NCBI GenBank assembly: GCA_023489485.1
Contig: JAMDCU010000131.1
Location: 24,862 to 88,861, forward strand
Direction of reading: 5' to 3'
Origin: Chloroflexota bacterium
GTDB taxonomy: Bacteria; Chloroflexota; Anaerolineae; UBA4142
DNA: 64,000 bases
This document shows, piece after piece, positions 1-64,000 of this stretch. How positions within the stretch are numbered: the first letter of the stretch is position 1; each line of letters opens with the position of its first letter. The notes below the pieces were generated by a model. That model saw only the letters and a program-made list of their open reading frames with translations. It was not told the DNA's origin and made no database searches. The position numbers were made by a program, and so were the translations under genes.

Positions 1-17
1 CAAGCACACTATCAATT

Positions 18-635
18 TTGCCAGCACCTCTCCGAGATCGGGGCGCGAGTCTCGCACAGCAATATGCTGGTCCGGATCAGGCAGCAGCGGCACGCGCCGC
101 CGTCGAATCTTTGAGTGCGCTCGAATTCAAAGGTCAGTTTTCGAACCCGGCCGCGCTCGCGAGTGCCTGGGATCGTGGAATGGCGCCTGTCATGGCGTCG
201 GCACGGGAAGGATTGCCGCTTGCCACCATGGCGCAAGACGCCGGCTTTGGAGCGAATATCTCCGGTTACATCACTCAGCGCATGACGCAGCCGAGTGCGC
301 AGCGCCTTGAGCCACAGAGTCAATCGGTTCCTTGGCATCCCCAGCTCGCGCCTCACGATTGGGAGACGGGCATCGCCATCTCTCAGGCGATTGGCTCGGG
401 CACGCTCAAGCCCGGAACGGCCGCTCGCTTGTATCACGAGATTCGCTCTCCCGAATCCGGTGGGGGTTGGTCAGCGGGAGCGCAGTTCATCCAGACGATT
501 CAGGAAGCACTTCACGGCCGGCCAACTGATCCCATTACCGTCTTGAACGCGCGCTTGAGCGAAATGGAGCTGCGCGGCCAAGTGTCGGCGAGCGCCATGG
601 CGCTCTGGCGAGCGAACGTGAGGAGCGAAAAGTAG
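18..635 (+). CDS. Hypothetical protein, probably 5'-truncated by the window edge
   Basis: 205-aa ORF. The TTG at 18 is only the first possible start and the same frame is open back to position 3. Stop at 635 abuts the ATG at 636. No recognisable motif. Confidence 0.4.
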   Translation: MPAPLRDRGASLAQQYAGPDQAAAARAAVESLSALEFKGQFSNPAALASAWDRGMAPVMASAREGLPLATMAQDAGFGANISGYITQRMTQPSAQRLEPQSQSVPWHPQLAPHDWETGIAISQAIGSGTLKPGTAARLYHEIRSPESGGGWSAGAQFIQTIQEALHGRPTDPITVLNARLSEMELRGQVSASAMALWRANVRSEK

Positions 636-1190
636 ATGCAGATCCAGTTCCCGCGCCGTATCCACCTCGGCTTTCGCCCCTGGTACGGTCTGAGCCTGCG
701 TCAACTCGGATATCTGGTCGTCGCGGGAGTCGTTGCGGGTGCAATCGTCCTCTTTGGTCCGGTGGAAGGCACCGGTCTCTTGGTCCGCGTGTTCATCGGG
801 CTGAGCATCATTTCGGTTGGCGTTGCCCTCGCGTTTTTCCGCAAGGACGGACTGACCGCTGAGCAATGGGTGCTCACCCAGATCAAGTTCCTGTTCCAAC
901 CTCACAAACGCGTGTGGACGCGCGGCGGTTCGTCGCCCCGCGACCAAATCGCCGAAATCCTGATCGATGGACAGGAGCAATCGTCTGAGCGGCCGCAGGA
1001 GGCGACGGAGGAGGAGTTTCGCTATCCCCATCTCTTGCGACCTGACGGACAAGCGATGGCTGTCTCGCAATCCGCTATTGTCTTTGTCGATATGGCGATG
1101 CTGCTTTCCTTCTTTTCCCTCGTCGTGTATTTGTCGCGTGGTGGTTTGGCCGAAATTCAAGGTTGGTTCGCCATGCAGCTAGGCAGGTGA
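636..1190 (+). CDS. PrgI-family-like conjugation membrane protein
   Basis: N-terminus 'FRPWYGLSLRQLGYLVVAGVVAGAIVLF' matches the GLT-RQ-plus-TM pattern of PrgI-type proteins. Two or more hydrophobic helices. Lies upstream of the VirB4-like ATPase. Confidence 0.55.
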   Translation: MQIQFPRRIHLGFRPWYGLSLRQLGYLVVAGVVAGAIVLFGPVEGTGLLVRVFIGLSIISVGVALAFFRKDGLTAEQWVLTQIKFLFQPHKRVWTRGGSSPRDQIAEILIDGQEQSSERPQEATEEEFRYPHLLRPDGQAMAVSQSAIVFVDMAMLLSFFSLVVYLSRGGLAEIQGWFAMQLGR

Positions 1191-1218
1191 TTGATGCGGA
1201 CGATGGAGATGGTCCCCA

Positions 1219-2469
1219 ATGCATGAACATATGCGAGGGCAAGTCGCCCTGGCTGTCTGTGTCACCATTCTGTGTATCGGAGGATTGACGTTGGTGGGGC
1301 TCTACGCGGCGCCAACCCAATCTGGCGAAATTGCGCCGCTATTTTCGGATGGGTCATCGACCGCGTTAGAAGCACAGATCATCCGAGTCATCGTGACGGC
1401 TACGCCAGCCGAGGATAACCCGTTGGCGCTGGCAACACCCACGCCGTTACCACCTTGTGCCGTGCTGCGGACACCGACGCGCAATCCCGTGCGGACGCCA
1501 ACGCCGATCTCGGTCATCGTGGGGAGTCAGATTCGTGAGTTCGTCTTTTACCAGGGTGCTGCGACCTACGTGCGCAAGGATGCCTTCGCTCCTCTCCTGC
1601 TCTCGAAACTGCCGCGGCCAGCCAATGACAATGGGCGCGGGTTGCATTGGTTCCCGACCACTTTTCAGAACCGTGCCGTGGTCGATCGCTTCGTCCCAGA
1701 GCTGGTCGCCATGCACATTCGCTGGGTCGTCGTCCTGCAGGGGATGAATGACTGGGACCTCGTCGCCAATGATTATCTGATTGAGCAACTCCAGGCCGTC
1801 GGGATCATGCCCATCGTGCGCATTGTCCGGCAGGTCGGTGAAATGGACTATCGGCGACTCGGTTGGATCGTCGCCCGCTATCGTGAACGCGGTGTCCGCT
1901 ACTTTCAGGTATTCAACGAGCCCAATTTCGACGAGGAATGGGGGACCGAGGCGGCGCACACACCCGAACAATTCGCGACTTACTGGGCGAAAGCTGCCGA
2001 GGTCGTTGCCGCCAATGGGGGTCTGCCGGGATTCGCACCGATGGCGCCGCGACTGGATGATTCCGATGTGGTCTTTTTCACGTCAGCGCTGCAGGAGCTT
2101 CAACGCGCCGGACGGTACGATCTCCTGAATCTCATGTGGATCGGAGTACACAACTATGGTGGGATGACGGCAAACGGCTTCTGGCGCTACCGGCGCTATG
2201 AGGCCGCCGTCAAGCAGATTCTTGGAGCCAGCCTCCCCATCATCGCTACTGAAGGAGGTTTGGAGACAGCCAGCGCCACTGCTGACAGCATCAAGTCGAT
2301 GTACGGCTTTGTGGAACGCGAGCGCGAGCCTTACCTGCTTGCCTTTGCACCCTGGCTGATCGGGAATGGCGTGGGAGGCGGTCATGACCCGATCTGGGAG
2401 AGCGCCGCGTGGTTCGTCGGGACGCTCGACCGAGTTCAGCCCCGTCAAGTGGTCGAGCAGGTCAAGTAA
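1219..2469 (+). CDS. Membrane-anchored clan GH-A-like glycoside hydrolase (putative cell-wall hydrolase of the transfer apparatus)
   Basis: N-terminal TM anchor, Pro/Thr-rich linker, 'FQVFNEPN' (the NEP acid/base motif typical of TIM-barrel clan GH-A) and a later 'IIATEGG' candidate nucleophile. Confidence 0.5.
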   Translation: MHEHMRGQVALAVCVTILCIGGLTLVGLYAAPTQSGEIAPLFSDGSSTALEAQIIRVIVTATPAEDNPLALATPTPLPPCAVLRTPTRNPVRTPTPISVIVGSQIREFVFYQGAATYVRKDAFAPLLLSKLPRPANDNGRGLHWFPTTFQNRAVVDRFVPELVAMHIRWVVVLQGMNDWDLVANDYLIEQLQAVGIMPIVRIVRQVGEMDYRRLGWIVARYRERGVRYFQVFNEPNFDEEWGTEAAHTPEQFATYWAKAAEVVAANGGLPGFAPMAPRLDDSDVVFFTSALQELQRAGRYDLLNLMWIGVHNYGGMTANGFWRYRRYEAAVKQILGASLPIIATEGGLETASATADSIKSMYGFVEREREPYLLAFAPWLIGNGVGGGHDPIWESAAWFVGTLDRVQPRQVVEQVK

Positions 2470-2635
2470 GACCAAAAAGACTAATGGATTTTGACTAATT
2501 CCGATTGCCCTTACCCGCCTCATGAGCGTTCACGAGTCGATATTTGTGCCTGTGAGTGCGAAGATGAGAGATTCTTTACCTTTCAGCGACAATGGAATGC
2601 GCTCAGGTTAACAAACCTTTACCTAAGGAGCAGGA

Positions 2636-3013
2636 ATGATCAAGATCTTGATTCGGGAACGCTGCCACCAATGCGGAGGCCCGCTCAGAAGTAACGCCCG
2701 CATTCACGAAGAGGACAAACACAACACCGAGGACGGCTACGCGGCAGGTGTCCTGACGACCTACTGGCATCACCCCGGATGGTGGGATGAAAGCTCCCTG
2801 CCCTTGATCTGTCCGCAGTGCGGAACGTTGCACACGCTTCACATCGGCATGATCGAGATGCACTGTCATCCCGAAGCCAAGACCACCCTTTCAGGACAGA
2901 GGAATGCCAAACCAGAACAGAGGAATCCCTTCCACGCAAGACCACCTGCTCGTTCGGGCGGTCCGCGATCACATCGTCATTTTGCGCACCGGCGAAATGG
3001 CCGCAGCCATTGA
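2636..3013 (+). CDS. Possible small zinc-ribbon protein
   Basis: Good RBS (TAAGGAGCAGGA-ATG). Two CxxC pairs ('CHQCGG' and 'CPQCGT'). The 3' third overlaps the next ORF and is Arg-rich, so the true end is uncertain. Confidence 0.3.
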   Translation: MIKILIRERCHQCGGPLRSNARIHEEDKHNTEDGYAAGVLTTYWHHPGWWDESSLPLICPQCGTLHTLHIGMIEMHCHPEAKTTLSGQRNAKPEQRNPFHARPPARSGGPRSHRHFAHRRNGRSH

Positions 3014-3596
3014 GGTCGAAGGGATCGATTTGACGCGGCTATCGGACGATGCCCAGAAAGGACTCATCGCGCAGTATGAGAATTTCCTGTTGACGCTCCG
3101 CTTTCCCTATCAGTTGGTGGTGGCTCGCAAGCGGCAGCGCCTGGAGGAATACCTGGCCTACGCGGATGCCGAGGCCCAAAAGCGTGAGCAGGAAGGAAAC
3201 AAGGCTTACGCCCAAGCACTGCATGGTTGGGTGAATTTCATGCTGGATGTGGTCCGCCAAGTGAACCCACAGGCGCCGCTCTATGTGATGGTGCTCCCTT
3301 ATGACCCAATCCCGCCCGAAGAGCGCCTACACGGCCGTCCCCTTCTTTCGACCGACCGCTACCAGCGGGGATTGGATGAACTAAAACACCGAGTTGACCA
3401 GGCTGTGCGCGGGCTCGCTCGCATCGGACTCGCGAGCCGGCGCTTAGGGGATCAAGAACTCGTCGCCGTCTTGCATCGTGCCTACCATCCGGCGATTCCA
3501 GATTACCGTATCCCACCAACAGCTCGCTTGAAGAGCTTGATTGCCCAGACTGAATCTGAATTGACGACCTTGCCAGGAGAAAATCCGATTGAGTAA
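2904..3596 (+). CDS. Conjugation-module protein of unknown function
   Basis: 230-aa ORF overlapping the VirB4-like gene start by 8 nt. The N-terminal pattern 'HLLVRAVRDHIVILRTGEMAAAIEVEGIDL' resembles the N-terminal regions of conjugative ATPase partners. No catalytic motif. Confidence 0.5.
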   Translation: MPNQNRGIPSTQDHLLVRAVRDHIVILRTGEMAAAIEVEGIDLTRLSDDAQKGLIAQYENFLLTLRFPYQLVVARKRQRLEEYLAYADAEAQKREQEGNKAYAQALHGWVNFMLDVVRQVNPQAPLYVMVLPYDPIPPEERLHGRPLLSTDRYQRGLDELKHRVDQAVRGLARIGLASRRLGDQELVAVLHRAYHPAIPDYRIPPTARLKSLIAQTESELTTLPGENPIE

Positions 3597-5481
3597 GTGG
3601 TTGGGGCAACTCGATCGCCTGCTCGGCGGCGACGGCACTATTGCCAGCAAGAAGACGCGAGAAGCTGCAGGCGGAGATGATTCGCCTGCCGCTCGCCCTA
3701 TCGATACGGCGTCGAGTCACAAGACCGATACTGGCGCGTCCAGCGAACCTCTTCATGTCGGAGCGCGGGAACTGGTGGACCACCTCGCGCCAGCTGCTAT
3801 GAAGATCCAGGCTGACCGCATCCAGCTCGTCGGCGAAGGATGGATACGCATCTGGTTTATTGAAGATTTGCCACCGCGTATGGGACGCGGCTCGCTGGAT
3901 ACCATTTACGACTTCCCCGGCGAGGTGCGAATCAGTCTGCTCACACGTCCCCTCGACAAGTCCGCCGTAAGGGAGCATTTGCGGCAGAGACGGACGACTT
4001 TGTATGCCGAGAACCTGACACGCAGCCAGCAAGGGCGCTTGCCCGATTTCACCGCGCAGGATGAATTGCATGAGACCGAATCGGCCCTCCGCGACATCGA
4101 ATCCAGTCATCTGCCGCCACAAGAGCTCTTATGGACGATAGCTCTCTACGGACGAACAGAGGAGGAACTGGAAGAACTATCACGGCGACTGGAAGACTAT
4201 ATGCTCGATGCGGATCTCCGTTTCTTTCGCGCCTCTTTGCGCCAGGAGGATGGGCTATACAGCGTCCAGCCGTTTGGAGTCAATTACCTCGGGCATGGCA
4301 GGAATATCACGACCTCAGCGCTCGCGGGCATGTTTCCTTTTGCCAGGCGGTTGCAGGCCGACACCCAAGGGATTCCGTATGGCATTGATCGGACGACCGG
4401 AGCCTGGGTCATCGTGAATGACTTTGCTCTGCCGAATTCCAATCTGCTCATCGTCGGCGAACAAGGCTCGGGAAAGAGTATGTTCCTAAAGTACAAGGCG
4501 ACCTGGGCCGTGCTCCTCGGCATGCGCTGCTACATCTTGGACCTGGAAGGCGAGTTCGAGCCGATGTGCCGCGCCTTGGACGGGACCTATCTCGATCTCT
4601 CGCTCACATCCCCACATCATATGAACGTCCTCGATCTGAATCCTGAAGACCCAGATGCCTGGTTCAACGGGATGCAGGATGCTCTCGCGTGGCTCGAAAT
4701 AGCTCTGGGAACGCTTACGCACAAGGAACGGAATGTGATTCTCATTCCGACCTACGAACGCATCATGAAAGAATCCGGCATTCAGCCGAACGATCCCGGC
4801 ACCTGGAAGAAACAGCCGCCCGTTCTGAGCGATCTCTACGCCGCCCTGCGAAACGGGGACGAACGGCGTGAGGCACAGGACCTCGCCGACCGCCTGCAGA
4901 CGCTCGCCGAGGGAGTCTATGCCGGTGCCTTCAGCCAGCATACGAATGTCAATCCCCGTTCGCCGCTTGTCGTCTTTGGACTCAAGAACGTCCATCCCGA
5001 CATGCAGGCGCTACGCATGCGTCAAGTGCACACCTTCATTTGGGCGAATGTTCTTTCGAAGACACAGCCAACCCTCGTCGTGGTGGACGAAGCGTGGCGC
5101 TGGCTCGAGCACCCGGGCGCGTCCCATGATCTTGCCGAAATGGCGCGTCGCTTTCGCAAGCGGAATGCCGGCGTCCATCTCGCGACGCAGCATGGCGGTG
5201 ACCTGAGCGCATCCCAAGATGCGGTCGTGATTCGTGATACTGCGGCGCTCACCGTGCTGTTTCGGCAGACCGCGGCTTCGATCCCGAGCGTATCGGGGCT
5301 CTTTGGCCTCAACGAGGTAGAGGCGCGTGAGCTGGTCACGCTCGATCGCGGCGAAAGCGTGCTCCTCATTGGAGGGAATCACATTCCGCTCTTCACCGTC
5401 ATTCCACCCGCCTGGTATCCCTTGTGGACCACTGATCCAAGGGACCGGCAGACCATGGAACAAGGGGCGAGCCATTCATGA
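3589..5481 (+). CDS. VirB4/TraE-like conjugative transfer ATPase
   Basis: Walker A 'GEQGSGKSMF', Walker B 'TLVVVDEAWRWL' and 'HLATQH'. Length 630 aa and the T4SS gene context fit. Confidence 0.85.
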   Translation: MSKWLGQLDRLLGGDGTIASKKTREAAGGDDSPAARPIDTASSHKTDTGASSEPLHVGARELVDHLAPAAMKIQADRIQLVGEGWIRIWFIEDLPPRMGRGSLDTIYDFPGEVRISLLTRPLDKSAVREHLRQRRTTLYAENLTRSQQGRLPDFTAQDELHETESALRDIESSHLPPQELLWTIALYGRTEEELEELSRRLEDYMLDADLRFFRASLRQEDGLYSVQPFGVNYLGHGRNITTSALAGMFPFARRLQADTQGIPYGIDRTTGAWVIVNDFALPNSNLLIVGEQGSGKSMFLKYKATWAVLLGMRCYILDLEGEFEPMCRALDGTYLDLSLTSPHHMNVLDLNPEDPDAWFNGMQDALAWLEIALGTLTHKERNVILIPTYERIMKESGIQPNDPGTWKKQPPVLSDLYAALRNGDERREAQDLADRLQTLAEGVYAGAFSQHTNVNPRSPLVVFGLKNVHPDMQALRMRQVHTFIWANVLSKTQPTLVVVDEAWRWLEHPGASHDLAEMARRFRKRNAGVHLATQHGGDLSASQDAVVIRDTAALTVLFRQTAASIPSVSGLFGLNEVEARELVTLDRGESVLLIGGNHIPLFTVIPPAWYPLWTTDPRDRQTMEQGASHS

Positions 5482-6449
5482 GCCTCAAATCGCTTCTCGG
5501 GATCTCTGGATGTGCAGTGCTTGGCACGCTGCTTGTCTTCGCCGTCCTGCTTGTCGTTCTTTTGGGAATGGTAATACCTCAGTTGCCCTTTGGACAGGCT
5601 CAGGCTTGGGAGTGGATGCTCGGAACGCCTCAGCCCGTTAGCGCGCCGCCCCTTCCCTCTTCGGAAGGCAAACCAGTCATCAGCGGCAATGGCCAATGGT
5701 GCGTCACCCGAGCCTATCAGGAGACGCCGCAGGAAAGTCACCTGAACGCAGGACGCGTTCAAGGGTACATACGCGATGCGAATGGGCGGGCGCTGGCCGG
5801 TGTCGCAGTGCATGTCAGTTGGGATGGCGATGAAGGCGGAATCACCCTGACGACGGACGCCAACGGGTACTATGTCTTTATTCTCTCGCCTGGCGAATAC
5901 CACGTTCAGGTTGCGCAGGGCCAGAGTCAGTCAGTGTTCTTTCGCACCAACCTCAAAGAATGGTACGGCCATTATACCTACGACGTCGATTTCGCTTCCG
6001 GCAACTGCTCCAGCAGCACAGGCATCTACAACAACAATCCCAACGCACCCCAAGGATTCCCCGTGTCGGGGCGCATCACCGCGACTTTCCATGATTGGTC
6101 CTACTATTTGCGTTTTGGCCGCACCCATGAGGGGCTCGATCTTGCCGTACCCGAGGGGACGTCGGTCATGGCAACGATGAGCGGAAGGGTTGTTCAGGCT
6201 GGGAACTATGGATCCTGGGGAAACATGGTGATGCTGCAAAACGGCCCGTGGGAGATCATCGTCGCCCATCTCTCACGCGTGGATGTCTCGCTCGGCCAGA
6301 CGATCACGATTGGGTCAAGGCTGGGGCTGAGCGGCAACACGGGTTTCTCGACAGGACCGCACGTGCATTACGAAATCCGCTACAACGGGATGCCGATCGA
6401 CCCGCAGAACATGGCTGCCTACCTGAGCGATGCAGCCGTGGGGCGATGA
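5478..6449 (+). CDS. M23 family metallopeptidase with N-terminal TM anchor and carboxypeptidase-regulatory-like domain
   Basis: 'HEGLDLAVPEGTSV' and 'GNTGFSTGPHVHYEIR' are M23 HxxxD and HxH motifs. 'DANGRALAGVAVHV...TDANGYYVF' is a CarboxypepD_reg-like repeat. ATGA overlap with the VirB4-like stop. Confidence 0.9.
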   Translation: MSLKSLLGISGCAVLGTLLVFAVLLVVLLGMVIPQLPFGQAQAWEWMLGTPQPVSAPPLPSSEGKPVISGNGQWCVTRAYQETPQESHLNAGRVQGYIRDANGRALAGVAVHVSWDGDEGGITLTTDANGYYVFILSPGEYHVQVAQGQSQSVFFRTNLKEWYGHYTYDVDFASGNCSSSTGIYNNNPNAPQGFPVSGRITATFHDWSYYLRFGRTHEGLDLAVPEGTSVMATMSGRVVQAGNYGSWGNMVMLQNGPWEIIVAHLSRVDVSLGQTITIGSRLGLSGNTGFSTGPHVHYEIRYNGMPIDPQNMAAYLSDAAVGR

Positions 6450-6501
6450 CACAGGAATCTCAGCGAAGCCTCGCAGAGCGACAATGCTCTGAATTATTCG
6501 G

Positions 6502-6843
6502 TTGAGAGGTAGCAGTCCAGGAGGAGAATTGTACACAGGCGAAGGCCGAATCGTTCAACTGCTTCCTGCAATCGGCTGGCAGGCACTCTACAGCAACCAG
6601 GCCTTTGATGATTGTTATACGGTTCCTTTGGTCGCCTGGGCGCTTGTCAAGATGGAGGGCGGGAAGACGGATGTGGTTGGGCTCGTATTGGTCGAAGGAT
6701 TCGCAGGCGAAATGGTAATTGCTGAGTTGGGCGATTATTTCCTGAACTTTTTGGGACCGGGTGAAGATCCTCCCGATGGGAATGAGCTTGAAGAAGCGCT
6801 GGAATCGCTCAAGTCGATTTTCAAGGAAAGAGATGTTGCTTAA
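6502..6843 (+). CDS. Hypothetical protein
   Basis: 113-aa ORF (TTG start; an in-frame TTG at 6529 sits after GGAGGAG). Acidic, no motif. Its position in the transfer operon supports it. Confidence 0.4.
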   Translation: MRGSSPGGELYTGEGRIVQLLPAIGWQALYSNQAFDDCYTVPLVAWALVKMEGGKTDVVGLVLVEGFAGEMVIAELGDYFLNFLGPGEDPPDGNELEEALESLKSIFKERDVA

Positions 6844-6874
6844 CTAAGAAGGAGTCAACCAGAGGACCTAACCT

Positions 6875-9613
6875 ATGCCAACAACTGCAGTGTATCGCTG
6901 CCCAAAATGCGGAACCCAATATCGCCCACTCGAGGCTGGCAATCGACGCTTTCTGTGTTGCGGTGTGTCGCTTGAGCGCGTCTCCGCTGGTGTTGGGACA
7001 CTGTGGGCTCAGCCGCTCAAGTTGCTCAAGCGGCCCGCACAAGATAGCGCTCCAGCGGAAGGCAGAGCATGTTCCGAAGCCTGGCTAGATGTGAAAGCGA
7101 TCGAGATCATTCCGCCACGAGAGAATACGGTCGATGTCCTCGCAGTCGAAAACCTGCTGGGAACACTCGCGGCGGAGACGCCTTTCTCACTGGAAATCGC
7201 CGGAGATGGCAACGGACGCCGTTTCCTACTCCGTGCCTCCACCGGCACTCTAGGTTATCTAGAGCGCCAGCTGCAGGCAGCCTATAGCCAGGCAAGCTTT
7301 CGGGAGGTCGCCCCGGAGCAAGACCCGGCACGACCCAATGGCGGAACCATGGCAACGGCTCACATGAAACTCGCACGCCCGGTTTACCTTCCTCTTCGCA
7401 CCCTGAAGGATGGTTCTTTCCGAGAAGCCGACCCCATGCTCGCGCTTCTGGGTGCCTTTGCCATCGCGCAAGACCGAGAACGCGTCCTTTCGCAGCTCAT
7501 CCTCTCGCCCGCCCCGGAAGGATGGGCCAAGCGCTACATGGGCTCGGCGCGCCAGATCGAGCAGACCATGTCGGGACAGGCGATGACGATGGGACTGTAC
7601 TTCCGGCAATTCGCATCAGTCATTTTAGTCATCGTTACTCTCGGAGCCTGCCTGTATGCGCTCATGATGTATCTCCAGCACCATTGGCTCGAGTTCATGG
7701 CCTGCTCGTTCTTCAGCGCCCTTTGCGTCGGCGGAGTTGCGCTGCTGTACAAATTCTTGGTGGAGCGCGACAACGCAGACCCGAAACTCGTCCAGCGCAA
7801 GACGGAGGGACCAGCCTACGATGTCTCATTCCGATTGGTCGCCGTCGCTCCATCGCCCGAGCGGGCCCAGCGCTTGCTCAGACAACTGGCGATGGCGTAC
7901 CGGCAGTTCGGCAGTTCCAGCGGAAATACCCTGGTCGCCCACCGCGCGGCCTTCGACCCGCGTCAGATCGGGATAGAGCCGTGGACGTGGTGGGATCAGT
8001 TAACCGAAAAGACCATGCGCCTGAATGTCGCCGAGCTGGCGACGCTCTGGCACCTGCCCGTGGGCCAGGATGTACAGCTCATTGAACGAACGCAGGCGAA
8101 GCGGCTGCTCCCTCTCCCAACCGATGTGCAGAAGGGCATTCTCGTCGGCCGCTCGCGGCACCAGGGACAAACGATCCCGGTGCACTTGTCTCCAGAATCC
8201 TTGTGGCATCACGTCTTCATGGTCGCAAAAACCCAAAAAGGCAAGTCAACGCTCATGGCGCACCTCGCTGTGGAGGCGATGCGGCAGGCGGAGCGGACAG
8301 CGCTCGTCGTCATTGACCCGCATGGTGATCTCGCGCGCTCTCTTCTGGGACTCGTGCCGCGTGAGCGCGCCGGCGATGTGGTCTACATCGATTTCAGTGA
8401 TCGGCAGCAGGTGGTGGGGCTCAATCTGCTGGACATGAGTCAGGGCCGCGACGCCGATGCTATCGTCTCAAATGTCGTTCACACGGGCGAATTGATCTGG
8501 AGCGACTATTGGGGACCCCGCATGGAGGATGCGCTCCGGATGGCCGTGCGCACTCTCCTTGCCGCGAACGAAAAGCTTGCCCAGAAGAATGAGAAGCAGT
8601 TTACGCTCATTGACATCCCGGCGCTTTACGAACTGCCCAACTTTCGGCATCGGCTGCTCGAGCAGTATGTGAGCGACCAAGAGATCCTCCGATGGTGGAC
8701 CGGTTACTTTGAGCGGTTGTACGAGTCCTTGCGCATGGACGTCATCAACCCGGTGCTCACGAAAATCCATAGGTTCTCCACGCACACGGTTGTGCGCAAT
8801 GTCGTGGGTCAGTCCGTGTCGACGGTTAACTTTCGCAAGCTCTTGGATGAGGGGCGCATCCTGATGGTGAATACGGCCACGGGCGTGATTGGGCCGGATG
8901 CAGGGGGGCTATTGGGTGCCGTGCTCGTCGACTTTATCAACTTTGCTGTCCGCGAGCAGATGGCGATTCCCGACCCCAAGGCACGGGCGCGCGTGGTTGT
9001 CGTGGTGGATGAATTCCAGTCCATCCCCGGGGTCGATTACCCGGGGCTCTTGGCCGAGCTGCAGAAAATGGGAGCGAGTTTCATTCTGGCGACACAGGCG
9101 TTGGGACAACTCAAAGCCATCAGCGCGAACTTGCACGACTCGATCTTCTCCAATATTGCGACGCTTTTCGTATTTCAGACGAGCGCTGAAGATGCCGACT
9201 TTTTGCGGCACGAACTGGACGAAGCAGTCACTGCAACCGACATCATCAACCTGGCGAACTATACCTGCTACCTAAGGAGCGAATTGGAAAACCAACGTTT
9301 GCCCGTCATCCACATCGAGACGCTGCCGCCCGACAAAGGGAATCCTACCGTGGTCGAACAGATCATGGGTCAGATGACGCGTTACACGCGCCCCGCCAAG
9401 CTGGTTGACGAAGAGCGGACAGCCTTTCAGTCGCAGTGGTACGGGCGAGAGATGAATCTGATCCGTCAGACGATCTCGCTCAAGGGGAACGAACCGACCA
9501 AACCCGAGAAGGACGTAAAGCAAGAGGACGGCAAAGTGGAGAGCAAGAAAGAAGGTGAGGACGACAAGAACGACAGGAAGAAGGGAAAACCGTCGAAACG
9601 GGCAAACCCGTAG
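6875..9613 (+). CDS. Type IV coupling protein (VirD4/TraD/TraG-like) with N-terminal zinc ribbon
   Basis: 'YRCPKCGTQY...FLCCG' zinc ribbon and TM helices near aa 230-300. Walker A 'KTQKGKSTL', Walker B 'RVVVVVDEFQS' and 'ILATQALGQL'. Confidence 0.85.
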   Translation: MPTTAVYRCPKCGTQYRPLEAGNRRFLCCGVSLERVSAGVGTLWAQPLKLLKRPAQDSAPAEGRACSEAWLDVKAIEIIPPRENTVDVLAVENLLGTLAAETPFSLEIAGDGNGRRFLLRASTGTLGYLERQLQAAYSQASFREVAPEQDPARPNGGTMATAHMKLARPVYLPLRTLKDGSFREADPMLALLGAFAIAQDRERVLSQLILSPAPEGWAKRYMGSARQIEQTMSGQAMTMGLYFRQFASVILVIVTLGACLYALMMYLQHHWLEFMACSFFSALCVGGVALLYKFLVERDNADPKLVQRKTEGPAYDVSFRLVAVAPSPERAQRLLRQLAMAYRQFGSSSGNTLVAHRAAFDPRQIGIEPWTWWDQLTEKTMRLNVAELATLWHLPVGQDVQLIERTQAKRLLPLPTDVQKGILVGRSRHQGQTIPVHLSPESLWHHVFMVAKTQKGKSTLMAHLAVEAMRQAERTALVVIDPHGDLARSLLGLVPRERAGDVVYIDFSDRQQVVGLNLLDMSQGRDADAIVSNVVHTGELIWSDYWGPRMEDALRMAVRTLLAANEKLAQKNEKQFTLIDIPALYELPNFRHRLLEQYVSDQEILRWWTGYFERLYESLRMDVINPVLTKIHRFSTHTVVRNVVGQSVSTVNFRKLLDEGRILMVNTATGVIGPDAGGLLGAVLVDFINFAVREQMAIPDPKARARVVVVVDEFQSIPGVDYPGLLAELQKMGASFILATQALGQLKAISANLHDSIFSNIATLFVFQTSAEDADFLRHELDEAVTATDIINLANYTCYLRSELENQRLPVIHIETLPPDKGNPTVVEQIMGQMTRYTRPAKLVDEERTAFQSQWYGREMNLIRQTISLKGNEPTKPEKDVKQEDGKVESKKEGEDDKNDRKKGKPSKRANP

Positions 9614-9625
9614 CTCAGGGAGAAG

Positions 9626-11701
9626 ATGACCACGACACCGAAATCGAAGAGGCTGGCGCTCACTACCGGTCAAATTAATCTGCTCAAAGCGCTTCGGGAT
9701 CACCCGTTCCTCTCGCGCCGGCAGCTAGAGCTGTACCTGTACATTAATCTGCGGACGATTCGCCTATACGCCCAGGACTTGAAAGAGCGCGGTTGGATAC
9801 AGCGCCACAACGCGAGCCAGCCATGGATGAATACTCGCTCCCTCTTTTCACTCACACCCAAAGGGATTGAAGAAGTCGCCCGGAGGTCAGGCCTGTCCGC
9901 TGATGACTTGATTCGCCAGGCGGGGCTCTCCATGCCGCGCCTGGAACGCCTCATTGTCATGATGGAACGAGCCTTCCAGGTACGCACGTTTCTTTTGTGG
10001 CTGCAACAAACGAAGCCCGGATGGGAGTGGTCCATTACTCACTGGGATGTGGAGGTGGGCAAGCTATTCGAGGCAAAGGGCAAAGCCTTCCAAGTCCCTT
10101 TTCATGGGGCGGCGATCATGAGACGCCCGGATGGGCGCTGGACTCCCATCGTCGTCGAGTGGGACTTGAGGCGTGTCCCCATCGAAAAGGATCGCGAGCA
10201 CATTGTTCAGCTCGTCGTGGCGCAGGATGATGCCCGCTACTGGGAACGCGGCCGCGAGGATTCCTTTCCGGTCTGGGTGCTCGTTGCCCAGGACGAACTG
10301 CGGCTTCAGGACTATTACTCGATCCTGCGAGCCGCCTCCGTGGCGCGGCAGCTACCGCTCCCCCATGCGTACCTCACGACCTTTCGAGAGTTCCTCACGC
10401 TGCGTGACAATCCCGCCACGCCCATCTGGTACTCGACAATGTCCGGCCAGCGCATGCCCCTTCTGTACGGCGTTGAGGGGACGACGCTGCCCCTACCTGA
10501 CCAGCCGCCTTGGATGAGGCTGACCTTGGATGCTCAGCGCCCGGGCAAAAAGAGCGGGGCAATGACGCCAGAAATCCTAGCGGGGCTTGCGCAAGGTTCA
10601 AAGCAAAAGCCAACTACTGAGATGCTCAAAAGTCCGGTCGCGGCGGCTCTCGTGCTCAAGCCACGCGAGAAACGCATCCTCGATGAGGTCGCATCTCATC
10701 CGCTGCTCTCTGCGAATGAAATGGCGTCGCTCTTGCACCTTTCAACCAAGAGGAGTCGCTTGGGGGCCCAAAAGCTGGTCAATCTGGAGCTCGTGGAAGA
10801 GCACTCCATTTCCGACCAGGAAACCCAGGAAGCTGTTGCCTTGAACTCTGTTGATACTTGCGCCGGCGTTGCGCGAGCCGCGATTCCAGAACCCCGCTTC
10901 CTACTGGCTCAGAAAGGAATGCATTACCTCGCCATGGTGGCAGGATTTGGCAATGGCGTGCGCCGGTATGCCAAGGCGAGAGGATGGGCTGATGGCTTTG
11001 ACAAGCTTTTACGATATCGGGAGCACACGCACGCAGAAAACGCCTTCTTCATTGGTCTCGCTCGAATCGCAGAAAAACGCGGACACGAACTCACCTGGCT
11101 TTCCGAACTCGAAAGTCGATTGTATTACAGTGAAGGGAACGACTACAGTGCCCACCTGCCGCGCCGTAGAGCGAAACGCGAGACCGGATCCGGCGAATCA
11201 TCAGCAAGCAAAAGCAGTCGATCGGACCAAAGCCGCGTGTGGCGCCACAGTTTCCTCCCGGATGGGCGCGGCACCTATGGCGCCGACGGCAAGCGCTATG
11301 ACTTCGCATTGGAGATCGACCGGAGTCGCATGGCCGAGGCGAAGATTCGCCGAAAGCTGACAGAGTATTATGCGTGTCTTACGGGGAATGTCCTGCGCGG
11401 ACGGGGTATCGAATTCCTGCGTCTTCTGATGGTCACAAACAGCTGGGAGCGAGCAGAAACGCTGCGCAAGGTCGCGCTCGATCTGGACGCGGCGTTCCAG
11501 GGGGAAGGCATCCTAAGTGTCTTCATCACGACCTTTGATCGCTTGCGGGCAAGTGGAGCCGATTCGCCTATCTGGCTTCGCGTCGACCCAGGTCAACAAG
11601 TGGGCTCGGCGCTCACACTGCCCAAGACCTATTGCTTTGAGTGCTTCATCCCAAAACCGCAAGTCCCGCGCGAGCCCGGCCGGGTGACATACCTCGGATA
11701 G
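9626..11701 (+). CDS. Replication-relaxation family-like protein with two wHTH-like modules
   Basis: 'LTTGQINLLKALRDHPFLSRRQLELYL' and a second 'REKRILDEVASHPLLSANEMASLLHLS' fit the N-terminal wHTH pattern of replication-relaxation (PF13814-type) proteins. Sits directly after the coupling protein. Confidence 0.55.
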   Translation: MTTTPKSKRLALTTGQINLLKALRDHPFLSRRQLELYLYINLRTIRLYAQDLKERGWIQRHNASQPWMNTRSLFSLTPKGIEEVARRSGLSADDLIRQAGLSMPRLERLIVMMERAFQVRTFLLWLQQTKPGWEWSITHWDVEVGKLFEAKGKAFQVPFHGAAIMRRPDGRWTPIVVEWDLRRVPIEKDREHIVQLVVAQDDARYWERGREDSFPVWVLVAQDELRLQDYYSILRAASVARQLPLPHAYLTTFREFLTLRDNPATPIWYSTMSGQRMPLLYGVEGTTLPLPDQPPWMRLTLDAQRPGKKSGAMTPEILAGLAQGSKQKPTTEMLKSPVAAALVLKPREKRILDEVASHPLLSANEMASLLHLSTKRSRLGAQKLVNLELVEEHSISDQETQEAVALNSVDTCAGVARAAIPEPRFLLAQKGMHYLAMVAGFGNGVRRYAKARGWADGFDKLLRYREHTHAENAFFIGLARIAEKRGHELTWLSELESRLYYSEGNDYSAHLPRRRAKRETGSGESSASKSSRSDQSRVWRHSFLPDGRGTYGADGKRYDFALEIDRSRMAEAKIRRKLTEYYACLTGNVLRGRGIEFLRLLMVTNSWERAETLRKVALDLDAAFQGEGILSVFITTFDRLRASGADSPIWLRVDPGQQVGSALTLPKTYCFECFIPKPQVPREPGRVTYLG

Positions 11702-11713
11702 GGACAGGCCAAG

Positions 11714-11905
11714 ATGCAGCAACTCGTCATTCTGTGGGCCATCTTCGTCGGACCCATCTATGTGGTCCTACTGCTTGCCCTCTTAGCCGGTCGCCGTTTT
11801 TTTCCAGAGGCGCAGGTGCTCTACGAACTGGCAGAGCCCATCCTGATGGTGCTCGCAGCGGCGTTTGCACTGGCGTTAGCCGGCGTGCTCGCCCAGCTAG
11901 TCTGA
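11714..11905 (+). CDS. Small membrane protein
   Basis: 63 aa, almost entirely two hydrophobic helices. 12-nt gap after the preceding gene. Confidence 0.4.
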   Translation: MQQLVILWAIFVGPIYVVLLLALLAGRRFFPEAQVLYELAEPILMVLAAAFALALAGVLAQLV

Positions 11906-11911
11906 TTAGCT

Positions 11912-12943
11912 TTGGCTCGCGTGATCCAGATCATATCTCTCATTGGAGTAGAAATGACAGAACCACAAATGACCGCAATCGCTATTCCCGTGCACCAGGT
12001 ACGTCCCGACCCCGAGCAGCCGCGTCATTTGCTTCCTCCTGACCTGACGCAGGCACTTGCAGAAAGGGCGAGCCCGCAGGAAATCCTCGACCAGTTCCGC
12101 GAGAGAGCGAAGCGTGATAAGTGGATTCGCGAACGGCTCACCGAATTGGACAGCCTTGCTGACTCCATCGCTGCCGATGGACTGATTCAACCAATTCGCG
12201 TCTTTCAGGATGCCGAGGATCGATACCGCATCGAGTCGGGTGAACGCCGCTGGTGGGCACACCAAATCCTCGTAGGGCGAGGAGATGCCCGTTTTGAAAC
12301 GATCTCCACATTTATCATTCCGCATATCGTGGAAGATACGGCGGTCCTCAGGCGTCGTGTGGCCGAGAACCTGTTCCGCTCGGATTTCACTGCAATTGAA
12401 ATGGCTCGGGCTATGGCGACCCGGAAAGAGGAGATTGCGGCCGCCGAACCTCGTCTATCGCGTCGGGAAGTTGAAAAGAGAGTAGGCAAGGAAAATGGCA
12501 TGTCGGACCGGCGCGTGCGGCAATTCCTCGCGCTGTTGAAACTGCAGCCGGACGTTCAGCAGATGGCGCAGCAGGCGCGACTCGGAGAGAGTCAGTTGCG
12601 AACTCTGGTCGGAATCAAAGACCCCGTTCGCCAAGTGGCGTCAGTGCAGGCAATTATTCATCCGGCGCAGGTAGAGGCTCATCACTCGGAGATCCCAAGT
12701 ATCAAAAGACACACTGAGAAGACACGGCCTAAGGGTAACCGTCGTGCGAGGCCGCGGGGAAGGCGAAAACCTCTCAATATCTCACGTCTGATTATCTGGG
12801 CAAAGAGCCTACAGCCTAGAAACAATGATAGGGTCGTGCGAGAGTTGAAACGGCATGTTGCGAAAGACGCATCGGAGCGCGATGCGATCTCTTGCTTGCG
12901 CGAGGTCCTGAATCGCGGACTGTCTGGAACGTCCGATTCATGA
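11912..12943 (+). CDS. parB: ParB/Spo0J-like partition or nuclease-domain protein
   Basis: 'GLIQPIRVF...YRIESGERRWWA' is the ParB N-terminal box with a GERRxRA-like motif. An HTH-like segment and a basic tail follow. The true start may be ATG at 11954. Confidence 0.85.
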   Translation: MARVIQIISLIGVEMTEPQMTAIAIPVHQVRPDPEQPRHLLPPDLTQALAERASPQEILDQFRERAKRDKWIRERLTELDSLADSIAADGLIQPIRVFQDAEDRYRIESGERRWWAHQILVGRGDARFETISTFIIPHIVEDTAVLRRRVAENLFRSDFTAIEMARAMATRKEEIAAAEPRLSRREVEKRVGKENGMSDRRVRQFLALLKLQPDVQQMAQQARLGESQLRTLVGIKDPVRQVASVQAIIHPAQVEAHHSEIPSIKRHTEKTRPKGNRRARPRGRRKPLNISRLIIWAKSLQPRNNDRVVRELKRHVAKDASERDAISCLREVLNRGLSGTSDS

Positions 12944-13899
12944 GCGTCCGTCTTGTTCTGCCCGCTGGTCTGGAATTCCCACGCACCCTACTTGATGTCA
13001 GTATCGAATTTGATACTCACATCAAATCGGGGCGTGTCGCCGGCTACAAGCCCATCCTCACAGGGTTTGAACCGCTAGATAGCTACCTTGGAGGTGGACT
13101 CGTTCCCGAAAGCCTCATCCTCATTGGCGGTCCGCCGGGCGTGGGCAAGACCGTCTTTATTCTGCAAGTAGCGCGCAACATCGCAGCAGCCGCAAGAGAT
13201 AACAAGACTGCTGCGTGTGTCGTTTGCTTTGAACATGGCGAGGTGTATCTATACCATCGCCTTTTGTGCATGGAAAGCTCGCTGAGCAGCAGTAATGGCT
13301 TAACCATCGAAGATATACGTCGCGCTGCCCTTACGCAAGGAATGGGAGAGCCGGGATTGGAGACTCTGCTGACAACGCTCAGCTCGGCAAGGGATGCCTG
13401 GTCGCGTATTACGAAGTATTGGGAGCGGCTGTTCCTGACCAAAGGTCATCCGGTCAGGACGACGCTCAATGTCATAGATACATATCTGACACACCTTCGC
13501 AGTCAATTCGAGTCGGTTGTTCTGTTTGTGGACTATCTCCAGAAGGTGCCAGTTCTCTCCACAAACGCTGACCTCACAACTGAAAAGCAGATGCGCACCG
13601 TGACGGAGGGATTGAAGAACCTGGCACTGTCACACCATGTTCCAATCGTGGCGGTTGCCGCAGCGAGTGCAGAAGGGTTGAAGGGCGGCCGTGTGCGCTT
13701 TGAGGATTTGTGGGGTGGGTCGAGCGTGAACTACGAGCCAGATGTTGCTGTGATGCTAAATCCCGCGCCTAATCCGGGAATAGGATGTGAGACTGTGATA
13801 ACCTTTTCCGTTGAGAAGAACCGACTTGGCCCCGTGGGAATCGTGACCAACTCCATCCTACGAGGTCGGCACTTCGCGTTCGATACACTGATTTCATGA
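12940..13899 (+). CDS. DnaB C-terminal-domain-like (RecA-fold) ATPase
   Basis: 'TGFEPLDSYLGGGLVPESLILIGGPPGVGKTVFILQVA' (Walker A), 'VVLFVDYLQKV' (Walker B) and 'LKNLALSHHVPIVAVAA'. No DnaB N-terminal domain. ATGA start/stop overlap with parB. Confidence 0.75.
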   Translation: MSVRLVLPAGLEFPRTLLDVSIEFDTHIKSGRVAGYKPILTGFEPLDSYLGGGLVPESLILIGGPPGVGKTVFILQVARNIAAAARDNKTAACVVCFEHGEVYLYHRLLCMESSLSSSNGLTIEDIRRAALTQGMGEPGLETLLTTLSSARDAWSRITKYWERLFLTKGHPVRTTLNVIDTYLTHLRSQFESVVLFVDYLQKVPVLSTNADLTTEKQMRTVTEGLKNLALSHHVPIVAVAAASAEGLKGGRVRFEDLWGGSSVNYEPDVAVMLNPAPNPGIGCETVITFSVEKNRLGPVGIVTNSILRGRHFAFDTLIS

Positions 13900-14293
13900 T
13901 GAACTATCACGACGATGGCGCATCCAGAGACTTTGCATGTTCGTGGCATGTCAGCGAAGACTCTTCTTTGTTAGTGCCCACCCCCTGGTGGAGACTACTG
14001 CCCCATACCCGCCTCAAAGGGAGTTTCGCCATAGCACGCGAAATCACCGGTAGCAGGAAAACGCCTATTTCTGTTAGGGCGGCAAAACACAAACGACGGC
14101 AGCTGTTGAATTTCTTCTAGCGCGGTCAAAACAACAATCGCAGTGCCTACAATGGGGGCGGAACATTGGTGGAATCTCCCAGACTGCGAGGACTCGCAAT
14201 GGGATACGCACAGCTGCATCTGCGCCAGCGACCGCACCCGCCTGACGAGAAGTTGCTGAGGATACTGGCACAATCGAAGTTCCACACCAGTTC

Positions 14294-15328
14294 CTAGATG
14301 GTTAAAATACGACAGGGGTTTTCCACTAACATCTTTCTTAATTCACTATCTGCAACCCCGCGAGCCTTCAATTGCGGTACGATACCCGATAACACATGGC
14401 TGTACCCTTTTCCACCATAGCGGATCAAGGATATCTTGTAGCAGATGTCTTGAGAAATGAGCAATCGATCACAATACCCTTTTTCCAAGAGGGAGATCAG
14501 AACACGAATTCTGTCTGAATCTTTAGGTTCTTCAACTCCGTCGTAAGTGAATTCGGAGCCGAAAGTATCAAAACTGAGATAGACGCCGCGGGCCGCGACC
14601 TGGGTGTGCCACTCAGGATCCATGACTTCATCCATGTGGCTCATTATTGTACGGTCCAGGTCCGCTCCCGCAGCCTCAAGGATATTCAGAACTTCCAGGT
14701 GGCCGCGCCCCCAGACGTCCGGGTGGATATTTATCGCAGCTCCAGTCCGGTTCTGCGCCTTTGCGGCGGCAACCAATGACTCCCTCTCGAACGGGTGAAG
14801 AGGGTCCGAGGTACCCACCTCTCCGATTATCCCCGCTCTCACATCAGTCTGGCCAATCCCTTCTTGTAAGCACTTGACAATCTCCTCCGAAAGCTCGGAT
14901 GAATCCTTTATAAGTACGGCCGGCGTCTGAGCAATGTGTCGATAGTATCCGCATCCCGCAACAATATGCACATTGCTCTTTTGAGAAATGCGCCGCAATT
15001 TCGACGGGTCAGGACCCAGTCCTATATCGGTCATATCGACCAACGCGTTACCGCCTGTCTGCTTGAATAGCTTCAACTCACCAGTGGCAGTATCTTCGTC
15101 ATCAAGGACAAGATTCAATAGCGAGTACTGTGGATTGCCTCGGAGGATCGGCACCAACTCGGTGGTAACTTCGGCATTGGCCAATTTCGAATTCTGCGGC
15201 GGAGGCACTATCCAAGCACACCGGAAGTCGATAAGGACGTGCTCATGTGAGAGCGTAACTCCAAGCTGATCAGGTGCAATTGGCCCATTCACGGTTTGAA
15301 CGTACATGTAATCCCTTCCTCTCGCCAA
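14294..15328 (-). CDS. Phosphotriesterase-related (PTER/Php) amidohydrolase-fold hydrolase
   Basis: 'GVTLSHEHVLIDF', 'AGIIGEVGTS', 'INIHPD', 'MSHMDE' and 'LISQDI' follow the metal-ligand pattern and colinearity of E. coli Php/PTE family proteins. Confidence 0.9.
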   Translation of the reverse strand: MARGRDYMYVQTVNGPIAPDQLGVTLSHEHVLIDFRCAWIVPPPQNSKLANAEVTTELVPILRGNPQYSLLNLVLDDEDTATGELKLFKQTGGNALVDMTDIGLGPDPSKLRRISQKSNVHIVAGCGYYRHIAQTPAVLIKDSSELSEEIVKCLQEGIGQTDVRAGIIGEVGTSDPLHPFERESLVAAAKAQNRTGAAINIHPDVWGRGHLEVLNILEAAGADLDRTIMSHMDEVMDPEWHTQVAARGVYLSFDTFGSEFTYDGVEEPKDSDRIRVLISLLEKGYCDRLLISQDICYKISLIRYGGKGYSHVLSGIVPQLKARGVADSELRKMLVENPCRILTI

Positions 15329-15338
15329 CTTTCGCTAA

Positions 15339-15722
15339 TCAGGGCAAGAGCAGAGCAAGCCCGAACACAGCAGAGCAGAAGGCTGCAGCGAAGTACAAAG
15401 CTAGCCTACGTATTCTAGCAAGCACCAAACGCTCCCAAATCTTTTGTTCATCCATGAACTCCGGAGATTGTACGATGGAGAGTCTGTTGATTGTTTCCAG
15501 GTTCCAGGCCATGGCAGACCAAATTATCCCTGAGAGAAACGAGAACATGGCAGATAACAACAGGAATCTCCATCGATTTGGAGCGCTATCAGCGGCAAAA
15601 ATGCCTGTGTACAAATTTACTGATGCCGAAATGAACACACCGCCGAGGAAAGCATAGTAGTTCGGGCTGAGACTTAGGACCTTCAGGAAGAGGCGCTTCC
15701 CGATGAAACCCCTACCATCCAT
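15339..15722 (-). CDS. Small membrane protein with three predicted TM helices
   Basis: ATG at 15722 gives 127 aa with three hydrophobic segments. It overlaps the upstream stop by 11 nt. The track ORF extends to 15797. Confidence 0.5.
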   Translation of the reverse strand: MDGRGFIGKRLFLKVLSLSPNYYAFLGGVFISASVNLYTGIFAADSAPNRWRFLLLSAMFSFLSGIIWSAMAWNLETINRLSIVQSPEFMDEQKIWERLVLARIRRLALYFAAAFCSAVFGLALLLP

Positions 15723-16881
15723 CTTCCCACTCCGCCTCGATCGAATCCAGTTCTTCCATAGTAGTAGCGACAAGTATTCGCGACCGGAGTTCCGCATGTC
15801 GCGCCTTGGAGGACTCTCGCTTTTTAGTCAGAACATCTCTGTCAGGATTAGTCAGTTCGTCTGCTTCCTTAAAGTCACCTTCCCGGCGTAATTTCGCCCG
15901 ATAAGATTCCAGCGCCCGAAGATCTTCACTGATCTCGTCAACCCTGGTGTCGAGCTTTTCCCTCAGCAGTGAAAACATTGACTGTTTGCGTTCCTGTAGT
16001 TCCGACGTACTTGATTCGCATGGTGCCAGTATTCTTCGGACAAGCTGTCGCAACTCTGGTATGTTATCCTCACCTTTGGACAACAGCTCACTAATCTGGT
16101 ATCCCTCAAACAGTACCGTTTTGACCGGCCCGTGTATTGGATGACCCGTCATTAGGACCCTGGGCAAAGACGGATGATGATCGCGAATGAACTCGAGAAT
16201 CTCTTGTCCCGATGCCTCATTGAATTCCGTCAAATGCAGATTTACCAAGACGAGATCGTATGCGGAGGCGTTTTCTAGTTTCGTTATGGCGTCGGTAGAC
16301 GTTGGAACATCTTCCACATCGCAGTCTCCTAAAACGGCCCTTACTATTCTGACCCACGACTGGTCATCTTCCACAAAAAGAACTCTGGATCTCTTCTTGG
16401 TCCTCTTCATTTCCACTAGGCCTTCGACAAGCTGCCTGAGGCGAGATTCCACTTCCTCGGGTTTCGACATGTCAATGCAGGATATGGTGCGCAGATCAAC
16501 AGGTAGCTCCGTTTCTGAAAGCAAGATTGCCTTGACATAGAGACGCTGCGCGGCTGGATCCAACGTCTTCGAAAGCATTACGGCAAAATCAGCCCATCTT
16601 GTCTTTACGTACTCCGGGGTTACAATGAGCAGGATCGTATGGCTATTCAGGATCGCACGCGCTGTTTCGCCAGCGTGCGAGACCTCTCTTCCGTGGTCCG
16701 GTTCGTCCAAATACGCAATAATCCGCTCAGACGCAAGCCTGGGAATAAGCCAGCCTTTTGCCCATTCAACCTCATCTCGAGAGCAACTCACCAGCACATC
16801 AAAGCCACCCCCGCTCCGTTGCTCCATGCATCCTCCACTTAGGAACGCTGCCTTGCCAATGGAACGTCCGAGTCTTCGCAC
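15712..16881 (-). CDS. TIR-like domain fused to a pseudo-receiver domain and a C-terminal coiled coil
   Basis: 'FDVLVSCSRDEVEWAKGWLIPRL...ILLIVTPEYVKTRWADF' is TIR-like. 'RVLFVEDD...YDLVLVNLHL...RVLMTGHP...LSKG' is a receiver fold with Asn (codon 16242-16240) at the phospho-acceptor position. The tail is charged and helical. ATG at 16827 is an alternative start. Confidence 0.75.
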   Translation of the reverse strand: MRRLGRSIGKAAFLSGGCMEQRSGGGFDVLVSCSRDEVEWAKGWLIPRLASERIIAYLDEPDHGREVSHAGETARAILNSHTILLIVTPEYVKTRWADFAVMLSKTLDPAAQRLYVKAILLSETELPVDLRTISCIDMSKPEEVESRLRQLVEGLVEMKRTKKRSRVLFVEDDQSWVRIVRAVLGDCDVEDVPTSTDAITKLENASAYDLVLVNLHLTEFNEASGQEILEFIRDHHPSLPRVLMTGHPIHGPVKTVLFEGYQISELLSKGEDNIPELRQLVRRILAPCESSTSELQERKQSMFSLLREKLDTRVDEISEDLRALESYRAKLRREGDFKEADELTNPDRDVLTKKRESSKARHAELRSRILVATTMEELDSIEAEWEDGW

Positions 16882-16909
16882 GGCGCACTCTTAGCGTGCA
16901 TCGGATATG

Positions 16910-17317
16910 TTAGTTTTCCGGCTTGGGCCGCTTGGACCGAGCAACAAGCCTCTCAATCATTTGTCGGAAGGCGGCATTCTCGAATGGCTTTGAGACCAAT
17001 TCATAGGGCTCGCATCCAACGAGTGCCTCGTCCCTTAGGCTTTTCCGATGACCCGTCAAAATGACAACGCTCGCGTCTTGTCTTCTTTCCCTAACCCTGC
17101 GCAGCACGTATATACCATCCACATTGCTGGGATCTTCATCTCTCAATCGCACATCTAGAATAGCGACATCAAACTCGAAGCATTCAATAGCTTCGAGAGC
17201 CTCTTCGTACGTTGCGGCTACTCTGACTTCGTAGCCACGCAGTACTTGAGGGATCAGCCTGCGCCAGTAGGAAATATCATCAACGACAAGGATTCGCCCT
17301 GTTGCCTCCCTAGACAC
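16910..17317 (-). CDS. Single-domain CheY-like response regulator receiver
   Basis: 'RILVVDD', 'FDVAILDVRL' (acceptor Asp present), 'VILTGH' and 'VSKPF'. No output domain. Confidence 0.9.
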   Translation of the reverse strand: MSREATGRILVVDDISYWRRLIPQVLRGYEVRVAATYEEALEAIECFEFDVAILDVRLRDEDPSNVDGIYVLRRVRERRQDASVVILTGHRKSLRDEALVGCEPYELVSKPFENAAFRQMIERLVARSKRPKPEN

Positions 17318-17331
17318 TAGATCCTCCTTCC

Positions 17332-19029
17332 TCAGCCCATGCTCGAAACCGCGGGAACATCAATATAGAAAGTAGTGCCTTTGCCAATTTCGCTTTCAAA
17401 GGCGACGCTGCCGCCCATGTCCTCAATCACATGCTTGCTACGCCAGAGACCATAGCCTCTGCCAGGGCCTTTCGTCGAGTAGTTCAGGTCAAAAATGTGC
17501 TCCTGTTGTTCTTCGCTCATTCCCGGTCCAGTATCTCTAGCAATTATCCTAACAAACGGTTTACCACCTTCCACGAAGCCTTTCGACTCCAAACGGAGGA
17601 CTCCTCCATCAGGCATCGCCTCCAGTCCATTGGTAACGACATTGCCGATTGCGCTTGTAAACTGTGAATAGATCGCTTTCACAGGCTTGAGAGTGTCATC
17701 CAAGTCCGTCTCAATCTTGACGTCTCGATACTGTATTCTCGCATTCCTCATCAGCGTCCCGAGCACGAAATTTACATCTATTAGCTGAATCTCCGGCCCT
17801 TCCTCCAACCGTTGGGCCGCGCTCAATAGGTCCCGCGCTTCGCTCTCGATCTCATCAAGGTATTCACTGATTCTCTGATTAGAAGGATTTCGAGGTCCAA
17901 GCTCCTCACGGATTAATGCCGTCCAGTTCAAGATTGGTCCGGCCAAGTTGTTCATGCGGTGTACAAAGTCTACGGCTATGAGCGAGCGCGTCGCTAGGTC
18001 TTGACGTTCGGCAGCTAGTTTCGTCATACGCTTCAGGTCGCTAATCAAGCGCGCGATCGAGACTCCAAATGCAATTTGCTCAGAAAAGTCCTTCAGAATG
18101 GTTTGGACTCGTTCAGAGAAATATCGCTCTTGCAACCGTATGATCCAGAGTCCCACCGCCTGACCGACCGATTCTAGTGGAAGCAGGGCAACGGCTGATG
18201 CACAATCTGCTAGATCCCAGTCGACATACTCAATGACTTCATCCGGTATTCTGTTGTGTCCATCGATGAATAACGGCCGGTCGTGCGAGATGACCCATTG
18301 GCCAAGTTTGTCCCGCAACTCTTGGAAACGCGAATCGTTAACACTCGATACTTTGCCTGACCACGTAGCATCTTGGGCATCCCGCAAGAAGACAACGGAG
18401 GTGACTTCTCCCCCGACAATCTCTCGCACATTCGCAACAATCTCGCGGAAGAGTTGCTCCAAGCCCATCTCTCCAAAAATGGAGGAACTGACCAGAGCGC
18501 GTACGATTAGCCGCTTCCTGCCGAGTTCGCGCAGGGTCTCGTGCTCGTCATGTCTTAATGATAGATCGCTTATGTCTAGCCCCACTTCCGCCTGGAGAAA
18601 CTCACCGTCGTCCTCGTCCCAAACTCGAAATACATTTGTAAGGACAGTTCGGTGTGTTCCCCCGGTTACTCGGTCATAAGCGAGGAAGTTCTTCTGCATA
18701 TTGTCCTGGTCAATAACCCGAAGGCAGTCAACTCTAGACTGCTCACGTTCTGGCGGATCAACGAAGGTTTCCAGATAGCTCCTTCCCATAGCTTCCTTTT
18801 TGGACAGGCCGTATAGTACTTCCGCGTAAGCATTCCAGAGGACTATCTCAAAGTCTCTATTGCAGGCCCAGACTGAAAACGGAGCTCGGTCCACAATCGC
18901 CAAGTTGATCCTATCTTCCCTCGAAACGGCTCTGTGTTGCTCCGCTTCATGTATGCGCCGCCGCAACTCCTGCAATTCTTCGATAAGCTGAGCTTTTGTT
19001 CTGAGTTTGTCTTGCACGCGTGCCTCCAC
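17332..19029 (-). CDS. Cytoplasmic sensor histidine kinase (coiled coil, PAS, GAF, DHp, HATPase)
   Basis: PAS-like 'FEIVLWNAYAEVLYGLSKKEAMGRSYLE' and a GAF-like middle region. H-box 'DFVHRMNNLAGPI', N-box 'VVTNGLEAM', and G-boxes 'DTGPGM' and 'GRGYGLW'. No TM segment seen. GTG start. Confidence 0.9.
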   Translation of the reverse strand: MEARVQDKLRTKAQLIEELQELRRRIHEAEQHRAVSREDRINLAIVDRAPFSVWACNRDFEIVLWNAYAEVLYGLSKKEAMGRSYLETFVDPPEREQSRVDCLRVIDQDNMQKNFLAYDRVTGGTHRTVLTNVFRVWDEDDGEFLQAEVGLDISDLSLRHDEHETLRELGRKRLIVRALVSSSIFGEMGLEQLFREIVANVREIVGGEVTSVVFLRDAQDATWSGKVSSVNDSRFQELRDKLGQWVISHDRPLFIDGHNRIPDEVIEYVDWDLADCASAVALLPLESVGQAVGLWIIRLQERYFSERVQTILKDFSEQIAFGVSIARLISDLKRMTKLAAERQDLATRSLIAVDFVHRMNNLAGPILNWTALIREELGPRNPSNQRISEYLDEIESEARDLLSAAQRLEEGPEIQLIDVNFVLGTLMRNARIQYRDVKIETDLDDTLKPVKAIYSQFTSAIGNVVTNGLEAMPDGGVLRLESKGFVEGGKPFVRIIARDTGPGMSEEQQEHIFDLNYSTKGPGRGYGLWRSKHVIEDMGGSVAFESEIGKGTTFYIDVPAVSSMG

Positions 19030-19201
19030 TTCTGGATTTGAATCAACGGCATTGGCCTGGTTCCGTAGTATCGTAGACCTTGCGTGAGTCGACGATTCTC
19101 TGGCACCTGTGCCTGGCTTGCCGGAGAAGAGATCTCTGGGCGTTGTAGTCCATCGCTGCCCGAGTTAGTCACGCAGACCAGAGGCTGGCCCTATTCACAA
19201 T

Positions 19202-20194
19202 TCAATAATCCCTGAAGATGAAATCGATGAATCGCTTACTTGGCTTGGTGCGATCCAAGGCTTTGATCCTATTGGTCCCGAGTTCCCTCGTCGCTTTTGA
19301 AAACGCAGCCCGAAACCTTGGGTCAATGTGGAACGGCGGAGCTGGATAGCGGTTTAGTGGCCATACCTGAATTGCCTGGTATGGGTACTCCTTCGAGTAG
19401 GCCTTGTCTGATTTGTGAACACTTACCACATGGTCAACGGGCATCCAGCGAATCGCGCTTACAGATTGGCCTTTCAAGCGAAAAGTCAAGACCCAATCGC
19501 TATTCTTGTAGTCCGTCCGGTCGCAATCCAAGTAATTGTGCGGTTCAGATACTTCATATTCCTCTCTGGTCAGACGCTTGGCATTCGAGCACGGCATGCT
19601 ATAGGTATCCCACCAGCCCAGTTTCCAGGTCGGTCTGAAGGGCAGCTTGTACCATTCAGTGAAGGTGCATGCTCGTGCCTTTCTCCGGTCTGACATCATT
19701 TGCACTTCATACTCATGGTGCAATCGATCAAGTTGCCGAAGTTCCTTGGCAGACACAGGACGGCGCCCAATTGAGGAGAGTATCTGTTCGATGTCTAATT
19801 GCCCTGAAGGAAGGAAAACGCCGAGTTCCCGGAGATTACCCGCCCCAAGCGCACGGGTTGAAAGATTCGCTGAGGTAACAATCGACCCTTTGTCCTCAGC
19901 CCAGTAGAGTTTCATGTGGAGCGAGTCTACAAACGTGATCTGCACGCCACGACGCATGAGCTTTCGAAGGACGTGAGGGTTGGTCCCTCCAGCCTTGGGC
20001 CAACAAACCAACTCCAGGCCATTGGGTCTTGGCAGGTATGCCTCTGCGCCTTTGCCAACGAAGGCAACGATGGCAACGCGCCTACCTTTCGCGGAGGCGA
20101 ATAATCCGATGACACTCTTTCTGACTTGAGCAGAAGTGTACAGAATGCGGGTCTTGTTCATGTGCTCGCCATACTTGGTCTGGATGGGCGACAC
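19202..20194 (-). CDS. PLD-superfamily (single HKD) nuclease with an unknown C-terminal domain
   Basis: 'SLHMKLYWAEDKGSIVTSANLS' is an HxK...GSxN HKD motif in the N-terminal ~150 aa. The remaining ~180 aa are W/Y-rich and unassigned. ATG at 20161 is an alternative start. Confidence 0.7.
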   Translation of the reverse strand: MSPIQTKYGEHMNKTRILYTSAQVRKSVIGLFASAKGRRVAIVAFVGKGAEAYLPRPNGLELVCWPKAGGTNPHVLRKLMRRGVQITFVDSLHMKLYWAEDKGSIVTSANLSTRALGAGNLRELGVFLPSGQLDIEQILSSIGRRPVSAKELRQLDRLHHEYEVQMMSDRRKARACTFTEWYKLPFRPTWKLGWWDTYSMPCSNAKRLTREEYEVSEPHNYLDCDRTDYKNSDWVLTFRLKGQSVSAIRWMPVDHVVSVHKSDKAYSKEYPYQAIQVWPLNRYPAPPFHIDPRFRAAFSKATRELGTNRIKALDRTKPSKRFIDFIFRDY

Positions 20195-20219
20195 TAGCTC
20201 GTGGTCGCTCTACACGATG

Positions 20220-21428
20220 TCAACTGGGGCCTGCCTCTTCAGGCGCCCTTGGCCGCATGAACCAATTTGAAGCAGACAACTCCCATTCTCCGCTCTCAGC
20301 CAGGATCACATTTCCGAGGTCTTGATATCGGGGTGACGTATCAATATCCCAGACCCGGTACACCGCCCAGGAATCGTCCCTTTCTGCTTGTTCCTTCTCT
20401 ACCTTGGAGAGCCAAAAACCCATATCCTCAGTCTGAGATCGGGTAGTGGTCTTAACCTCGATGTGAAGTTCGCATCCGTCGGGAGCAAAAGACAGTACAT
20501 CAAACCCGAACTCATCATCACCAGCTGAGACCAACTGTACCCTTCCAGCCAAATCGGGGCGTCCGCGCCGCTTCAGCTTCTCTATCTCCCGTTCATGGAC
20601 GAATTGCTCTCCTAAGATGCCGATCCGCTCCCTCTCTTGCGCCCTTCTGGCTCTTTTGGCTAGCTCTCTCTCAAAATCTACTTCGCGCTTGGCTTCCACT
20701 GTTGTTCGGGATATTATTCCGTTCTTGATGAGGCGGGAGATAACCCACATATAGGACTGGATCTCAATTGCGTTTGGCTTTCCATACAATATCAGCTTCG
20801 ATCGGAGCGCATCAGCCAAATCAAGAAGCGCGGAATAGCCCCTCCAAGAGATATTGCGCGATAGTCTTTCATTAACACCGTAATATTCGAGCAGGAGGTC
20901 GAAGCTATCTGGGCGGATTGGGAAATAGACCGTGGGATCTGCCAAGAAGCATAGATAAGCGAGGAAGGGCCATTTGCACCCTAGTCGGTTTTGTTCGAGG
21001 TAACCGGCGAGATTATCAAACCGCGGAGCCAGTTCTGGGGGTGTAAGCGCTCCGCCAAAGAAAAAATCGTAGAGCTTGTCTTCCAGCTGCCGCTCATCGG
21101 ATTCCGCTTTGACTCTATAGAGCGCGGCCTCCGAGTACTTGTCCGGACCGAATTGGTGCACCAGCAAGTTCTCACTTGCTCTCTTGTCGCAAGCAGCTTT
21201 CGTCGCCGCGATAATTGCACCCGGTCTCTTTCTCCAGCCTTTCCATTTCTCCAGTTGAAGAGCATCGCTGCCGTTCCGGTATACTTTCCATTTGTACGAA
21301 ATCTCGTCGTTGATAAGAAACGGGTTTTGAAAATTGTTGAATGGCACCCCTTTCCACCGTTGAGCCATGTATTGCCTGAATGCCTGGTGCGCCCTTTCGA
21401 ATCTATCATCGTCAATGGTTATTCCCAT
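20220..21428 (-). CDS. DUF3883 (restriction-endonuclease-like fold) domain protein
   Basis: C-terminus 'ILGEQFVHEREIEKL...GFDVLSF...ELHIEVKTT...WLSKVEKEQAE...WAVYRVWDI' fits the DUF3883 pattern (E...D...EVK). The N-terminal ~270 aa are unassigned. Confidence 0.65.
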   Translation of the reverse strand: MGITIDDDRFERAHQAFRQYMAQRWKGVPFNNFQNPFLINDEISYKWKVYRNGSDALQLEKWKGWRKRPGAIIAATKAACDKRASENLLVHQFGPDKYSEAALYRVKAESDERQLEDKLYDFFFGGALTPPELAPRFDNLAGYLEQNRLGCKWPFLAYLCFLADPTVYFPIRPDSFDLLLEYYGVNERLSRNISWRGYSALLDLADALRSKLILYGKPNAIEIQSYMWVISRLIKNGIISRTTVEAKREVDFERELAKRARRAQERERIGILGEQFVHEREIEKLKRRGRPDLAGRVQLVSAGDDEFGFDVLSFAPDGCELHIEVKTTTRSQTEDMGFWLSKVEKEQAERDDSWAVYRVWDIDTSPRYQDLGNVILAESGEWELSASNWFMRPRAPEEAGPS

Positions 21429-21463
21429 CTCTGAGCGATCCTTTCCCGGGGTCTCAAGGCTGG

Positions 21464-23497
21464 TTACAGTTCCACGCTCTTGCTCACCGCACGATCTGGA
21501 TCGCCATAGAATACGACGTCAAGTTTCTCCACCACTTCTTCCGGCAGCCCGACAAACTGCGATTTGTTTGCCAGCGGTACGAGCGCGCGAATGGCGCCGT
21601 TTTCCAACGCGACCTGGAGTGGTTCCATAATGGAGGCAACAGCCTTGATGTTGCCCTGTACCGTGATATCGCCCAGTACGATAGTACCTGGCAAGATGCG
21701 CCTGCTAAACAGAGCAGATATCATCGCAACGTAGAATGCTACTCCGCAAGCGCAGTCCACACGGCCACCACTCAGATCAATCGCCTCCGCCTGGATATCT
21801 TTTTGAGCCAGCAGCGGCGTCAGCGCGAGCTTGTCCTTCACGCTCAACAGATAGGCGAAAGCACGGTTGAGGGATTCCTTAAGCGACGGCTCTAAACCAC
21901 CAGGCGTTCGCAGCTTACCAGTCCCGGCTGTGACCGAGACTTCCAGGCGGAAGAGTCCCACCCGCGCTTGGTCATCTGCAGCCGCTGTATAGACGCTGCC
22001 TGGCGGCAAGGGATCGGGAGAGATCACACCGCTCCCTCCTTGCTCCGGCACACCAACTGTTCTTTCCGTCCCATCTTGATTACCGATGTAGGAAAAGCTC
22101 GTCTTGTAGAATTCGAAAGAGCCTCGCTTCTTCAGCTGTTCCTTGACGCGCCGGCGTCCCTCCATGGCCAGTTCCAAGTACTCCGTGAGCTCTGCTTCTG
22201 TCCATGCGCCATCGGGATGCAGTAGTTTCAACAAGCCGCTAACCGTTCGCTTGACCGCTGAGGCGTCGCGTCCTTCGACGTGAGAACCAAACCGGTAGTA
22301 TTGCTCTACCGCATCGAAGCGATTGTCTTTGCGCGCGATGCGGAAAGCTTCTGCTAAGTAATCGGTCACAAATCCATAGCGAGTCGTGAGCAGATCCTTG
22401 GACGTCTTGGGGATCTCCCAACCAGGGAGATAGTAATGGAAGCGATCGATAACAGCCAGGTCAAATGCATCCGGAAGAGGCTGAAGCAGGTCAGTGGCGC
22501 TGTTCTGAACGAGCGTTTCGACCGGCTGGTTGAGGTTGCCTACGAAGACAAGAGAGGCATCCGCCAGCACCTGCGTAATACCGCGACTAAAGCGGCCATT
22601 CGCCATGTAGTCTTTCATGATCTGGATCGTGTCTGGGTCGGTGACCTTCATCCCGCTGACTTCGTCGAAGGCGACAACGTCCCAATGCCCGACCAGTCCA
22701 ACTTGCCGGCGCGCATTGTTGTAGAACAGGTTGGCGGAGCTCGCCTTACCACCTGATATGAGGATGCAGTATGGCGACATCTCGCTATAGGCGTATGACT
22801 TTCCTGTGCCACGCGGTCCAAGCTCGATCAAGTTGTAATTCTTTTCGACGAACGGAATCAGGCGGGCGAGGATCAGCAGCTTGTGCCGATGCTGCATGCG
22901 GTCTGGCTCCAGACCGAGCGTGCGAACAAGGACGTCGATCCATTCATCGCGAGTAAACTGGGCACGTCCATCGACAAATTCGGTTTCGTCGAACCGCGCT
23001 AGCTGGATTGGCTTGAGGTCCGATATGAAAAAAGGGCTGTCCTTCTTTTCGACCGGCGTGCGGAACTCAACATCCACCAGGGCCCAAATTCCGCCTTCTA
23101 GGAGACGCGGGTATCGCCGATAGAACTCATCCGGGATATGGATTCGGCTGTAGCTGAAATTGTCCATCGCGGCCCAGTATTTAGCTTCGCTGGCGAGAAA
23201 GCGCACCTCAATCCGGTCGATGAACCGATAGCGGCCCCTTTGCTCGACCAGGGACTGGGCTTTGTTGGATTCGTCGTGTCGGAAATAGTTCGAGCGCAGT
23301 GTGTCCTTTACAGCGGCGATGCCTAATTGGACCTCAGTGGGATCTTCCGATGCGCAGTACTTGCCGAGCAGATACTCAAGGACATACGACGGAACATTCT
23401 CGCCACCTCGGATTTGGTGCAGCAGATCCTTCCGGACGACTTTGCCGGCAAACACCTGGGCTAGCTTTTGATCGAGCATCTCTGATGTCATAACCAC
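21464..23497 (-). CDS. brxL: BREX Lon-like protease BrxL
   Basis: N-terminus 'LDQKLAQVFAGKVVRKDLLHQIRGGENVPSYVLEYLLGKYCASEDP' is near-colinear with E. coli BrxL. Walker A 'GPRGTGKSY'. Lon-protease-like C-terminus. Last gene of the BREX order. Confidence 0.93.
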   Translation of the reverse strand: MVMTSEMLDQKLAQVFAGKVVRKDLLHQIRGGENVPSYVLEYLLGKYCASEDPTEVQLGIAAVKDTLRSNYFRHDESNKAQSLVEQRGRYRFIDRIEVRFLASEAKYWAAMDNFSYSRIHIPDEFYRRYPRLLEGGIWALVDVEFRTPVEKKDSPFFISDLKPIQLARFDETEFVDGRAQFTRDEWIDVLVRTLGLEPDRMQHRHKLLILARLIPFVEKNYNLIELGPRGTGKSYAYSEMSPYCILISGGKASSANLFYNNARRQVGLVGHWDVVAFDEVSGMKVTDPDTIQIMKDYMANGRFSRGITQVLADASLVFVGNLNQPVETLVQNSATDLLQPLPDAFDLAVIDRFHYYLPGWEIPKTSKDLLTTRYGFVTDYLAEAFRIARKDNRFDAVEQYYRFGSHVEGRDASAVKRTVSGLLKLLHPDGAWTEAELTEYLELAMEGRRRVKEQLKKRGSFEFYKTSFSYIGNQDGTERTVGVPEQGGSGVISPDPLPPGSVYTAAADDQARVGLFRLEVSVTAGTGKLRTPGGLEPSLKESLNRAFAYLLSVKDKLALTPLLAQKDIQAEAIDLSGGRVDCACGVAFYVAMISALFSRRILPGTIVLGDITVQGNIKAVASIMEPLQVALENGAIRALVPLANKSQFVGLPEEVVEKLDVVFYGDPDRAVSKSVEL

Positions 23498-23498
23498 C

Positions 23499-26012
23499 TC
23501 AATCCAGTGTGCCGTTCTTCAGTTTCAAGGTAGCCCATACCATCCCCGAATCCGGCGCAATAGCGCGTATTTCGATGAAGTCACCATGAAAGTCCGGATC
23601 AATCAATAGAGGGACTTCCGTGTCAACATTGGGCTGCAAGGTTACTTCATGCGTGTTCACATCGCGAGCATCGCAATCAGCTGCCTCACCGACCGACTTG
23701 CTTTTGGGATTTGAATCCGGATATGCCTCAAGGCGAATTCTCAAAGACTCGCCCAAGAGCGAACCATTGTAGACCTTGAGCCCGATCACTTGGCTGGTGA
23801 ACTGGGTGCGCGCATAGTGGATTTCGACCTGCTGGGCGCGTGCACTGGTCTCGGGTTTGGATTTGACTGTGAGCTCGATGACGGGAATGACGCACTCTTG
23901 CAGGCTAAGACCCTCATGGAAGTAGCAGGTATCGGCAACATACACGCCAAAGCCGTTGGGCACACAATAGTCGGTCGCCTCGGTCTGGATTCCCAAGAAG
24001 TTCGGTTTCAGGATCAGAGAACCTGGCTTTTCTCGGACGCGTTTCCCGAGCTTGGCACGCCGCTTGTTCAAATTCCAGCTTCCCTCGGGAGAAGATATAG
24101 TATCGCCAGGTAGAGTCTCTGGTAAGAGCACATGGCCGTGATCGGCGGTGATGACGATGCGTTCAAAGCCAAGTTTTGCTAGGTGAAGAGTTGCAACTTT
24201 GAGGTCGCCCAACAAGTCACTCATGTGTTTGCGGGCTTGGCGCAAGCTAACATGCTCGCCTAGCTCATCAATGTCCGGCACTCGGATGACGAAAAGGTCT
24301 GCGCGTGCGAGTGTGTTGCGCTTGCGGTCGGACGCGTCGAGCCATTCGTTCAACGTGGTGTTCGCAAACCGGTCGCCGTACTTGTCTCTGAGGTATTCCA
24401 TGCGAGCGGACGAATCTTTAATGGGACGATTACCAATATGGGGAATATACTCTTCTCCAACCAAGAGTAGGGAAAGCGCACCATCTGCTCCGGGGAGAAG
24501 AGCCGCCATACCAGTGGCCGTTGTGGTGGGTAGTGCCGCACTGGCTGGCTGAATGCTCACTTCGCCTAGCGGACTCAATTCACCGACCAGTGCCTGTCCC
24601 ATCTCAAAGCGGAGCGCGTCAGCAAGGATATACGCGACCTTCTCACGGTGATCTAGGCTTGGACCAACGAACCGATCGAACACCTGGGTTTGCCGCAATA
24701 CATTTTCGGGAGGCCAGCCCTCAGCCTGAACTGCTGCCAGAAAGCGCATTTGCAGCTTGTCAATACTGGCACGATAGAGGCGACGGGCAAAGTCAATAAC
24801 GGCTTGGATCTCACCGCAATCAGCACAGTCTGCCACGCTCTGTTCCATCAGTCTCTGCTGCAGATCAAGTTGGCTCCAGCCGCCTTCCCTGGCGTACGAC
24901 TCCACTAGTCCAGCGAGCCGGCTGACACCATTCTCGACCTTGGATGCGGCCCCAATCACGTTCAAACAGCGCTCTGCTACCTGCCAGATCTGTGCACGGT
25001 CCGCCTGACGCCGCCAGACAGAGTGACTCCTCGCATCAAGTATAGACCGAGCCGTTTGGAGATGGTTCTCCAGAACAGCAGTTGCCAATGCAGCAAGGGA
25101 CTGTTGCTCCTCAAAAGCAAATGTGTCGCGCTCGCCCAATTCCTTAAAGGCGCGAAAGTGATCGTGCAGCTTGAGGTCTTTCTCTATCCGATTCGCCAAC
25201 GCGGCATATTCGTCGCGCCATTCATCCGACGACCGCAGCCGGTCGCAAATAGCATAGATCTGGTCACGGTACGAAGGGTCGGCTCGGTGAACGCCATCCA
25301 GCGCTGCTGGAAGCGTTGCCGGAAGGTCGAAAGTCAACTCACTAAAGAGGACGTAGCTAGCCAGCTGATCGAGGATCTTTTTCCATGAACGCGTCCCAGC
25401 CTGGGGAACGAAGCCGATGCCGCCTTTCAGAAGTGCCAGCAACTCGCTGCGCGGGCCACGGCCCTCAAATGCCTCTGCGATTTGCTTGGAGCCTAGCAGC
25501 GCAGCACACACCTCCACGGGTGACTGCGTCCGCAGGATTTGTTGGATTTGTGGGTACGCCGTCATCGGTTTGAGGTCGTCGAGAAGATCGAACGAGGGCT
25601 GTCCCGTCATGAATAGGGTTTCAATCTGTTCGCGCATCTCTGGCATTGCCACACGGGCAAGCGAGAGCAATTGTTCGCTCTCCTCAATGCCAAAGACATC
25701 GCCGGCGACGGAGAAACCTTCAAATGGATCCTGGGTTCGCCGGTCTTCCGCCAGCCGAGCGCGCGGTAGATAGATCAACAAGTTCGCATTCGCGTCCGAT
25801 GGATTCGAAGATTCGTTCATTTTGCGATAAACAGCGTCTGCTTCGCGCCGGGCTTGAAGCTCGGAGGAAACCCCGTTGACCACGCGGCAGTTCGCGATCT
25901 GCAGCGTGCGGACGAATTCGCCAAACGCGCGTTCGCTGTCAAACCACACGACGATGCGGTGGTCATTCAGGCAAGTGATTATTAGCTGACGGAGGTGGTC
26001 CGATAGTCGCAT
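23499..26012 (-). CDS. pglZ: BREX alkaline-phosphatase-superfamily protein PglZ
   Basis: 'ADLFVIRVPDIDELGE' and 'IVITADHGHVLL' are PglZ-domain motifs. Length ~837 aa. The ATG at 26012 overlaps the pglX stop (TGATG). Confidence 0.92.
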   Translation of the reverse strand: MRLSDHLRQLIITCLNDHRIVVWFDSERAFGEFVRTLQIANCRVVNGVSSELQARREADAVYRKMNESSNPSDANANLLIYLPRARLAEDRRTQDPFEGFSVAGDVFGIEESEQLLSLARVAMPEMREQIETLFMTGQPSFDLLDDLKPMTAYPQIQQILRTQSPVEVCAALLGSKQIAEAFEGRGPRSELLALLKGGIGFVPQAGTRSWKKILDQLASYVLFSELTFDLPATLPAALDGVHRADPSYRDQIYAICDRLRSSDEWRDEYAALANRIEKDLKLHDHFRAFKELGERDTFAFEEQQSLAALATAVLENHLQTARSILDARSHSVWRRQADRAQIWQVAERCLNVIGAASKVENGVSRLAGLVESYAREGGWSQLDLQQRLMEQSVADCADCGEIQAVIDFARRLYRASIDKLQMRFLAAVQAEGWPPENVLRQTQVFDRFVGPSLDHREKVAYILADALRFEMGQALVGELSPLGEVSIQPASAALPTTTATGMAALLPGADGALSLLLVGEEYIPHIGNRPIKDSSARMEYLRDKYGDRFANTTLNEWLDASDRKRNTLARADLFVIRVPDIDELGEHVSLRQARKHMSDLLGDLKVATLHLAKLGFERIVITADHGHVLLPETLPGDTISSPEGSWNLNKRRAKLGKRVREKPGSLILKPNFLGIQTEATDYCVPNGFGVYVADTCYFHEGLSLQECVIPVIELTVKSKPETSARAQQVEIHYARTQFTSQVIGLKVYNGSLLGESLRIRLEAYPDSNPKSKSVGEAADCDARDVNTHEVTLQPNVDTEVPLLIDPDFHGDFIEIRAIAPDSGMVWATLKLKNGTLD

Positions 26013-29000
26013 CAATCGCTCTCCTCATCTTCATCCTCTTCCTTGCGCTTCCTTGCCTTCTTTGCTTTCTTAACTTCTGCCCTGCACAAGTGCTCCAGCC
26101 CATGTGCGATGGCAATGGAACGGTCGGTCTCGCACTTTTTCTCAACTCGCTTGGGCCACATGTTGTAAGCCATATGCGCCCAATCATACTCGCCTGCTTC
26201 CAGCTTCTTCCAGATAGCTGCCGTGTCGTTCGCCCATTTGCGTAGACGGAAGAGCTTGTTAAGAGGTGCGGCATTGATGATGACGCCATCGTCAAGGTCC
26301 GGCCTGTATGGGAGCTCTGCGACGCGCAAGAGTTCAGCACGGAAATCGTCCAACTCACTCAGGAATTGCTTCGTGTCGTTCAGTTGATCACGCCAGTCGG
26401 TGGCGGCTCTCCCGGCGGCGCTTTCGAGTTTTTCGGCGAGTTGGTCTGCTCGCTTTTGTACACTCTCGATCTTGGGGTTCACATACTGGGTCACGATAGT
26501 GTAGAGAGTATCCTTGGTGAGACGATGATAATAGACCCACACCGTATAGCTGCCGGACGAAGTGCTGAGTGGCCAGTAAATGGGTGCCTGCCGCCTACTT
26601 TTGGAATAGCGCTTTAGGTGGTCTGCAAAGAACCCGGATGGTGATTGGAAATAGTCGCGCAATCCGCGGACGCCGAGGATTTCGCATGCTTCTGCCTCGA
26701 TGGTGTCTGCCCGATCACCCCAGAGCACGGAGAGCGCAGAGCGTATACCGCGCAGGACGTCGGACGCATGCGCCACTCGGCCATCAAGCCCAGCGTCGTC
26801 CACGAGAATGCCATCCCAGGCGATGTGTACGGGATATTCGCCTTCGATGATTTTCGGTTGTCGAGTTGACTCAGCCGGCGGAAGAGTGATGGCATTTGGG
26901 CGTGCCCGAAGCCACTCTTTGCTCACGATGTTGTCACGCGAAGCAGGTAGGCCATTTGTCCCAATGAGAGAACCGGGTTGGCATGTTGGTAGGTATTCCG
27001 AAGCCTCGACGATACTGCATCTTAGGTCGGAATCGCTTGCAAGCCTGACATCCCAATGTCCAAAGACGACACCAACTGAGTAACCAATTAGGTCTGTCGT
27101 CGATTCTCGGAACTCATCCTGACAGAATACCCCCACTTCGCGACGGGCTGACACGACAGAATTCGGGTTCAGATGGAGAAAATGACTGGCAACTTCCAGT
27201 CTTCTGTCGGCAAAAAACACTTTCTTTGTGAGCTGTCTTACCGATTCGGAAGTGTTAACCATCGCTCGGATAGTCTGGTCTAAAGGACGGCTGAATACAA
27301 AGTCGACGTCATCCCGCCGCAACGGCCTGTTCGAACCGTATTGACAGGGATGCGGACCTATTTCTCTTGCGAGAATTTCCTGATCCTGTTGAGACAACTC
27401 ATAGGCGGAACCAACCAGGTCGTCTGCTGCATGAGTTAACTCTAGCAGCTCTAGGGTTCGCGATTCCTCTGATGCGGTTGCATCACTGTAAAGCTGAAGG
27501 AGCGAGCCACCTGGTCCTTTTGAAAGCAGGAACGGCACGGTGAACAAGAACGAGGTTTCATCAAATGCCAACCCTTGGACCTTCGATTTGACAATTCGAT
27601 CTGCCAACTCGGATAGACCGGGCGCAATTTCCGACCAATGGTCAGGGCACGGTATTGACTCGATAATATTCTGCGTATATCGTCGCGCAGCGCTACCTGA
27701 GGTTACCGTGTCTCCGCCTCCGATTCCCGCTTCCACAAAGAGGCTGAAAACGCGGCTATTGGTCAGTGCCAAGCATGCAAAGAGGTCGTCCACATGCTTC
27801 GTAAATATCGTCATGCTCACGTGGCTGAAGATAGAGTTACGGGGCAGGAGCTTGGGCGCGAATCCGCTGGTGGTCCTCTGTGGATATGCGGCGCCAGTGT
27901 GAAAGAAGAAGTTTTGAATTGTACCTGGCAGCATCCAGATGTTTGAGTAGGGACGACCTGTTCTCGGGTTGATGTACTGCCAGTAGTCCTCGCCACCGTT
28001 TTCCCAGTCGACCAGCAGATGAATAGAATCTATGTACGGCGAGTATTCTCCGCCTTTCGAGATGGGAACCCATTTTAGAGACTGGCCTATCTTCGCATCT
28101 TCGACTTCCCAGAAAGCCCTCAGAAATCTAAAGTCATCCCCGGTTTGAAAGCCCTGCCGCACTACACCAACTGCATCGCCAAAAGGGGGCAGGCTCGTGT
28201 ATTTTTTCAGAAGGTCATCCGTTAGCCAATAGGGAAGCCTATACCCTGGAACATCTGTGAATCTTTGCGGATTGACCTGAAATACGTGAGGGCCATTCGC
28301 GTTCTTCCTCAACGAAGTGATCGACTCTAGAAGGGTAGCGTCCTTTTGCGCTGTGCTCAGCAGCCTAACGAACAAAGAGTATTGGACACCTGCATCAAGC
28401 TTGCACATTACTGTTGCCGCGACTTCTATGAGTGCCTCGTCCAGGACACCCAAGCCTAGATCGGCAGAGACCCCAATATGCGACGAGTGAAGCAACACAT
28501 CACGACGCCACTCGATGAGATCGCCTATGAAGAAAATATTCCTCGGGTGAAGTACACCAACTCTCCCTGATCCCGAGAGCCACCCTATGGCGCGTTCGAT
28601 AAAAGCCGTACCGAGCTCGGTTTTCATTGCAGGATATTGATGAAGCATCCACTTGACACTATTCTCGGAAGGTAGACCAAATGGCGGATTCATGAGAAGC
28701 ACATCGTACCTTTTCTGGCACAAGTCAATGAATGCGAATCCGTGCTTTGCATCATCAGCGAACAATTGCCGGCGCATTGAACGGCCATTCGTAGCGTGTT
28801 CGGCATAAGCTCGCAATGCATCCGAAACACGTGTTTCAGCCGTTTCCCAAAAGCTTTCATCGCTGATGCCGGAGAGGTCGAATAATTCCAACTGCTCTGG
28901 CTTGGGCGGCTTGGCAAATCCCTCGAAAAGGGCCAACTGCTCTGCACGCGCACTGTGAAGCCATTGCCGTTTGGCATCAGAGATTGCCCCCTTTAGCTCT

Positions 29001-30706
29001 TCCTCAATCTTCAAAAGGGAGCCAGCTTCACCTGCCAACTTCATTTTCTCAAAGACAATGCGGACGAGGTCAGCGAGTACGCGGGGTTTGAGTTCGGCTA
29101 TGAATTCATCCAGCAGGAGACGGTCCCCGGGCATTGGCTCGGCACAGACCACATTGACCTCTTGGATTTGCGGGCGCCCAGCTGGCTTCAGCCCCATCTG
29201 CTGGAAGCTCCGCTGTGCGCGCAGCCAAAGTGCCAGCGCCGCAATCTGGCCAGCGCGCGGGTCAATATCAATGATGTGCAGGTTGTTTGCCAAGATCAAT
29301 ACTGGCACCCGACGCAGAAAATCCTCGCGTCTCGGATAGTCTTCGTGCAATGCAGGACCTAGATCGGGATCATCGTATGCTTCAGCGTAGATCGTCTCAA
29401 ACAAGTCAAAGCAGTACAGGCCGAAATGGCCACTGCCGCCAGCGGGATCGAGCATTAGGATCTTGCGCGGGTCCTTCTTCTCTCGAAAAGGTACTACGTC
29501 CACTTCCCAGTCCCATCGCGCGCAGACGGTTTTGTATAATTCGAAGATAGCAGCCAGATCCTCGCCTTCCGGATCGTAACCGAAGTGGCGCCAGCGGCGC
29601 TGCTCATAGAAAAGGCAGCATCGCAACTCTTCAAACGTGCCCTCCCATTTGTGGGTTTGCTGGTATTTCTCCAGCCTTGGGTTAGCCAGCTCAGCACACT
29701 CGATTCCCAGATGTTCTTTAGCATAGTGATACCCACCTACTGAGAGAGCGTAGTGCCAAATATCGCCCAGACCGTGCAATTCAGGGTTAGGCCGCACCCA
29801 CATCTCGCCCGTGCCATCAGGGTCGCCCCACTCGTTCGTTGGCGCAAATGGCTCGGGGGACCTTTCTCCGTCGTTCAAGAAAATGGGAAGTTTACGCCGG
29901 ACGAGGTAGCGGCAATCCTCAGTCAGCCGCGTATCACCATGCCGCATTTCGTACCAAATGCGCCCCAATGTGTTGTCGGTGAGAAATTCGACGACATAGC
30001 GGGGGGTGAAGAATTGATTGCGGACCGCAAGCTCACGGGAATTGCGAGGCGCTTGGGATTCGTCACGCATTTTCCGCCGCTCTTCCGCATCGTTGTAGTA
30101 CTGGTAGATCCATCCAATCGTTTCGTCTTCACGCCAGAGATGTGCGAGCACAGGGTCATTTAGCAGCTTGAGCACATCTTCTAGTGCTCGCTCGCTCGGG
30201 AACACATGTGAGAGAGGCGAGTGGCGATCAAAGAGTGAGCCGAGATCGAGCGCCAGTTCATCAAACAGGTTTTCCAGGAAAATCCGATATGTCGTATACC
30301 GCGTGCCGAGCGCTCCGCTGGCCAGCGAATCAAACACTCGAAAACCTTCCGATGCCATGCCGTTGCGGACGCATTCTTGAACGAGGCCGCGCTCTTCACA
30401 CAGCCGCAGTGCCGCCAAGCGATTGAGTATCGTAAACCCAATCTCTCGGACGAGCCGGTCAAATGCTGCATCGCCAAAAGGGGGCAGGCTGCCTGTCTGC
30501 GATTCAGCGAAATGTTCCAGTAGCTCTCTGAGGTCCTCTGCTTGAACGCGCTGGTCTTCCGTCAAGCCCGTAAGTGGCAACGCCGTCCCATCCGGTTGCA
30601 TGCGGAAATCGGACTGCAGTTGCTCCGTAATGTTGCTCCTGAGTCGTTCCCGAGCAGCACTGACCATCTTCTCCAATGCTGCGCGGGTCGGTTTGTCAAA
30701 ACTCAT
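26012..30706 (-). CDS. pglX: BREX N6-adenine DNA methyltransferase PglX (unusually long)
   Basis: 'FFTPRYVVEFL', motif I 'MLDPAGGSGHFG' and motif IV 'LLMNPPFG'. The N-terminal helical region is typical of PglX. ATG at 30706, or an upstream TTG at 30754. Confidence 0.9.
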   Translation of the reverse strand: MSFDKPTRAALEKMVSAARERLRSNITEQLQSDFRMQPDGTALPLTGLTEDQRVQAEDLRELLEHFAESQTGSLPPFGDAAFDRLVREIGFTILNRLAALRLCEERGLVQECVRNGMASEGFRVFDSLASGALGTRYTTYRIFLENLFDELALDLGSLFDRHSPLSHVFPSERALEDVLKLLNDPVLAHLWREDETIGWIYQYYNDAEERRKMRDESQAPRNSRELAVRNQFFTPRYVVEFLTDNTLGRIWYEMRHGDTRLTEDCRYLVRRKLPIFLNDGERSPEPFAPTNEWGDPDGTGEMWVRPNPELHGLGDIWHYALSVGGYHYAKEHLGIECAELANPRLEKYQQTHKWEGTFEELRCCLFYEQRRWRHFGYDPEGEDLAAIFELYKTVCARWDWEVDVVPFREKKDPRKILMLDPAGGSGHFGLYCFDLFETIYAEAYDDPDLGPALHEDYPRREDFLRRVPVLILANNLHIIDIDPRAGQIAALALWLRAQRSFQQMGLKPAGRPQIQEVNVVCAEPMPGDRLLLDEFIAELKPRVLADLVRIVFEKMKLAGEAGSLLKIEEELKGAISDAKRQWLHSARAEQLALFEGFAKPPKPEQLELFDLSGISDESFWETAETRVSDALRAYAEHATNGRSMRRQLFADDAKHGFAFIDLCQKRYDVLLMNPPFGLPSENSVKWMLHQYPAMKTELGTAFIERAIGWLSGSGRVGVLHPRNIFFIGDLIEWRRDVLLHSSHIGVSADLGLGVLDEALIEVAATVMCKLDAGVQYSLFVRLLSTAQKDATLLESITSLRKNANGPHVFQVNPQRFTDVPGYRLPYWLTDDLLKKYTSLPPFGDAVGVVRQGFQTGDDFRFLRAFWEVEDAKIGQSLKWVPISKGGEYSPYIDSIHLLVDWENGGEDYWQYINPRTGRPYSNIWMLPGTIQNFFFHTGAAYPQRTTSGFAPKLLPRNSIFSHVSMTIFTKHVDDLFACLALTNSRVFSLFVEAGIGGGDTVTSGSAARRYTQNIIESIPCPDHWSEIAPGLSELADRIVKSKVQGLAFDETSFLFTVPFLLSKGPGGSLLQLYSDATASEESRTLELLELTHAADDLVGSAYELSQQDQEILAREIGPHPCQYGSNRPLRRDDVDFVFSRPLDQTIRAMVNTSESVRQLTKKVFFADRRLEVASHFLHLNPNSVVSARREVGVFCQDEFRESTTDLIGYSVGVVFGHWDVRLASDSDLRCSIVEASEYLPTCQPGSLIGTNGLPASRDNIVSKEWLRARPNAITLPPAESTRQPKIIEGEYPVHIAWDGILVDDAGLDGRVAHASDVLRGIRSALSVLWGDRADTIEAEACEILGVRGLRDYFQSPSGFFADHLKRYSKSRRQAPIYWPLSTSSGSYTVWVYYHRLTKDTLYTIVTQYVNPKIESVQKRADQLAEKLESAAGRAATDWRDQLNDTKQFLSELDDFRAELLRVAELPYRPDLDDGVIINAAPLNKLFRLRKWANDTAAIWKKLEAGEYDWAHMAYNMWPKRVEKKCETDRSIAIAHGLEHLCRAEVKKAKKARKRKEEDEDEESD

Positions 30707-30801
30707 AGGTCGTTGGCACCTGAGTGATTGTCGAGTATGGAGGCCATAAGCCAACTTTCTGGGAGTGCAGGCATCTGTCCTCGAACCCTTTGGGGCTCCT
30801 T

Positions 30802-33800
30802 CTATTTGCCGACCTCATCGCGCACACCCTCGATCTGAATGTGTTTATGGGCACGTAGCAATGCTCGCAGGCGGTTACGCAACGAGCTGAGCCAATCCTC
30901 CAATTCCTTCTCCGACGTGATAACCGCGCTTGGACGCAGAGACGCCAACGGAAGTGTTTCCACTTTGGGCGCCACCTCGATGTCAGGGGGAGGAGAAACC
31001 GGCACTCGGCGGACAATCTCATCGTCCAGCTGGCTCTGTAACGCTGAGAGGCTGCTTCGACGATTCAGCAGTACGATCAGGTCGCGCACTGGGTCATCTT
31101 CGCCGGGCTGAAGCGGAAGCGTGACCTGGAGTCGGTTCATAATCGCGCTGCGATCGTCGTCCATAAGGAGGATCCAGCTCGGATGCGACTCGAGAGCAAT
31201 CGCTATTTCGTGCAGAGCGGTTTCAACTTCTCGGCGAATTTCGGCATAGCGAGCACCGGTACGCTCGCGTGCCGCTCGCAGGATCGCACGGACGCTTCCC
31301 AATTGTTCGTAGAATCGCTCGGACCGCAGCGCTTCGGTCAGTGTCTCCATGTCAGCTGCAGGTAATAGGTTCCTGCTCTCGCCCTGGAAGAGGGTCTCGA
31401 TCTCCGACAGCCGATTGCGAAGCTGGTTGGCCGCGCGGATGTCCTCTTCGGCGTTTCCATCAAAGGCCTTCGCCACCTCACGGGCCCAGCGAATATCTTC
31501 CGGCAGAGCCGTTTCCTTTGCGCCAAATACAGCGGCAGCATTCGTCGCATCGCCACTCAGCGCGCCGGTTAGAGACGCCAACAGTATCCGTGCTCGCTCC
31601 TCGCCCGCCAAACCCAGCAATCGAAGCAAATTGGGCAACGAAGCGACTTGTTCCTGTAGCGCCGGCAGATACTTGCGGACGGCGCGGCTGATGGCATCTT
31701 CCAATGGCATCACGGTTTCGCCAAAAAGGTCTTCCAGCCGTCGTGTGGCGCGGTCGAGCGCTTCGGGGTCTGGCGGCGCGTCCCGAAGAGAGACACCAAC
31801 GCGATTGAAAGCAAGTGTGTTCTTGCACGCTTCGGCGGCTTTCGGACCTGCGACCTTGAGCGGTCCCTCCGCCGTGTGGAACTCGACAGTCCCAGAAACA
31901 AGCAGGGCGGCAAACAGATAGCGAACCGTGTCTTTGGACCACCCATAAGGCGGATTGGAAAACATATCTTGGATCGCGCTGCCTTGCAGACGTCCCCCGC
32001 CCGTTTCGTCCAGTTTGGTCCTAAAGGCGCGCACAGTCTCGGCCAGTGCAGCATTATTGACATCGACGCGGGTAGCACCGCCGACCCGTGCTACCAGTCT
32101 GAGCGGATCAAGCTCTGGTGTCATGCGGTCCAAGCGGTCCACGCTCAGAAACTTCGCTGCCTGATCGCTGCTCGCTCGAATGGGCGCGAGCCGGTAGTAC
32201 TCAAAAACATCGCCGGCGACTTTGGCCAGTATGCCACGCGCCGCTGCGTCTGTTGTTTCTACACCCTCGCCAGCAGGCGTCGGGCGACCGCGGAAGATGA
32301 GGGTACCCTCCAGCAGGGCTTGCTTGAGTAGTCTCTCTACTTCCTCGCGTCCGCGCTCTGCCCGTTTGAGCTCCGCACGCTTGAATTGCGCTTCGTCGCG
32401 ATCTGCGGTCCGGTCGTCAATCATCCCGGCGATCTGTTCAGACCGGAAAATCTCGGGGAGCAAGTCCTCCACCGTATTGCTCTTACGAGCCAACCATGCA
32501 ATGGCGTTGCGCCAATCTGATTGTGCTGCCGTCCCAGTCAACAGCTCCGTTCGGCGAGCCTCCCAGCCGTTGTCGTCTACCCATTCCAAACGGAAGGTGA
32601 TATCCTCCCCATCTCCGACGATTAGGGTCTTGCCTGTGCGGACACCGGCCTTAACCTCTTTGGTATTCTCTAGGCGGGCACTCGGTTGAGGATCAAAGAT
32701 CTTCTTTCCAAGAATCTCGTTCCGGATACGATTCACATCACCGGAAGTGGGCATCATCTCATTACGCTTCTTTTGAAGAGGGCGCACTTTTTCAGAGAGA
32801 AAGACATACCCGCCGGCTTTGGGGTCCTCGATTAGTCCGAGCTCTTTTTCGGCTAACATCTTTCTGAGTGTTTCGCCGACCTGATCGCGCATGCTCGGGC
32901 TGTCAATCGCCGGGTAAAGGAGTGCGGCAATATTCTCGGCCGTACAAGGGAACCCCTCGATATTCTGAAGGACGGCAACAGTCTTGGCAATACGGGCAGC
33001 AAGCCTGTTCCGGGGGAATGCGACCGCAGTCCGGTCCACGGCGCTCACGACATGCGGGAGCACTTTGAGAATGTCGGCGCGCAGAGAATCGTAGAAATCG
33101 TCTGCGCAGGCGAGAGAGCCTACCTCGCGATCGGCTAGCCTTATGGCGTCTCTCGGTAATAGCCGATTCACATCCACCAAGACGTCTTGAATAACTTTGA
33201 TCGCTGAGCGCAAACCAATACCGCCCGTGGACCGCGCCAACATTCGGATCAGTTCCAGCAGCAGGTCAAAGTGCTGGGGCAGGAATGGGTAGAACTGTGC
33301 GAAGGTATCCGCGTCTGGATCGGTCTTGTAGAGCGTGGTGCCGGTCAGGCGAGTATGTGCGACGAGCGCCTGACCGGACGTGCGGAACAAGGCCTTGAGC
33401 TGAGCTTCTCCCTCCGGTGTCTTGGTGAGCAGACGCCGGTAAGTGATTTCCTTTATATCGCGAGCGTCCAGTTCAATTGGGATCGGGAAGCGAGCGACAA
33501 GCTTGTTCAACTCAGGCGAGTTGTAAGTTGCCCCTCGAACGATTTCGGCAAGCGTCTGTTGACCGGTGGCGGCGACAAAGACCTTACCCTGCCCGACCTC
33601 CTTGAAATCACGCACTAATCCGTCGAGATTGAGGATCAGTTCTTGTCGCGGGGCAACGTACTGCCCGGCCTCGTCGATCAGGAACAAGATATTTTGTTTG
33701 CCAGTCTTGTTCCTGATCAGGTCGATCATTTCTTTCGCGCGATCGCGCAAGTTGTCTGCCACCTCGAGCTTGGCCTTGCTGAATATCTCGGGCGAGGAAA

Positions 33801-34464
33801 ACTCATGAGGCAGAACGCTGGTAATAACCTGCGCCGCGCGCGCGTTTGCAAGGGTCGGGTCGTTGTGTATACTGAGCCAATCCTCTTTCCAGCGTGCTTT
33901 GTACTTTTCCTGGAATTCACCATACTTGCCGAGGCGCTCCAAAGTAAATTCCAGCTGAGCGAGCTTGGTCACCTTGGAATAATGAGCCCATTGCAGAACT
34001 TTCCAGTATAAGACAGATGAGATGGTGGCCGAAGCATTCTCTGCCAGTTGTTCCGCTCCGAGGTCCAGAAAGATGACAGTGGTGGGAGTCCGACTGGCCA
34101 CAGTGCGGAGTAGCGCCCTTACATCCGTGGAGTGCAGCCGTTCGGACAAAAGGTCAATGAACGGACGCCCTCCGATGCTTGTGCTGCCATCCAGCGCCAG
34201 GCCGAGGTACTTTGTGAAAGAACTCTTGCCCGATCCATAAAAGCCGGAGACCCAGACGCCGACCTCTGTAACCTGTCCCCCCTGCACGGCGCGTTGATAG
34301 GTCTCCAGGAATCTGCGAAAGTTCGCCTCGACGCTATCGGTTGCTTCGTACTCCTCAATTTCCGCTTGCAGGCGGTCTACATCCCGCGCGGCATAATCGA
34401 TCACCTTTTCAATGCGCCGATCAATCTGCCGCCGAGTTGAGAAAAGCGAGCGTATCTGGGTCAT
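30802..34464 (-). CDS. brxC: BREX P-loop ATPase BrxC/PglY
   Basis: Walker A 'VSGFYGSGKSSFTKYLG' and Walker B-like 'ILFLIDEAGQY'. 1220 aa. Located between brxB and pglX. Confidence 0.93.
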   Translation of the reverse strand: MTQIRSLFSTRRQIDRRIEKVIDYAARDVDRLQAEIEEYEATDSVEANFRRFLETYQRAVQGGQVTEVGVWVSGFYGSGKSSFTKYLGLALDGSTSIGGRPFIDLLSERLHSTDVRALLRTVASRTPTTVIFLDLGAEQLAENASATISSVLYWKVLQWAHYSKVTKLAQLEFTLERLGKYGEFQEKYKARWKEDWLSIHNDPTLANARAAQVITSVLPHEFSSPEIFSKAKLEVADNLRDRAKEMIDLIRNKTGKQNILFLIDEAGQYVAPRQELILNLDGLVRDFKEVGQGKVFVAATGQQTLAEIVRGATYNSPELNKLVARFPIPIELDARDIKEITYRRLLTKTPEGEAQLKALFRTSGQALVAHTRLTGTTLYKTDPDADTFAQFYPFLPQHFDLLLELIRMLARSTGGIGLRSAIKVIQDVLVDVNRLLPRDAIRLADREVGSLACADDFYDSLRADILKVLPHVVSAVDRTAVAFPRNRLAARIAKTVAVLQNIEGFPCTAENIAALLYPAIDSPSMRDQVGETLRKMLAEKELGLIEDPKAGGYVFLSEKVRPLQKKRNEMMPTSGDVNRIRNEILGKKIFDPQPSARLENTKEVKAGVRTGKTLIVGDGEDITFRLEWVDDNGWEARRTELLTGTAAQSDWRNAIAWLARKSNTVEDLLPEIFRSEQIAGMIDDRTADRDEAQFKRAELKRAERGREEVERLLKQALLEGTLIFRGRPTPAGEGVETTDAAARGILAKVAGDVFEYYRLAPIRASSDQAAKFLSVDRLDRMTPELDPLRLVARVGGATRVDVNNAALAETVRAFRTKLDETGGGRLQGSAIQDMFSNPPYGWSKDTVRYLFAALLVSGTVEFHTAEGPLKVAGPKAAEACKNTLAFNRVGVSLRDAPPDPEALDRATRRLEDLFGETVMPLEDAISRAVRKYLPALQEQVASLPNLLRLLGLAGEERARILLASLTGALSGDATNAAAVFGAKETALPEDIRWAREVAKAFDGNAEEDIRAANQLRNRLSEIETLFQGESRNLLPAADMETLTEALRSERFYEQLGSVRAILRAARERTGARYAEIRREVETALHEIAIALESHPSWILLMDDDRSAIMNRLQVTLPLQPGEDDPVRDLIVLLNRRSSLSALQSQLDDEIVRRVPVSPPPDIEVAPKVETLPLASLRPSAVITSEKELEDWLSSLRNRLRALLRAHKHIQIEGVRDEVGK

Positions 34465-35045
34465 TCCAATCCTCCGACTAGCGTGGAGCGATAATTCCCA
34501 TCTTCAGGATAAAAGCCGAGGAAGTGAAGGCCATATTGGCCGACGCGCCGCCCTGGATAAAAGATCACCGTGGGATGCGGGACGCGACCCGTCAACGCGC
34601 TCTCAATGGCGCGCGTGCGAAAGTACGGATGCAGCAGTTCGGCCTCTGTGAGCAGGATCACGGTCTTGTCATTCCCCACCGAGATACGCTGCGCGACCTC
34701 AGACACGAGCGCGTTGTCTTGGGTCAGCACGTCGCGAATTGACTGATTCATTTCGTATGGGTCGGCTTCCGGTTCAAGTTCTAGCCAGGCATCCCAGCGC
34801 GCCGATTGGTCGATCAGCTCGCGCACAACATCACCGAGCGAGACTCGAACCGGATCAAACCCATCGTTACGCAGAGCGCCAATCCACCCTGCCAAGCGCC
34901 GCTTTACTGTGAGCATATGCTCGGGCCGGTAGACGAAGTAGAAAATGGGATCGCTCTGGGCCGGGTTCAGAGCAGCAGGCTGATGTAATAGCCCCATTAG
35001 CTCTTGGAAAGTTCGGTCCAAGACCGAGTCATCCAGAGATGGCAT
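34461..35045 (-). CDS. brxB: BREX protein BrxB (DUF1788)
   Basis: 'DPIFYFVYRPEHM' and 'LLHPYFRTRAIESAL...PTVIFYPG...GNYRS' match the DUF1788/BrxB pattern. ATGA overlap with brxC. Confidence 0.85.
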   Translation of the reverse strand: MPSLDDSVLDRTFQELMGLLHQPAALNPAQSDPIFYFVYRPEHMLTVKRRLAGWIGALRNDGFDPVRVSLGDVVRELIDQSARWDAWLELEPEADPYEMNQSIRDVLTQDNALVSEVAQRISVGNDKTVILLTEAELLHPYFRTRAIESALTGRVPHPTVIFYPGRRVGQYGLHFLGFYPEDGNYRSTLVGGLE

Positions 35046-35835
35046 CTATATAGGCCTCCATGGAAGTGTAAGACCATGTGATCCGCACAACTGAACCGGC
35101 TCGCTGGACGACGAGGCCGGCTATCGGTCCAAGCGCCTCCAATCGCTCTAAAGTGTGCATTCGGTCAAGCCCGAACAACCCCCAGTCTGGGTGCTCGACT
35201 GCCTCAGCATCCGTTATTCCTTGAAAGTGCAACTCGTGCACAAGATATCCGATGCCAGCATCTGACATCCGATAGTTCACGAGCTCGCGCCGGCTGCCGC
35301 CATTCAAGCGGACCAGTCCAAAATCCTCCAGAGCGCCCAATAGACCCCGCGCTATTCGGATCTGAACGTGGTCTGACCAGGGCTGGTCAATGAGCTTTTT
35401 TTCTGCCGCCTCACCCAGAAAACTCAGGGCGTCTTCCAACGTGATGTACAGATCACCTCGGCGCACTAGGGCCCAGAACCTTTGAATCGTAAAATCATAG
35501 AGTAGGTCATCGGCCCGCGCAGAGTACACCAACATCATTTCTCTAAACAACGCACCGTCGTTATGGCCTTCCAGATAGCGTTTGAGCCAGCGGGCACGGC
35601 GATCATTGCCAGCAAGTAGCCGGGGCCTGAACACCCGCAAAACAAGGTCTGATATTCTTTGCGCGGTATGTTTGCCAAGGAGGTCTTCGGCCTGAACACG
35701 CGCCAAGAACGCTTTGTCGCTTTCTCCTGGCATCCAGTGCGTCAACAGACTCCGCATCTCCGGAAGCACAGCCGCCCCTCTCGCAAGAGCGACCGTGTAG
35801 CGCTTTGCGTGCTCTGCCGGCCTAGCGATTGACAT
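35029..35835 (-). CDS. brxA: BREX protein BrxA (DUF1819)
   Basis: Sits upstream of brxB with a 17-nt overlap. 'YTVALARGAAVLPEMRSLL' is like the start of the BrxA fold. The ATG at 35835 avoids most of the overlap with the upstream ORF; the track ORF runs to 35880. Confidence 0.78.
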   Translation of the reverse strand: MSIARPAEHAKRYTVALARGAAVLPEMRSLLTHWMPGESDKAFLARVQAEDLLGKHTAQRISDLVLRVFRPRLLAGNDRRARWLKRYLEGHNDGALFREMMLVYSARADDLLYDFTIQRFWALVRRGDLYITLEDALSFLGEAAEKKLIDQPWSDHVQIRIARGLLGALEDFGLVRLNGGSRRELVNYRMSDAGIGYLVHELHFQGITDAEAVEHPDWGLFGLDRMHTLERLEALGPIAGLVVQRAGSVVRITWSYTSMEAYIDAISG

Positions 35836-36373
35836 TCTTCTGCCGTTGTCCCTCAAAGTACGGAAACGTTCTGCTATCATTCAGAAATGCTGCAGAATAC
35901 AGCGATGCCATTCTGACAATTGACCCTTTCTTCGTCATGTCTTGCACTGTCCCCACTTTCACGGGGCCGGGCTGGGCTTTCGCCACTTCGCGGCCTGCAA
36001 GGGATTGGATGGAGTCGATTAGCTTGGAGTTGTCGCCAAGCACCGGCTGAATCTCTGCCATCAATTGGAGGCAATCGTCCGGTGCGATTTCCCGCAGCGC
36101 ACGATCGATCTCTCGCGGGAGCCGAAAGAGGTGAAAGACATTTCCGACTCCGATGGAAGAATCATGAATGGTGCATGCTGCGATAGAAGAGGAGCGAACC
36201 GCGTTCCAAAAGTAGGCCCGGGGATACAGGCGCTGCAGGAAATTGATTCCGGTGGGGGAGAGAAAGCTGCACTTCCACCAATTGTGATGTTTTGACTCGC
36301 CCAAGGCCAATACGAAAATCTGTAGCCTCAAAATCGCCTTGAGGTCAACATAGTCTTCTTGGGGCATCTTCAT
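35822..36373 (-). CDS. Uncharacterised BREX-leading protein (first gene of the brx operon)
   Basis: 183-aa ORF on the same strand, overlapping the brxA start by ~14 nt, with a 294-nt upstream intergenic gap. No motif recognised. Confidence 0.5.
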   Translation of the reverse strand: MKMPQEDYVDLKAILRLQIFVLALGESKHHNWWKCSFLSPTGINFLQRLYPRAYFWNAVRSSSIAACTIHDSSIGVGNVFHLFRLPREIDRALREIAPDDCLQLMAEIQPVLGDNSKLIDSIQSLAGREVAKAQPGPVKVGTVQDMTKKGSIVRMASLYSAAFLNDSRTFPYFEGQRQKNVNR

Positions 36374-36667
36374 ATTTCTCGATTCTTGCTCAATGATGAG
36401 CGATCCAAATAGAAAGGCACTCGCCCCATAGCGCAGACGCGCTCAAAGACAAGTGCCGAGGATCGCCGTCGATCAACCCGCTCGCGCGACCTTCGTCACC
36501 CGGGGCGACAGGCAATCACACCAAGAATCGGATTGAGAGTGCCGTAGTCCAAGCTAGAAGTCTAGTCCGTAGCCACGGGGCAAAGAGATCAAGCGATCGA
36601 GGACAGTATACCACAAGATTATGGAAATCAACAAACGGAAATCAGTTTCACATTGCAGTTGCGACCG

Positions 36668-39640
36668 CTACCTTGCGCATACCATCGTGCGTGCCGCGCA
36701 CCATTCGCAGAGATCGGATTTCACCTGCGGAAAGGCGGCGTTTGGTCGAGCGAGGTTAGCCGTGAAATTCGCCAGTTCCTTCTGTAGACGCGTTTCATCT
36801 GCCGAAGCACAAGAGACAGGAAGCATTGCCGCGGTCGGCGCATGAAAGATCCAGAGTGTTGCCTCAGGTTTGAGCAAGCCGTCTTGCTTTGCGGCGAGCG
36901 CGTAGAGCCGCAGCTGATCCCCGTAGCGGTCCACCAGCCCTTCGGCAGCGATATCGGTCTTGAAATCGATCAGCCGGTCGGGCTCGAATCGGTCAGCCAC
37001 TCCAAAGACCCTGAGGATTCCATCGTCAAATTCCGTGGTCAGCGACACCCGCACTTCGACAGCGGCTGGCTCGGGAGGTACGCGGCCAATTTCACTCGCC
37101 AGATACAACTCCAACCATGTCTTCACGGTGTTCGCCTGACTGGCAGTCAGATGCGCGGACGACTCGCGGATGGACAAACCCAACAACTCATCTCCGGCTG
37201 CCTGATGGTATCGCGCATGTGCTGCGACCGCGCGGTGGAAAACGGAGCCGAGCAGCCGGCCCGTGCCATGCCCCTCTACGCGCTCTTCCTCTCGCTCAAT
37301 GTCCTCTTTCAACCGCCCGTACCGAGTGAGGTAGTAATAGCGATAGGCGGCAGGGCACTGTTGGTACCATCGGAATGCCGTGGGAGAAACATGGAACTCG
37401 CGTTTTGCTCGAACAAATACCGGTGCCATCGGTCCGGGTGTTGGCTCCGACCCAGCCGCGGAGGGAGAGGGAAGAGGGCTCTTCGGCTCTGGCGCGCGGT
37501 CCAGCGCGACGCCGGGCAGGGGGCTATCCGCCTGTCGGTTCCACAGTTCCTCGAAAAAGGTCTCAACTTTTCCGTACCGCTCGTCCTCGCGTTCCTTCTT
37601 GTTCGTCGCTGTGATGATCAGTCGCTTCTTGGCACGCGTGCAGGTGACGTACCACAGGCAGCGAGCCTCATTCTGCGTGCGACGTTTGCGCTCCACAAAC
37701 GCCGGGTGGTCTCCCTCTTCTTTCGGGATCACCAGACCTGAGCTCGGCTCGTGGAACGGCGACTGGCTCTGATTCGGGCGGACCTTTTGGCGTGAATCGG
37801 CCGCGATGACCATGGGGAATTCAAGCCCCTTGCTCGCATGCGCAGTGAGGACGCGTACGGCATCTTTTGCCGTATTCAATTCGGGCGCCTTAGCGCGCGG
37901 GTCACCCTCGAGCGTCAACCGTAAGTAGGTGACGAGATCGCGCAGGTATTCGGTGGGATGATCAGACTCGTACACCTGGACAATCGCTTGCAACTTCGTC
38001 AGGGCGCGCAGCGCCAGCGGGTCAGCCACACTTCCCAAGCCGCTCTGCTGCAGCGCCCAGTCGACAAAAGAGGCCATCGAGACCACCCACTGCTGTTTCT
38101 GCGATTCTTGCCGGAAAGCCATGAACTGGCCGACACGCGCGCGAACGATGGTGTCCTGAGTTGCTGCTTCTACTCGGCGGACCACACCCCACAGTCGCTC
38201 GCCTTTTTCGCGCGCACGTGCCAAGGCCGCGACCTGGTCCTGGCTGAGGCCGACCGCTGGGCTGAGGAGCACGCGCACGAGCGACAGGTCATCGGCTGGA
38301 TTGAGACAGACATTCAGGAGGTGAATAGCATCCAATACTTCCGGGCGTGTGAAGAAGGCATCTTGCGCTGAGACCTCATATGGAATCCCCGCCTTGCGGA
38401 GAGCGGCTGTGTAGGCGTCCAGGTAGGTTCTGGCTCGAATGAGAATAGCGATGTCGCCGAACTTGAGATCCTCCGCTGTGACTACCTGCGCGATCCAGCC
38501 GGCGACTGCTTCAGCCTCCTCTTCCCGTGTCGGACAGGCTTGAAGATCGACGATGACTCCGTCAAACTGCTCGTTCTTTGAATACGGTTTCAGCTCATCG
38601 TGTGCGTCAAATTCTGGCGCCACGCCAAAAGCATAACCCGCGATCGCTCGGTTCGCGACATCAAGGATCGGCTTGAGCGACCGGCGGTTTTCGATAAGCG
38701 GACGATCGTTACGCTTTCCCCCACGCATCGGGAAGTCAGCAATGTTGTTGACGCGTGCCTCCCGCCAGACGTAAATCGCCTGTCGGGGGTCCCCAACGAC
38801 CGTGACATTCGCCATCCCTTCGGCGGCGAGCGCTCGCAAGAGCCGGTCTTGGGCGAAATTGGTGTCCTGGTATTCGTCGACGAGGATAACCTTGAATTTC
38901 GTCCGCAACTCGTCGCGCAGCATCTTGTCATTTTCCAGGAGTGCGACCGCGCCAACAATGAGCCGGTCGAAATCGAGCTGCCCGCGGTCCTTCAATTCCT
39001 GCAAGTAGGCCGCATACAGCCAGTGCACGAGGGGAGCGAGCGTCCGATGCGCCTCCGATTCCGTTTCCTTGTCGACAACCTCATGCTTGAAATCCTCACG
39101 AGCTACACCCTGATTCAGCAGCTGATCCATGATCTCTTGCGCCGTCGCGAACGGCCCCCCATCTTCCCAGGTGTAGGCGCCGAGCTCAAGCGGATTCACC
39201 GTGCCGTACGCTTCGCGATAACCTTCTTCCAGAAAGCGCTCCTGCGCCTCCTCCATGAATTCCTGCACATCAACTGGGGTGAGAACCGGCAGGTTCGGGT
39301 CGACGCGTGCAGCGAGGCTGTGCTCGCGGAGCAAGCGAGCGCCAAAGGAGTGAAAAGTGCTAATGGAGGCGGCACTGAGATCCAGGCGATCGAATCCCAG
39401 GTCGGCTTGCGTGACCGCGCGAAAGATACGAGCCCGCATTTCGGCCGCCGCTTTCTCGCTGAAGGTCAGGACAAGAATGTTCTCCGGCCTGAGTGAACGG
39501 TCCTGCTCGAGGAGATGGACAAAGCGACGGGAAATCACCTCCGTTTTGCCGGTGCCAGCGCCGGCGACGACGCGTGTCGGTGTGCCGAGAGGGGCATGAA
39601 TCGCCTGGTCCTGTCCGGGGTTGGGGAGAAAGACGCTCAT
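36668..39640 (-). CDS. AddA/AdnB-like UvrD-family helicase with C-terminal RecB-type nuclease
   Basis: Helicase motifs 'AGAGTGKTE', 'DEYQDTN', 'GDPRQAIYVWREA', 'HASKGLEFP' and 'YVTCTRAKKRL'. Nuclease 'DRLIDFKTD'. Cys cluster 'QQCP...CEWCAARTMVC'. ATGA overlap with the upstream gene. Confidence 0.85.
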   Translation of the reverse strand: MSVFLPNPGQDQAIHAPLGTPTRVVAGAGTGKTEVISRRFVHLLEQDRSLRPENILVLTFSEKAAAEMRARIFRAVTQADLGFDRLDLSAASISTFHSFGARLLREHSLAARVDPNLPVLTPVDVQEFMEEAQERFLEEGYREAYGTVNPLELGAYTWEDGGPFATAQEIMDQLLNQGVAREDFKHEVVDKETESEAHRTLAPLVHWLYAAYLQELKDRGQLDFDRLIVGAVALLENDKMLRDELRTKFKVILVDEYQDTNFAQDRLLRALAAEGMANVTVVGDPRQAIYVWREARVNNIADFPMRGGKRNDRPLIENRRSLKPILDVANRAIAGYAFGVAPEFDAHDELKPYSKNEQFDGVIVDLQACPTREEEAEAVAGWIAQVVTAEDLKFGDIAILIRARTYLDAYTAALRKAGIPYEVSAQDAFFTRPEVLDAIHLLNVCLNPADDLSLVRVLLSPAVGLSQDQVAALARAREKGERLWGVVRRVEAATQDTIVRARVGQFMAFRQESQKQQWVVSMASFVDWALQQSGLGSVADPLALRALTKLQAIVQVYESDHPTEYLRDLVTYLRLTLEGDPRAKAPELNTAKDAVRVLTAHASKGLEFPMVIAADSRQKVRPNQSQSPFHEPSSGLVIPKEEGDHPAFVERKRRTQNEARCLWYVTCTRAKKRLIITATNKKEREDERYGKVETFFEELWNRQADSPLPGVALDRAPEPKSPLPSPSAAGSEPTPGPMAPVFVRAKREFHVSPTAFRWYQQCPAAYRYYYLTRYGRLKEDIEREEERVEGHGTGRLLGSVFHRAVAAHARYHQAAGDELLGLSIRESSAHLTASQANTVKTWLELYLASEIGRVPPEPAAVEVRVSLTTEFDDGILRVFGVADRFEPDRLIDFKTDIAAEGLVDRYGDQLRLYALAAKQDGLLKPEATLWIFHAPTAAMLPVSCASADETRLQKELANFTANLARPNAAFPQVKSDLCEWCAARTMVCAR

Positions 39641-42600
39641 GCTTCTCCTCCTGTGGCTTTGCCTTGGTCGCACACGGAGGTGAACGCACAATAGTTGCAG
39701 GCGCCGTAGGTGGGCGTCGCCGCGCACGGGGTTGAGGACATGCTGTTCAGGGTACTGGCAATCGCGTGGGGCATTTGCTTTTCGAGTGCGGAGATGGGCA
39801 GCTCGCCGCGTCGGTAATCGAGCTTACCCTTCGTGACTTGGATTGTCCGGCAAGATTCGGCAGTGTAGCTGCCATTATCCTTCTCTACGATCGAGCCGAT
39901 GTTCATATAGTGGAGGGCGCGGGGTGCACCCTGAATGCGTCGGACGCCAGCCATGAGCGCGAGTGCGTACAGCGGCAGCTGATAATCGCTTGGCCGCTTA
40001 TCCCCCTCGGGCAGGAATTTCTGCATCTGGGCATTGAGCGCATACTTGCCGGACGAGCCGGTCTTGTAGTCGATCACTTCGTAGAAGGTGCCCGCCGCGG
40101 TCTTAATCTGATCGATGCGATCAATCCGACCGGCAATCGGCAGCCCCTCGATCTCAAATCGGAAGGGGACTTCAAGAAGAATGGGGCGGCGGACTTCGGC
40201 ATCGGGGAGGCCACCGCTCTCAAATTCGGCCCAGGCCGCGAGCGCGTCTTGTGCCCACAGGTGCACGGCTCGGCGCTGGAGATCCGGCCCGAACCCGACA
40301 CTCCATTCGGCACTTGGGGTGTAGTGACCTCCTCCCGGCAGATCCGTCGCTTGACCTGTCCACGCCGCATCGAGGGCCTTTTGTGCGCGCTCCTTCAGTC
40401 TCGGGGCATCCCCGATCCAGGGCGCTTGTTTACCGCGCGACAGATCGACCTCCCGGCACGTGCCATCTCCCAATGCGGCGCACAAGACCTCGTGTATCAG
40501 CGAGCCGCGCCGCGGCGTATCCTCTTCCTCGGTTTCGATGTTCAGAACATGCGCCAGAAAGAATTGCAGGGGACAGGTCAAGTACATCCGGATCTGCGTG
40601 GCGGAGAAGGTGTGATTGTTCAGGACTTTCGCGGGCTCGGGTGCAGAGCCAGAATGGCGGGGAGGTCCCCCCACCGATAGCGGAGCAAACTCTGAAGCCT
40701 TGCTCCAGAAGACCGGATGGGTAAGCTGAATTTGCCCATCTTTGTCGATCTCGCCCTCGTCAGCGAGCATTCGTTCGAAAAAGGGCGACGGGAGTTGGGC
40801 CTCGCCTCCCGCTGTAAACTGGCTGACCGACACCTGAAGATGTTCGGTGCCGCGGCTGAGCAAGACAGCGAGCTTGCGTGCCTCCCGTTCGATCCACGCG
40901 GCGTGATCCTTCAGAGCGGGCAGAACGACGCGTCGCCCATCGGCGAACAATGCCGGCAGTTCTTTCTCCGAGATGAGCTGCAAAGGCGTGTTCTGGATTG
41001 GGCAAGCGTTTTCGGACAAGCCGACGACAAAGGCGCGACGGGCGTGGCTTCCATTCGCGTGCAGGCTATCGAGGAATTGGATCTCCTCGGGACGCGTTTC
41101 GGTTTGGGTAAGCTCATCCGCTAGACCATCGAGGAGGTCGATCCACTCCTCAAACGGCGTATTGACGGAGCGTGCGGTCCCTTCCAAATCCGAGATCGCG
41201 ACAAGCCAGTTGGAAAATGTGCGCGCCCACTCGTCGCGCTGAGCGCGTCCGAAAGCGGAATTGTCCCACGCCCACGCGATACCGCCGAGATCGCGTATCA
41301 ACTGGAAAAGCTGCGGTCTCAGAGGTGATTCCTTATTCAACTTACCGAGTGCCTCGCGGACGCGTCCCAAGCAGGCGGTGGTCGCTTCCGGCGCTACGAG
41401 CGATGGCATTTCCGTGCCCTCGAGCTCAAGAATGCTCTTTTCATGTTCCTTCGCGGCGCGCTCCAAAGCCGCGCGGTCGATCGGATCGATTGCCACATAA
41501 GGCAGGGCCAATAACTCGGAGTCGATTTCAGCGTCGGCGCCTTGTGCGAGCCATTGGAGGGCAAGGATGCCCGCATAAATGAGCGGGTTGTGCCGCGCGG
41601 GAGGTGGTTGCGGAGAGACGAGTCCATAACGCGCTAACACGCGTCGTGCAAAGGGGAGCAATCCAGCATCTGCAGCAACGATGGCAATCTCGCTCGGTTT
41701 CAGGGCGCGGTCCCGAGCCAGTTGATCGGCAACTGCCCGCGCCACAAGCTCCGCTTCGTCTTCGACGGCAGAGGCGCCGGCTGCCAGCATAATGGGAGAA
41801 GCTATCGGCTGCCTCGCACCCGGCATCTGTATCACGCGACCGATGAGGGACGTGATAGCGGGATTCAAGTCGGGCGCTGGTCGGTCGAGTGTTTCTACCT
41901 GCTCACAACTCTGCAAGAACTCCTGAACATGTCTCAATTCCGGAGAAGCGGGGTTTTCCTGGAACCAGGCGGTTCCGGTGAAACGAGTGTCGGGACCGCA
42001 CAGCCGCTCGATCAAGGCCAACTGGTCGGGGCGGGCTTGGTGCAGATCATCCACCATGACAACGGGGAAGCGATTATGTACGCCTCGCGCAATGCCCTCT
42101 TCCGCAAGGAGATCGAGGCAGCGCAAGCTCGATTCCTGAAAGGTGAGCACCCGATGCTGCTCGCACAGCTCAATGTAGTGGGCGTAGACGCGGGCGAGTT
42201 CGTGCTCGCTCAACTCGCCGGGAGTTAGAGTGAATCGGCGTCTGTTTTGCGAGATCCAGTCCACCACTCGCGTCAGCTCACCGACAGCTCCTGGCGCTTC
42301 GTGGAACTCGCGCCACAATGCTCCTCCGACATCCGCCCATGCACGGGCGATGATGAGAGCCCGCGCCGCCGGACTGATTTCCTCAAGCGGAGTGTCGAGC
42401 CCCACAGTGTCCACGTATTCGGTGAGCAGGGTGAGCTGAAAATGCTGAAGGGTCGTTACGTTGGGCAGGAATTGCGCCACCTCGTGGAGCTTGTGGCGCA
42501 GGGCTTGCGCGTTGGCCGAAAAGAAGGAAAGAAGGAGAATTCTCTGCGGAGAAACGTGCTCCTTTCGAACGCAGTGAATATAGTCCCTAAGCAGGCGTGA

Positions 42601-42666
42601 GGACTTGCCCGTCAGGGGAGTGCCTGTAAGAACACGACGAAAGGCAGGAGAAGAAGGAGTCGACAT
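39637..42666 (-). CDS. AddB/AdnA-like helicase-nuclease subunit (degenerate motor, RecB-type nuclease, Fe-S-type cysteines)
   Basis: Walker A 'GTPLTGKSS' but no DEYQD box ('VVMVDDLHQ'). Nuclease 'IDRIDQI...VIDYKTG'. 'LTCPLQFF' plus the terminal 'CNYCAFTSVC' (C-x2-C-x5-C) resembles the AddB iron staple. Confidence 0.8.
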   Translation of the reverse strand: MSTPSSPAFRRVLTGTPLTGKSSRLLRDYIHCVRKEHVSPQRILLLSFFSANAQALRHKLHEVAQFLPNVTTLQHFQLTLLTEYVDTVGLDTPLEEISPAARALIIARAWADVGGALWREFHEAPGAVGELTRVVDWISQNRRRFTLTPGELSEHELARVYAHYIELCEQHRVLTFQESSLRCLDLLAEEGIARGVHNRFPVVMVDDLHQARPDQLALIERLCGPDTRFTGTAWFQENPASPELRHVQEFLQSCEQVETLDRPAPDLNPAITSLIGRVIQMPGARQPIASPIMLAAGASAVEDEAELVARAVADQLARDRALKPSEIAIVAADAGLLPFARRVLARYGLVSPQPPPARHNPLIYAGILALQWLAQGADAEIDSELLALPYVAIDPIDRAALERAAKEHEKSILELEGTEMPSLVAPEATTACLGRVREALGKLNKESPLRPQLFQLIRDLGGIAWAWDNSAFGRAQRDEWARTFSNWLVAISDLEGTARSVNTPFEEWIDLLDGLADELTQTETRPEEIQFLDSLHANGSHARRAFVVGLSENACPIQNTPLQLISEKELPALFADGRRVVLPALKDHAAWIEREARKLAVLLSRGTEHLQVSVSQFTAGGEAQLPSPFFERMLADEGEIDKDGQIQLTHPVFWSKASEFAPLSVGGPPRHSGSAPEPAKVLNNHTFSATQIRMYLTCPLQFFLAHVLNIETEEEDTPRRGSLIHEVLCAALGDGTCREVDLSRGKQAPWIGDAPRLKERAQKALDAAWTGQATDLPGGGHYTPSAEWSVGFGPDLQRRAVHLWAQDALAAWAEFESGGLPDAEVRRPILLEVPFRFEIEGLPIAGRIDRIDQIKTAAGTFYEVIDYKTGSSGKYALNAQMQKFLPEGDKRPSDYQLPLYALALMAGVRRIQGAPRALHYMNIGSIVEKDNGSYTAESCRTIQVTKGKLDYRRGELPISALEKQMPHAIASTLNSMSSTPCAATPTYGACNYCAFTSVCDQGKATGGEA

Positions 42667-43480
42667 GGAGCAGTGCGCCTCTGTGAAATTCTGTGATCAC
42701 TGCACTTGCCAATCGCGTTCGAGATCTGATTATCGAGGAACAAAAAACACCCCTGCCAGATGCGCGTCTGCATCCAGCAGCAGGTGCTACTTACTGTCCA
42801 ATAGCCTTGTTCAAATAAGCTTTGTCGCAGGCTGAGTTATCCCGCATCATGTCTCAGGGTCCGACCCGCAAGAGATGAGTGTACGAGTTTGGTCTGTTGG
42901 ACCATCAGGGAGAGCGAGGGCATGTCGGTGCTGACGACGGGAGGTATGCATGCCCAAAGACAAAGCCGAGCACACGAGTCAAAAGAGCGTGCTGCTTCTG
43001 ACTCTAGGTACTGCCACAGTATAGCGCGAGAAGCAGCAAGCGTCAAACAACCGACCACATATTGAATCGGTGAACCACATGAGGCCCCGAAGCCCAAAGC
43101 CAAGAAAATTGGCCCAATGCTAGTCGTCGAGCGTCCGCGAATCCCTTTTTGTTGACAACGGAGTTCTGTGATATATTAGCTGTGCGAGCTAGCTCGTTAG
43201 TTTCCTTTGCCCCTGGTACATGGAATGGTCGAAGGTTGCTTCAAAGGAGAAGCACAAATGGCCGTGCTCGGGGCTTGCCGCATGACTAGTCTTGAGCGCC
43301 TGTCTTCCGACGTGACGTTGCGTCGGAGGCAGGTGTTTCGCTTTTTCGGGTGGCCTGCACGCGATTACGGTTGTCTGGAGATTTCGGCGCCGCATGCCAT
43401 ATCACCACATTCATTGACGCCCTACACATCACAGTGCCCACTCCATAAATGATACTGCATTCCCACATAGGAGGAAACAC

Positions 43481-43708
43481 ATGGAACGCTATCAGAATCT
43501 CGGCGGTGATTCGGGCGTCGCAGGCTATGAAATTGGTCCTGACTATATACGGGTCCAATTCTCCGATGGCTCGATCTATCTATATACGTGCATGAGCGCT
43601 GGCGATCAGAATATAGAGCATATGAAACAACTGGCCAGGAACGGTCAGGGACTCAATTCGTTCATCAACGCAGCTGTTCGCAAAGCATATGCGCGAAAGG
43701 AGCGCTAA
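43481..43708 (+). CDS. KTSC-domain-like small protein
   Basis: Strong RBS (AGGAGGAAACAC-ATG). 'VAGYEIGPDYIRVQFSDGSIYLYT...GLNSFIN' fits the KTSC pattern. Confidence 0.55.
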   Translation: MERYQNLGGDSGVAGYEIGPDYIRVQFSDGSIYLYTCMSAGDQNIEHMKQLARNGQGLNSFINAAVRKAYARKER

Positions 43709-44053
43709 CACCAAACACCGCCTGTTGCGACAGCCAGTCCGCTTTGAATCCCACAAACAAGTTCACGATTCGGCGTAGTGTGCCCCAGTGCAAGCAACGT
43801 AATATTCGGGAAGGTATTCCTTTACGGACGCTTCGGGTTGTTGAGTACAAACGAGGCAAAGTTCGGGACCTACGCCTGCCGACACGACTACAATTTATGC
43901 TGGAATCAAATCCGACGCAAACCCGAGAGACCGGCGCACTTGCTAGGTTGATCTTTGCGGCCATCTGGCGCTAGGACCAAGCACAGGTTCGGATATTCTT
44001 CTGAAAAACTCCGTGGTGTCATAGTTCTAAACGGATCACTGGAGGATATACCC

Positions 44054-44614
44054 ATGTGGGATTGGATCGTAGCTAACAAGGAATGGGTCTTCAGTGGCAT
44101 TGGTGTCGCCGCGTTGCTGACCATTGTCCAGCTTGTCCGCAACCGTATAGAACATCATGTTCCACGTGGAGAGCCCGCAACTGCTTACCCACCGCTTGCT
44201 CAAGCAATACCACAGAAGCCACTGGAGTATGAGTTTCTGCCCCTCTCATTTGATGTGTCCCTCAACCAAGAAATTCCTCAAATCGCCATTTGGCTTTACG
44301 CCGTCAACTATTTGCCCACAGCTCTGGAATTCCGTTCGTTGCAGGTCAGAAATATCTATCTTTCAACTGGTCCTGATCTAGCGAGTATCCCGGCCACAGA
44401 TGAGGTCAGAGTCCCTGCCCGGCACTCCAAGCTTGTCCACTGTCGACGAGCACTTTTGGACGCCGAAGTCAGGGCAATTGACAAGAAGTCCCTAACGGCT
44501 CCGTGGAATGCCACTCTCGCCATTACTTGTAAGATTGTACAAGGACGCAAAGAGGCACCCTACGGTTCCGGACTTATTTCAATGAATGGCTGGGTTGCAG
44601 GACGAACAGGCTAG
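44054..44614 (+). CDS. N-terminally membrane-anchored protein of unknown function
   Basis: GGAGG RBS 8 nt upstream of the ATG at 44054. 'WVFSGIGVAALLTIVQLV' is a TM helix, followed by a ~150-aa domain of unassigned fold. The track ORF starts further upstream at 43955. Confidence 0.5.
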   Translation: MWDWIVANKEWVFSGIGVAALLTIVQLVRNRIEHHVPRGEPATAYPPLAQAIPQKPLEYEFLPLSFDVSLNQEIPQIAIWLYAVNYLPTALEFRSLQVRNIYLSTGPDLASIPATDEVRVPARHSKLVHCRRALLDAEVRAIDKKSLTAPWNATLAITCKIVQGRKEAPYGSGLISMNGWVAGRTG

Positions 44615-44700
44615 TGAGATTCTGAACCGAAAAAGCCCTCACGTCTCTGGAACGGTCGCTAATTGGCAAAGCGGCCAATCGATGCTCCTCTGAATTGTCT

Positions 44701-45603
44701 ATGCCTGACCGTCGAAAGCCGCTGATGAATTACCAAGAGGAAAGGGCCAGCGAGATTCTGAACAAAGTCTCGCAGGAGAATGGTTCGCGCGCCTATATAA
44801 AAGTGAGAATTGCTGATGTATTGGATATCCGTTACAGTGGACTTACCGATGACGAATACAGTTATGCGCTAAAGGCCCATTTTGATTTCGTCGTAGCAGA
44901 CCAAGACCACAAAGCTCTGTTTGCTGTCGAGTTCGACGGCCCGTATCATGAATCCGACAAAACCGCCATCGCAAATGATATCAAGAAGAACTCAGTCTGC
45001 GAAAAACTGGGACTCCAACTGCTCCGGATCAATGCGGATTTTCTGGACTTGCAAGCTAGACGCTTCACCATTCTGAGTTGGCTAGTTGAGATATGGTTTC
45101 TTGAGCAAGCGTTTTATGAGGCGCAGGATGCAGGCAGCATCCCATCTGATGAACCTTTCATGCACTTTGCCGTTCTTTCGGACTCGGTTCAAGACATGCA
45201 GGAAGGGAAGATCACTTTTCCATACGATTTGTCCTTCCCGTCACGGATCTTCATCGCCAGAGCCTATCACAAGGGTCTATGCAAGGACTTTGCGCCATCG
45301 GTCCATGTCACAGAAATCCCTGACCAGTCCATCGCGATGGGCATTGGACTCATACGGGTAAACGACGCAGATGTAATCATAGGAGAAGCGCATTCCAACC
45401 TGTTCCAATTCGGCTCAGTGACCCACTTTGACTTGTGCGAGGACCTGGCGACCATCGACGCGGCCGAAAAGCTGAAGCGCTACTTGCAGGGAAATACTAA
45501 GCCAGACACATTCCGTGAAGCAACGCAGCGGATAAACCGTCTACAAAAGGCTGCCAAGATATCAGGTGCGCACGTATGGCACAGTGGAGTCGTATGGGAA
45601 TAG
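44701..45603 (+). CDS. DUF2726 (restriction-endonuclease-like fold) protein with an extra C-terminal domain
   Basis: 'AHFDFVVADQDHKALFAVEFDGPYHESDKTAIANDIKKNSVCEKLGLQLLRI' matches the D...E-x-D...H...D-x-x-K core of DUF2726. About 170 further residues are unassigned. Confidence 0.7.
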   Translation: MPDRRKPLMNYQEERASEILNKVSQENGSRAYIKVRIADVLDIRYSGLTDDEYSYALKAHFDFVVADQDHKALFAVEFDGPYHESDKTAIANDIKKNSVCEKLGLQLLRINADFLDLQARRFTILSWLVEIWFLEQAFYEAQDAGSIPSDEPFMHFAVLSDSVQDMQEGKITFPYDLSFPSRIFIARAYHKGLCKDFAPSVHVTEIPDQSIAMGIGLIRVNDADVIIGEAHSNLFQFGSVTHFDLCEDLATIDAAEKLKRYLQGNTKPDTFREATQRINRLQKAAKISGAHVWHSGVVWE

Positions 45604-45863
45604 AAGTTCCGGCTAATGCCAACGGCCTCATCGGTCCTTTTGCGCTAAGGCGGGCGTGATTGGAGGTATGCCGGGAACAGTGGATGATGTCGAGCATTGA
45701 ATTCGGGACGTGGGAAGACCCGCTACCGATATCACGCGCAGTACCGGTTGAGCGAGACTTCTTTATTGTTCGCCCGAACGCACCGAGGCTATAGCTATCT
45801 CAACAACAAGAACGAAGATGTCGGTGTTCTTCGAACTGACTATTCCGTGCCCGGAGGCGCCAA

Positions 45864-46082
45864 ATGGCACAAGAGGACATCAAATCCAAGTGGTTGTCTG
45901 CATCTGAACTCATGAATTCTTTATTCGATGTGACTCTTATGGCCCCAGAATTCGACCCGGACGTGGTGGCTCTCGTCAAGCTCCATCTAGGGTGCGGTTC
46001 CCCCCAGTCCAAAGCAGGAAGCAACTTGGCGAATGCCCTGTTAGCGCTAGCATCCCAAAGAGCCAACAGAGGTCAGACATGA
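45864..46082 (+). CDS. Small helical protein translationally coupled to the downstream ATPase
   Basis: GGAGG RBS 7 nt upstream of the ATG. The stop overlaps the ATPase ATG as ATGA (46079-46082). 72 aa, no motif. Confidence 0.4.
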   Translation: MAQEDIKSKWLSASELMNSLFDVTLMAPEFDPDVVALVKLHLGCGSPQSKAGSNLANALLALASQRANRGQT

Positions 46083-48571
46083 CCTGGACTGTGTCTGCAC
46101 TCTCAATTAGAGGCGTCAAAGGAGTGCTTGACCGTGCGGGCGATTTTCGGCTTAAGCCAAAGGACGGCAAGCCAAAATCGATTGCCATTTTTGGACGAAA
46201 TGGACACGGCAAAAGTGGCTATGCGGATGCAGTGGAATACCTATTCTCTCTGGATGGCGCAGTTGAGCACCTCGGCAAGGGCGGAGCAGACAGCGAGCAA
46301 GGCGGCAAGCACGCTATACCGCATGTTCTGGCCGCTGAGAAGGGGATCAACCCCGAGATATCAGTCGAATTCACTGAAATTGAGACCGGCAAGCGAATTC
46401 TGGCAAAGCGCCCCGTTGTCACCGGCCGAATTGATGCAAGACCGCCGGAGTTGGAAGCGGTCTTGGCACAGTCACCAGCACATCGAATACTTAGGCAGCA
46501 TGACCTTCGTCGTTTTGTTGTGGAGATGGCTCCCGGGGAGAAGTTTGCTGAATTTGCCAAATGGATTGGTTTAGAGGGCATGGCCCGGCTCCTTTTGCAC
46601 CTAACTACCACAGAGAACACGCTTGGAGACACAGACGTTGATCGGGAAATCTCCGAGCGTCTCAAGAGTATCGTATCCCAAACCTCAGGGGCAGTTACAG
46701 CGTTTGACAAGGATACGATAATCAAGTGGTGTCGCGCAGAGTGCGAGAGACATGCCGGCGAGATTCCGCCTAGCTCATCGCCCGAAAACATCGAGCATCT
46801 CTTGGACGTTCTACGTTCATGCCGCGAAACAGTCTTTCTTCAGTCCAAAACCGCGGAAGCCATTACGTTGAAAAGCCAGATGCAGAAAGCCTTGGATGTT
46901 CTTGTTGGAGCGAACGGACGTCTTGCATTGGTTTCCAATGCTGTAATCAGTGCACTGGAAGCAGAACGTGCTCGCGACGAGGCGCAGAGCAGAGCAAGCC
47001 AGAGTGTATTTCAGGAAATCTGGGAGCGTGCAAGACTGCTCCTGGAAACGAAGGAACTCGATACGTGTCCAGTTTGCCAAACGCCATGGCCAGACACCGT
47101 GGCCGGCTCTGCGGATGGAGCCCTCGTTTTCCTCAGACGAAGCCTGGAATCATTGTCGCAATTCAAGAAGAGTGAAACTCATTATCAGCGACAGAGAGAG
47201 ACGCTCAAGGATACTCTGCAGACAATTCGGCAATCGTTGACCAACGTAACTGAGCTCGCAAAGGCTTTATCGCTTGAATCCGTTCTCAATCAGATCCACG
47301 GACTTGATGCGACGTGTAGTTCACTGGTGCAATCGCGACAGCCCCTGCAGCAGCTTCAAGACCCAATTGCCGATTTTGTCGCAAATTGCTCCGTCCTTGC
47401 TGTTGAAAGTATTCCCCTCGCGATGTCTGGCCAAGCAATAGTGTGCGGCTCTGCGACGGTATCAGAAATCGACGTGGCAATAAGGCGCTTGGAGCTCCTC
47501 CAAGAGTCTGTATCTAGATTAGAAATTCTGACTCGACAGCAGGCCGAGATTCGGAACGTGGAGATGCAATTCAAGAGAGTCGCCGACAAAATAAGATCCG
47601 AAGCCAAGACTGTTGCTGATAATGCCATCGACGCGTTGCGCTCTGACGTAGAAAAGATTTACAAGACAATCCACCCAGGGGGAGCAATTCCGAATATCTT
47701 TATTGAGATCGATGCAGACAAGAAGACTCTGACTATGCGTGTGAATTTCCATTCTAAGCAGAGGAAGGTACCACCAGGAGGATATCTCAGCGAATCTCAG
47801 ATAAACACGTTGGGGCTGGCGCTGTTTTTGAGTTCGGTGCGCTTGTTCAACAAAGATTTCCCGTTCATCTTTCTTGACGACATAGTCTCTTCGTACGATG
47901 CCGACAATCGCGCACGAATTGTAGATGTCCTAGCCGAATTCATGGATGGATTTCAGATTTTCCTCACGAGTCATGACGAGAGGTTCTATGCTCACCTGAA
48001 GCATCGTTTGGAAGGAAGCGGGTGGCTTTTTGAGCGAATCTCGGGCTATGATTTCGATAGGGGACCTCGAAGAGAAGCAGACAATATCCGACCCGACGAG
48101 ATAGAGAGTCTGCTCACAGAAGGAGACGCAAATCTCGCGGGAAACGCTGTAAGGCAGTACATGGAGGAGTGGTTTGACAGAATTTGCGAAAAATACGAGG
48201 TACGCACGATTCACCGAAGAGATGCTCGGGAGTATCAGCGGACGTTGGCTGACTACTGGCAACCTTTTGCTGAGCGCGCTCTCGGGTTGGGAGGGAGTTA
48301 TGGGACTTACCTAGCCGACTCACTTCCGTTTCAGCGTCTGAAGGCTACCCCACTTATCAACTACTACAGCCACTATCAAGCCAATCCATATGAGTGGTCG
48401 TCATTAGGCGATGTGAAGTACGTTTGGGCTGAGTTCCGAGCATTCATAAAACTCTTCAATTGTGCCGGTTGCGGAAAAATACTCAAGTTTGATAACTCTG
48501 AGTCTAAACTCTACTGCACATGTGGGAAAGCCATCTTCCCGACAAACAATGGCGCTGCCGTGTCAGATTGA
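46079..48571 (+). CDS. Rad50/SMC-like ABC ATPase with CxxC hook, RloC/PrrC (AAA_13)-like
   Basis: Walker A 'GRNGHGKSG'. A long helical insert carries 'CPVC' (47066-47077). Signature 'LSESQ', Walker B 'FIFLDDIV' and H-loop 'LTSHD'. The C-terminal region has 'RQYME' (R-x3-E), 'NYYSH' and a 'CAGCG...CTCG' zinc ribbon. Confidence 0.8.
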   Translation: MTWTVSALSIRGVKGVLDRAGDFRLKPKDGKPKSIAIFGRNGHGKSGYADAVEYLFSLDGAVEHLGKGGADSEQGGKHAIPHVLAAEKGINPEISVEFTEIETGKRILAKRPVVTGRIDARPPELEAVLAQSPAHRILRQHDLRRFVVEMAPGEKFAEFAKWIGLEGMARLLLHLTTTENTLGDTDVDREISERLKSIVSQTSGAVTAFDKDTIIKWCRAECERHAGEIPPSSSPENIEHLLDVLRSCRETVFLQSKTAEAITLKSQMQKALDVLVGANGRLALVSNAVISALEAERARDEAQSRASQSVFQEIWERARLLLETKELDTCPVCQTPWPDTVAGSADGALVFLRRSLESLSQFKKSETHYQRQRETLKDTLQTIRQSLTNVTELAKALSLESVLNQIHGLDATCSSLVQSRQPLQQLQDPIADFVANCSVLAVESIPLAMSGQAIVCGSATVSEIDVAIRRLELLQESVSRLEILTRQQAEIRNVEMQFKRVADKIRSEAKTVADNAIDALRSDVEKIYKTIHPGGAIPNIFIEIDADKKTLTMRVNFHSKQRKVPPGGYLSESQINTLGLALFLSSVRLFNKDFPFIFLDDIVSSYDADNRARIVDVLAEFMDGFQIFLTSHDERFYAHLKHRLEGSGWLFERISGYDFDRGPRREADNIRPDEIESLLTEGDANLAGNAVRQYMEEWFDRICEKYEVRTIHRRDAREYQRTLADYWQPFAERALGLGGSYGTYLADSLPFQRLKATPLINYYSHYQANPYEWSSLGDVKYVWAEFRAFIKLFNCAGCGKILKFDNSESKLYCTCGKAIFPTNNGAAVSD

Positions 48572-49005
48572 GCATGCACGAATTTCGGAAGAGCGAGGCG
48601 AGTTCCAGATTTCGCGGGTCATTCACGTTGCATCTCCTCTATGTACAGTCGTCACCTATTTGCCAATAGTTGGTGTGGCGTATTCGAAGCGCCTGTGCAG
48701 AACTGAGGCGGCCAGCGCATTATCCCTAAAGGGCACGCCTGATCTCGGTGATGAACGCGTCCGTCATTGATTTGCCAACGATGTGCGCCAGATACTGCCG
48801 TGCTGGAAGATTGACAAACGCTAGCGAGTAACGAGTTCGCCCCTCCGCATTTTCCCTCTGACTGGCCTGCCACTTTCGATGCTCGAACAGAATTTCCCTC
48901 AGCTCCAACACAATCACACATCAGAACGGCTTTGCTGACACTGTGCCGAGACTTACTACGAGCCATTACCCAGCTTCGGACTCCCAAATATCGCTGTCGA
49001 TTATC

Positions 49006-49065
49006 GCACCTTTTGGTCCCGATTGTTTGCACTTATTGGTTCCATAGCCTTGCACCTTTTGGTCC
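49006..49065. repeat. Three iteron-like direct repeats at 23-bp phasing
   Basis: GCACCTTTTGGTCC at 49006 and 49052 are identical, and GCACTTATTGGTTCC sits at 49029. An inverted core CCAAAAGG lies at 49097-49104, and a perfect palindrome GGCAGGCCTGCC at 49103-49114. Confidence 0.55.
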
Positions 49066-50018
49066 GGGTAAACTCATTGAGACCTCAAGAATCCAGCCAA
49101 AAGGCAGGCCTGCCACCCCAAATTGCCGCGACCATCTTATATATACTCTCTTCATCCCTAGCATCTGCGTTTTGTCCATCATTGTCACTCGCCTGCGTCC
49201 ACTTGTCATTTCTTCTTTGTCTCGTTTCCTCCTGAAAGTATTGACTTGCCCCTATTCCATACCGTATACTGATCTCAGTTTCTTTTACATGGTCTCATTC
49301 GTCGCCTGGGACGATTGCCCTCGTATCTGCTTTCATGCGAGGTGAGTTCAACTGTAGGTGTCATGGTCTCTCGGTTGAACTGAATGATGTATCCTTCGAT
49401 ACGATCTTTTGGCTGTCCTTGGATACATTAGAGCTCCAGCCCTGAAAGCAATCAACTCCATATTTCATCACGCGAAGCCATTACTCCGTGTGATTTGTTG
49501 CGCCTTCAAAAGCCTGTCTCCACGAATCCGTCGTTGAGCGGGCTTTTTGCGTTTCTCGTCTCGGTAGCTTGGGTACTGACGTTCCCTGCTCCACATCTCA
49601 AGACATCGACACAAACTCGAGACATCCCCGGGTCGTGATGCGTCACGGCGTGGGGACGTTTTGTTTCCACAATCTCATCTGAAGGGAGGTGATCTTCTTG
49701 AAGGAGGCATTGATGATCTTTGCTGCTCTCGGAGCCTGCGCGTATCTGGCCGCGCAGGCACTGCTCCATCTGTTGCAGCCATTGTTCGTCGTGCTCTCCG
49801 GTCACATGCACTAGGCGTGGTGCGCTCAGGAGAGAAACATTCCAAACCAAAGGAAGTGAGAGCTTGAAGAAAGACGACGTGTTCGCGCTACTGTTGCTAA
49901 TTGGCACGGCACTGTACTTTGGCGCGCACGTGGCTGCGGCTCTCTTGCGGCCCGTGATGCCCGCCGTCGTCAATGCGATGTCGAGGTGACGCCGACTCTG
50001 CACGAAGGAGAAAACGCG

Positions 50019-50276
50019 ATGAGACACTCGCACAAGGCTGGTTGTCGCTGCGCGGATTGCCTGAGCGAATTCGATCGCCGGCAATCAGCGGCAGCTCAGT
50101 TGTACTCGCTACTGGACATGCGATGGATTGGCATTCGCGCCGCCGTCGCGTACGCCGAGTTCGCTCGCCAGGGGATTGAGGAAGCGTTTCCGCCGCAAGC
50201 AAAAAATGCACTCGGTCTCTTGCGACAGCACAATGCCGGGGTGCTGAACAATCTCTTGGCAGATATTCTCGATTGA
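50019..50276 (+). CDS. Small protein with an N-terminal GCRCxxC motif
   Basis: RBS GAAGGAG before the ATG at 50019. 'HKAGCRCADCL' is a Cys motif. The track ORF starts at 49986. Confidence 0.45.
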   Translation: MRHSHKAGCRCADCLSEFDRRQSAAAQLYSLLDMRWIGIRAAVAYAEFARQGIEEAFPPQAKNALGLLRQHNAGVLNNLLADILD

Positions 50277-50371
50277 CGGAGGCAAGTATTCGACAGGAAA
50301 GTTATCGAAGCAATGCGAAAAGTGGACATTAGCTCAGGCAGGCAAACAACTGATTCCAAGCGGAGGAAAGC

Positions 50372-51625
50372 ATGGAAACGATGATGAACACGATCGGTGA
50401 ACTCGCTCTCGTTGGCGCAGGCCCCGTGGTAGTAGTCGCTCCGGAGGAAATGGAAGCGGCCGGGCAAAAAGAAAACGCCCTGGAGTTCGCGGCTCCAAAG
50501 GCGTCTTTCGTGGCTTTCGCCACAGATCAACCTACAACTGAATATACGACGGAAGCGGATGTTTGTCAAGGGATTTGGATCCCGACTTTCGATGAAATCG
50601 AGGCGATTATCGCCGGCGCTGCTCAAAGGCGCATCGAAAGCGCCTTCAGCGAGGTGCAGGACACCCGCGCACGGATCGAACGGGAGCGCATGGCACGAGA
50701 AATGGCGCTGCAGACGTGTCAGAGCCGCTTGAACGAGACAAAAACGGCGCTCGCGAAGCTCGGCGATGAGCGCACGTCAATGGAACAGCGGGCGAGGGCT
50801 TTTCTGGGCGGCGAGGAACTGAAAACGCTGCTGGAAAAGATCCATATCGCATTCAATGCCCGCCAGTTGCAGATGGAGACAACGCTCTCGGCAACCGAAG
50901 CTGAGGTCGCTGAATCGACAACTGAGGCACAGGCGGCGAGCGTAAGTGATTCTCTCGAACTGCAACTCCTCGAGCAGGAATTGGAACGGCTCGAATTGGC
51001 AGCCCCCGATGTGGCAGAGAACGTGCGCCTGGTCGCCACCGCGGTGGACAACCTCAGTGCAGCCAGGCAGGCGATTGAGGAAGGACTGTTGCGGGATGCC
51101 GTCGTGCTAATCGAACAGGCGAAAGCCGGCCAAGCTGATCCCTCCCTGGTGGCGGAAGTTGAGCAGGTTCTGGCGGAAGCTCAGCAGGCGAAGTTGGCAC
51201 GGCATCTGATTGCCCGCATCACCGCCAACCCGGACCAGCCGGGTGCCCTGAGGCGCATTCACCAGCTTATGGAGGAAGCACAGCACGCAGGCGTGGAAGA
51301 CAAGGTGAAAGTGTTTGCCGATCGCGCTCTTGAGACCGCACGCGATGCTGCGAATGCTCGGTTCGCCCAGGCACGACCGATTGCTGACCATTTGGTGAGC
51401 GAAGGATTTGTTCCAGTCGTGGGAGACGGACGGATTGAAGCGTGGATGCCGGTCGCACGCAATGGACACGGTGAAGTCTGGTCGCTGGATCGCATTCTGA
51501 CCTTGCGTGGACGAGAGGAATGGATCACCGAGACGCCGCGCAACCCGATCACGCGCAGGGAATTGCCGCTGCGTGTACGCCATTCCCGGTGGTACCGCGC
51601 GGCGGTCGAGAATCCCGCCGGCTAA
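50372..51625 (+). CDS. Hypothetical coiled-coil protein
   Basis: 417-aa ORF with long Ala/Glu/Gln-rich helical segments and no catalytic motif. Followed by a strong hairpin. Confidence 0.55.
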   Translation: METMMNTIGELALVGAGPVVVVAPEEMEAAGQKENALEFAAPKASFVAFATDQPTTEYTTEADVCQGIWIPTFDEIEAIIAGAAQRRIESAFSEVQDTRARIERERMAREMALQTCQSRLNETKTALAKLGDERTSMEQRARAFLGGEELKTLLEKIHIAFNARQLQMETTLSATEAEVAESTTEAQAASVSDSLELQLLEQELERLELAAPDVAENVRLVATAVDNLSAARQAIEEGLLRDAVVLIEQAKAGQADPSLVAEVEQVLAEAQQAKLARHLIARITANPDQPGALRRIHQLMEEAQHAGVEDKVKVFADRALETARDAANARFAQARPIADHLVSEGFVPVVGDGRIEAWMPVARNGHGEVWSLDRILTLRGREEWITETPRNPITRRELPLRVRHSRWYRAAVENPAG

Positions 51626-51645
51626 CGGTGGATGTGTGGTTATCC

Positions 51646-51690
51646 CAGCTCCCTGTCGGAGTCTGCCCGCCGGGCTCCGACAGGGAGCTG
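51646..51690 (+). terminator. Perfect 16-bp inverted repeat (hairpin or protein-binding palindrome)
   Basis: CAGCTCCCTGTCGGAG (51646-51661) pairs with CTCCGACAGGGAGCTG (51675-51690) across a 13-nt loop, 20 nt after the stop at 51625. No T-tract follows. Confidence 0.45.
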
Positions 51691-51729
51691 AACGAATTAC
51701 GAGAGCAGGTCGAGGAGTGATAACCCAAT

Positions 51730-54243
51730 GTGATCGCTCTTCACGAACTGAATGCTGAACAGCGGGCCGTCGTCAAGCGCGTGAACGGACCGCTCCTGGT
51801 GCTCGCGGGTGCCGGCAGCGGTAAGACGCGGACGCTCACCTACCGCATCGCGCACATTCTCGATCAAGGGCTCACGTCGCCCCACGGCATCCTGGCGATC
51901 ACATTCACTCGCAAAGCGGCGTGGGAGATGCGCCGGCGCTTGGAGCAACTGGTCGGTGTCGGTGCCGCGGACATCACCGCCGTCACCTTCCATAGCCTCG
52001 GATACAAGATCCTGTGCGCCGAGAGCGGGGCGCTGGGCTTCAAAGCGGATGCGCTCTCGATCTCGGATGGCTCTGAGGCAAGGCGGCTGCTCAAGCGCGC
52101 CATGAAAGAAACCGACATGGACAGCACCCGCTGGGATGTGGAGCAGGTCGCCGCGATCATCGAACGCGCAAAGGACAATCTGTATGCGCCGGACGCCTTC
52201 ATCCAGGTCAAAGGCGATTTCTTTCAAGAGTCGATGGCGAAGGCGTACACCCGCTATCAACAGCTCCTGAAAGAGAACAACGCCGTCGACTACGCCGACC
52301 TGGTGCGATTGAGTGTGCAACTGCTGCAGCAGAATCCACAAACACTGGCCTTCTATCAGCAGTTGTTTCGCTATGTCTCAGTGGATGAATTCCAGGACAC
52401 CAGTTTTGGACAGTATCAGCTCATCCGCCTGCTCGTCTGGAGTCATCGCAATCTCTGCTGCGTCGGCTCGCCGGTGCAAGCCATCTACTCTTGGCGCGGC
52501 GCGGATATCGCTAACATGCTGCATCGCTTTCGGGAAGATTTCCCCAAGGCGCCGAGAGTCGTGTTACATGCCAACTATCGCTGTACCCAAAGGATTCTCA
52601 ATGCGGCGCAGCAAGTGGTCAGTGACCTACCGTACCGCGAAGAGCTGACGACCGAGAACGCGGAAGGCGATCCGATCGCAATCGCCGCGTCTCACACCGA
52701 CTGGGACGAGTCCAACTACATCGCGGCCGAGATCGAGCGGTTGGCACAGGACGCACACTACCGATTCGAGGACTGCGCCATCCTCTTTCGCACGCGTGCT
52801 CAAGGAAGACTCTTCGAGCAGGTGCTCATGCACCGCGGCCTGCCGTACACCCTGGTCGGCGACTTTCGGTTCTTTGAACGACGCGAGATCAAGGACCTGC
52901 TCGCCTACCTGCGTCTGGTGCACGATATCTTCGACGCGGGCGCTTTGCAGCGCATCATCAACCGACCGCCTCGCGGGCTAGGGACTGCCGCACTTGCCAA
53001 GTTGCAGCGGGGCGCGCCTGAACTGACATCTGATGTATTGACCGGTCTTCACGACCGTGATGACTTGCCTGCGAAGGTGAAGCAGGCAGCGCTCGCGTTT
53101 GCTTCCCTGCTGTTTGATGATCTGGCCATGGCGGCGAAGGACAAGACACTCCCTGCGCTGATCGACCACATCCTTGTCCGCTCCGGTTACTTGGAGTGGG
53201 TCAAGGGGGATGCAGAAGCCAAACAGCGGCTGGCGAACCTCGCACAGTTCCGCGTGCTCGCACAGCGTTACGAGGGAGTGTCGGATGCACTCGCCTCCTT
53301 CCTCGGCGACATCGCGACGATGGGCGACCAGGATATCGGCATCCCGATGGAGACGCGGGGCGTTACGCTAGCGACGATCCACGCCGTCAAGGGACTCGAG
53401 TTTCCGATAGTTTTCGTGGCTGGCCTAGAGGAAGGAATCTTCCCGCACGCCAAGGCGCTAAGGCAGCCGAATGGGATCGAAGAGGAACAACGGCTGGCGT
53501 ATGTCGGGATGACACGCGCCATGATCAAACTTTATCTGTCGTATGCCAGAACGAGACAGAACGGAGCGGGTCCCATTGAATGCACCCCCAGCCGTTTTAT
53601 CGCACGATTGCCAAAGGAGATCGTCGAGCGAGTCTCCGCCTCATCGCCTGCGACGGTTGCCTCGGCTCCAGTTGTGGATAAACCCATTGAAACTGTGGAA
53701 AACGAACCCCCTTTCACCGATGAATCGGAAGAAGCGGTAATCCCCATCGGCGAAGAGGCGGTCCAAGTCGCAGAGCCTACAGCGGAAACGGCTGAGGTGG
53801 CGGCGGACGCGGAATCCGATCTGGACGGTTGGCTCGCGGAGGGCCAGGATTCGTGGAACGAATATGAGGCTGAACGAGCGCAGGAAATCGAAGCGTGGGT
53901 GCTCTCAGAACTGGAGGGAGATAATACCGACCTCGAAGCGGAGGCGCTCGCTAATGGCGAGATCGAGATCCCGGAGGAGATGGAAGCTCTCATGGCTGAG
54001 GCGCAGAGCGACCTTCTGGACCATGAGATGGCGCTCGCCGAAATCGCTTATGAGCGACAAGAGGCTGCCAAGGGACAAGCGTCTGTGGCTCCGCTAGAAA
54101 GGATGGAGACCGAAGAAGACGAACCGCTGGATTACGACGCTCTGCTTAGTGAGTACGCCGAGGAAATCGCCGAGCACGAGCGGTGGAAAGAACGTACCGG
54201 CATGAATCAACAAAAGAAGCGAAGCTATGCTCTCGCCGCATAG
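51730..54243 (+). CDS. UvrD/PcrA/Rep-family DNA helicase with a long acidic C-terminal tail
   Basis: 'AGAGSGKTRTL', 'DEFQDTS', 'GSPVQAIYSWRGA', 'NYRCT', 'HAVKGLEFP' and 'YVGMTRA'. The last ~200 aa are Glu/Asp/Ala-rich. GTG start. Confidence 0.92.
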   Translation: MIALHELNAEQRAVVKRVNGPLLVLAGAGSGKTRTLTYRIAHILDQGLTSPHGILAITFTRKAAWEMRRRLEQLVGVGAADITAVTFHSLGYKILCAESGALGFKADALSISDGSEARRLLKRAMKETDMDSTRWDVEQVAAIIERAKDNLYAPDAFIQVKGDFFQESMAKAYTRYQQLLKENNAVDYADLVRLSVQLLQQNPQTLAFYQQLFRYVSVDEFQDTSFGQYQLIRLLVWSHRNLCCVGSPVQAIYSWRGADIANMLHRFREDFPKAPRVVLHANYRCTQRILNAAQQVVSDLPYREELTTENAEGDPIAIAASHTDWDESNYIAAEIERLAQDAHYRFEDCAILFRTRAQGRLFEQVLMHRGLPYTLVGDFRFFERREIKDLLAYLRLVHDIFDAGALQRIINRPPRGLGTAALAKLQRGAPELTSDVLTGLHDRDDLPAKVKQAALAFASLLFDDLAMAAKDKTLPALIDHILVRSGYLEWVKGDAEAKQRLANLAQFRVLAQRYEGVSDALASFLGDIATMGDQDIGIPMETRGVTLATIHAVKGLEFPIVFVAGLEEGIFPHAKALRQPNGIEEEQRLAYVGMTRAMIKLYLSYARTRQNGAGPIECTPSRFIARLPKEIVERVSASSPATVASAPVVDKPIETVENEPPFTDESEEAVIPIGEEAVQVAEPTAETAEVAADAESDLDGWLAEGQDSWNEYEAERAQEIEAWVLSELEGDNTDLEAEALANGEIEIPEEMEALMAEAQSDLLDHEMALAEIAYERQEAAKGQASVAPLERMETEEDEPLDYDALLSEYAEEIAEHERWKERTGMNQQKKRSYALAA

Positions 54244-55333
54244 AGCCTCGAACGAGAGAAGGGAACTGAGCCGCGAAGAAATCGACGCCATCCGTGCGAG
54301 GCACCCCATCGAACAGGTGGTGTCGCAGTACGCCGACCTGCATCCTTCGAGTCGGTTGCTGCAAGCTCGCTGTCCCCTGCCAGGCCATGACGATACCGGC
54401 CCGAGCTTTACCGTCTACGTTCAATCTCAATCGTTCTACTGCTTCGGATGCAATCGCGGCGGGGACGTGTTCAAGTTCATCCAGTTGATGGAACATGTGG
54501 GCTTTCGTGATGCTGTCGACAAGCTAGAAGGAAGCAGCATCGTCGTTGAGCCGACCCGGACGGCACGGCAGAAAGAGCAGGCAAATCCGCGATCGAGGAG
54601 AGTGCTAGACGAAGATGCGTGTCATCTGCTGACCGCGGCAGCAGAAGTGTACCACGCCTCGCTGCTGCTGAATGATCGGATGCTCAACTATGTAATCGGT
54701 CGTGGGATCACGATGGAGATCATCAAACGATTTCGCCTGGGGTACGCGATAGGAACGAACCTGGCAAAGTACTTTCGCTTCCGCGGCTGGGACTTGCAGC
54801 TTGGGAAAGACCTGGGACTGGTGGGAGATCACGGCGAGTTCTTTCGGGAGCGCATCATCATCCCCGGATGGCAACACGGAAATGCGATCTATCTCGTGGG
54901 ACGAAAGACGAAGGGCTACCAGCAGGTCAAATATCTCGGCCTGCCGGGCGCGGCCAAGCCGCTGTATGGGCTCGAAGGCGTGATTAGGTTACGCGAGGTG
55001 TTCATCGTCGAGGGCTGCTTCGATATGCTCACGCTCGTTCAATGGGGCTATCCCGCCGTCGCACTGCTCGGCTCTCATCTCAAAGCCGAATGGGAGCAGG
55101 CATTGGCTTTCGCCGCGCGAATCTTTGTCGTGACGGATTCCGACGAAGCGGGACGCGTGTCGGCAAAGACCATCGCCGAGACGTTCGGAGCTCGCTCGAT
55201 TATCGTCCCGCCACTTCCCAACGCCAAGGATGTGAACGAGCTGGCCTTGCAGCCAAAAGGAAGGGAGCACTTTGCCCAACTGGTGAGCCAGGCGCGGCAC
55301 GCAAGAGAAGGTGAGAGAGAAAGGAGAGTATGA
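54227..55333 (+). CDS. DnaG-like primase (CHC2 zinc finger plus Toprim)
   Basis: 'CPLPGHDDTGPSFTVYVQSQSFYCFGCNRGGDVFKF' is a CHC2 finger. 'FIVEGCFDMLTL' and 'VVTDSDEAG' are Toprim motifs. Overlaps the helicase by 17 nt. Confidence 0.9.
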   Translation: MLSPHRASNERRELSREEIDAIRARHPIEQVVSQYADLHPSSRLLQARCPLPGHDDTGPSFTVYVQSQSFYCFGCNRGGDVFKFIQLMEHVGFRDAVDKLEGSSIVVEPTRTARQKEQANPRSRRVLDEDACHLLTAAAEVYHASLLLNDRMLNYVIGRGITMEIIKRFRLGYAIGTNLAKYFRFRGWDLQLGKDLGLVGDHGEFFRERIIIPGWQHGNAIYLVGRKTKGYQQVKYLGLPGAAKPLYGLEGVIRLREVFIVEGCFDMLTLVQWGYPAVALLGSHLKAEWEQALAFAARIFVVTDSDEAGRVSAKTIAETFGARSIIVPPLPNAKDVNELALQPKGREHFAQLVSQARHAREGERERRV

Positions 55334-56079
55334 CACAGACATCAACTGAAGAGGAAGGCTCAGTGAGTATGGTCGCGGAAGACGTGCAGCCAGCAAATCC
55401 GTTGGTAGAAGTGGCGGAATCAGATTCCGAAGGTGCGGCTGAAGCGCCCGATCAAGAAACCGAGCAAGAAAAACAAGACGAGGCCGACACCGACGATACA
55501 GACGAGGTGGAGGCAGGGGCGAACGATGCCGCGCCGAGCGAAGAAACTCCGGTCGCCCCGACGTCATCTTCGACCGGCGCAAAGGCTGCTGCACCGAATC
55601 AACCCGAGGATGACGACCCCCGCTCGGACATCGAGAAACAGCCGTATGAGTTCGATCGCAGCACCGTCCAGATCGCGATTCAACTCCTTCCGAATGATGG
55701 AGATGCGAACGGTCACCCCGTGCTGATCGGGGTGCGAACACACCTGGATGCGCCGATTGTTCGAATGATGAGAGCAAACGAGCTGGGCGATCTCCCGCCT
55801 GCCATTACGACGCTCGTGGAACAACTCAAGGGCGAACTGCCAGCCCGCGAGCAAGCCGCCCGAGAACGCTGGGAGAAAGAAAAAGAAACCCGCGCCCGTA
55901 GGCATACAAAGGCGTCGCCGGCGAAAGAGGCAAAAGCGGCCAAAGGGGCGAAACCGGCAAAACCCAAGACGGTGGGGGCAGCCGCCGCACCCGCGCCGAG
56001 TGTTCTGACGGATGAGCAAAGAGCGAATGCAGTCGGCCAGGTCGCCGTGGCAAACAAACAGCAGATGGCGCTCTTTTAG
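55330..56079 (+). CDS. Acidic-N / basic-C low-complexity protein ending in a clamp-binding-like motif (PRTRC-E-like position)
   Basis: ATGA overlap with the primase stop. The extreme C-terminus is '...NKQQMALF*', which matches the Q-[LM]-x-L-F beta-clamp-binding consensus. Confidence 0.6.
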   Translation: MTQTSTEEEGSVSMVAEDVQPANPLVEVAESDSEGAAEAPDQETEQEKQDEADTDDTDEVEAGANDAAPSEETPVAPTSSSTGAKAAAPNQPEDDDPRSDIEKQPYEFDRSTVQIAIQLLPNDGDANGHPVLIGVRTHLDAPIVRMMRANELGDLPPAITTLVEQLKGELPAREQAARERWEKEKETRARRHTKASPAKEAKAAKGAKPAKPKTVGAAAAPAPSVLTDEQRANAVGQVAVANKQQMALF

Positions 56080-56090
56080 GAGGTGACGCG

Positions 56091-56519
56091 ATGATTCAAG
56101 TGACCATAGATGGCCAATGTTTTCCGCTCCCGGAGGATGTGGGCGGGAAGGATGACTTGCTGCGGGCGGCGCTGGCTCCCTTTGTTCCATGGATCGCCAA
56201 TGCTCGCATTGAGCGCAAAGAAGAAGCCGGGAACACCGTCGTTAGCGTGATCAAGCGCGCCGACACGAAAGGGAGTACAAGCGATGTTGTCGCTGCGCTG
56301 GTCGCCGCGCCTCAGAAGATGAATCCCGCGATCGCGTTGTGGCTCAAGCTCCAGGACGAAGGTAAGCTCGATGATCCGGGCGCCATGGTCGAATGGCAGC
56401 CCGCGATTGCGGAGGCAATTGAAGCCGGCGAACGCGAGATCGGCGAAGTCCGCGCCGCCATGCAGTACCTGGCGGAATGTGCTCCTATTGCCGCCTCGCG
56501 TATCCCCCTTAGCTTCTAG
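56091..56519 (+). CDS. Ubiquitin-like (PRTRC-C-like) domain with an 81-aa C-terminal extension
   Basis: Strong RBS (GGAGGTGA). The first 61 aa, 'MIQVTIDGQCFPLPEDV...TVVSVIKRADTKG', resemble small beta-grasp PRTRC protein C ending in TKG (Gly codon 56271-56273). A helical extension follows. Confidence 0.5.
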   Translation: MIQVTIDGQCFPLPEDVGGKDDLLRAALAPFVPWIANARIERKEEAGNTVVSVIKRADTKGSTSDVVAALVAAPQKMNPAIALWLKLQDEGKLDDPGAMVEWQPAIAEAIEAGEREIGEVRAAMQYLAECAPIAASRIPLSF

Positions 56520-56522
56520 CCC

Positions 56523-57320
56523 ATGAAAGCGGCTCTCGTACAAACGCCGCCGTCCGATGCCTCGCCGCCGCTCTCCGCCACAAATGTCCTCTCGCAGCTG
56601 AAACGAATTCGGTTCCTCTCTGCGGGAGAAGCTCTCCAGCGGCTGAACACCCTCTCGGAAACCAGTCGCATTCTCTGGCTCTACCGCAAGTATTTCCCGC
56701 GAGAGTATGCCCGCTCGACAGCCAGCGCCCTGGTTCCCGTCACTCTCGATGGCGACTGCGGCTATTCCGAACGAGAAAAAGAGTTTCTCGAACTGGTCGA
56801 CAAGCGCCTCTTTCCCATGCCCGATCTCTTCTTTGACGAGACGCGCTTCGAGATGATCCCCATCTACCCGCAGGGCGTCGATTGGGATGAAGACCTGGAA
56901 TACCTCCGCCTGTCCCTCCGGGCGGGGATGGAACTCCTCCAGGAAGAAGAGTCTCCCTTTTGGGAACAGTGGCTGCCGGCGAACCTCCGACCCAAGCCAG
57001 GTGAACACGACTGGAAGAACTTCGAGAAGGCGTGCCGGCGAGTCGGAGGCTTTGCCACTCGCCTGCCCCTCCTCATCGACCTGGTCTCGCACAACACGGG
57101 GACGCTGTGGCTCGATGCCTACTGGGAGTCGGGAGTGGAGGGGTTCGCGTGGTCAGAGGAGGACGTGCAACTGCTCGCCAAGGAATGGCGCGCGGCCCAG
57201 CGGTTCATGAACAAGCTCGATCCCCTGCTCGACCGGATCGAAAAGCATCCGCGCTATTGGCTCACCCGACTGGTCAAGCTGTGGAATGCCTCAATCAAAG
57301 CCGAAGAGAGGAAGAACTGA
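56523..57320 (+). CDS. Hypothetical protein of the Ubl cassette
   Basis: 265-aa ORF, 3 nt after the previous stop and directly abutting the next ATG. No motif recognised. Confidence 0.55.
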   Translation: MKAALVQTPPSDASPPLSATNVLSQLKRIRFLSAGEALQRLNTLSETSRILWLYRKYFPREYARSTASALVPVTLDGDCGYSEREKEFLELVDKRLFPMPDLFFDETRFEMIPIYPQGVDWDEDLEYLRLSLRAGMELLQEEESPFWEQWLPANLRPKPGEHDWKNFEKACRRVGGFATRLPLLIDLVSHNTGTLWLDAYWESGVEGFAWSEEDVQLLAKEWRAAQRFMNKLDPLLDRIEKHPRYWLTRLVKLWNASIKAEERKN

Positions 57321-58019
57321 ATGATCTATCCTCCCGTTGATTTGTCCCGTATGACCCCAATGGCCGCTGACGAGACGGCGTCGCTGATGCTCATCACCGG
57401 GGACCAGTACCTGTTCCGCTTTCGCGACAAGGGAGGCACTGTCGCCTACAAATTCCTGTCGCCCGCCTCTGTACGCGCCGCCTTTGCGCATGAGACGATC
57501 GACACCCAATGGCTCCCGGTCAATGTGCGGCGCTGGGGCATTGGGAAACACGGCGAATGGCTGCTGGTCACCCACCCGCCGCAGGTGTACGAGTTCACAT
57601 TCGCCAGCCTGCACGGGAATGAAACCGTCACCTTCCGGGTGCCAATGCCGGCACTCGCCTTCTTAGGCTACGGTCAGCGCTATCACCTCTGGGCTTTCAA
57701 CGATCGCGAGCTCAGTGCCAACACTCCGCTCTTTGCCGCGCCGCTACCTAATGTGGATGGAAACGGTTCCATCTGCTTCGGGACGAACATCATGCCGCAA
57801 GCATCGGCGCGGACGATAGGTGACGCGTGGAACCTCTTCCTCGCCAGCCCTTTTTCGAACCACTCCGTCAACGGCAAGTCAAAGGCATTTCCAGAGGACG
57901 TGCGGGGTCAACTGGAGAAACTCGCTCAATCCGGGCGGAGACGCTATCCGCTCCGCGATCTCGTGCCGCTCCGCACCACGGCGAACCAAGCGATCGAAAA
58001 CGCTCTGAGAGGAGTCTAG
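57321..58019 (+). CDS. E2 (UBC)-like protein (PRTRC-B-like)
   Basis: 'APLPNVDGNGSICFGTN' parallels the E2 'HPN...G-x-IC-L-D' active-site loop with a candidate catalytic Cys. Sits between the Ubl and JAB genes. Confidence 0.6.
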   Translation: MIYPPVDLSRMTPMAADETASLMLITGDQYLFRFRDKGGTVAYKFLSPASVRAAFAHETIDTQWLPVNVRRWGIGKHGEWLLVTHPPQVYEFTFASLHGNETVTFRVPMPALAFLGYGQRYHLWAFNDRELSANTPLFAAPLPNVDGNGSICFGTNIMPQASARTIGDAWNLFLASPFSNHSVNGKSKAFPEDVRGQLEKLAQSGRRRYPLRDLVPLRTTANQAIENALRGV

Positions 58020-58021
58020 CA

Positions 58022-58690
58022 ATGGCCGAGCTGTCACTCGTGAACTACCGCGTCGCGTATGCCGGGGTTCCTCTTTCGCCCATAGAGGCTAGTCTGTTCG
58101 AATACCTTCTCGCCGCCAATGGAGTCTATGTGCGGGGAGAGCGCCGGGAGTTGGCTGCTCTGCTGCCTGTAGCTTCGTGCGAGATACGTGGGCTCGCAGA
58201 GCTTGAGCCCAAGACCGAGCTGCGTGTCCCGCGGGTTCCGCAAGAACAAGTGCAATGGATGCTGGAGAAAGCCCGGAGAGTGCAAGATGATACCGGGCGC
58301 CCAACCGAGATCATCTTTCACCTCTCGGTGGATGATACAGGCATCTGGAACGTAGAAACGCCGGAACAACTACAGGGACCGGCCCGAGCCAGGCCGCTCG
58401 ACGATTCGGGTGACTCCTCCTATGCCCGCGCGTTCGTGGAAGTGCATTCGCATGTCAATATTTCCGCCCAGTTCTCAGGCACGGATGATGGAGACGAGAT
58501 CGGGTTTCGGGTGTATGCGATCTTGGGACGCATTTTCAACGCTCCGGAAATGCGCGTTCGCGTCGGCCTCTACGGCTACCGCTGGGAGATACCGGCGACG
58601 GAGATATTTGATCTACCGCCGGAGGTCACCGACGCCAAGGATGCGGAGAACACAGAAATGCTCTGGGAAAGGAAGGAAGATGCAAGTTGA
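58022..58690 (+). CDS. JAB/MPN (JAMM) metallopeptidase (PRTRC-A-like)
   Basis: 'FVEVHSHVNISAQFSGTDD' is the H-x-H-x7-S-x2-D JAMM motif. The ATG at 58022 is 2 nt after the E2-like stop. The track ORF extends upstream to 57827. Confidence 0.8.
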   Translation: MAELSLVNYRVAYAGVPLSPIEASLFEYLLAANGVYVRGERRELAALLPVASCEIRGLAELEPKTELRVPRVPQEQVQWMLEKARRVQDDTGRPTEIIFHLSVDDTGIWNVETPEQLQGPARARPLDDSGDSSYARAFVEVHSHVNISAQFSGTDDGDEIGFRVYAILGRIFNAPEMRVRVGLYGYRWEIPATEIFDLPPEVTDAKDAENTEMLWERKEDAS

Positions 58691-58907
58691 TTATGAGTTT
58701 GGGCTGATTACCTTATCCAAGGACGAGCATGCCCGCTTTGACTCAGACGCGGCGTATCGACACAAGGTCCTGCAAAAAGCCCACGACCTGAGCGATGAAA
58801 GCGAAGGGCGCACCGTCTCCATCTACGCGGACGATGCGGAGAAGCAGATCGCCCATGTGAGCTGCGAGACGTTCGATGAAGAGAATCGCGAAACCTTCCT
58901 CGACTGA
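58680..58907 (+). CDS. Small acidic protein of the Ubl cassette
   Basis: The ATG at 58680 overlaps the JAB stop by 11 nt. 75 aa. Ends 4 nt before the E1 ATG. Confidence 0.4.
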   Translation: MQVDYEFGLITLSKDEHARFDSDAAYRHKVLQKAHDLSDESEGRTVSIYADDAEKQIAHVSCETFDEENRETFLD

Positions 58908-58911
58908 CCAC

Positions 58912-59898
58912 ATGAGTTGCAGCCGCACCGGCAGAGAGACCCTGGACCTCTCGCATCTGACAGCAGTGCCGCTGAAACTCGTCGCACTTGGACCGCGAGG
59001 TACCTTGCGGCTCTACCTCATCGGCTGCGGCGGGACCGGCTCATGGCTCGCCCCGCATGTCATCCGCCTGGCCCGGTTCCTGCGTGAAGCCCATGCAATG
59101 AACGTGCAACTGACATTCATCGACGCGGATGTCGTCGAGTCCAAGAACATCTACCGCCAGAACTTCTGCCAAGCGGAGATCGGCGCCCACAAGGCCGAGA
59201 CGCTCGCACTGCGCTTGGGACCGGCTTGGGGTGTCGAAATCGGTGTCCAGGTCGCCCGCTTCGATCCGAAAATGGTGGAGCACCAATACGGCGATATCGG
59301 GCTTTTGATCGGTTGTGTGGACAATGCTGGAGCGCGCAAGACGATCGCCGATACACTCGATCACACTGGGCACGGATGGAACAATGGTGCTTATTCAAAC
59401 GATGCCCCACCTCTGCCCCAGCTATGGTGGCTTGACGCTGGCAACGGCGAGAACACGGGTCAAGTGACTTTCGGATCCACAAGTTCCACCAAAATCCTGC
59501 GCTACGGCTTTCCTCACCACCCCGATTCCACCTACTGCGTCCACCTGCCAGCCCCACATCTGCAACATCCCGACTTGCTTGAGACGCGCCCCGATGAAAC
59601 CAAAACATCGGAAGCACCGTCCAATATCTCTTGTGCCCAGATGGTCTGGGCAGGTGCCCAGTCGCCTTCGATTAACTCGATGGTGGCGAGCATCGCCGCC
59701 TCATATCTCTGGCGGATATTCACGGACAAACGAGGGCTGACGATGTTTGCCACCTACTGCAACCTGGAGGCGATGAGCATTCGCTCTCGGTACATCACGC
59801 CCGAGTCTGTCGGCGCCGTTCTCGACAAGCCGGCAGCTTGGTTCGAGCAGCGCAGGAATGCGAACCGAGCGATGCGCCCGGTTGAACAGGCTGCTTGA
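58912..59898 (+). CDS. ThiF/MoeB/E1-like adenylyltransferase
   Basis: 'LYLIGCGGTGSWL' (GxGxxG), 'FIDADVVESKNIYRQNF' and 'IGCVDNAGARK' are E1/ThiF nucleotide-binding motifs. The track ORF starts at 58876. Confidence 0.85.
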   Translation: MSCSRTGRETLDLSHLTAVPLKLVALGPRGTLRLYLIGCGGTGSWLAPHVIRLARFLREAHAMNVQLTFIDADVVESKNIYRQNFCQAEIGAHKAETLALRLGPAWGVEIGVQVARFDPKMVEHQYGDIGLLIGCVDNAGARKTIADTLDHTGHGWNNGAYSNDAPPLPQLWWLDAGNGENTGQVTFGSTSSTKILRYGFPHHPDSTYCVHLPAPHLQHPDLLETRPDETKTSEAPSNISCAQMVWAGAQSPSINSMVASIAASYLWRIFTDKRGLTMFATYCNLEAMSIRSRYITPESVGAVLDKPAAWFEQRRNANRAMRPVEQAA

Positions 59899-59940
59899 GG
59901 ATGTGGATCGAGGCGGAAGAAATTAGAGGAAGGTTTTGAT

Positions 59941-60360
59941 ATGCCCAGACAAGTCATTAGCCTGATGGTCTATCTGAACGACCGAGACGTGGAGAAACAC
60001 GGTGGATTGTGCCAGGCACGCGACAAGATCACTGCATGGCTGGATGCCAACATTCTCCAGACTCAAAACGTGGGCGCCTATGAGCGAAGCGAGGTCAAAA
60101 CGCTCGAAGGCGAGGACCTCGATTTCCTGCGCGAGTTGATATGGTTCAGCGTCAACTACCATCGCGAAACGGAGAGCGAGATCGTGGCTGAGCATCTCGA
60201 CCTGGGCGAACGCTGCGAGTGGTGCGGCAATTTCCACGTTGAACGCCACCCCGTCTCCCAAGCGATTCTCCGCCATCGCTTTGTGGACCACACTGCTGAA
60301 ATCCGAGCCAAGGAGCAAGAACTCCTTGAGCAGGAAAAAGTGCTCAAAGCCGTTCCCTAA
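59941..60360 (+). CDS. Hypothetical protein
   Basis: 139-aa ORF on the same strand as its neighbours. Contains 'CEWCGNFH'. No family recognised. Confidence 0.45.
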   Translation: MPRQVISLMVYLNDRDVEKHGGLCQARDKITAWLDANILQTQNVGAYERSEVKTLEGEDLDFLRELIWFSVNYHRETESEIVAEHLDLGERCEWCGNFHVERHPVSQAILRHRFVDHTAEIRAKEQELLEQEKVLKAVP

Positions 60361-60379
60361 CTCGAATTGGAGGAATACC

Positions 60380-60640
60380 ATGAGATTTCTGACCGGGAAA
60401 GACTACCCGGAACTGTGCGAAACCTGCCGCCACATGGTGGATATGGTGGTCGATCTGGTCGCAGAGGGACCCGACACCGACGACGAGGAGGCCCCAATCA
60501 ATTTCGTCTACGATCACCATCTGTTCTGCGGAGGCGATCACTGCGCGGTCAAGGAGCAAGCGCGTCTTGAGACGAGGCAGCAGAAATGGATGGAAACCGG
60601 GGCGCACCCCGCCCATTCTACGGAAATCGCTGTACCCTGA
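60380..60640 (+). CDS. Hypothetical small Cys-containing protein
   Basis: GGAGG RBS at 60370-60374 and ATG at 60380. 86 aa with 'CETCRH' and 'FCGGDHC'. Confidence 0.4.
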   Translation: MRFLTGKDYPELCETCRHMVDMVVDLVAEGPDTDDEEAPINFVYDHHLFCGGDHCAVKEQARLETRQQKWMETGAHPAHSTEIAVP

Positions 60641-60720
60641 ACCGAGAGTTGTCCATTTTCGAGTTTTCTTGAGGGTCGGGCCAAGTTATGCTATATTGAT
60701 GTGGGAAAAGGACGTGACAG

Positions 60721-60966
60721 ATGCAACGCTTTAAGAGAAACACAAATCAGAGGTCCAAGTCTGCAGTGACTCGTGGGCCGGCGATAGCCAACCGACGCGC
60801 GGATGCTCACCGTCAACTGGGGGATCTGCTGAGCCTCGTCCACGCTCGCAAGCCCACGATGGATGAGAAAGAGGCTGAGGATCTCATCCTGCGAGAGACG
60901 ATGGCAGTCAAGCGAGCGCGAGCGAGAAAGAGGCTTCCGCCCGAGCGCCGTGGGCAAGGCAATTAG
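60721..60966 (+). CDS. Hypothetical small basic protein
   Basis: 81-aa Arg/Lys-rich ORF preceded by a promoter-like TTGAGG-17-TATATT (60669-60697). Confidence 0.3.
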   Translation: MQRFKRNTNQRSKSAVTRGPAIANRRADAHRQLGDLLSLVHARKPTMDEKEAEDLILRETMAVKRARARKRLPPERRGQGN

Positions 60967-60990
60967 TATTCAGGCTCTTGTTAATTCCAA

Positions 60991-61019
60991 TTGACAATTG
61001 CATTGCGATGCATTACAAT
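60991..61019 (+). promoter_or_regulatory. Sigma70-like promoter with an overlapping repeated operator for the RHH-PIN operon
   Basis: TTGACA (60991-60996), a 17-nt spacer and TACAAT (61014-61019). TGCATTGCG is repeated at 60999-61007 and 61019-61027, with an ATGCAT palindrome at 61008-61013. RBS GGAGG at 61027-61031. Confidence 0.55.
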
Positions 61020-61036
61020 GCATTGCGGAGGTCGGT

Positions 61037-61285
61037 ATGGGAGAGCAATTGACCGTCCGCCTGCCAGCGGACTTGGCAGACCAATTGGATCGCACGGCTA
61101 AGCGGCTGCGCCGCCACCGGTCGGAGGTCGTGCGTCTGGCACTAGAGGAATACCTGATGGCACCACCGGAGGAGCGCCCCATCGAGCGCGTGCGTGACCT
61201 ACTTGGTAAAGTCGAAAGTGGGATCCCGGATCTGGGCCAGCATCATCGCGAGCACCTGGTGAAACGACTCCGCCATGCCCGCTGA
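61037..61285 (+). CDS. vapB: Ribbon-helix-helix (CopG/VapB-type) antitoxin
   Basis: 'EQLTVRLPADLADQLDRTAKRLRRHRSEVVRLALEEYL' is a classic RHH. Overlaps the PIN gene by 11 nt. Confidence 0.8.
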   Translation: MGEQLTVRLPADLADQLDRTAKRLRRHRSEVVRLALEEYLMAPPEERPIERVRDLLGKVESGIPDLGQHHREHLVKRLRHAR

Positions 61286-61718
61286 CCCGACCAGACCCAA
61301 GCCCTCGGTGCTACTGCTCGATACCGGTGCTTTTGTCGCCCTCGTGGACCGCAGCGAGACGCGCCATCGCGATTGTGTCTCGGTACTGGAAGAGTGGTCG
61401 GGACCGCTCGTGACGACCGAGGCGGTTCTAACCGAGACGCTCTATCTGGTCGGTCCCACATGGGCAGCGCAGCAGACATGTTTTGAGTTTTTCCGCCGTG
61501 GCGCCCTGCAGTTGGTCCCCTCATCGCCGGCGAGCCTGCTGCGCGTGGCCGAACTCATGAACAAATACCAAGATTTGCCCATGGATTATGCGGACGGAAC
61601 CCTGGTCGCGCTGGGCGAAGAACTCGCGACAGATCAGGTCTTCACGCTCGACCGTCGAGGCTTTGGCGTGTATCGACTCCATGGGAAGAAACCATTTCGA
61701 ATTCTTCCTGGTCCATGA
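61275..61718 (+). CDS. vapC: PIN-domain toxin (VapC-type)
   Basis: 'VLLLDTGAFVALVD', 'TTEAVLTE' and 'DYADGTLV' supply the acidic PIN residues in the expected order. 147 aa. Confidence 0.85.
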   Translation: MPADPTRPKPSVLLLDTGAFVALVDRSETRHRDCVSVLEEWSGPLVTTEAVLTETLYLVGPTWAAQQTCFEFFRRGALQLVPSSPASLLRVAELMNKYQDLPMDYADGTLVALGEELATDQVFTLDRRGFGVYRLHGKKPFRILPGP

Positions 61719-61814
61719 TGCGTACCCTTGGGTGAACGACACCATTAACCGAATTCAGTCTTTTAGGGCGAGAGGAAATCCTCCTCTCGCCTTTTCAATT
61801 TCCATAGGAGGCAC

Positions 61815-63011
61815 ATGCAGATCTCTTGTCTTCAGGAACACCTGGCCAAAGGACTGGCCGTCACGAGCCGAGCGGTTTCGAACAAATCACCGCTCCCGAT
61901 CCTCACCCACGTCCTCTTGGATGCACGCAACTCCAAGGGAGGTGAGAGCAAGGTGCGGCTAGCGGCGACCAACCTCGAAGTTGGCATCAGCTGCTGGGTA
62001 GCGGCTCAGATTGAAGCGCCGGGCGCCATCGCCGTTCCGGCGCGCTTGATGGCGGATTTCGTCAACGCGCTCCCAACGGAGCGGGTGGGTCTTGCCCTGA
62101 ATGCCAAGACCCAGACCCTGGGTCTCAAGTGCGGCTATCAGAATGCCAACGTGAAAGGGATCGACGCACAAGAGTTTCCCGCAATGAATGCGGTCTGGCA
62201 GCCCGCCTTAAGAGCCGCGTTACAGGCGAAGGGGCTGCGCGAGCTCCTCGATCGGGTCGCCTTTGCAGCAGCGACAGAAGATTCGCGGCCAATCCTGACC
62301 GGGGTCTTCGCCCAGTTCAAGGACAAGCGGCTGACGCTCGCAGGTGCGGATGGCTTTCGGCTTTCGGTGCAGCACGCGGCCCTCGTCGACTCGGTCGAAC
62401 CATTCCAGGTCGTCATCCCGGCCCGGGCTCTGCAGGAAGTCATGCGGGTGTGCGGGGAGCAGTCCGAACCGGTGGAGATCACCGTCAACGAAAACCGAAC
62501 GCAGGTGAGAATTACGCTGACCGGCATTGAGGTGACAGCCCAGCTCATCGATGGAGCCTTCCCCGATTTCAATCGCATCGTTCCCAAGGAACACACGAGC
62601 CGCGCCGTCGTGACGACGAGCGAGCTCACGTCCGCCATCCGAATGGCATGCGTCTTTGTCGAGAAGAACGGGAATCACAATGGAATTCGCCTAGAAGCCG
62701 ATTGCGCGCACGGCCGCGTCATTGTGCTCGGTGCGAATGCCGAACGCGGCGATGCTGTTGGCGAAGTGGATGCCGCGATTGAAGGCGAGGCTTTCCACGT
62801 GTCTCTCCAAGCCCCCTACCTCTTGCAGCTCCTGGAGCGCTTTACATCCCCGCAGCTCGCCATCGAATTCTTGAAGAGTGAACCCCATCCGGCTCCGGTC
62901 GTCGTGAGAGTCGTCGGAGACGAAGACTTTCTCCATGTGATGATGCCGCTCGAAGAGAAACGCGCGGCTCCCAAAGAGAAGAAAGAGAAAGCGGCTGACA
63001 AGCCCAAGTGA
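61815..63011 (+). CDS. dnaN: DNA polymerase III beta sliding clamp homologue with a Lys/Glu-rich C-terminal tail
   Basis: 'MQISCLQEHLAKGLAVTSRAVSNKSPLPILTHVLLDA', 'RPILTGV' and 'IDGAFPDFNRIVP' are colinear with DnaN. About 17 extra residues, 'EEKRAAPKEKKEKAADKPK', follow. Confidence 0.9.
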   Translation: MQISCLQEHLAKGLAVTSRAVSNKSPLPILTHVLLDARNSKGGESKVRLAATNLEVGISCWVAAQIEAPGAIAVPARLMADFVNALPTERVGLALNAKTQTLGLKCGYQNANVKGIDAQEFPAMNAVWQPALRAALQAKGLRELLDRVAFAAATEDSRPILTGVFAQFKDKRLTLAGADGFRLSVQHAALVDSVEPFQVVIPARALQEVMRVCGEQSEPVEITVNENRTQVRITLTGIEVTAQLIDGAFPDFNRIVPKEHTSRAVVTTSELTSAIRMACVFVEKNGNHNGIRLEADCAHGRVIVLGANAERGDAVGEVDAAIEGEAFHVSLQAPYLLQLLERFTSPQLAIEFLKSEPHPAPVVVRVVGDEDFLHVMMPLEEKRAAPKEKKEKAADKPK

Positions 63012-63054
63012 AAGTCAGCGCCCCGATCGATCTGCCCCCCAGTTCCCCGCCCGA

Positions 63055-64000
63055 ATGGCCTCTCCAAATCTCATGCCCAATTTCATAGTCTCCTTTGAGC
63101 AGACGGCTCTGCAAAAGGGAGCTCATCTCCGTCGCTTGTTCACGGATGAACGCCGCGAGGAAGAGGAGAGTCTGCTCCGGCTCTTTCGAGAAGGCAAGCA
63201 CTGGCACCCGCTGCCGAAGGAGCGCAGGAAATGCCCGCATGCACTCGCCGTGGACGGAGGATCGCGACGGCTGGAGCTCGCGAACGGCAGCCTCCTCATC
63301 ATCGGGCAGGCGTTGATCCTGGGTGAAGGCGTCGAGGATGCAATCGTCGATATCGAGGTTGTCCGCGGAAGCGTGCCCCACACGACGGCAGAGCGCTTCG
63401 CCGATCTCTTTCTCCAGCGCCTCGAAGTCCACCTCGCCGCCAAGCACATCCAGCATATGGAAAGCGAAGGGATGGTGCTCCTCGACGGCGCCCTTTACAG
63501 CGGACTACCGCAGCTCTATCCGCTCCGAGCGGAGACGCTGGAAGACCCTACGCAGCAACTGGTCGAGGATTACGAAAGAATCTTTGATGCCTGCGGCCGA
63601 GGTTGTATGGTCGTCTCTGTAGCCAAGTCGAGCCGTGAGACCCTCTTGTCGCAGTTGTTGCAGTCGGACGCCGGCATTCCGGAGAGAGATCGACTCGCGA
63701 TTCCCGACAGCGAGATTATCTATCGCTGGACAGAGGACCTGGCCGGGTTCTCCACGCCAGTGCTCTTGGGCACCCGCTCGTTCACCGAAGGATCAAGCCG
63801 GGCGCTCCTCGAACCGGGCAGTCCCGTTACCCGGATGCCGGCAGTTGTCTCCTTTTTCCTGCGCCCCGATGATTTTGCTCCCGCTTGGCGTGTTGATGTC
63901 CCAGGCGTCTGCGTGGGGAGAAAGGAAAGGCTGGGCGACCTTGAGGCAGGGTGGGTGGATGCGAAAGTGTTGGAACCCCTCATCGCCTCACTGCTCGCGG
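63055..64000 (+). CDS. NurA-like nuclease (3'-truncated by the window edge; absent from the ORF track)
   Basis: The frame is open from ATG 63055 (or 63073) to the window end. 'HALAVDGGSRRLELANGSLLII' and 'MVLLDGALYSG' match the NurA D-G-S and LLDG-S/A-L motifs. Confidence 0.7.
   Translation, partial: MASPNLMPNFIVSFEQTALQKGAHLRRLFTDERREEEESLLRLFREGKHWHPLPKERRKCPHALAVDGGSRRLELANGSLLIIGQALILGEGVEDAIVDIEVVRGSVPHTTAERFADLFLQRLEVHLAAKHIQHMESEGMVLLDGALYSGLPQLYPLRAETLEDPTQQLVEDYERIFDACGRGCMVVSVAKSSRETLLSQLLQSDAGIPERDRLAIPDSEIIYRWTEDLAGFSTPVLLGTRSFTEGSSRALLEPGSPVTRMPAVVSFFLRPDDFAPAWRVDVPGVCVGRKERLGDLEAGWVDAKVLEPLIASLLA

Follow-up and report, generated by a model that had tools for sequence, protein, structure and literature searches.

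The window analysed here is a stretch of 64,000 nucleotides from a contig of a Chloroflexota bacterium, in which a gene for a 249-aa protein is placed between a primase gene and a cassette of Ubl-like conjugation genes. This raises the question of what a small protein with a clamp-binding-like C-terminus might do at such a position. The best explanation as a whole, to which we assign a probability of roughly 0.6, is that it is one member of a large, so far un-annotated family of small adaptors and acts as the clamp-binding adaptor of the Ubl-like cassette.

Gene neighbourhood and architecture of the E-slot protein

The 249-aa protein, here called the E-slot protein, is encoded by an ORF at positions 55330-56079 of the forward strand, on which all of the genes described here are located, and its C-terminal end is VAVANKQQMALF. 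The start of the gene overlaps the stop of a DnaG-like primase gene (54227-55333; Zn_ribbon_DnaG, DNAG_N and Toprim domains) in the sequence ATGA, with an AGGAG ribosome-binding site ahead of it. Further upstream are a UvrD/PcrA-type helicase (51730-54243), whose C-terminal extension is acidic and which is conserved upstream in relatives, and, at the head of the module, a conserved 417-aa protein (50372-51625) without a family match. Orthologues of the latter that are 53-61% identical are found upstream of UvrD in loci L001, L004, L019, L034, L036, L041, L045 and L051; judged by eye from its sequence, the 417-aa protein has coiled-coil character.

The gap between the E-slot stop and the next gene is 11 nt, the ribosome-binding site of that gene being GGAGGTGA, and at every locus examined the E-slot gene is directly upstream of the series Ubl-F-E2_D-JAB-ThiF. 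The Ubl-slot protein (56091-56519, 142 aa; alignment A7) has an N-terminal module of approximately 61 aa that closes in an invariant K-G (residues 60-61) and is followed by a helical extension ending in RIPLSF; in a Pseudanabaena plasmid the Ubl-slot ORF terminates at ...GPKG. HMM and fold searches with the 142-aa protein gave no match, and the gene is provisionally labelled Ubl only on account of where it lies in the cassette, the invariant K-G and a beta-beta-alpha-beta-beta prediction of low confidence. The F-slot protein (56523-57320, 265 aa) is conserved in all related cassettes, and family searches with it were without a match. It is followed by an E2-like protein of the Prok-E2_D family (57321-58019; PF14460, E=7.1e-26), a JAB/MPN peptidase-like protein (58022-58690; PF14464, E=8.2e-5) and an E1-like ThiF adenylyltransferase (58876-59898; PF00899, E=1.6e-13). 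Scores of these three against the corresponding PRTRC models fall under the cutoffs: 67.5 bits against 131.45 for the E2-like protein (TIGR03737, PRTRC_B) and 37.9 against 101.8 for the JAB/MPN protein (TIGR03735, PRTRC_A), both weak, and 122.2 against 144.75 for ThiF (TIGR03736). An RHH antitoxin and PIN (VapC-like) toxin pair (60998-61718) is located between the cassette and dnaN, and in related loci toxin-antitoxin pairs are inserted at varying places. The element is conjugative and lies amid conflict systems, BREX and toxin-antitoxin pairs among them.

The E-slot protein begins with an acidic, variable N-terminal region (residues 1-95, 55330-55614) that contains 28 D+E versus 2 K+R, has a pLDDT below 50 and is weakly conserved (alignments A1 and A3). 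The conserved core domain (residues 96-180, 55615-55869; alignment A1) follows the pattern ...QPYEFDxxTVQIAIQLLPxDGDAxG..VGVRTHLDAPI...LPP...ELPAREQAA, in which Y106, T112, P121, H138, D140, P142 and P171 are invariant or nearly so. An AF2 model predicts a small three-strand and long-helix core that is ordered over approximately residues 110-195 (pLDDT ~80), the remainder being disordered. A fold search of PDB and BFVD with the core domain gave no significant match, and the family has neither a Pfam nor an NCBIfam model or match. The core is followed by a basic Lys/Ala/Pro-rich linker (residues 181-244, 55870-56061), the start of which prolongs the core helix in the model and which is of low confidence or disordered beyond approximately residue 195; residues 181-243 include 17 Ala and 14 K+R, and the linker sequence differs from clade to clade (alignment A3). 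At its tip is the pentapeptide QMALF (residues 245-249, 56062-56076), a putative beta-clamp-binding motif that the model places at the terminus behind the disordered linker. In Chloroflexota and Cyanobacteria, members of the family are carried by conjugative plasmids and by integrative elements, where each is the opening gene of a PRTRC-like cassette with E2_D, JAB and ThiF.

Conservation of the C-terminal motif

The initial annotation had drawn attention to the ending ...KQQMALF and to the acidic N-terminal and Lys/Ala-rich C-terminal regions, all of which are borne out by the composition given above, and had set conservation of a terminal QxxLF in homologues as one test of its proposal. The outcome of this test was strongly positive. 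Q-[L/M]-[S/G/A/T]-L-F occurs within the last 35 residues of 238 of 271 homologues, at the exact C-terminus in 164 of these, and persists down to approximately 22% identity even as the adjoining tail diverges. When C-terminal ends were screened with the pattern Q[LMIVP]x[LMIF][FL], it was found to terminate 117/130 close or mid-distance homologues. An exhaustive profile search yielded 486 matches at E<=1e-3, and among the 141 newly retrieved representatives within the best 150 of the 486, the motif was terminal in 45 and at most 12 residues from the end in 64. Across the 238 motif-bearing sequences, position 2 is L in 92 and M in 73, position 3 is S, G, A or T (96, 42, 33 and 33, respectively), position 4 is L in 208 and position 5 is F in 230. 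In an alignment of 96 diverse homologues (A5), no column other than Q245 is invariant, F249 being conserved at 90% or more. The motif was found in 0/120 DnaN control sequences, and within the module the E-slot protein is the only one with a clamp-binding-like motif.

The family consensus, judged by sequence, equals the canonical clamp-binding motif, published as QL[S/D]LF or QxxLF (PMC12309361). Both QLSLF, in which the E-slot protein of Nostocales plasmids terminates, and QMGLF have been measured as binders of B. subtilis DnaN, the latter, a variant with Gly at position 3, only weakly (PMC12309361); QMGLF is common in the Chloroflexi clade of the family, a point against the preferred reading. 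The domain and motif also occur as a module fused C-terminally to a DNA methyltransferase and to a methyltransferase-helicase, and the domain is fused behind a ParB whose record stops before the tail. These fusions would fit a portable clamp-tethering module.

Since a five-residue pattern may arise by chance in one protein, we also considered QMALF as a functionless resemblance. Of the 567 stop-to-stop frames in the window with 60 codons or more, only 1 terminates in the screened pattern, which together with the family-wide conservation argues that the motif is not a product of chance; that explanation was rejected, being refuted by the conservation of the motif, and its probability is negligible. 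An alternative that we consider improbable is that the peptide, instead of binding a clamp, serves as a degron, directs type IV secretion or docks onto some other partner (such as ParB, E1 or E2). Clamp binding is so far a prediction from sequence, the element is conjugative, and the neighbouring Ubl-slot protein likewise has at its C-terminus a conserved hydrophobic peptide (RIPLGF) that is outside the clamp consensus, so C-terminal docking peptides may be general in the cassette. However, the conservation in the E-slot family is clamp-specific, the Gln that opens the motif being invariant and followed in turn by L/M, a small residue, L and F, and to our knowledge degrons and secretion signals have no need of such a Gln. 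This alternative also leaves the enrichment of dnaN near E-slot genes unexplained.

The element-type sliding clamp

A full-length DnaN of 398 aa (61815-63011) is encoded 5.7 kb downstream of the E-slot gene, with 239.1 bits against TIGR00663 (cutoff 137.65) and three Pfam beta-clamp domains. Its C-terminal end is MMPLEEKRAAPKEKKEKAADKPK, and the Lys/Glu-rich extension (residues 380-398, 62952-63008) begins straight after the cleft-lining MMPL; all element-type relatives have an extension here, the sequence of which is variable. The initial annotation had described this tail and had proposed that the element has a DnaN of its own, and both statements hold. The window DnaN falls into a separate clade of 383-439 aa proteins with C-terminal extensions that travels with the cassette, and shares only 45-48% identity with the Chloroflexi type of 376-377 aa, of which one example (P0372) is surrounded by housekeeping genes. 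The peptide-binding cleft is conserved at E. coli positions R152, L155, G174, R176, L177, P242, R246, V360, M362 and P363, and the clefts of host-type and element-type clamps are nearly identical.

Among 19 informative Chloroflexi loci, 15 have a distinct dnaN of the element type, its peptide cleft intact, no more than 10 kb away (the window and 14 others of the clade, versus 4 without; L006 and L016 share one contig and were counted once), and in L021, L022 and L054 a divergent dnaN is upstream, not downstream. Of 27 E2_D plasmids from Cyanobacteria/Chloroflexi, at least 13 have a dnaN, while on plasmids overall the gene is found in 244 of 72,556 (0.34%). It is conceivable that dnaN and the cassette are together for no other reason than a common plasmid backbone region. 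Conservation of the motif is just as strong in clades without dnaN within 10 kb (L025, L026, L014 and L015), suggesting that an element-encoded clamp is not required and that the motif need not be specific for such a clamp.

This last observation, together with the likeness of the two clefts and the setting among BREX and toxin-antitoxin systems, would also suit another improbable alternative, in which the protein is an inhibitor or competitor in the host clamp cleft that slows host replication or repair, or keeps host clients off element DNA. The toxin SocB and phage clamp inhibitors reportedly act in this manner and would be its models. Yet one clamp-binding peptide per small protein is normal for ordinary clamp clients, the fusions to ParB, methyltransferase and helicase point to enzyme tethering and not blocking, and inhibition leaves the strict coupling to the six-gene Ubl cassette unexplained.

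Possible role and comparison with known systems

Predicted clamp binding by the E-slot protein is well supported, because the conservation of the motif, the cassette position and the linkage to a dnaN with an intact cleft all point to it. Given a strictly conserved clamp-binding peptide and the element's usual own clamp gene, the poorly understood Ubl-like cassette probably acts at replicating DNA. A possible sequence of events would be that the terminal Q-[L/M]-x-L-F, at the tip of a flexible basic linker, enters the hydrophobic domain II/III cleft of DnaN, be it that of the element or that of the host, which would place the E-slot protein on clamp-loaded, that is primed or replicating, element DNA. 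Gene order suggests that the protein may always be co-transcribed with Ubl-F-E2-JAB-E1 and that the Ubl machinery could in this way be tethered to the clamp, the PCNA-like arrangement that the initial annotation had put forward for the Ubl/E2/E1 machinery or the helicase-primase: the core domain or the acidic N-terminal region may bring the conjugation enzymes there or, alternatively, the E-slot protein may itself, by way of its Lys-rich linker, be the substrate bound at the clamp.

A tether of the helicase-primase, suggested by gene adjacency as well, is a weaker proposition than the Ubl link. In its full form, which we regard as unlikely, the E-slot protein would be a replication accessory factor that couples the primosome to the clamp, much as the Rep protein TrfA recruits it, and that has no need of the Ubl enzymes; adjacency to their genes would then reflect operon packing. 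The overlap with the primase stop in the window agrees with this, as does the position directly after a primase-polymerase gene in Nostoc and Chroococcidiopsis plasmids. Clamp loader and polymerase genes are nearby in some relatives (pCC7120beta, a Nostocales plasmid, has dnaN, dnaX, holA and an exonuclease/polymerase near the E-slot gene), and TrfA of plasmid RK2, which uses QLSLF, offers a plasmid precedent (PMC8034659). However, the primase and E-slot genes are 2-5 kb apart in L001, L004 and many metagenome loci, with toxin-antitoxin and other genes in between, whereas the gap to the Ubl gene stays at approximately 10 nt, and L006, L025 and L026 have the E-slot gene and the Ubl cassette without an adjoining primase.

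A clamp-binding adaptor of the Ubl-like cassette, as we prefer to read the protein, has its closest positional counterpart in PRTRC_E (TIGR03741) of the ParB-Related ThiF-Related Cassette of proteobacterial plasmids and ICEs, which occupies the same slot directly upstream of Ubl (PRTRC_C); the order that follows, F, E2-like B, JAB-like A and ThiF, is also shared. Both proteins combine a small folded domain with a long low-complexity region rich in charge and, at the C-terminus, a short hydrophobic tip, but the order of parts is inverted, the folded domain of PRTRC_E coming first and the acidic tail after it, and sequence and profile comparison detected no homology between them. Unlike in PRTRC, ParB is not adjacent to the element cassette. 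PRTRC_E proteins end in ...ASEF, ...AEQF, ...PEFGL or ...LLSLLG and not in Q-x-x-L-F, so the clamp link is not general to all PRTRC systems.

Known clamp clients such as PolC (QLSLF), Pol IV (QLVLGL), Hda (QLSLPL), RK2 TrfA (QLSLF) and IS transposases have the same exposed-terminus consensus, and mobile elements make use of the pentapeptide in both these clients and the E-slot family. The known clients are enzymes or initiators whose activities are established, whereas the E-slot protein is small and mostly disordered, has the motif as its sole recognisable feature and is encoded in a Ubl conjugation operon. In eukaryotes, ubiquitin and SUMO signalling at PCNA involves PIP-box proteins such as PAF15, and Rad6-Rad18. 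The outline is alike: a sliding clamp, a disordered protein with a Q-x-x-hydrophobic-aromatic docking peptide, and an E1/E2/deconjugase system, here encoded alongside. The components are not orthologous to those of the element, for which modification of the clamp or of a clamp-bound protein would be hypothetical. The antiviral CBASS Cap2/Cap3, Bil and Bub systems also combine E1-like and E2-like proteins, a JAB-type peptidase and a Ubl in one operon on mobile DNA, and our literature search found no clamp-binding component reported for them. The element cassette differs in its E2 family (Prok-E2_D) and in its additional E-slot and F-slot proteins, and it associates with helicase, primase, dnaN and ParB, whereas CBASS, Bil and Bub associate with defence effectors.

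C-terminal motif of the E-slot protein

The first gene of the ubiquitin-like (Ubl) cassette (window 55330-56079, + strand) encodes a protein of 249 amino acids, here called the E-slot protein, whose C-terminus reads ...VAVANKQQMALF. Its last five residues, QMALF, fit the QxxLF pattern of clamp-binding motifs (CBMs), the docking peptides for the bacterial sliding clamp DnaN, and a single one of the 567 window frames (stop-to-stop, at least 60 codons), the E-slot ORF, ends in Q[LMIVP]x[LMIF][FL]. The published CBM consensus is QL[S/D]LF or QxxLF, with positions 1, 4 and 5 weighing most (PMC12309361), and TrfA of plasmid RK2 uses QLSLF (PMC8034659).

A first search found 60 E-slot homologues in Chloroflexi metagenome bins; every complete one ends in Q-[QR]-[MLIP]-[AGT]-[LMF]-F, and the 30 residues ahead of the motif are divergent among them. 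With a profile that included the E-slot protein of a Nostoc PCC 7120 plasmid the set grew to 130 proteins, 117 of which have the Q[LMIVP]x[LMIF][FL] ending (QLSLF in 40, QMGLF in 21, QMTLF in 16, QLAMF in 12 and QMALF in 8). When 1.84 billion cluster representatives were searched exhaustively with a profile, 486 E-slot relatives emerged at E<=1e-3, and 141 of the best 150 listed were new to the set. The motif is terminal in 45 of these 141 and lies 12 residues or fewer from the end in 64, while most of the others are fragments or carry QxSLF a little further inward. In the 238 motif-bearing sequences position 2 is L or M, position 3 is S, G, A or T, position 4 is L (208 sequences) and position 5 is F (230), for a family consensus of Q-[L/M]-[S/G/A/T]-L-F. 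None of 120 DnaN control sequences carried the motif.

The initial annotation had read QMALF as a clamp-binding-like ending, and conservation of the terminal Q-x-x-L-F in homologues bears this out: the motif lies in the last 35 residues of 238 of 271 E-slot sequences, exactly at the C-terminus in 164, and in an alignment of 96 sequences with a mean column identity of 12% the motif Gln (Q245) is the sole invariant column, with F249 conserved at 90% or more. The same annotation described an acidic N-terminal half and a Lys/Ala-rich C-terminal region, and the residue counts agree (28 Asp+Glu versus 2 Lys+Arg in residues 1-95; 14 Lys+Arg and 17 Ala in residues 181-243). In an AlphaFold2 (AF2) model QMALF forms the extreme C-terminus, following a linker of low pLDDT. 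The E-slot protein combines the features of a CBM client, namely a consensus match, an exposed and terminal position, and conserved positions 1, 4 and 5 among varying flanks. Among the module proteins a CBM-like motif is limited to the E-slot protein; it was also sought in the helicase, the primase, the F, E2, JAB and E1 proteins and the 417-aa protein, and none had one. That the QMALF match arose by chance has next to no probability. The E-slot peptide might be the ligand of some non-clamp partner, which we think improbable. QLSLF and QMGLF are both measured ligands of B. subtilis DnaN, QMGLF being a weak one at ~78 µM (PMC12309361). Judging from sequence, we put the probability that the E-slot C-terminal peptide binds a DnaN cleft at roughly 0.8.

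The rest of the protein shows no resemblance to described families. A Pfam scan of the window protein gave no match, the precomputed Pfam column was blank for 130 of 130 homologues, and NCBIfam scans with the window protein and 96 family members produced noise only. The E-slot proteins constitute a new family, with 486 or more clusters at 50% identity, for which neither database has a model. An AF2 model built from a 27-sequence alignment has a small ordered core, made up of a long helix and three strands (residues ~110-195, pLDDT ~80), flanked on both sides by disorder, and Foldseek found no significant match to it in PDB or BFVD. One clade, the duplicated-core clade, repeats this core in tandem. 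A scan of viral contigs with an E-slot alignment found no relatives. Within the acidic N-terminal region (window 55500-55614, ~residues 58-95) a patch of acidic and hydrophobic residues is semi-conserved across an alignment of the family. It reads EE[IL][ED]xGAxDA in Chloroflexi-clade members and IEEIDTA in those with the duplicated core, and may be a second docking peptide.

A protein with a CBM could also be a clamp inhibitor, a role that for the E-slot protein we regard as very improbable. The E-slot core and CBM are found fused behind an N6-methyltransferase and behind a 1,597-aa methyltransferase-helicase (proteins P0243 and P0267), suggesting a portable module that tethers DNA enzymes. 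The core also occurs C-terminal to a ParB (P0188), in a record that stops short of the tail.

The sliding clamp and its linkage to the cassette

The initial annotation placed a full-length DnaN homologue at 61815-63011 (+ strand), and this identification held: the ORF scores 239.1 bits against TIGR00663 (cutoff 137.65), contains all three clamp domains (PF00712, PF02767 and PF02768), and matches PDB clamps with a best E-value of 1.8e-42. Its tail reads ...MMPLEEKRAAPKEKKEKAADKPK. The window DnaN groups with proteins of 383-439 aa, 51-95% identical, in a clade that travels with the cassette. These element-type DnaNs all run past the cleft-lining ...HVMMPL with tails that vary in sequence (window 62952-63008; P0272-P0346); the Lys/Glu-rich tail is confined to the closest relatives of the window DnaN, and that of the Nostoc plasmid DnaN is ~80 aa long. 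A second group of 376-377 aa ends in ...MPMHVK and is 45-48% identical to the window DnaN. One of its members (P0372) lies among housekeeping genes on a 417-kb contig, and we take this group to be the host type.

Both DnaN types keep the equivalents of E. coli R152, L155, G174, R176, L177, P242, R246, V360, M362 and P363, which we take to be the residues of the peptide-binding cleft, suggesting that the E-slot motif could bind either clamp. Host-type and element-type clamps are consistently distinguished by positions 320, 344 and 364-366 (E. coli numbering), which lie on the subsite II rim, and it is possible that the motif is specific for one of them. At one related locus (L006, 15525-16750) the element dnaN was called as two ORFs of 171 and 274 aa, which reflects a frameshift or else an error of assembly; a genuine split would make the element copy dispensable there.

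A dnaN gene was present in the available flank of 15 Chloroflexi-clade loci (the window, L001, L004, L006/L016, L019, L021, L022, L032, L034, L036, L041, L045, L051, L052 and L054); in four others (L017, L030, L037 and L044) the downstream sequence at hand, 2.7-3.9 kb, contains none. In L021, L022 and L054 it is divergent (22-30% identity) and lies upstream, which argues against simple inherited synteny. On plasmid pCC7120beta of Nostoc sp. PCC 7120 (locus L023, NC_003240.1 62861-71105) the cassette lies beside dnaN, dnaX, a gene for a 605-aa exonuclease/polymerase, holA and an AAA ATPase gene, which amounts to a clamp and clamp loader of the plasmid's own. At least 13 of 27 listed cyanobacterial and Chloroflexi plasmids with Prok-E2_D (E2_D) carry dnaN, compared to 244 of 72,556 plasmids overall. 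Not every cassette is linked to a dnaN: two cyanobacterial plasmids and the duplicated-core clade retain the motif with no dnaN within 10-14 kb. A Pseudomonas aeruginosa megaplasmid (L029, NZ_CP096823.1) has a canonical PRTRC (ParB-Related ThiF-Related Cassette) with a motif-less E protein and a dnaN 3.6 kb downstream, so part of the linkage may come from a shared plasmid backbone region.

Gene order and the surrounding element

The module that holds the E-slot gene occupies 50.4-63 kb on the + strand and encodes, in order, a 417-aa protein, a UvrD/PcrA helicase, a DnaG-like primase, the 249-aa E-slot, 142-aa Ubl-slot and 265-aa F-slot proteins, E2_D, a JAB peptidase, ThiF (E1-like), a 139-aa protein, an RHH/PIN toxin-antitoxin pair and DnaN. 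The E-slot start codon shares bases with the primase stop codon (gtATGA) and has an AGGAG site ahead of it, and the Ubl-slot gene begins 11 nt past the E-slot stop codon with its own GGAGGTGA site. The E-slot protein could thus be imagined as a coupler of the primosome to the clamp that acts independently of the Ubl enzymes, which we consider distinctly unlikely. All loci examined (the window, ~30 of the Chloroflexi clade, two of the duplicated-core clade, and the Nostoc, Chroococcidiopsis and Pseudanabaena plasmids) have the E-slot gene immediately 5' of the Ubl-slot gene, with F, E2_D, JAB and ThiF coming next. The position of the helicase-primase pair varies more: insertions of 2-5 kb often come between it and the E-slot gene, and no primase is found near that gene in L006, L025 and L026.

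The 417-aa protein (50372-51625, + strand) has no family match and a coiled-coil character judged by eye; it heads the helicase-primase module in eight related loci, at 53-61% identity. The UvrD-like helicase (51730-54243) ends in ...KKRSYALAA (window 54229-54243), the last five residues of which are also the final five of the E. coli SsrA degradation tag. The helicase orthologues end in ...AAVA, ...ALA or ...LKVA, and the SsrA-like pattern is weak.

Elsewhere in the window a conjugation module (636-13899, + strand) encodes PrgI, a VirB4-like ATPase, an M23 peptidase, a TrwB-type coupling protein, a relaxase-like (Replic_Relax-like) protein, ParB (11912-12943) and a DnaB-like helicase. On the - strand, a TIR-domain response regulator lies beside a PAS/GAF histidine kinase in a stretch of lower GC (0.51; 15712-19029), and the two may form a signalling or defence pair. 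They are followed by a complete BREX-like system (21464-36373, - strand; BrxL, PglZ, a 1,580-aa PglX-like methylase, BrxC, BrxB and BrxA) adjoined by PLD-like and NOV_C proteins. An AddA/AddB-like helicase-nuclease pair with UvrD and PD-(D/E)XK domains (36668-42666, - strand) sits between this defence island and the replication/Ubl module. The conjugation, mobile-element and defence genes, together with the lack of tRNA genes in the window, mark it as a large conjugative element. The related locus L006 borders housekeeping genes and a large serine recombinase, evidence that the element there is integrated.

The Ubl cassette compared with PRTRC and PCNA systems

The Ubl-slot protein (window 56091-56519), as judged from the window, L015:12704-13167 and ~30 related loci, consists of a ~61-aa module ending in an invariant K-G (K60-G61), followed by a ~80-aa helical extension. 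The extension has a conserved peptide at its extreme C-terminus, R-I-P-L-G-F, which is RIPLSF in the window protein (tail ...ASRIPLSF) and VVPVGF in the duplicated-core clade. On the Pseudanabaena plasmid the Ubl ORF ends exactly in ...GPKG, and the extension has an ORF to itself, with the ending ...IRGF. The RIPLGF peptide resembles the hexapeptide clamp motif of the QLVLGL type but is without Gln. A single-sequence AF2 model (pLDDT 57) has a secondary structure compatible with beta-grasp and gave no fold match; an hhalign comparison of the Ubl-slot alignment with PRTRC_C was co-linear but insignificant (E=0.02, probability 2.4%).

Ubl/E1/E2/JAB cassettes of the PRTRC type are on record from plasmids and ICEs, but no paper among those searched gives their function or molecular target. 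The window slot order E, C, F, B, A, ThiF is the canonical PRTRC order (compared with L011, L028 and L029). The window cassette scores below the PRTRC cutoffs (ThiF 122.2 versus 144.75, B 67.5 versus 131.45, A 37.9 versus 101.8) and is related to PRTRC but outside its curated families. Unlike in PRTRC, no ParB adjoins the E-slot gene in the window; in relatives ParB comes after dnaN. The E-slot gene resembles that of PRTRC_E (TIGR03741) in sitting immediately upstream of the Ubl gene (protein C). Membership of the E-slot protein in PRTRC_E was considered and rejected: it has no match to TIGR03741 at E<=10, none of 96 family members has one at E<=1, the 96-sequence alignment had an hhalign probability of 0.3% against pQBR55 PRTRC_E (a single sequence, which limits sensitivity), and the C-termini differ, those of four canonical PRTRC_E proteins being acidic and capped by a hydrophobic tip (...ASEF, ...AEQF, ...PEFGL and ...LLSLLG), with no QxxLF. 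As the slot is shared and similarity is absent, the E-slot protein is best regarded as a positional analogue of PRTRC_E. The PRTRC_E tips (L011, L027, L028 and L029) recall the C-terminal tips of SSB, and canonical PRTRC_E proteins may bind a different hub protein. A Chlorohelix plasmid locus was set aside as a comparison, having no E-slot gene and a cassette truncated by an IS21 element and by the beginning of the record.

Our favoured reading is that the E-slot protein is a clamp-docked adaptor of the Ubl cassette, and docking would place it on primed or replicating element DNA. Gene order alone points to the further step that the core or the acidic N-terminal region brings in the enzymes of Ubl conjugation, or that the protein is itself their substrate, and we hold this as a tentative proposal with somewhat less than even chances. 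CBMs and PRTRC-type cassettes were each known separately. In the papers searched we found neither a conserved CBM component, or its family, in a PRTRC-type cassette nor any that joins PRTRC or E2_D cassettes to a clamp, and Iyer et al. (2006) leave primase, clamp and ParB unmentioned in the PRTRC/E2_D cassette context. A conserved CBM on the first gene product of one large cassette branch is a first concrete, testable handle, and by it the cassette would be expected to act at the sliding clamp, on element DNA undergoing replication. Elements with the cassette often bring their own distinct DnaN, with a clamp loader as well on pCC7120beta. That plasmid shares the arrangement and has a perfect QLSLF (E-slot gene at NC_003240.1 52590-53072; Nostoc tail ...PAPNNQLSLF), and its host, Nostoc sp. 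PCC 7120, is in culture and has been completely sequenced.

By analogy, the system could be a bacterial counterpart of PCNA-centred ubiquitin signalling, although we think this unlikely. The E-slot protein would then be an E3-like, clamp-docking substrate adaptor, or the primary substrate, of the E2_D/ThiF/JAB cassette, and Ubl would be joined to the clamp, to the Lys-rich linker of the adaptor or to further clamp-bound proteins where element DNA has just been primed. The RIPLGF peptide of the Ubl precursor might fill the second cleft of the clamp dimer, and conjugation would govern replication, establishment or defence evasion of conjugative elements. If the Ubl link is true, clamp-centred Ubl signalling would not be purely a eukaryotic invention.
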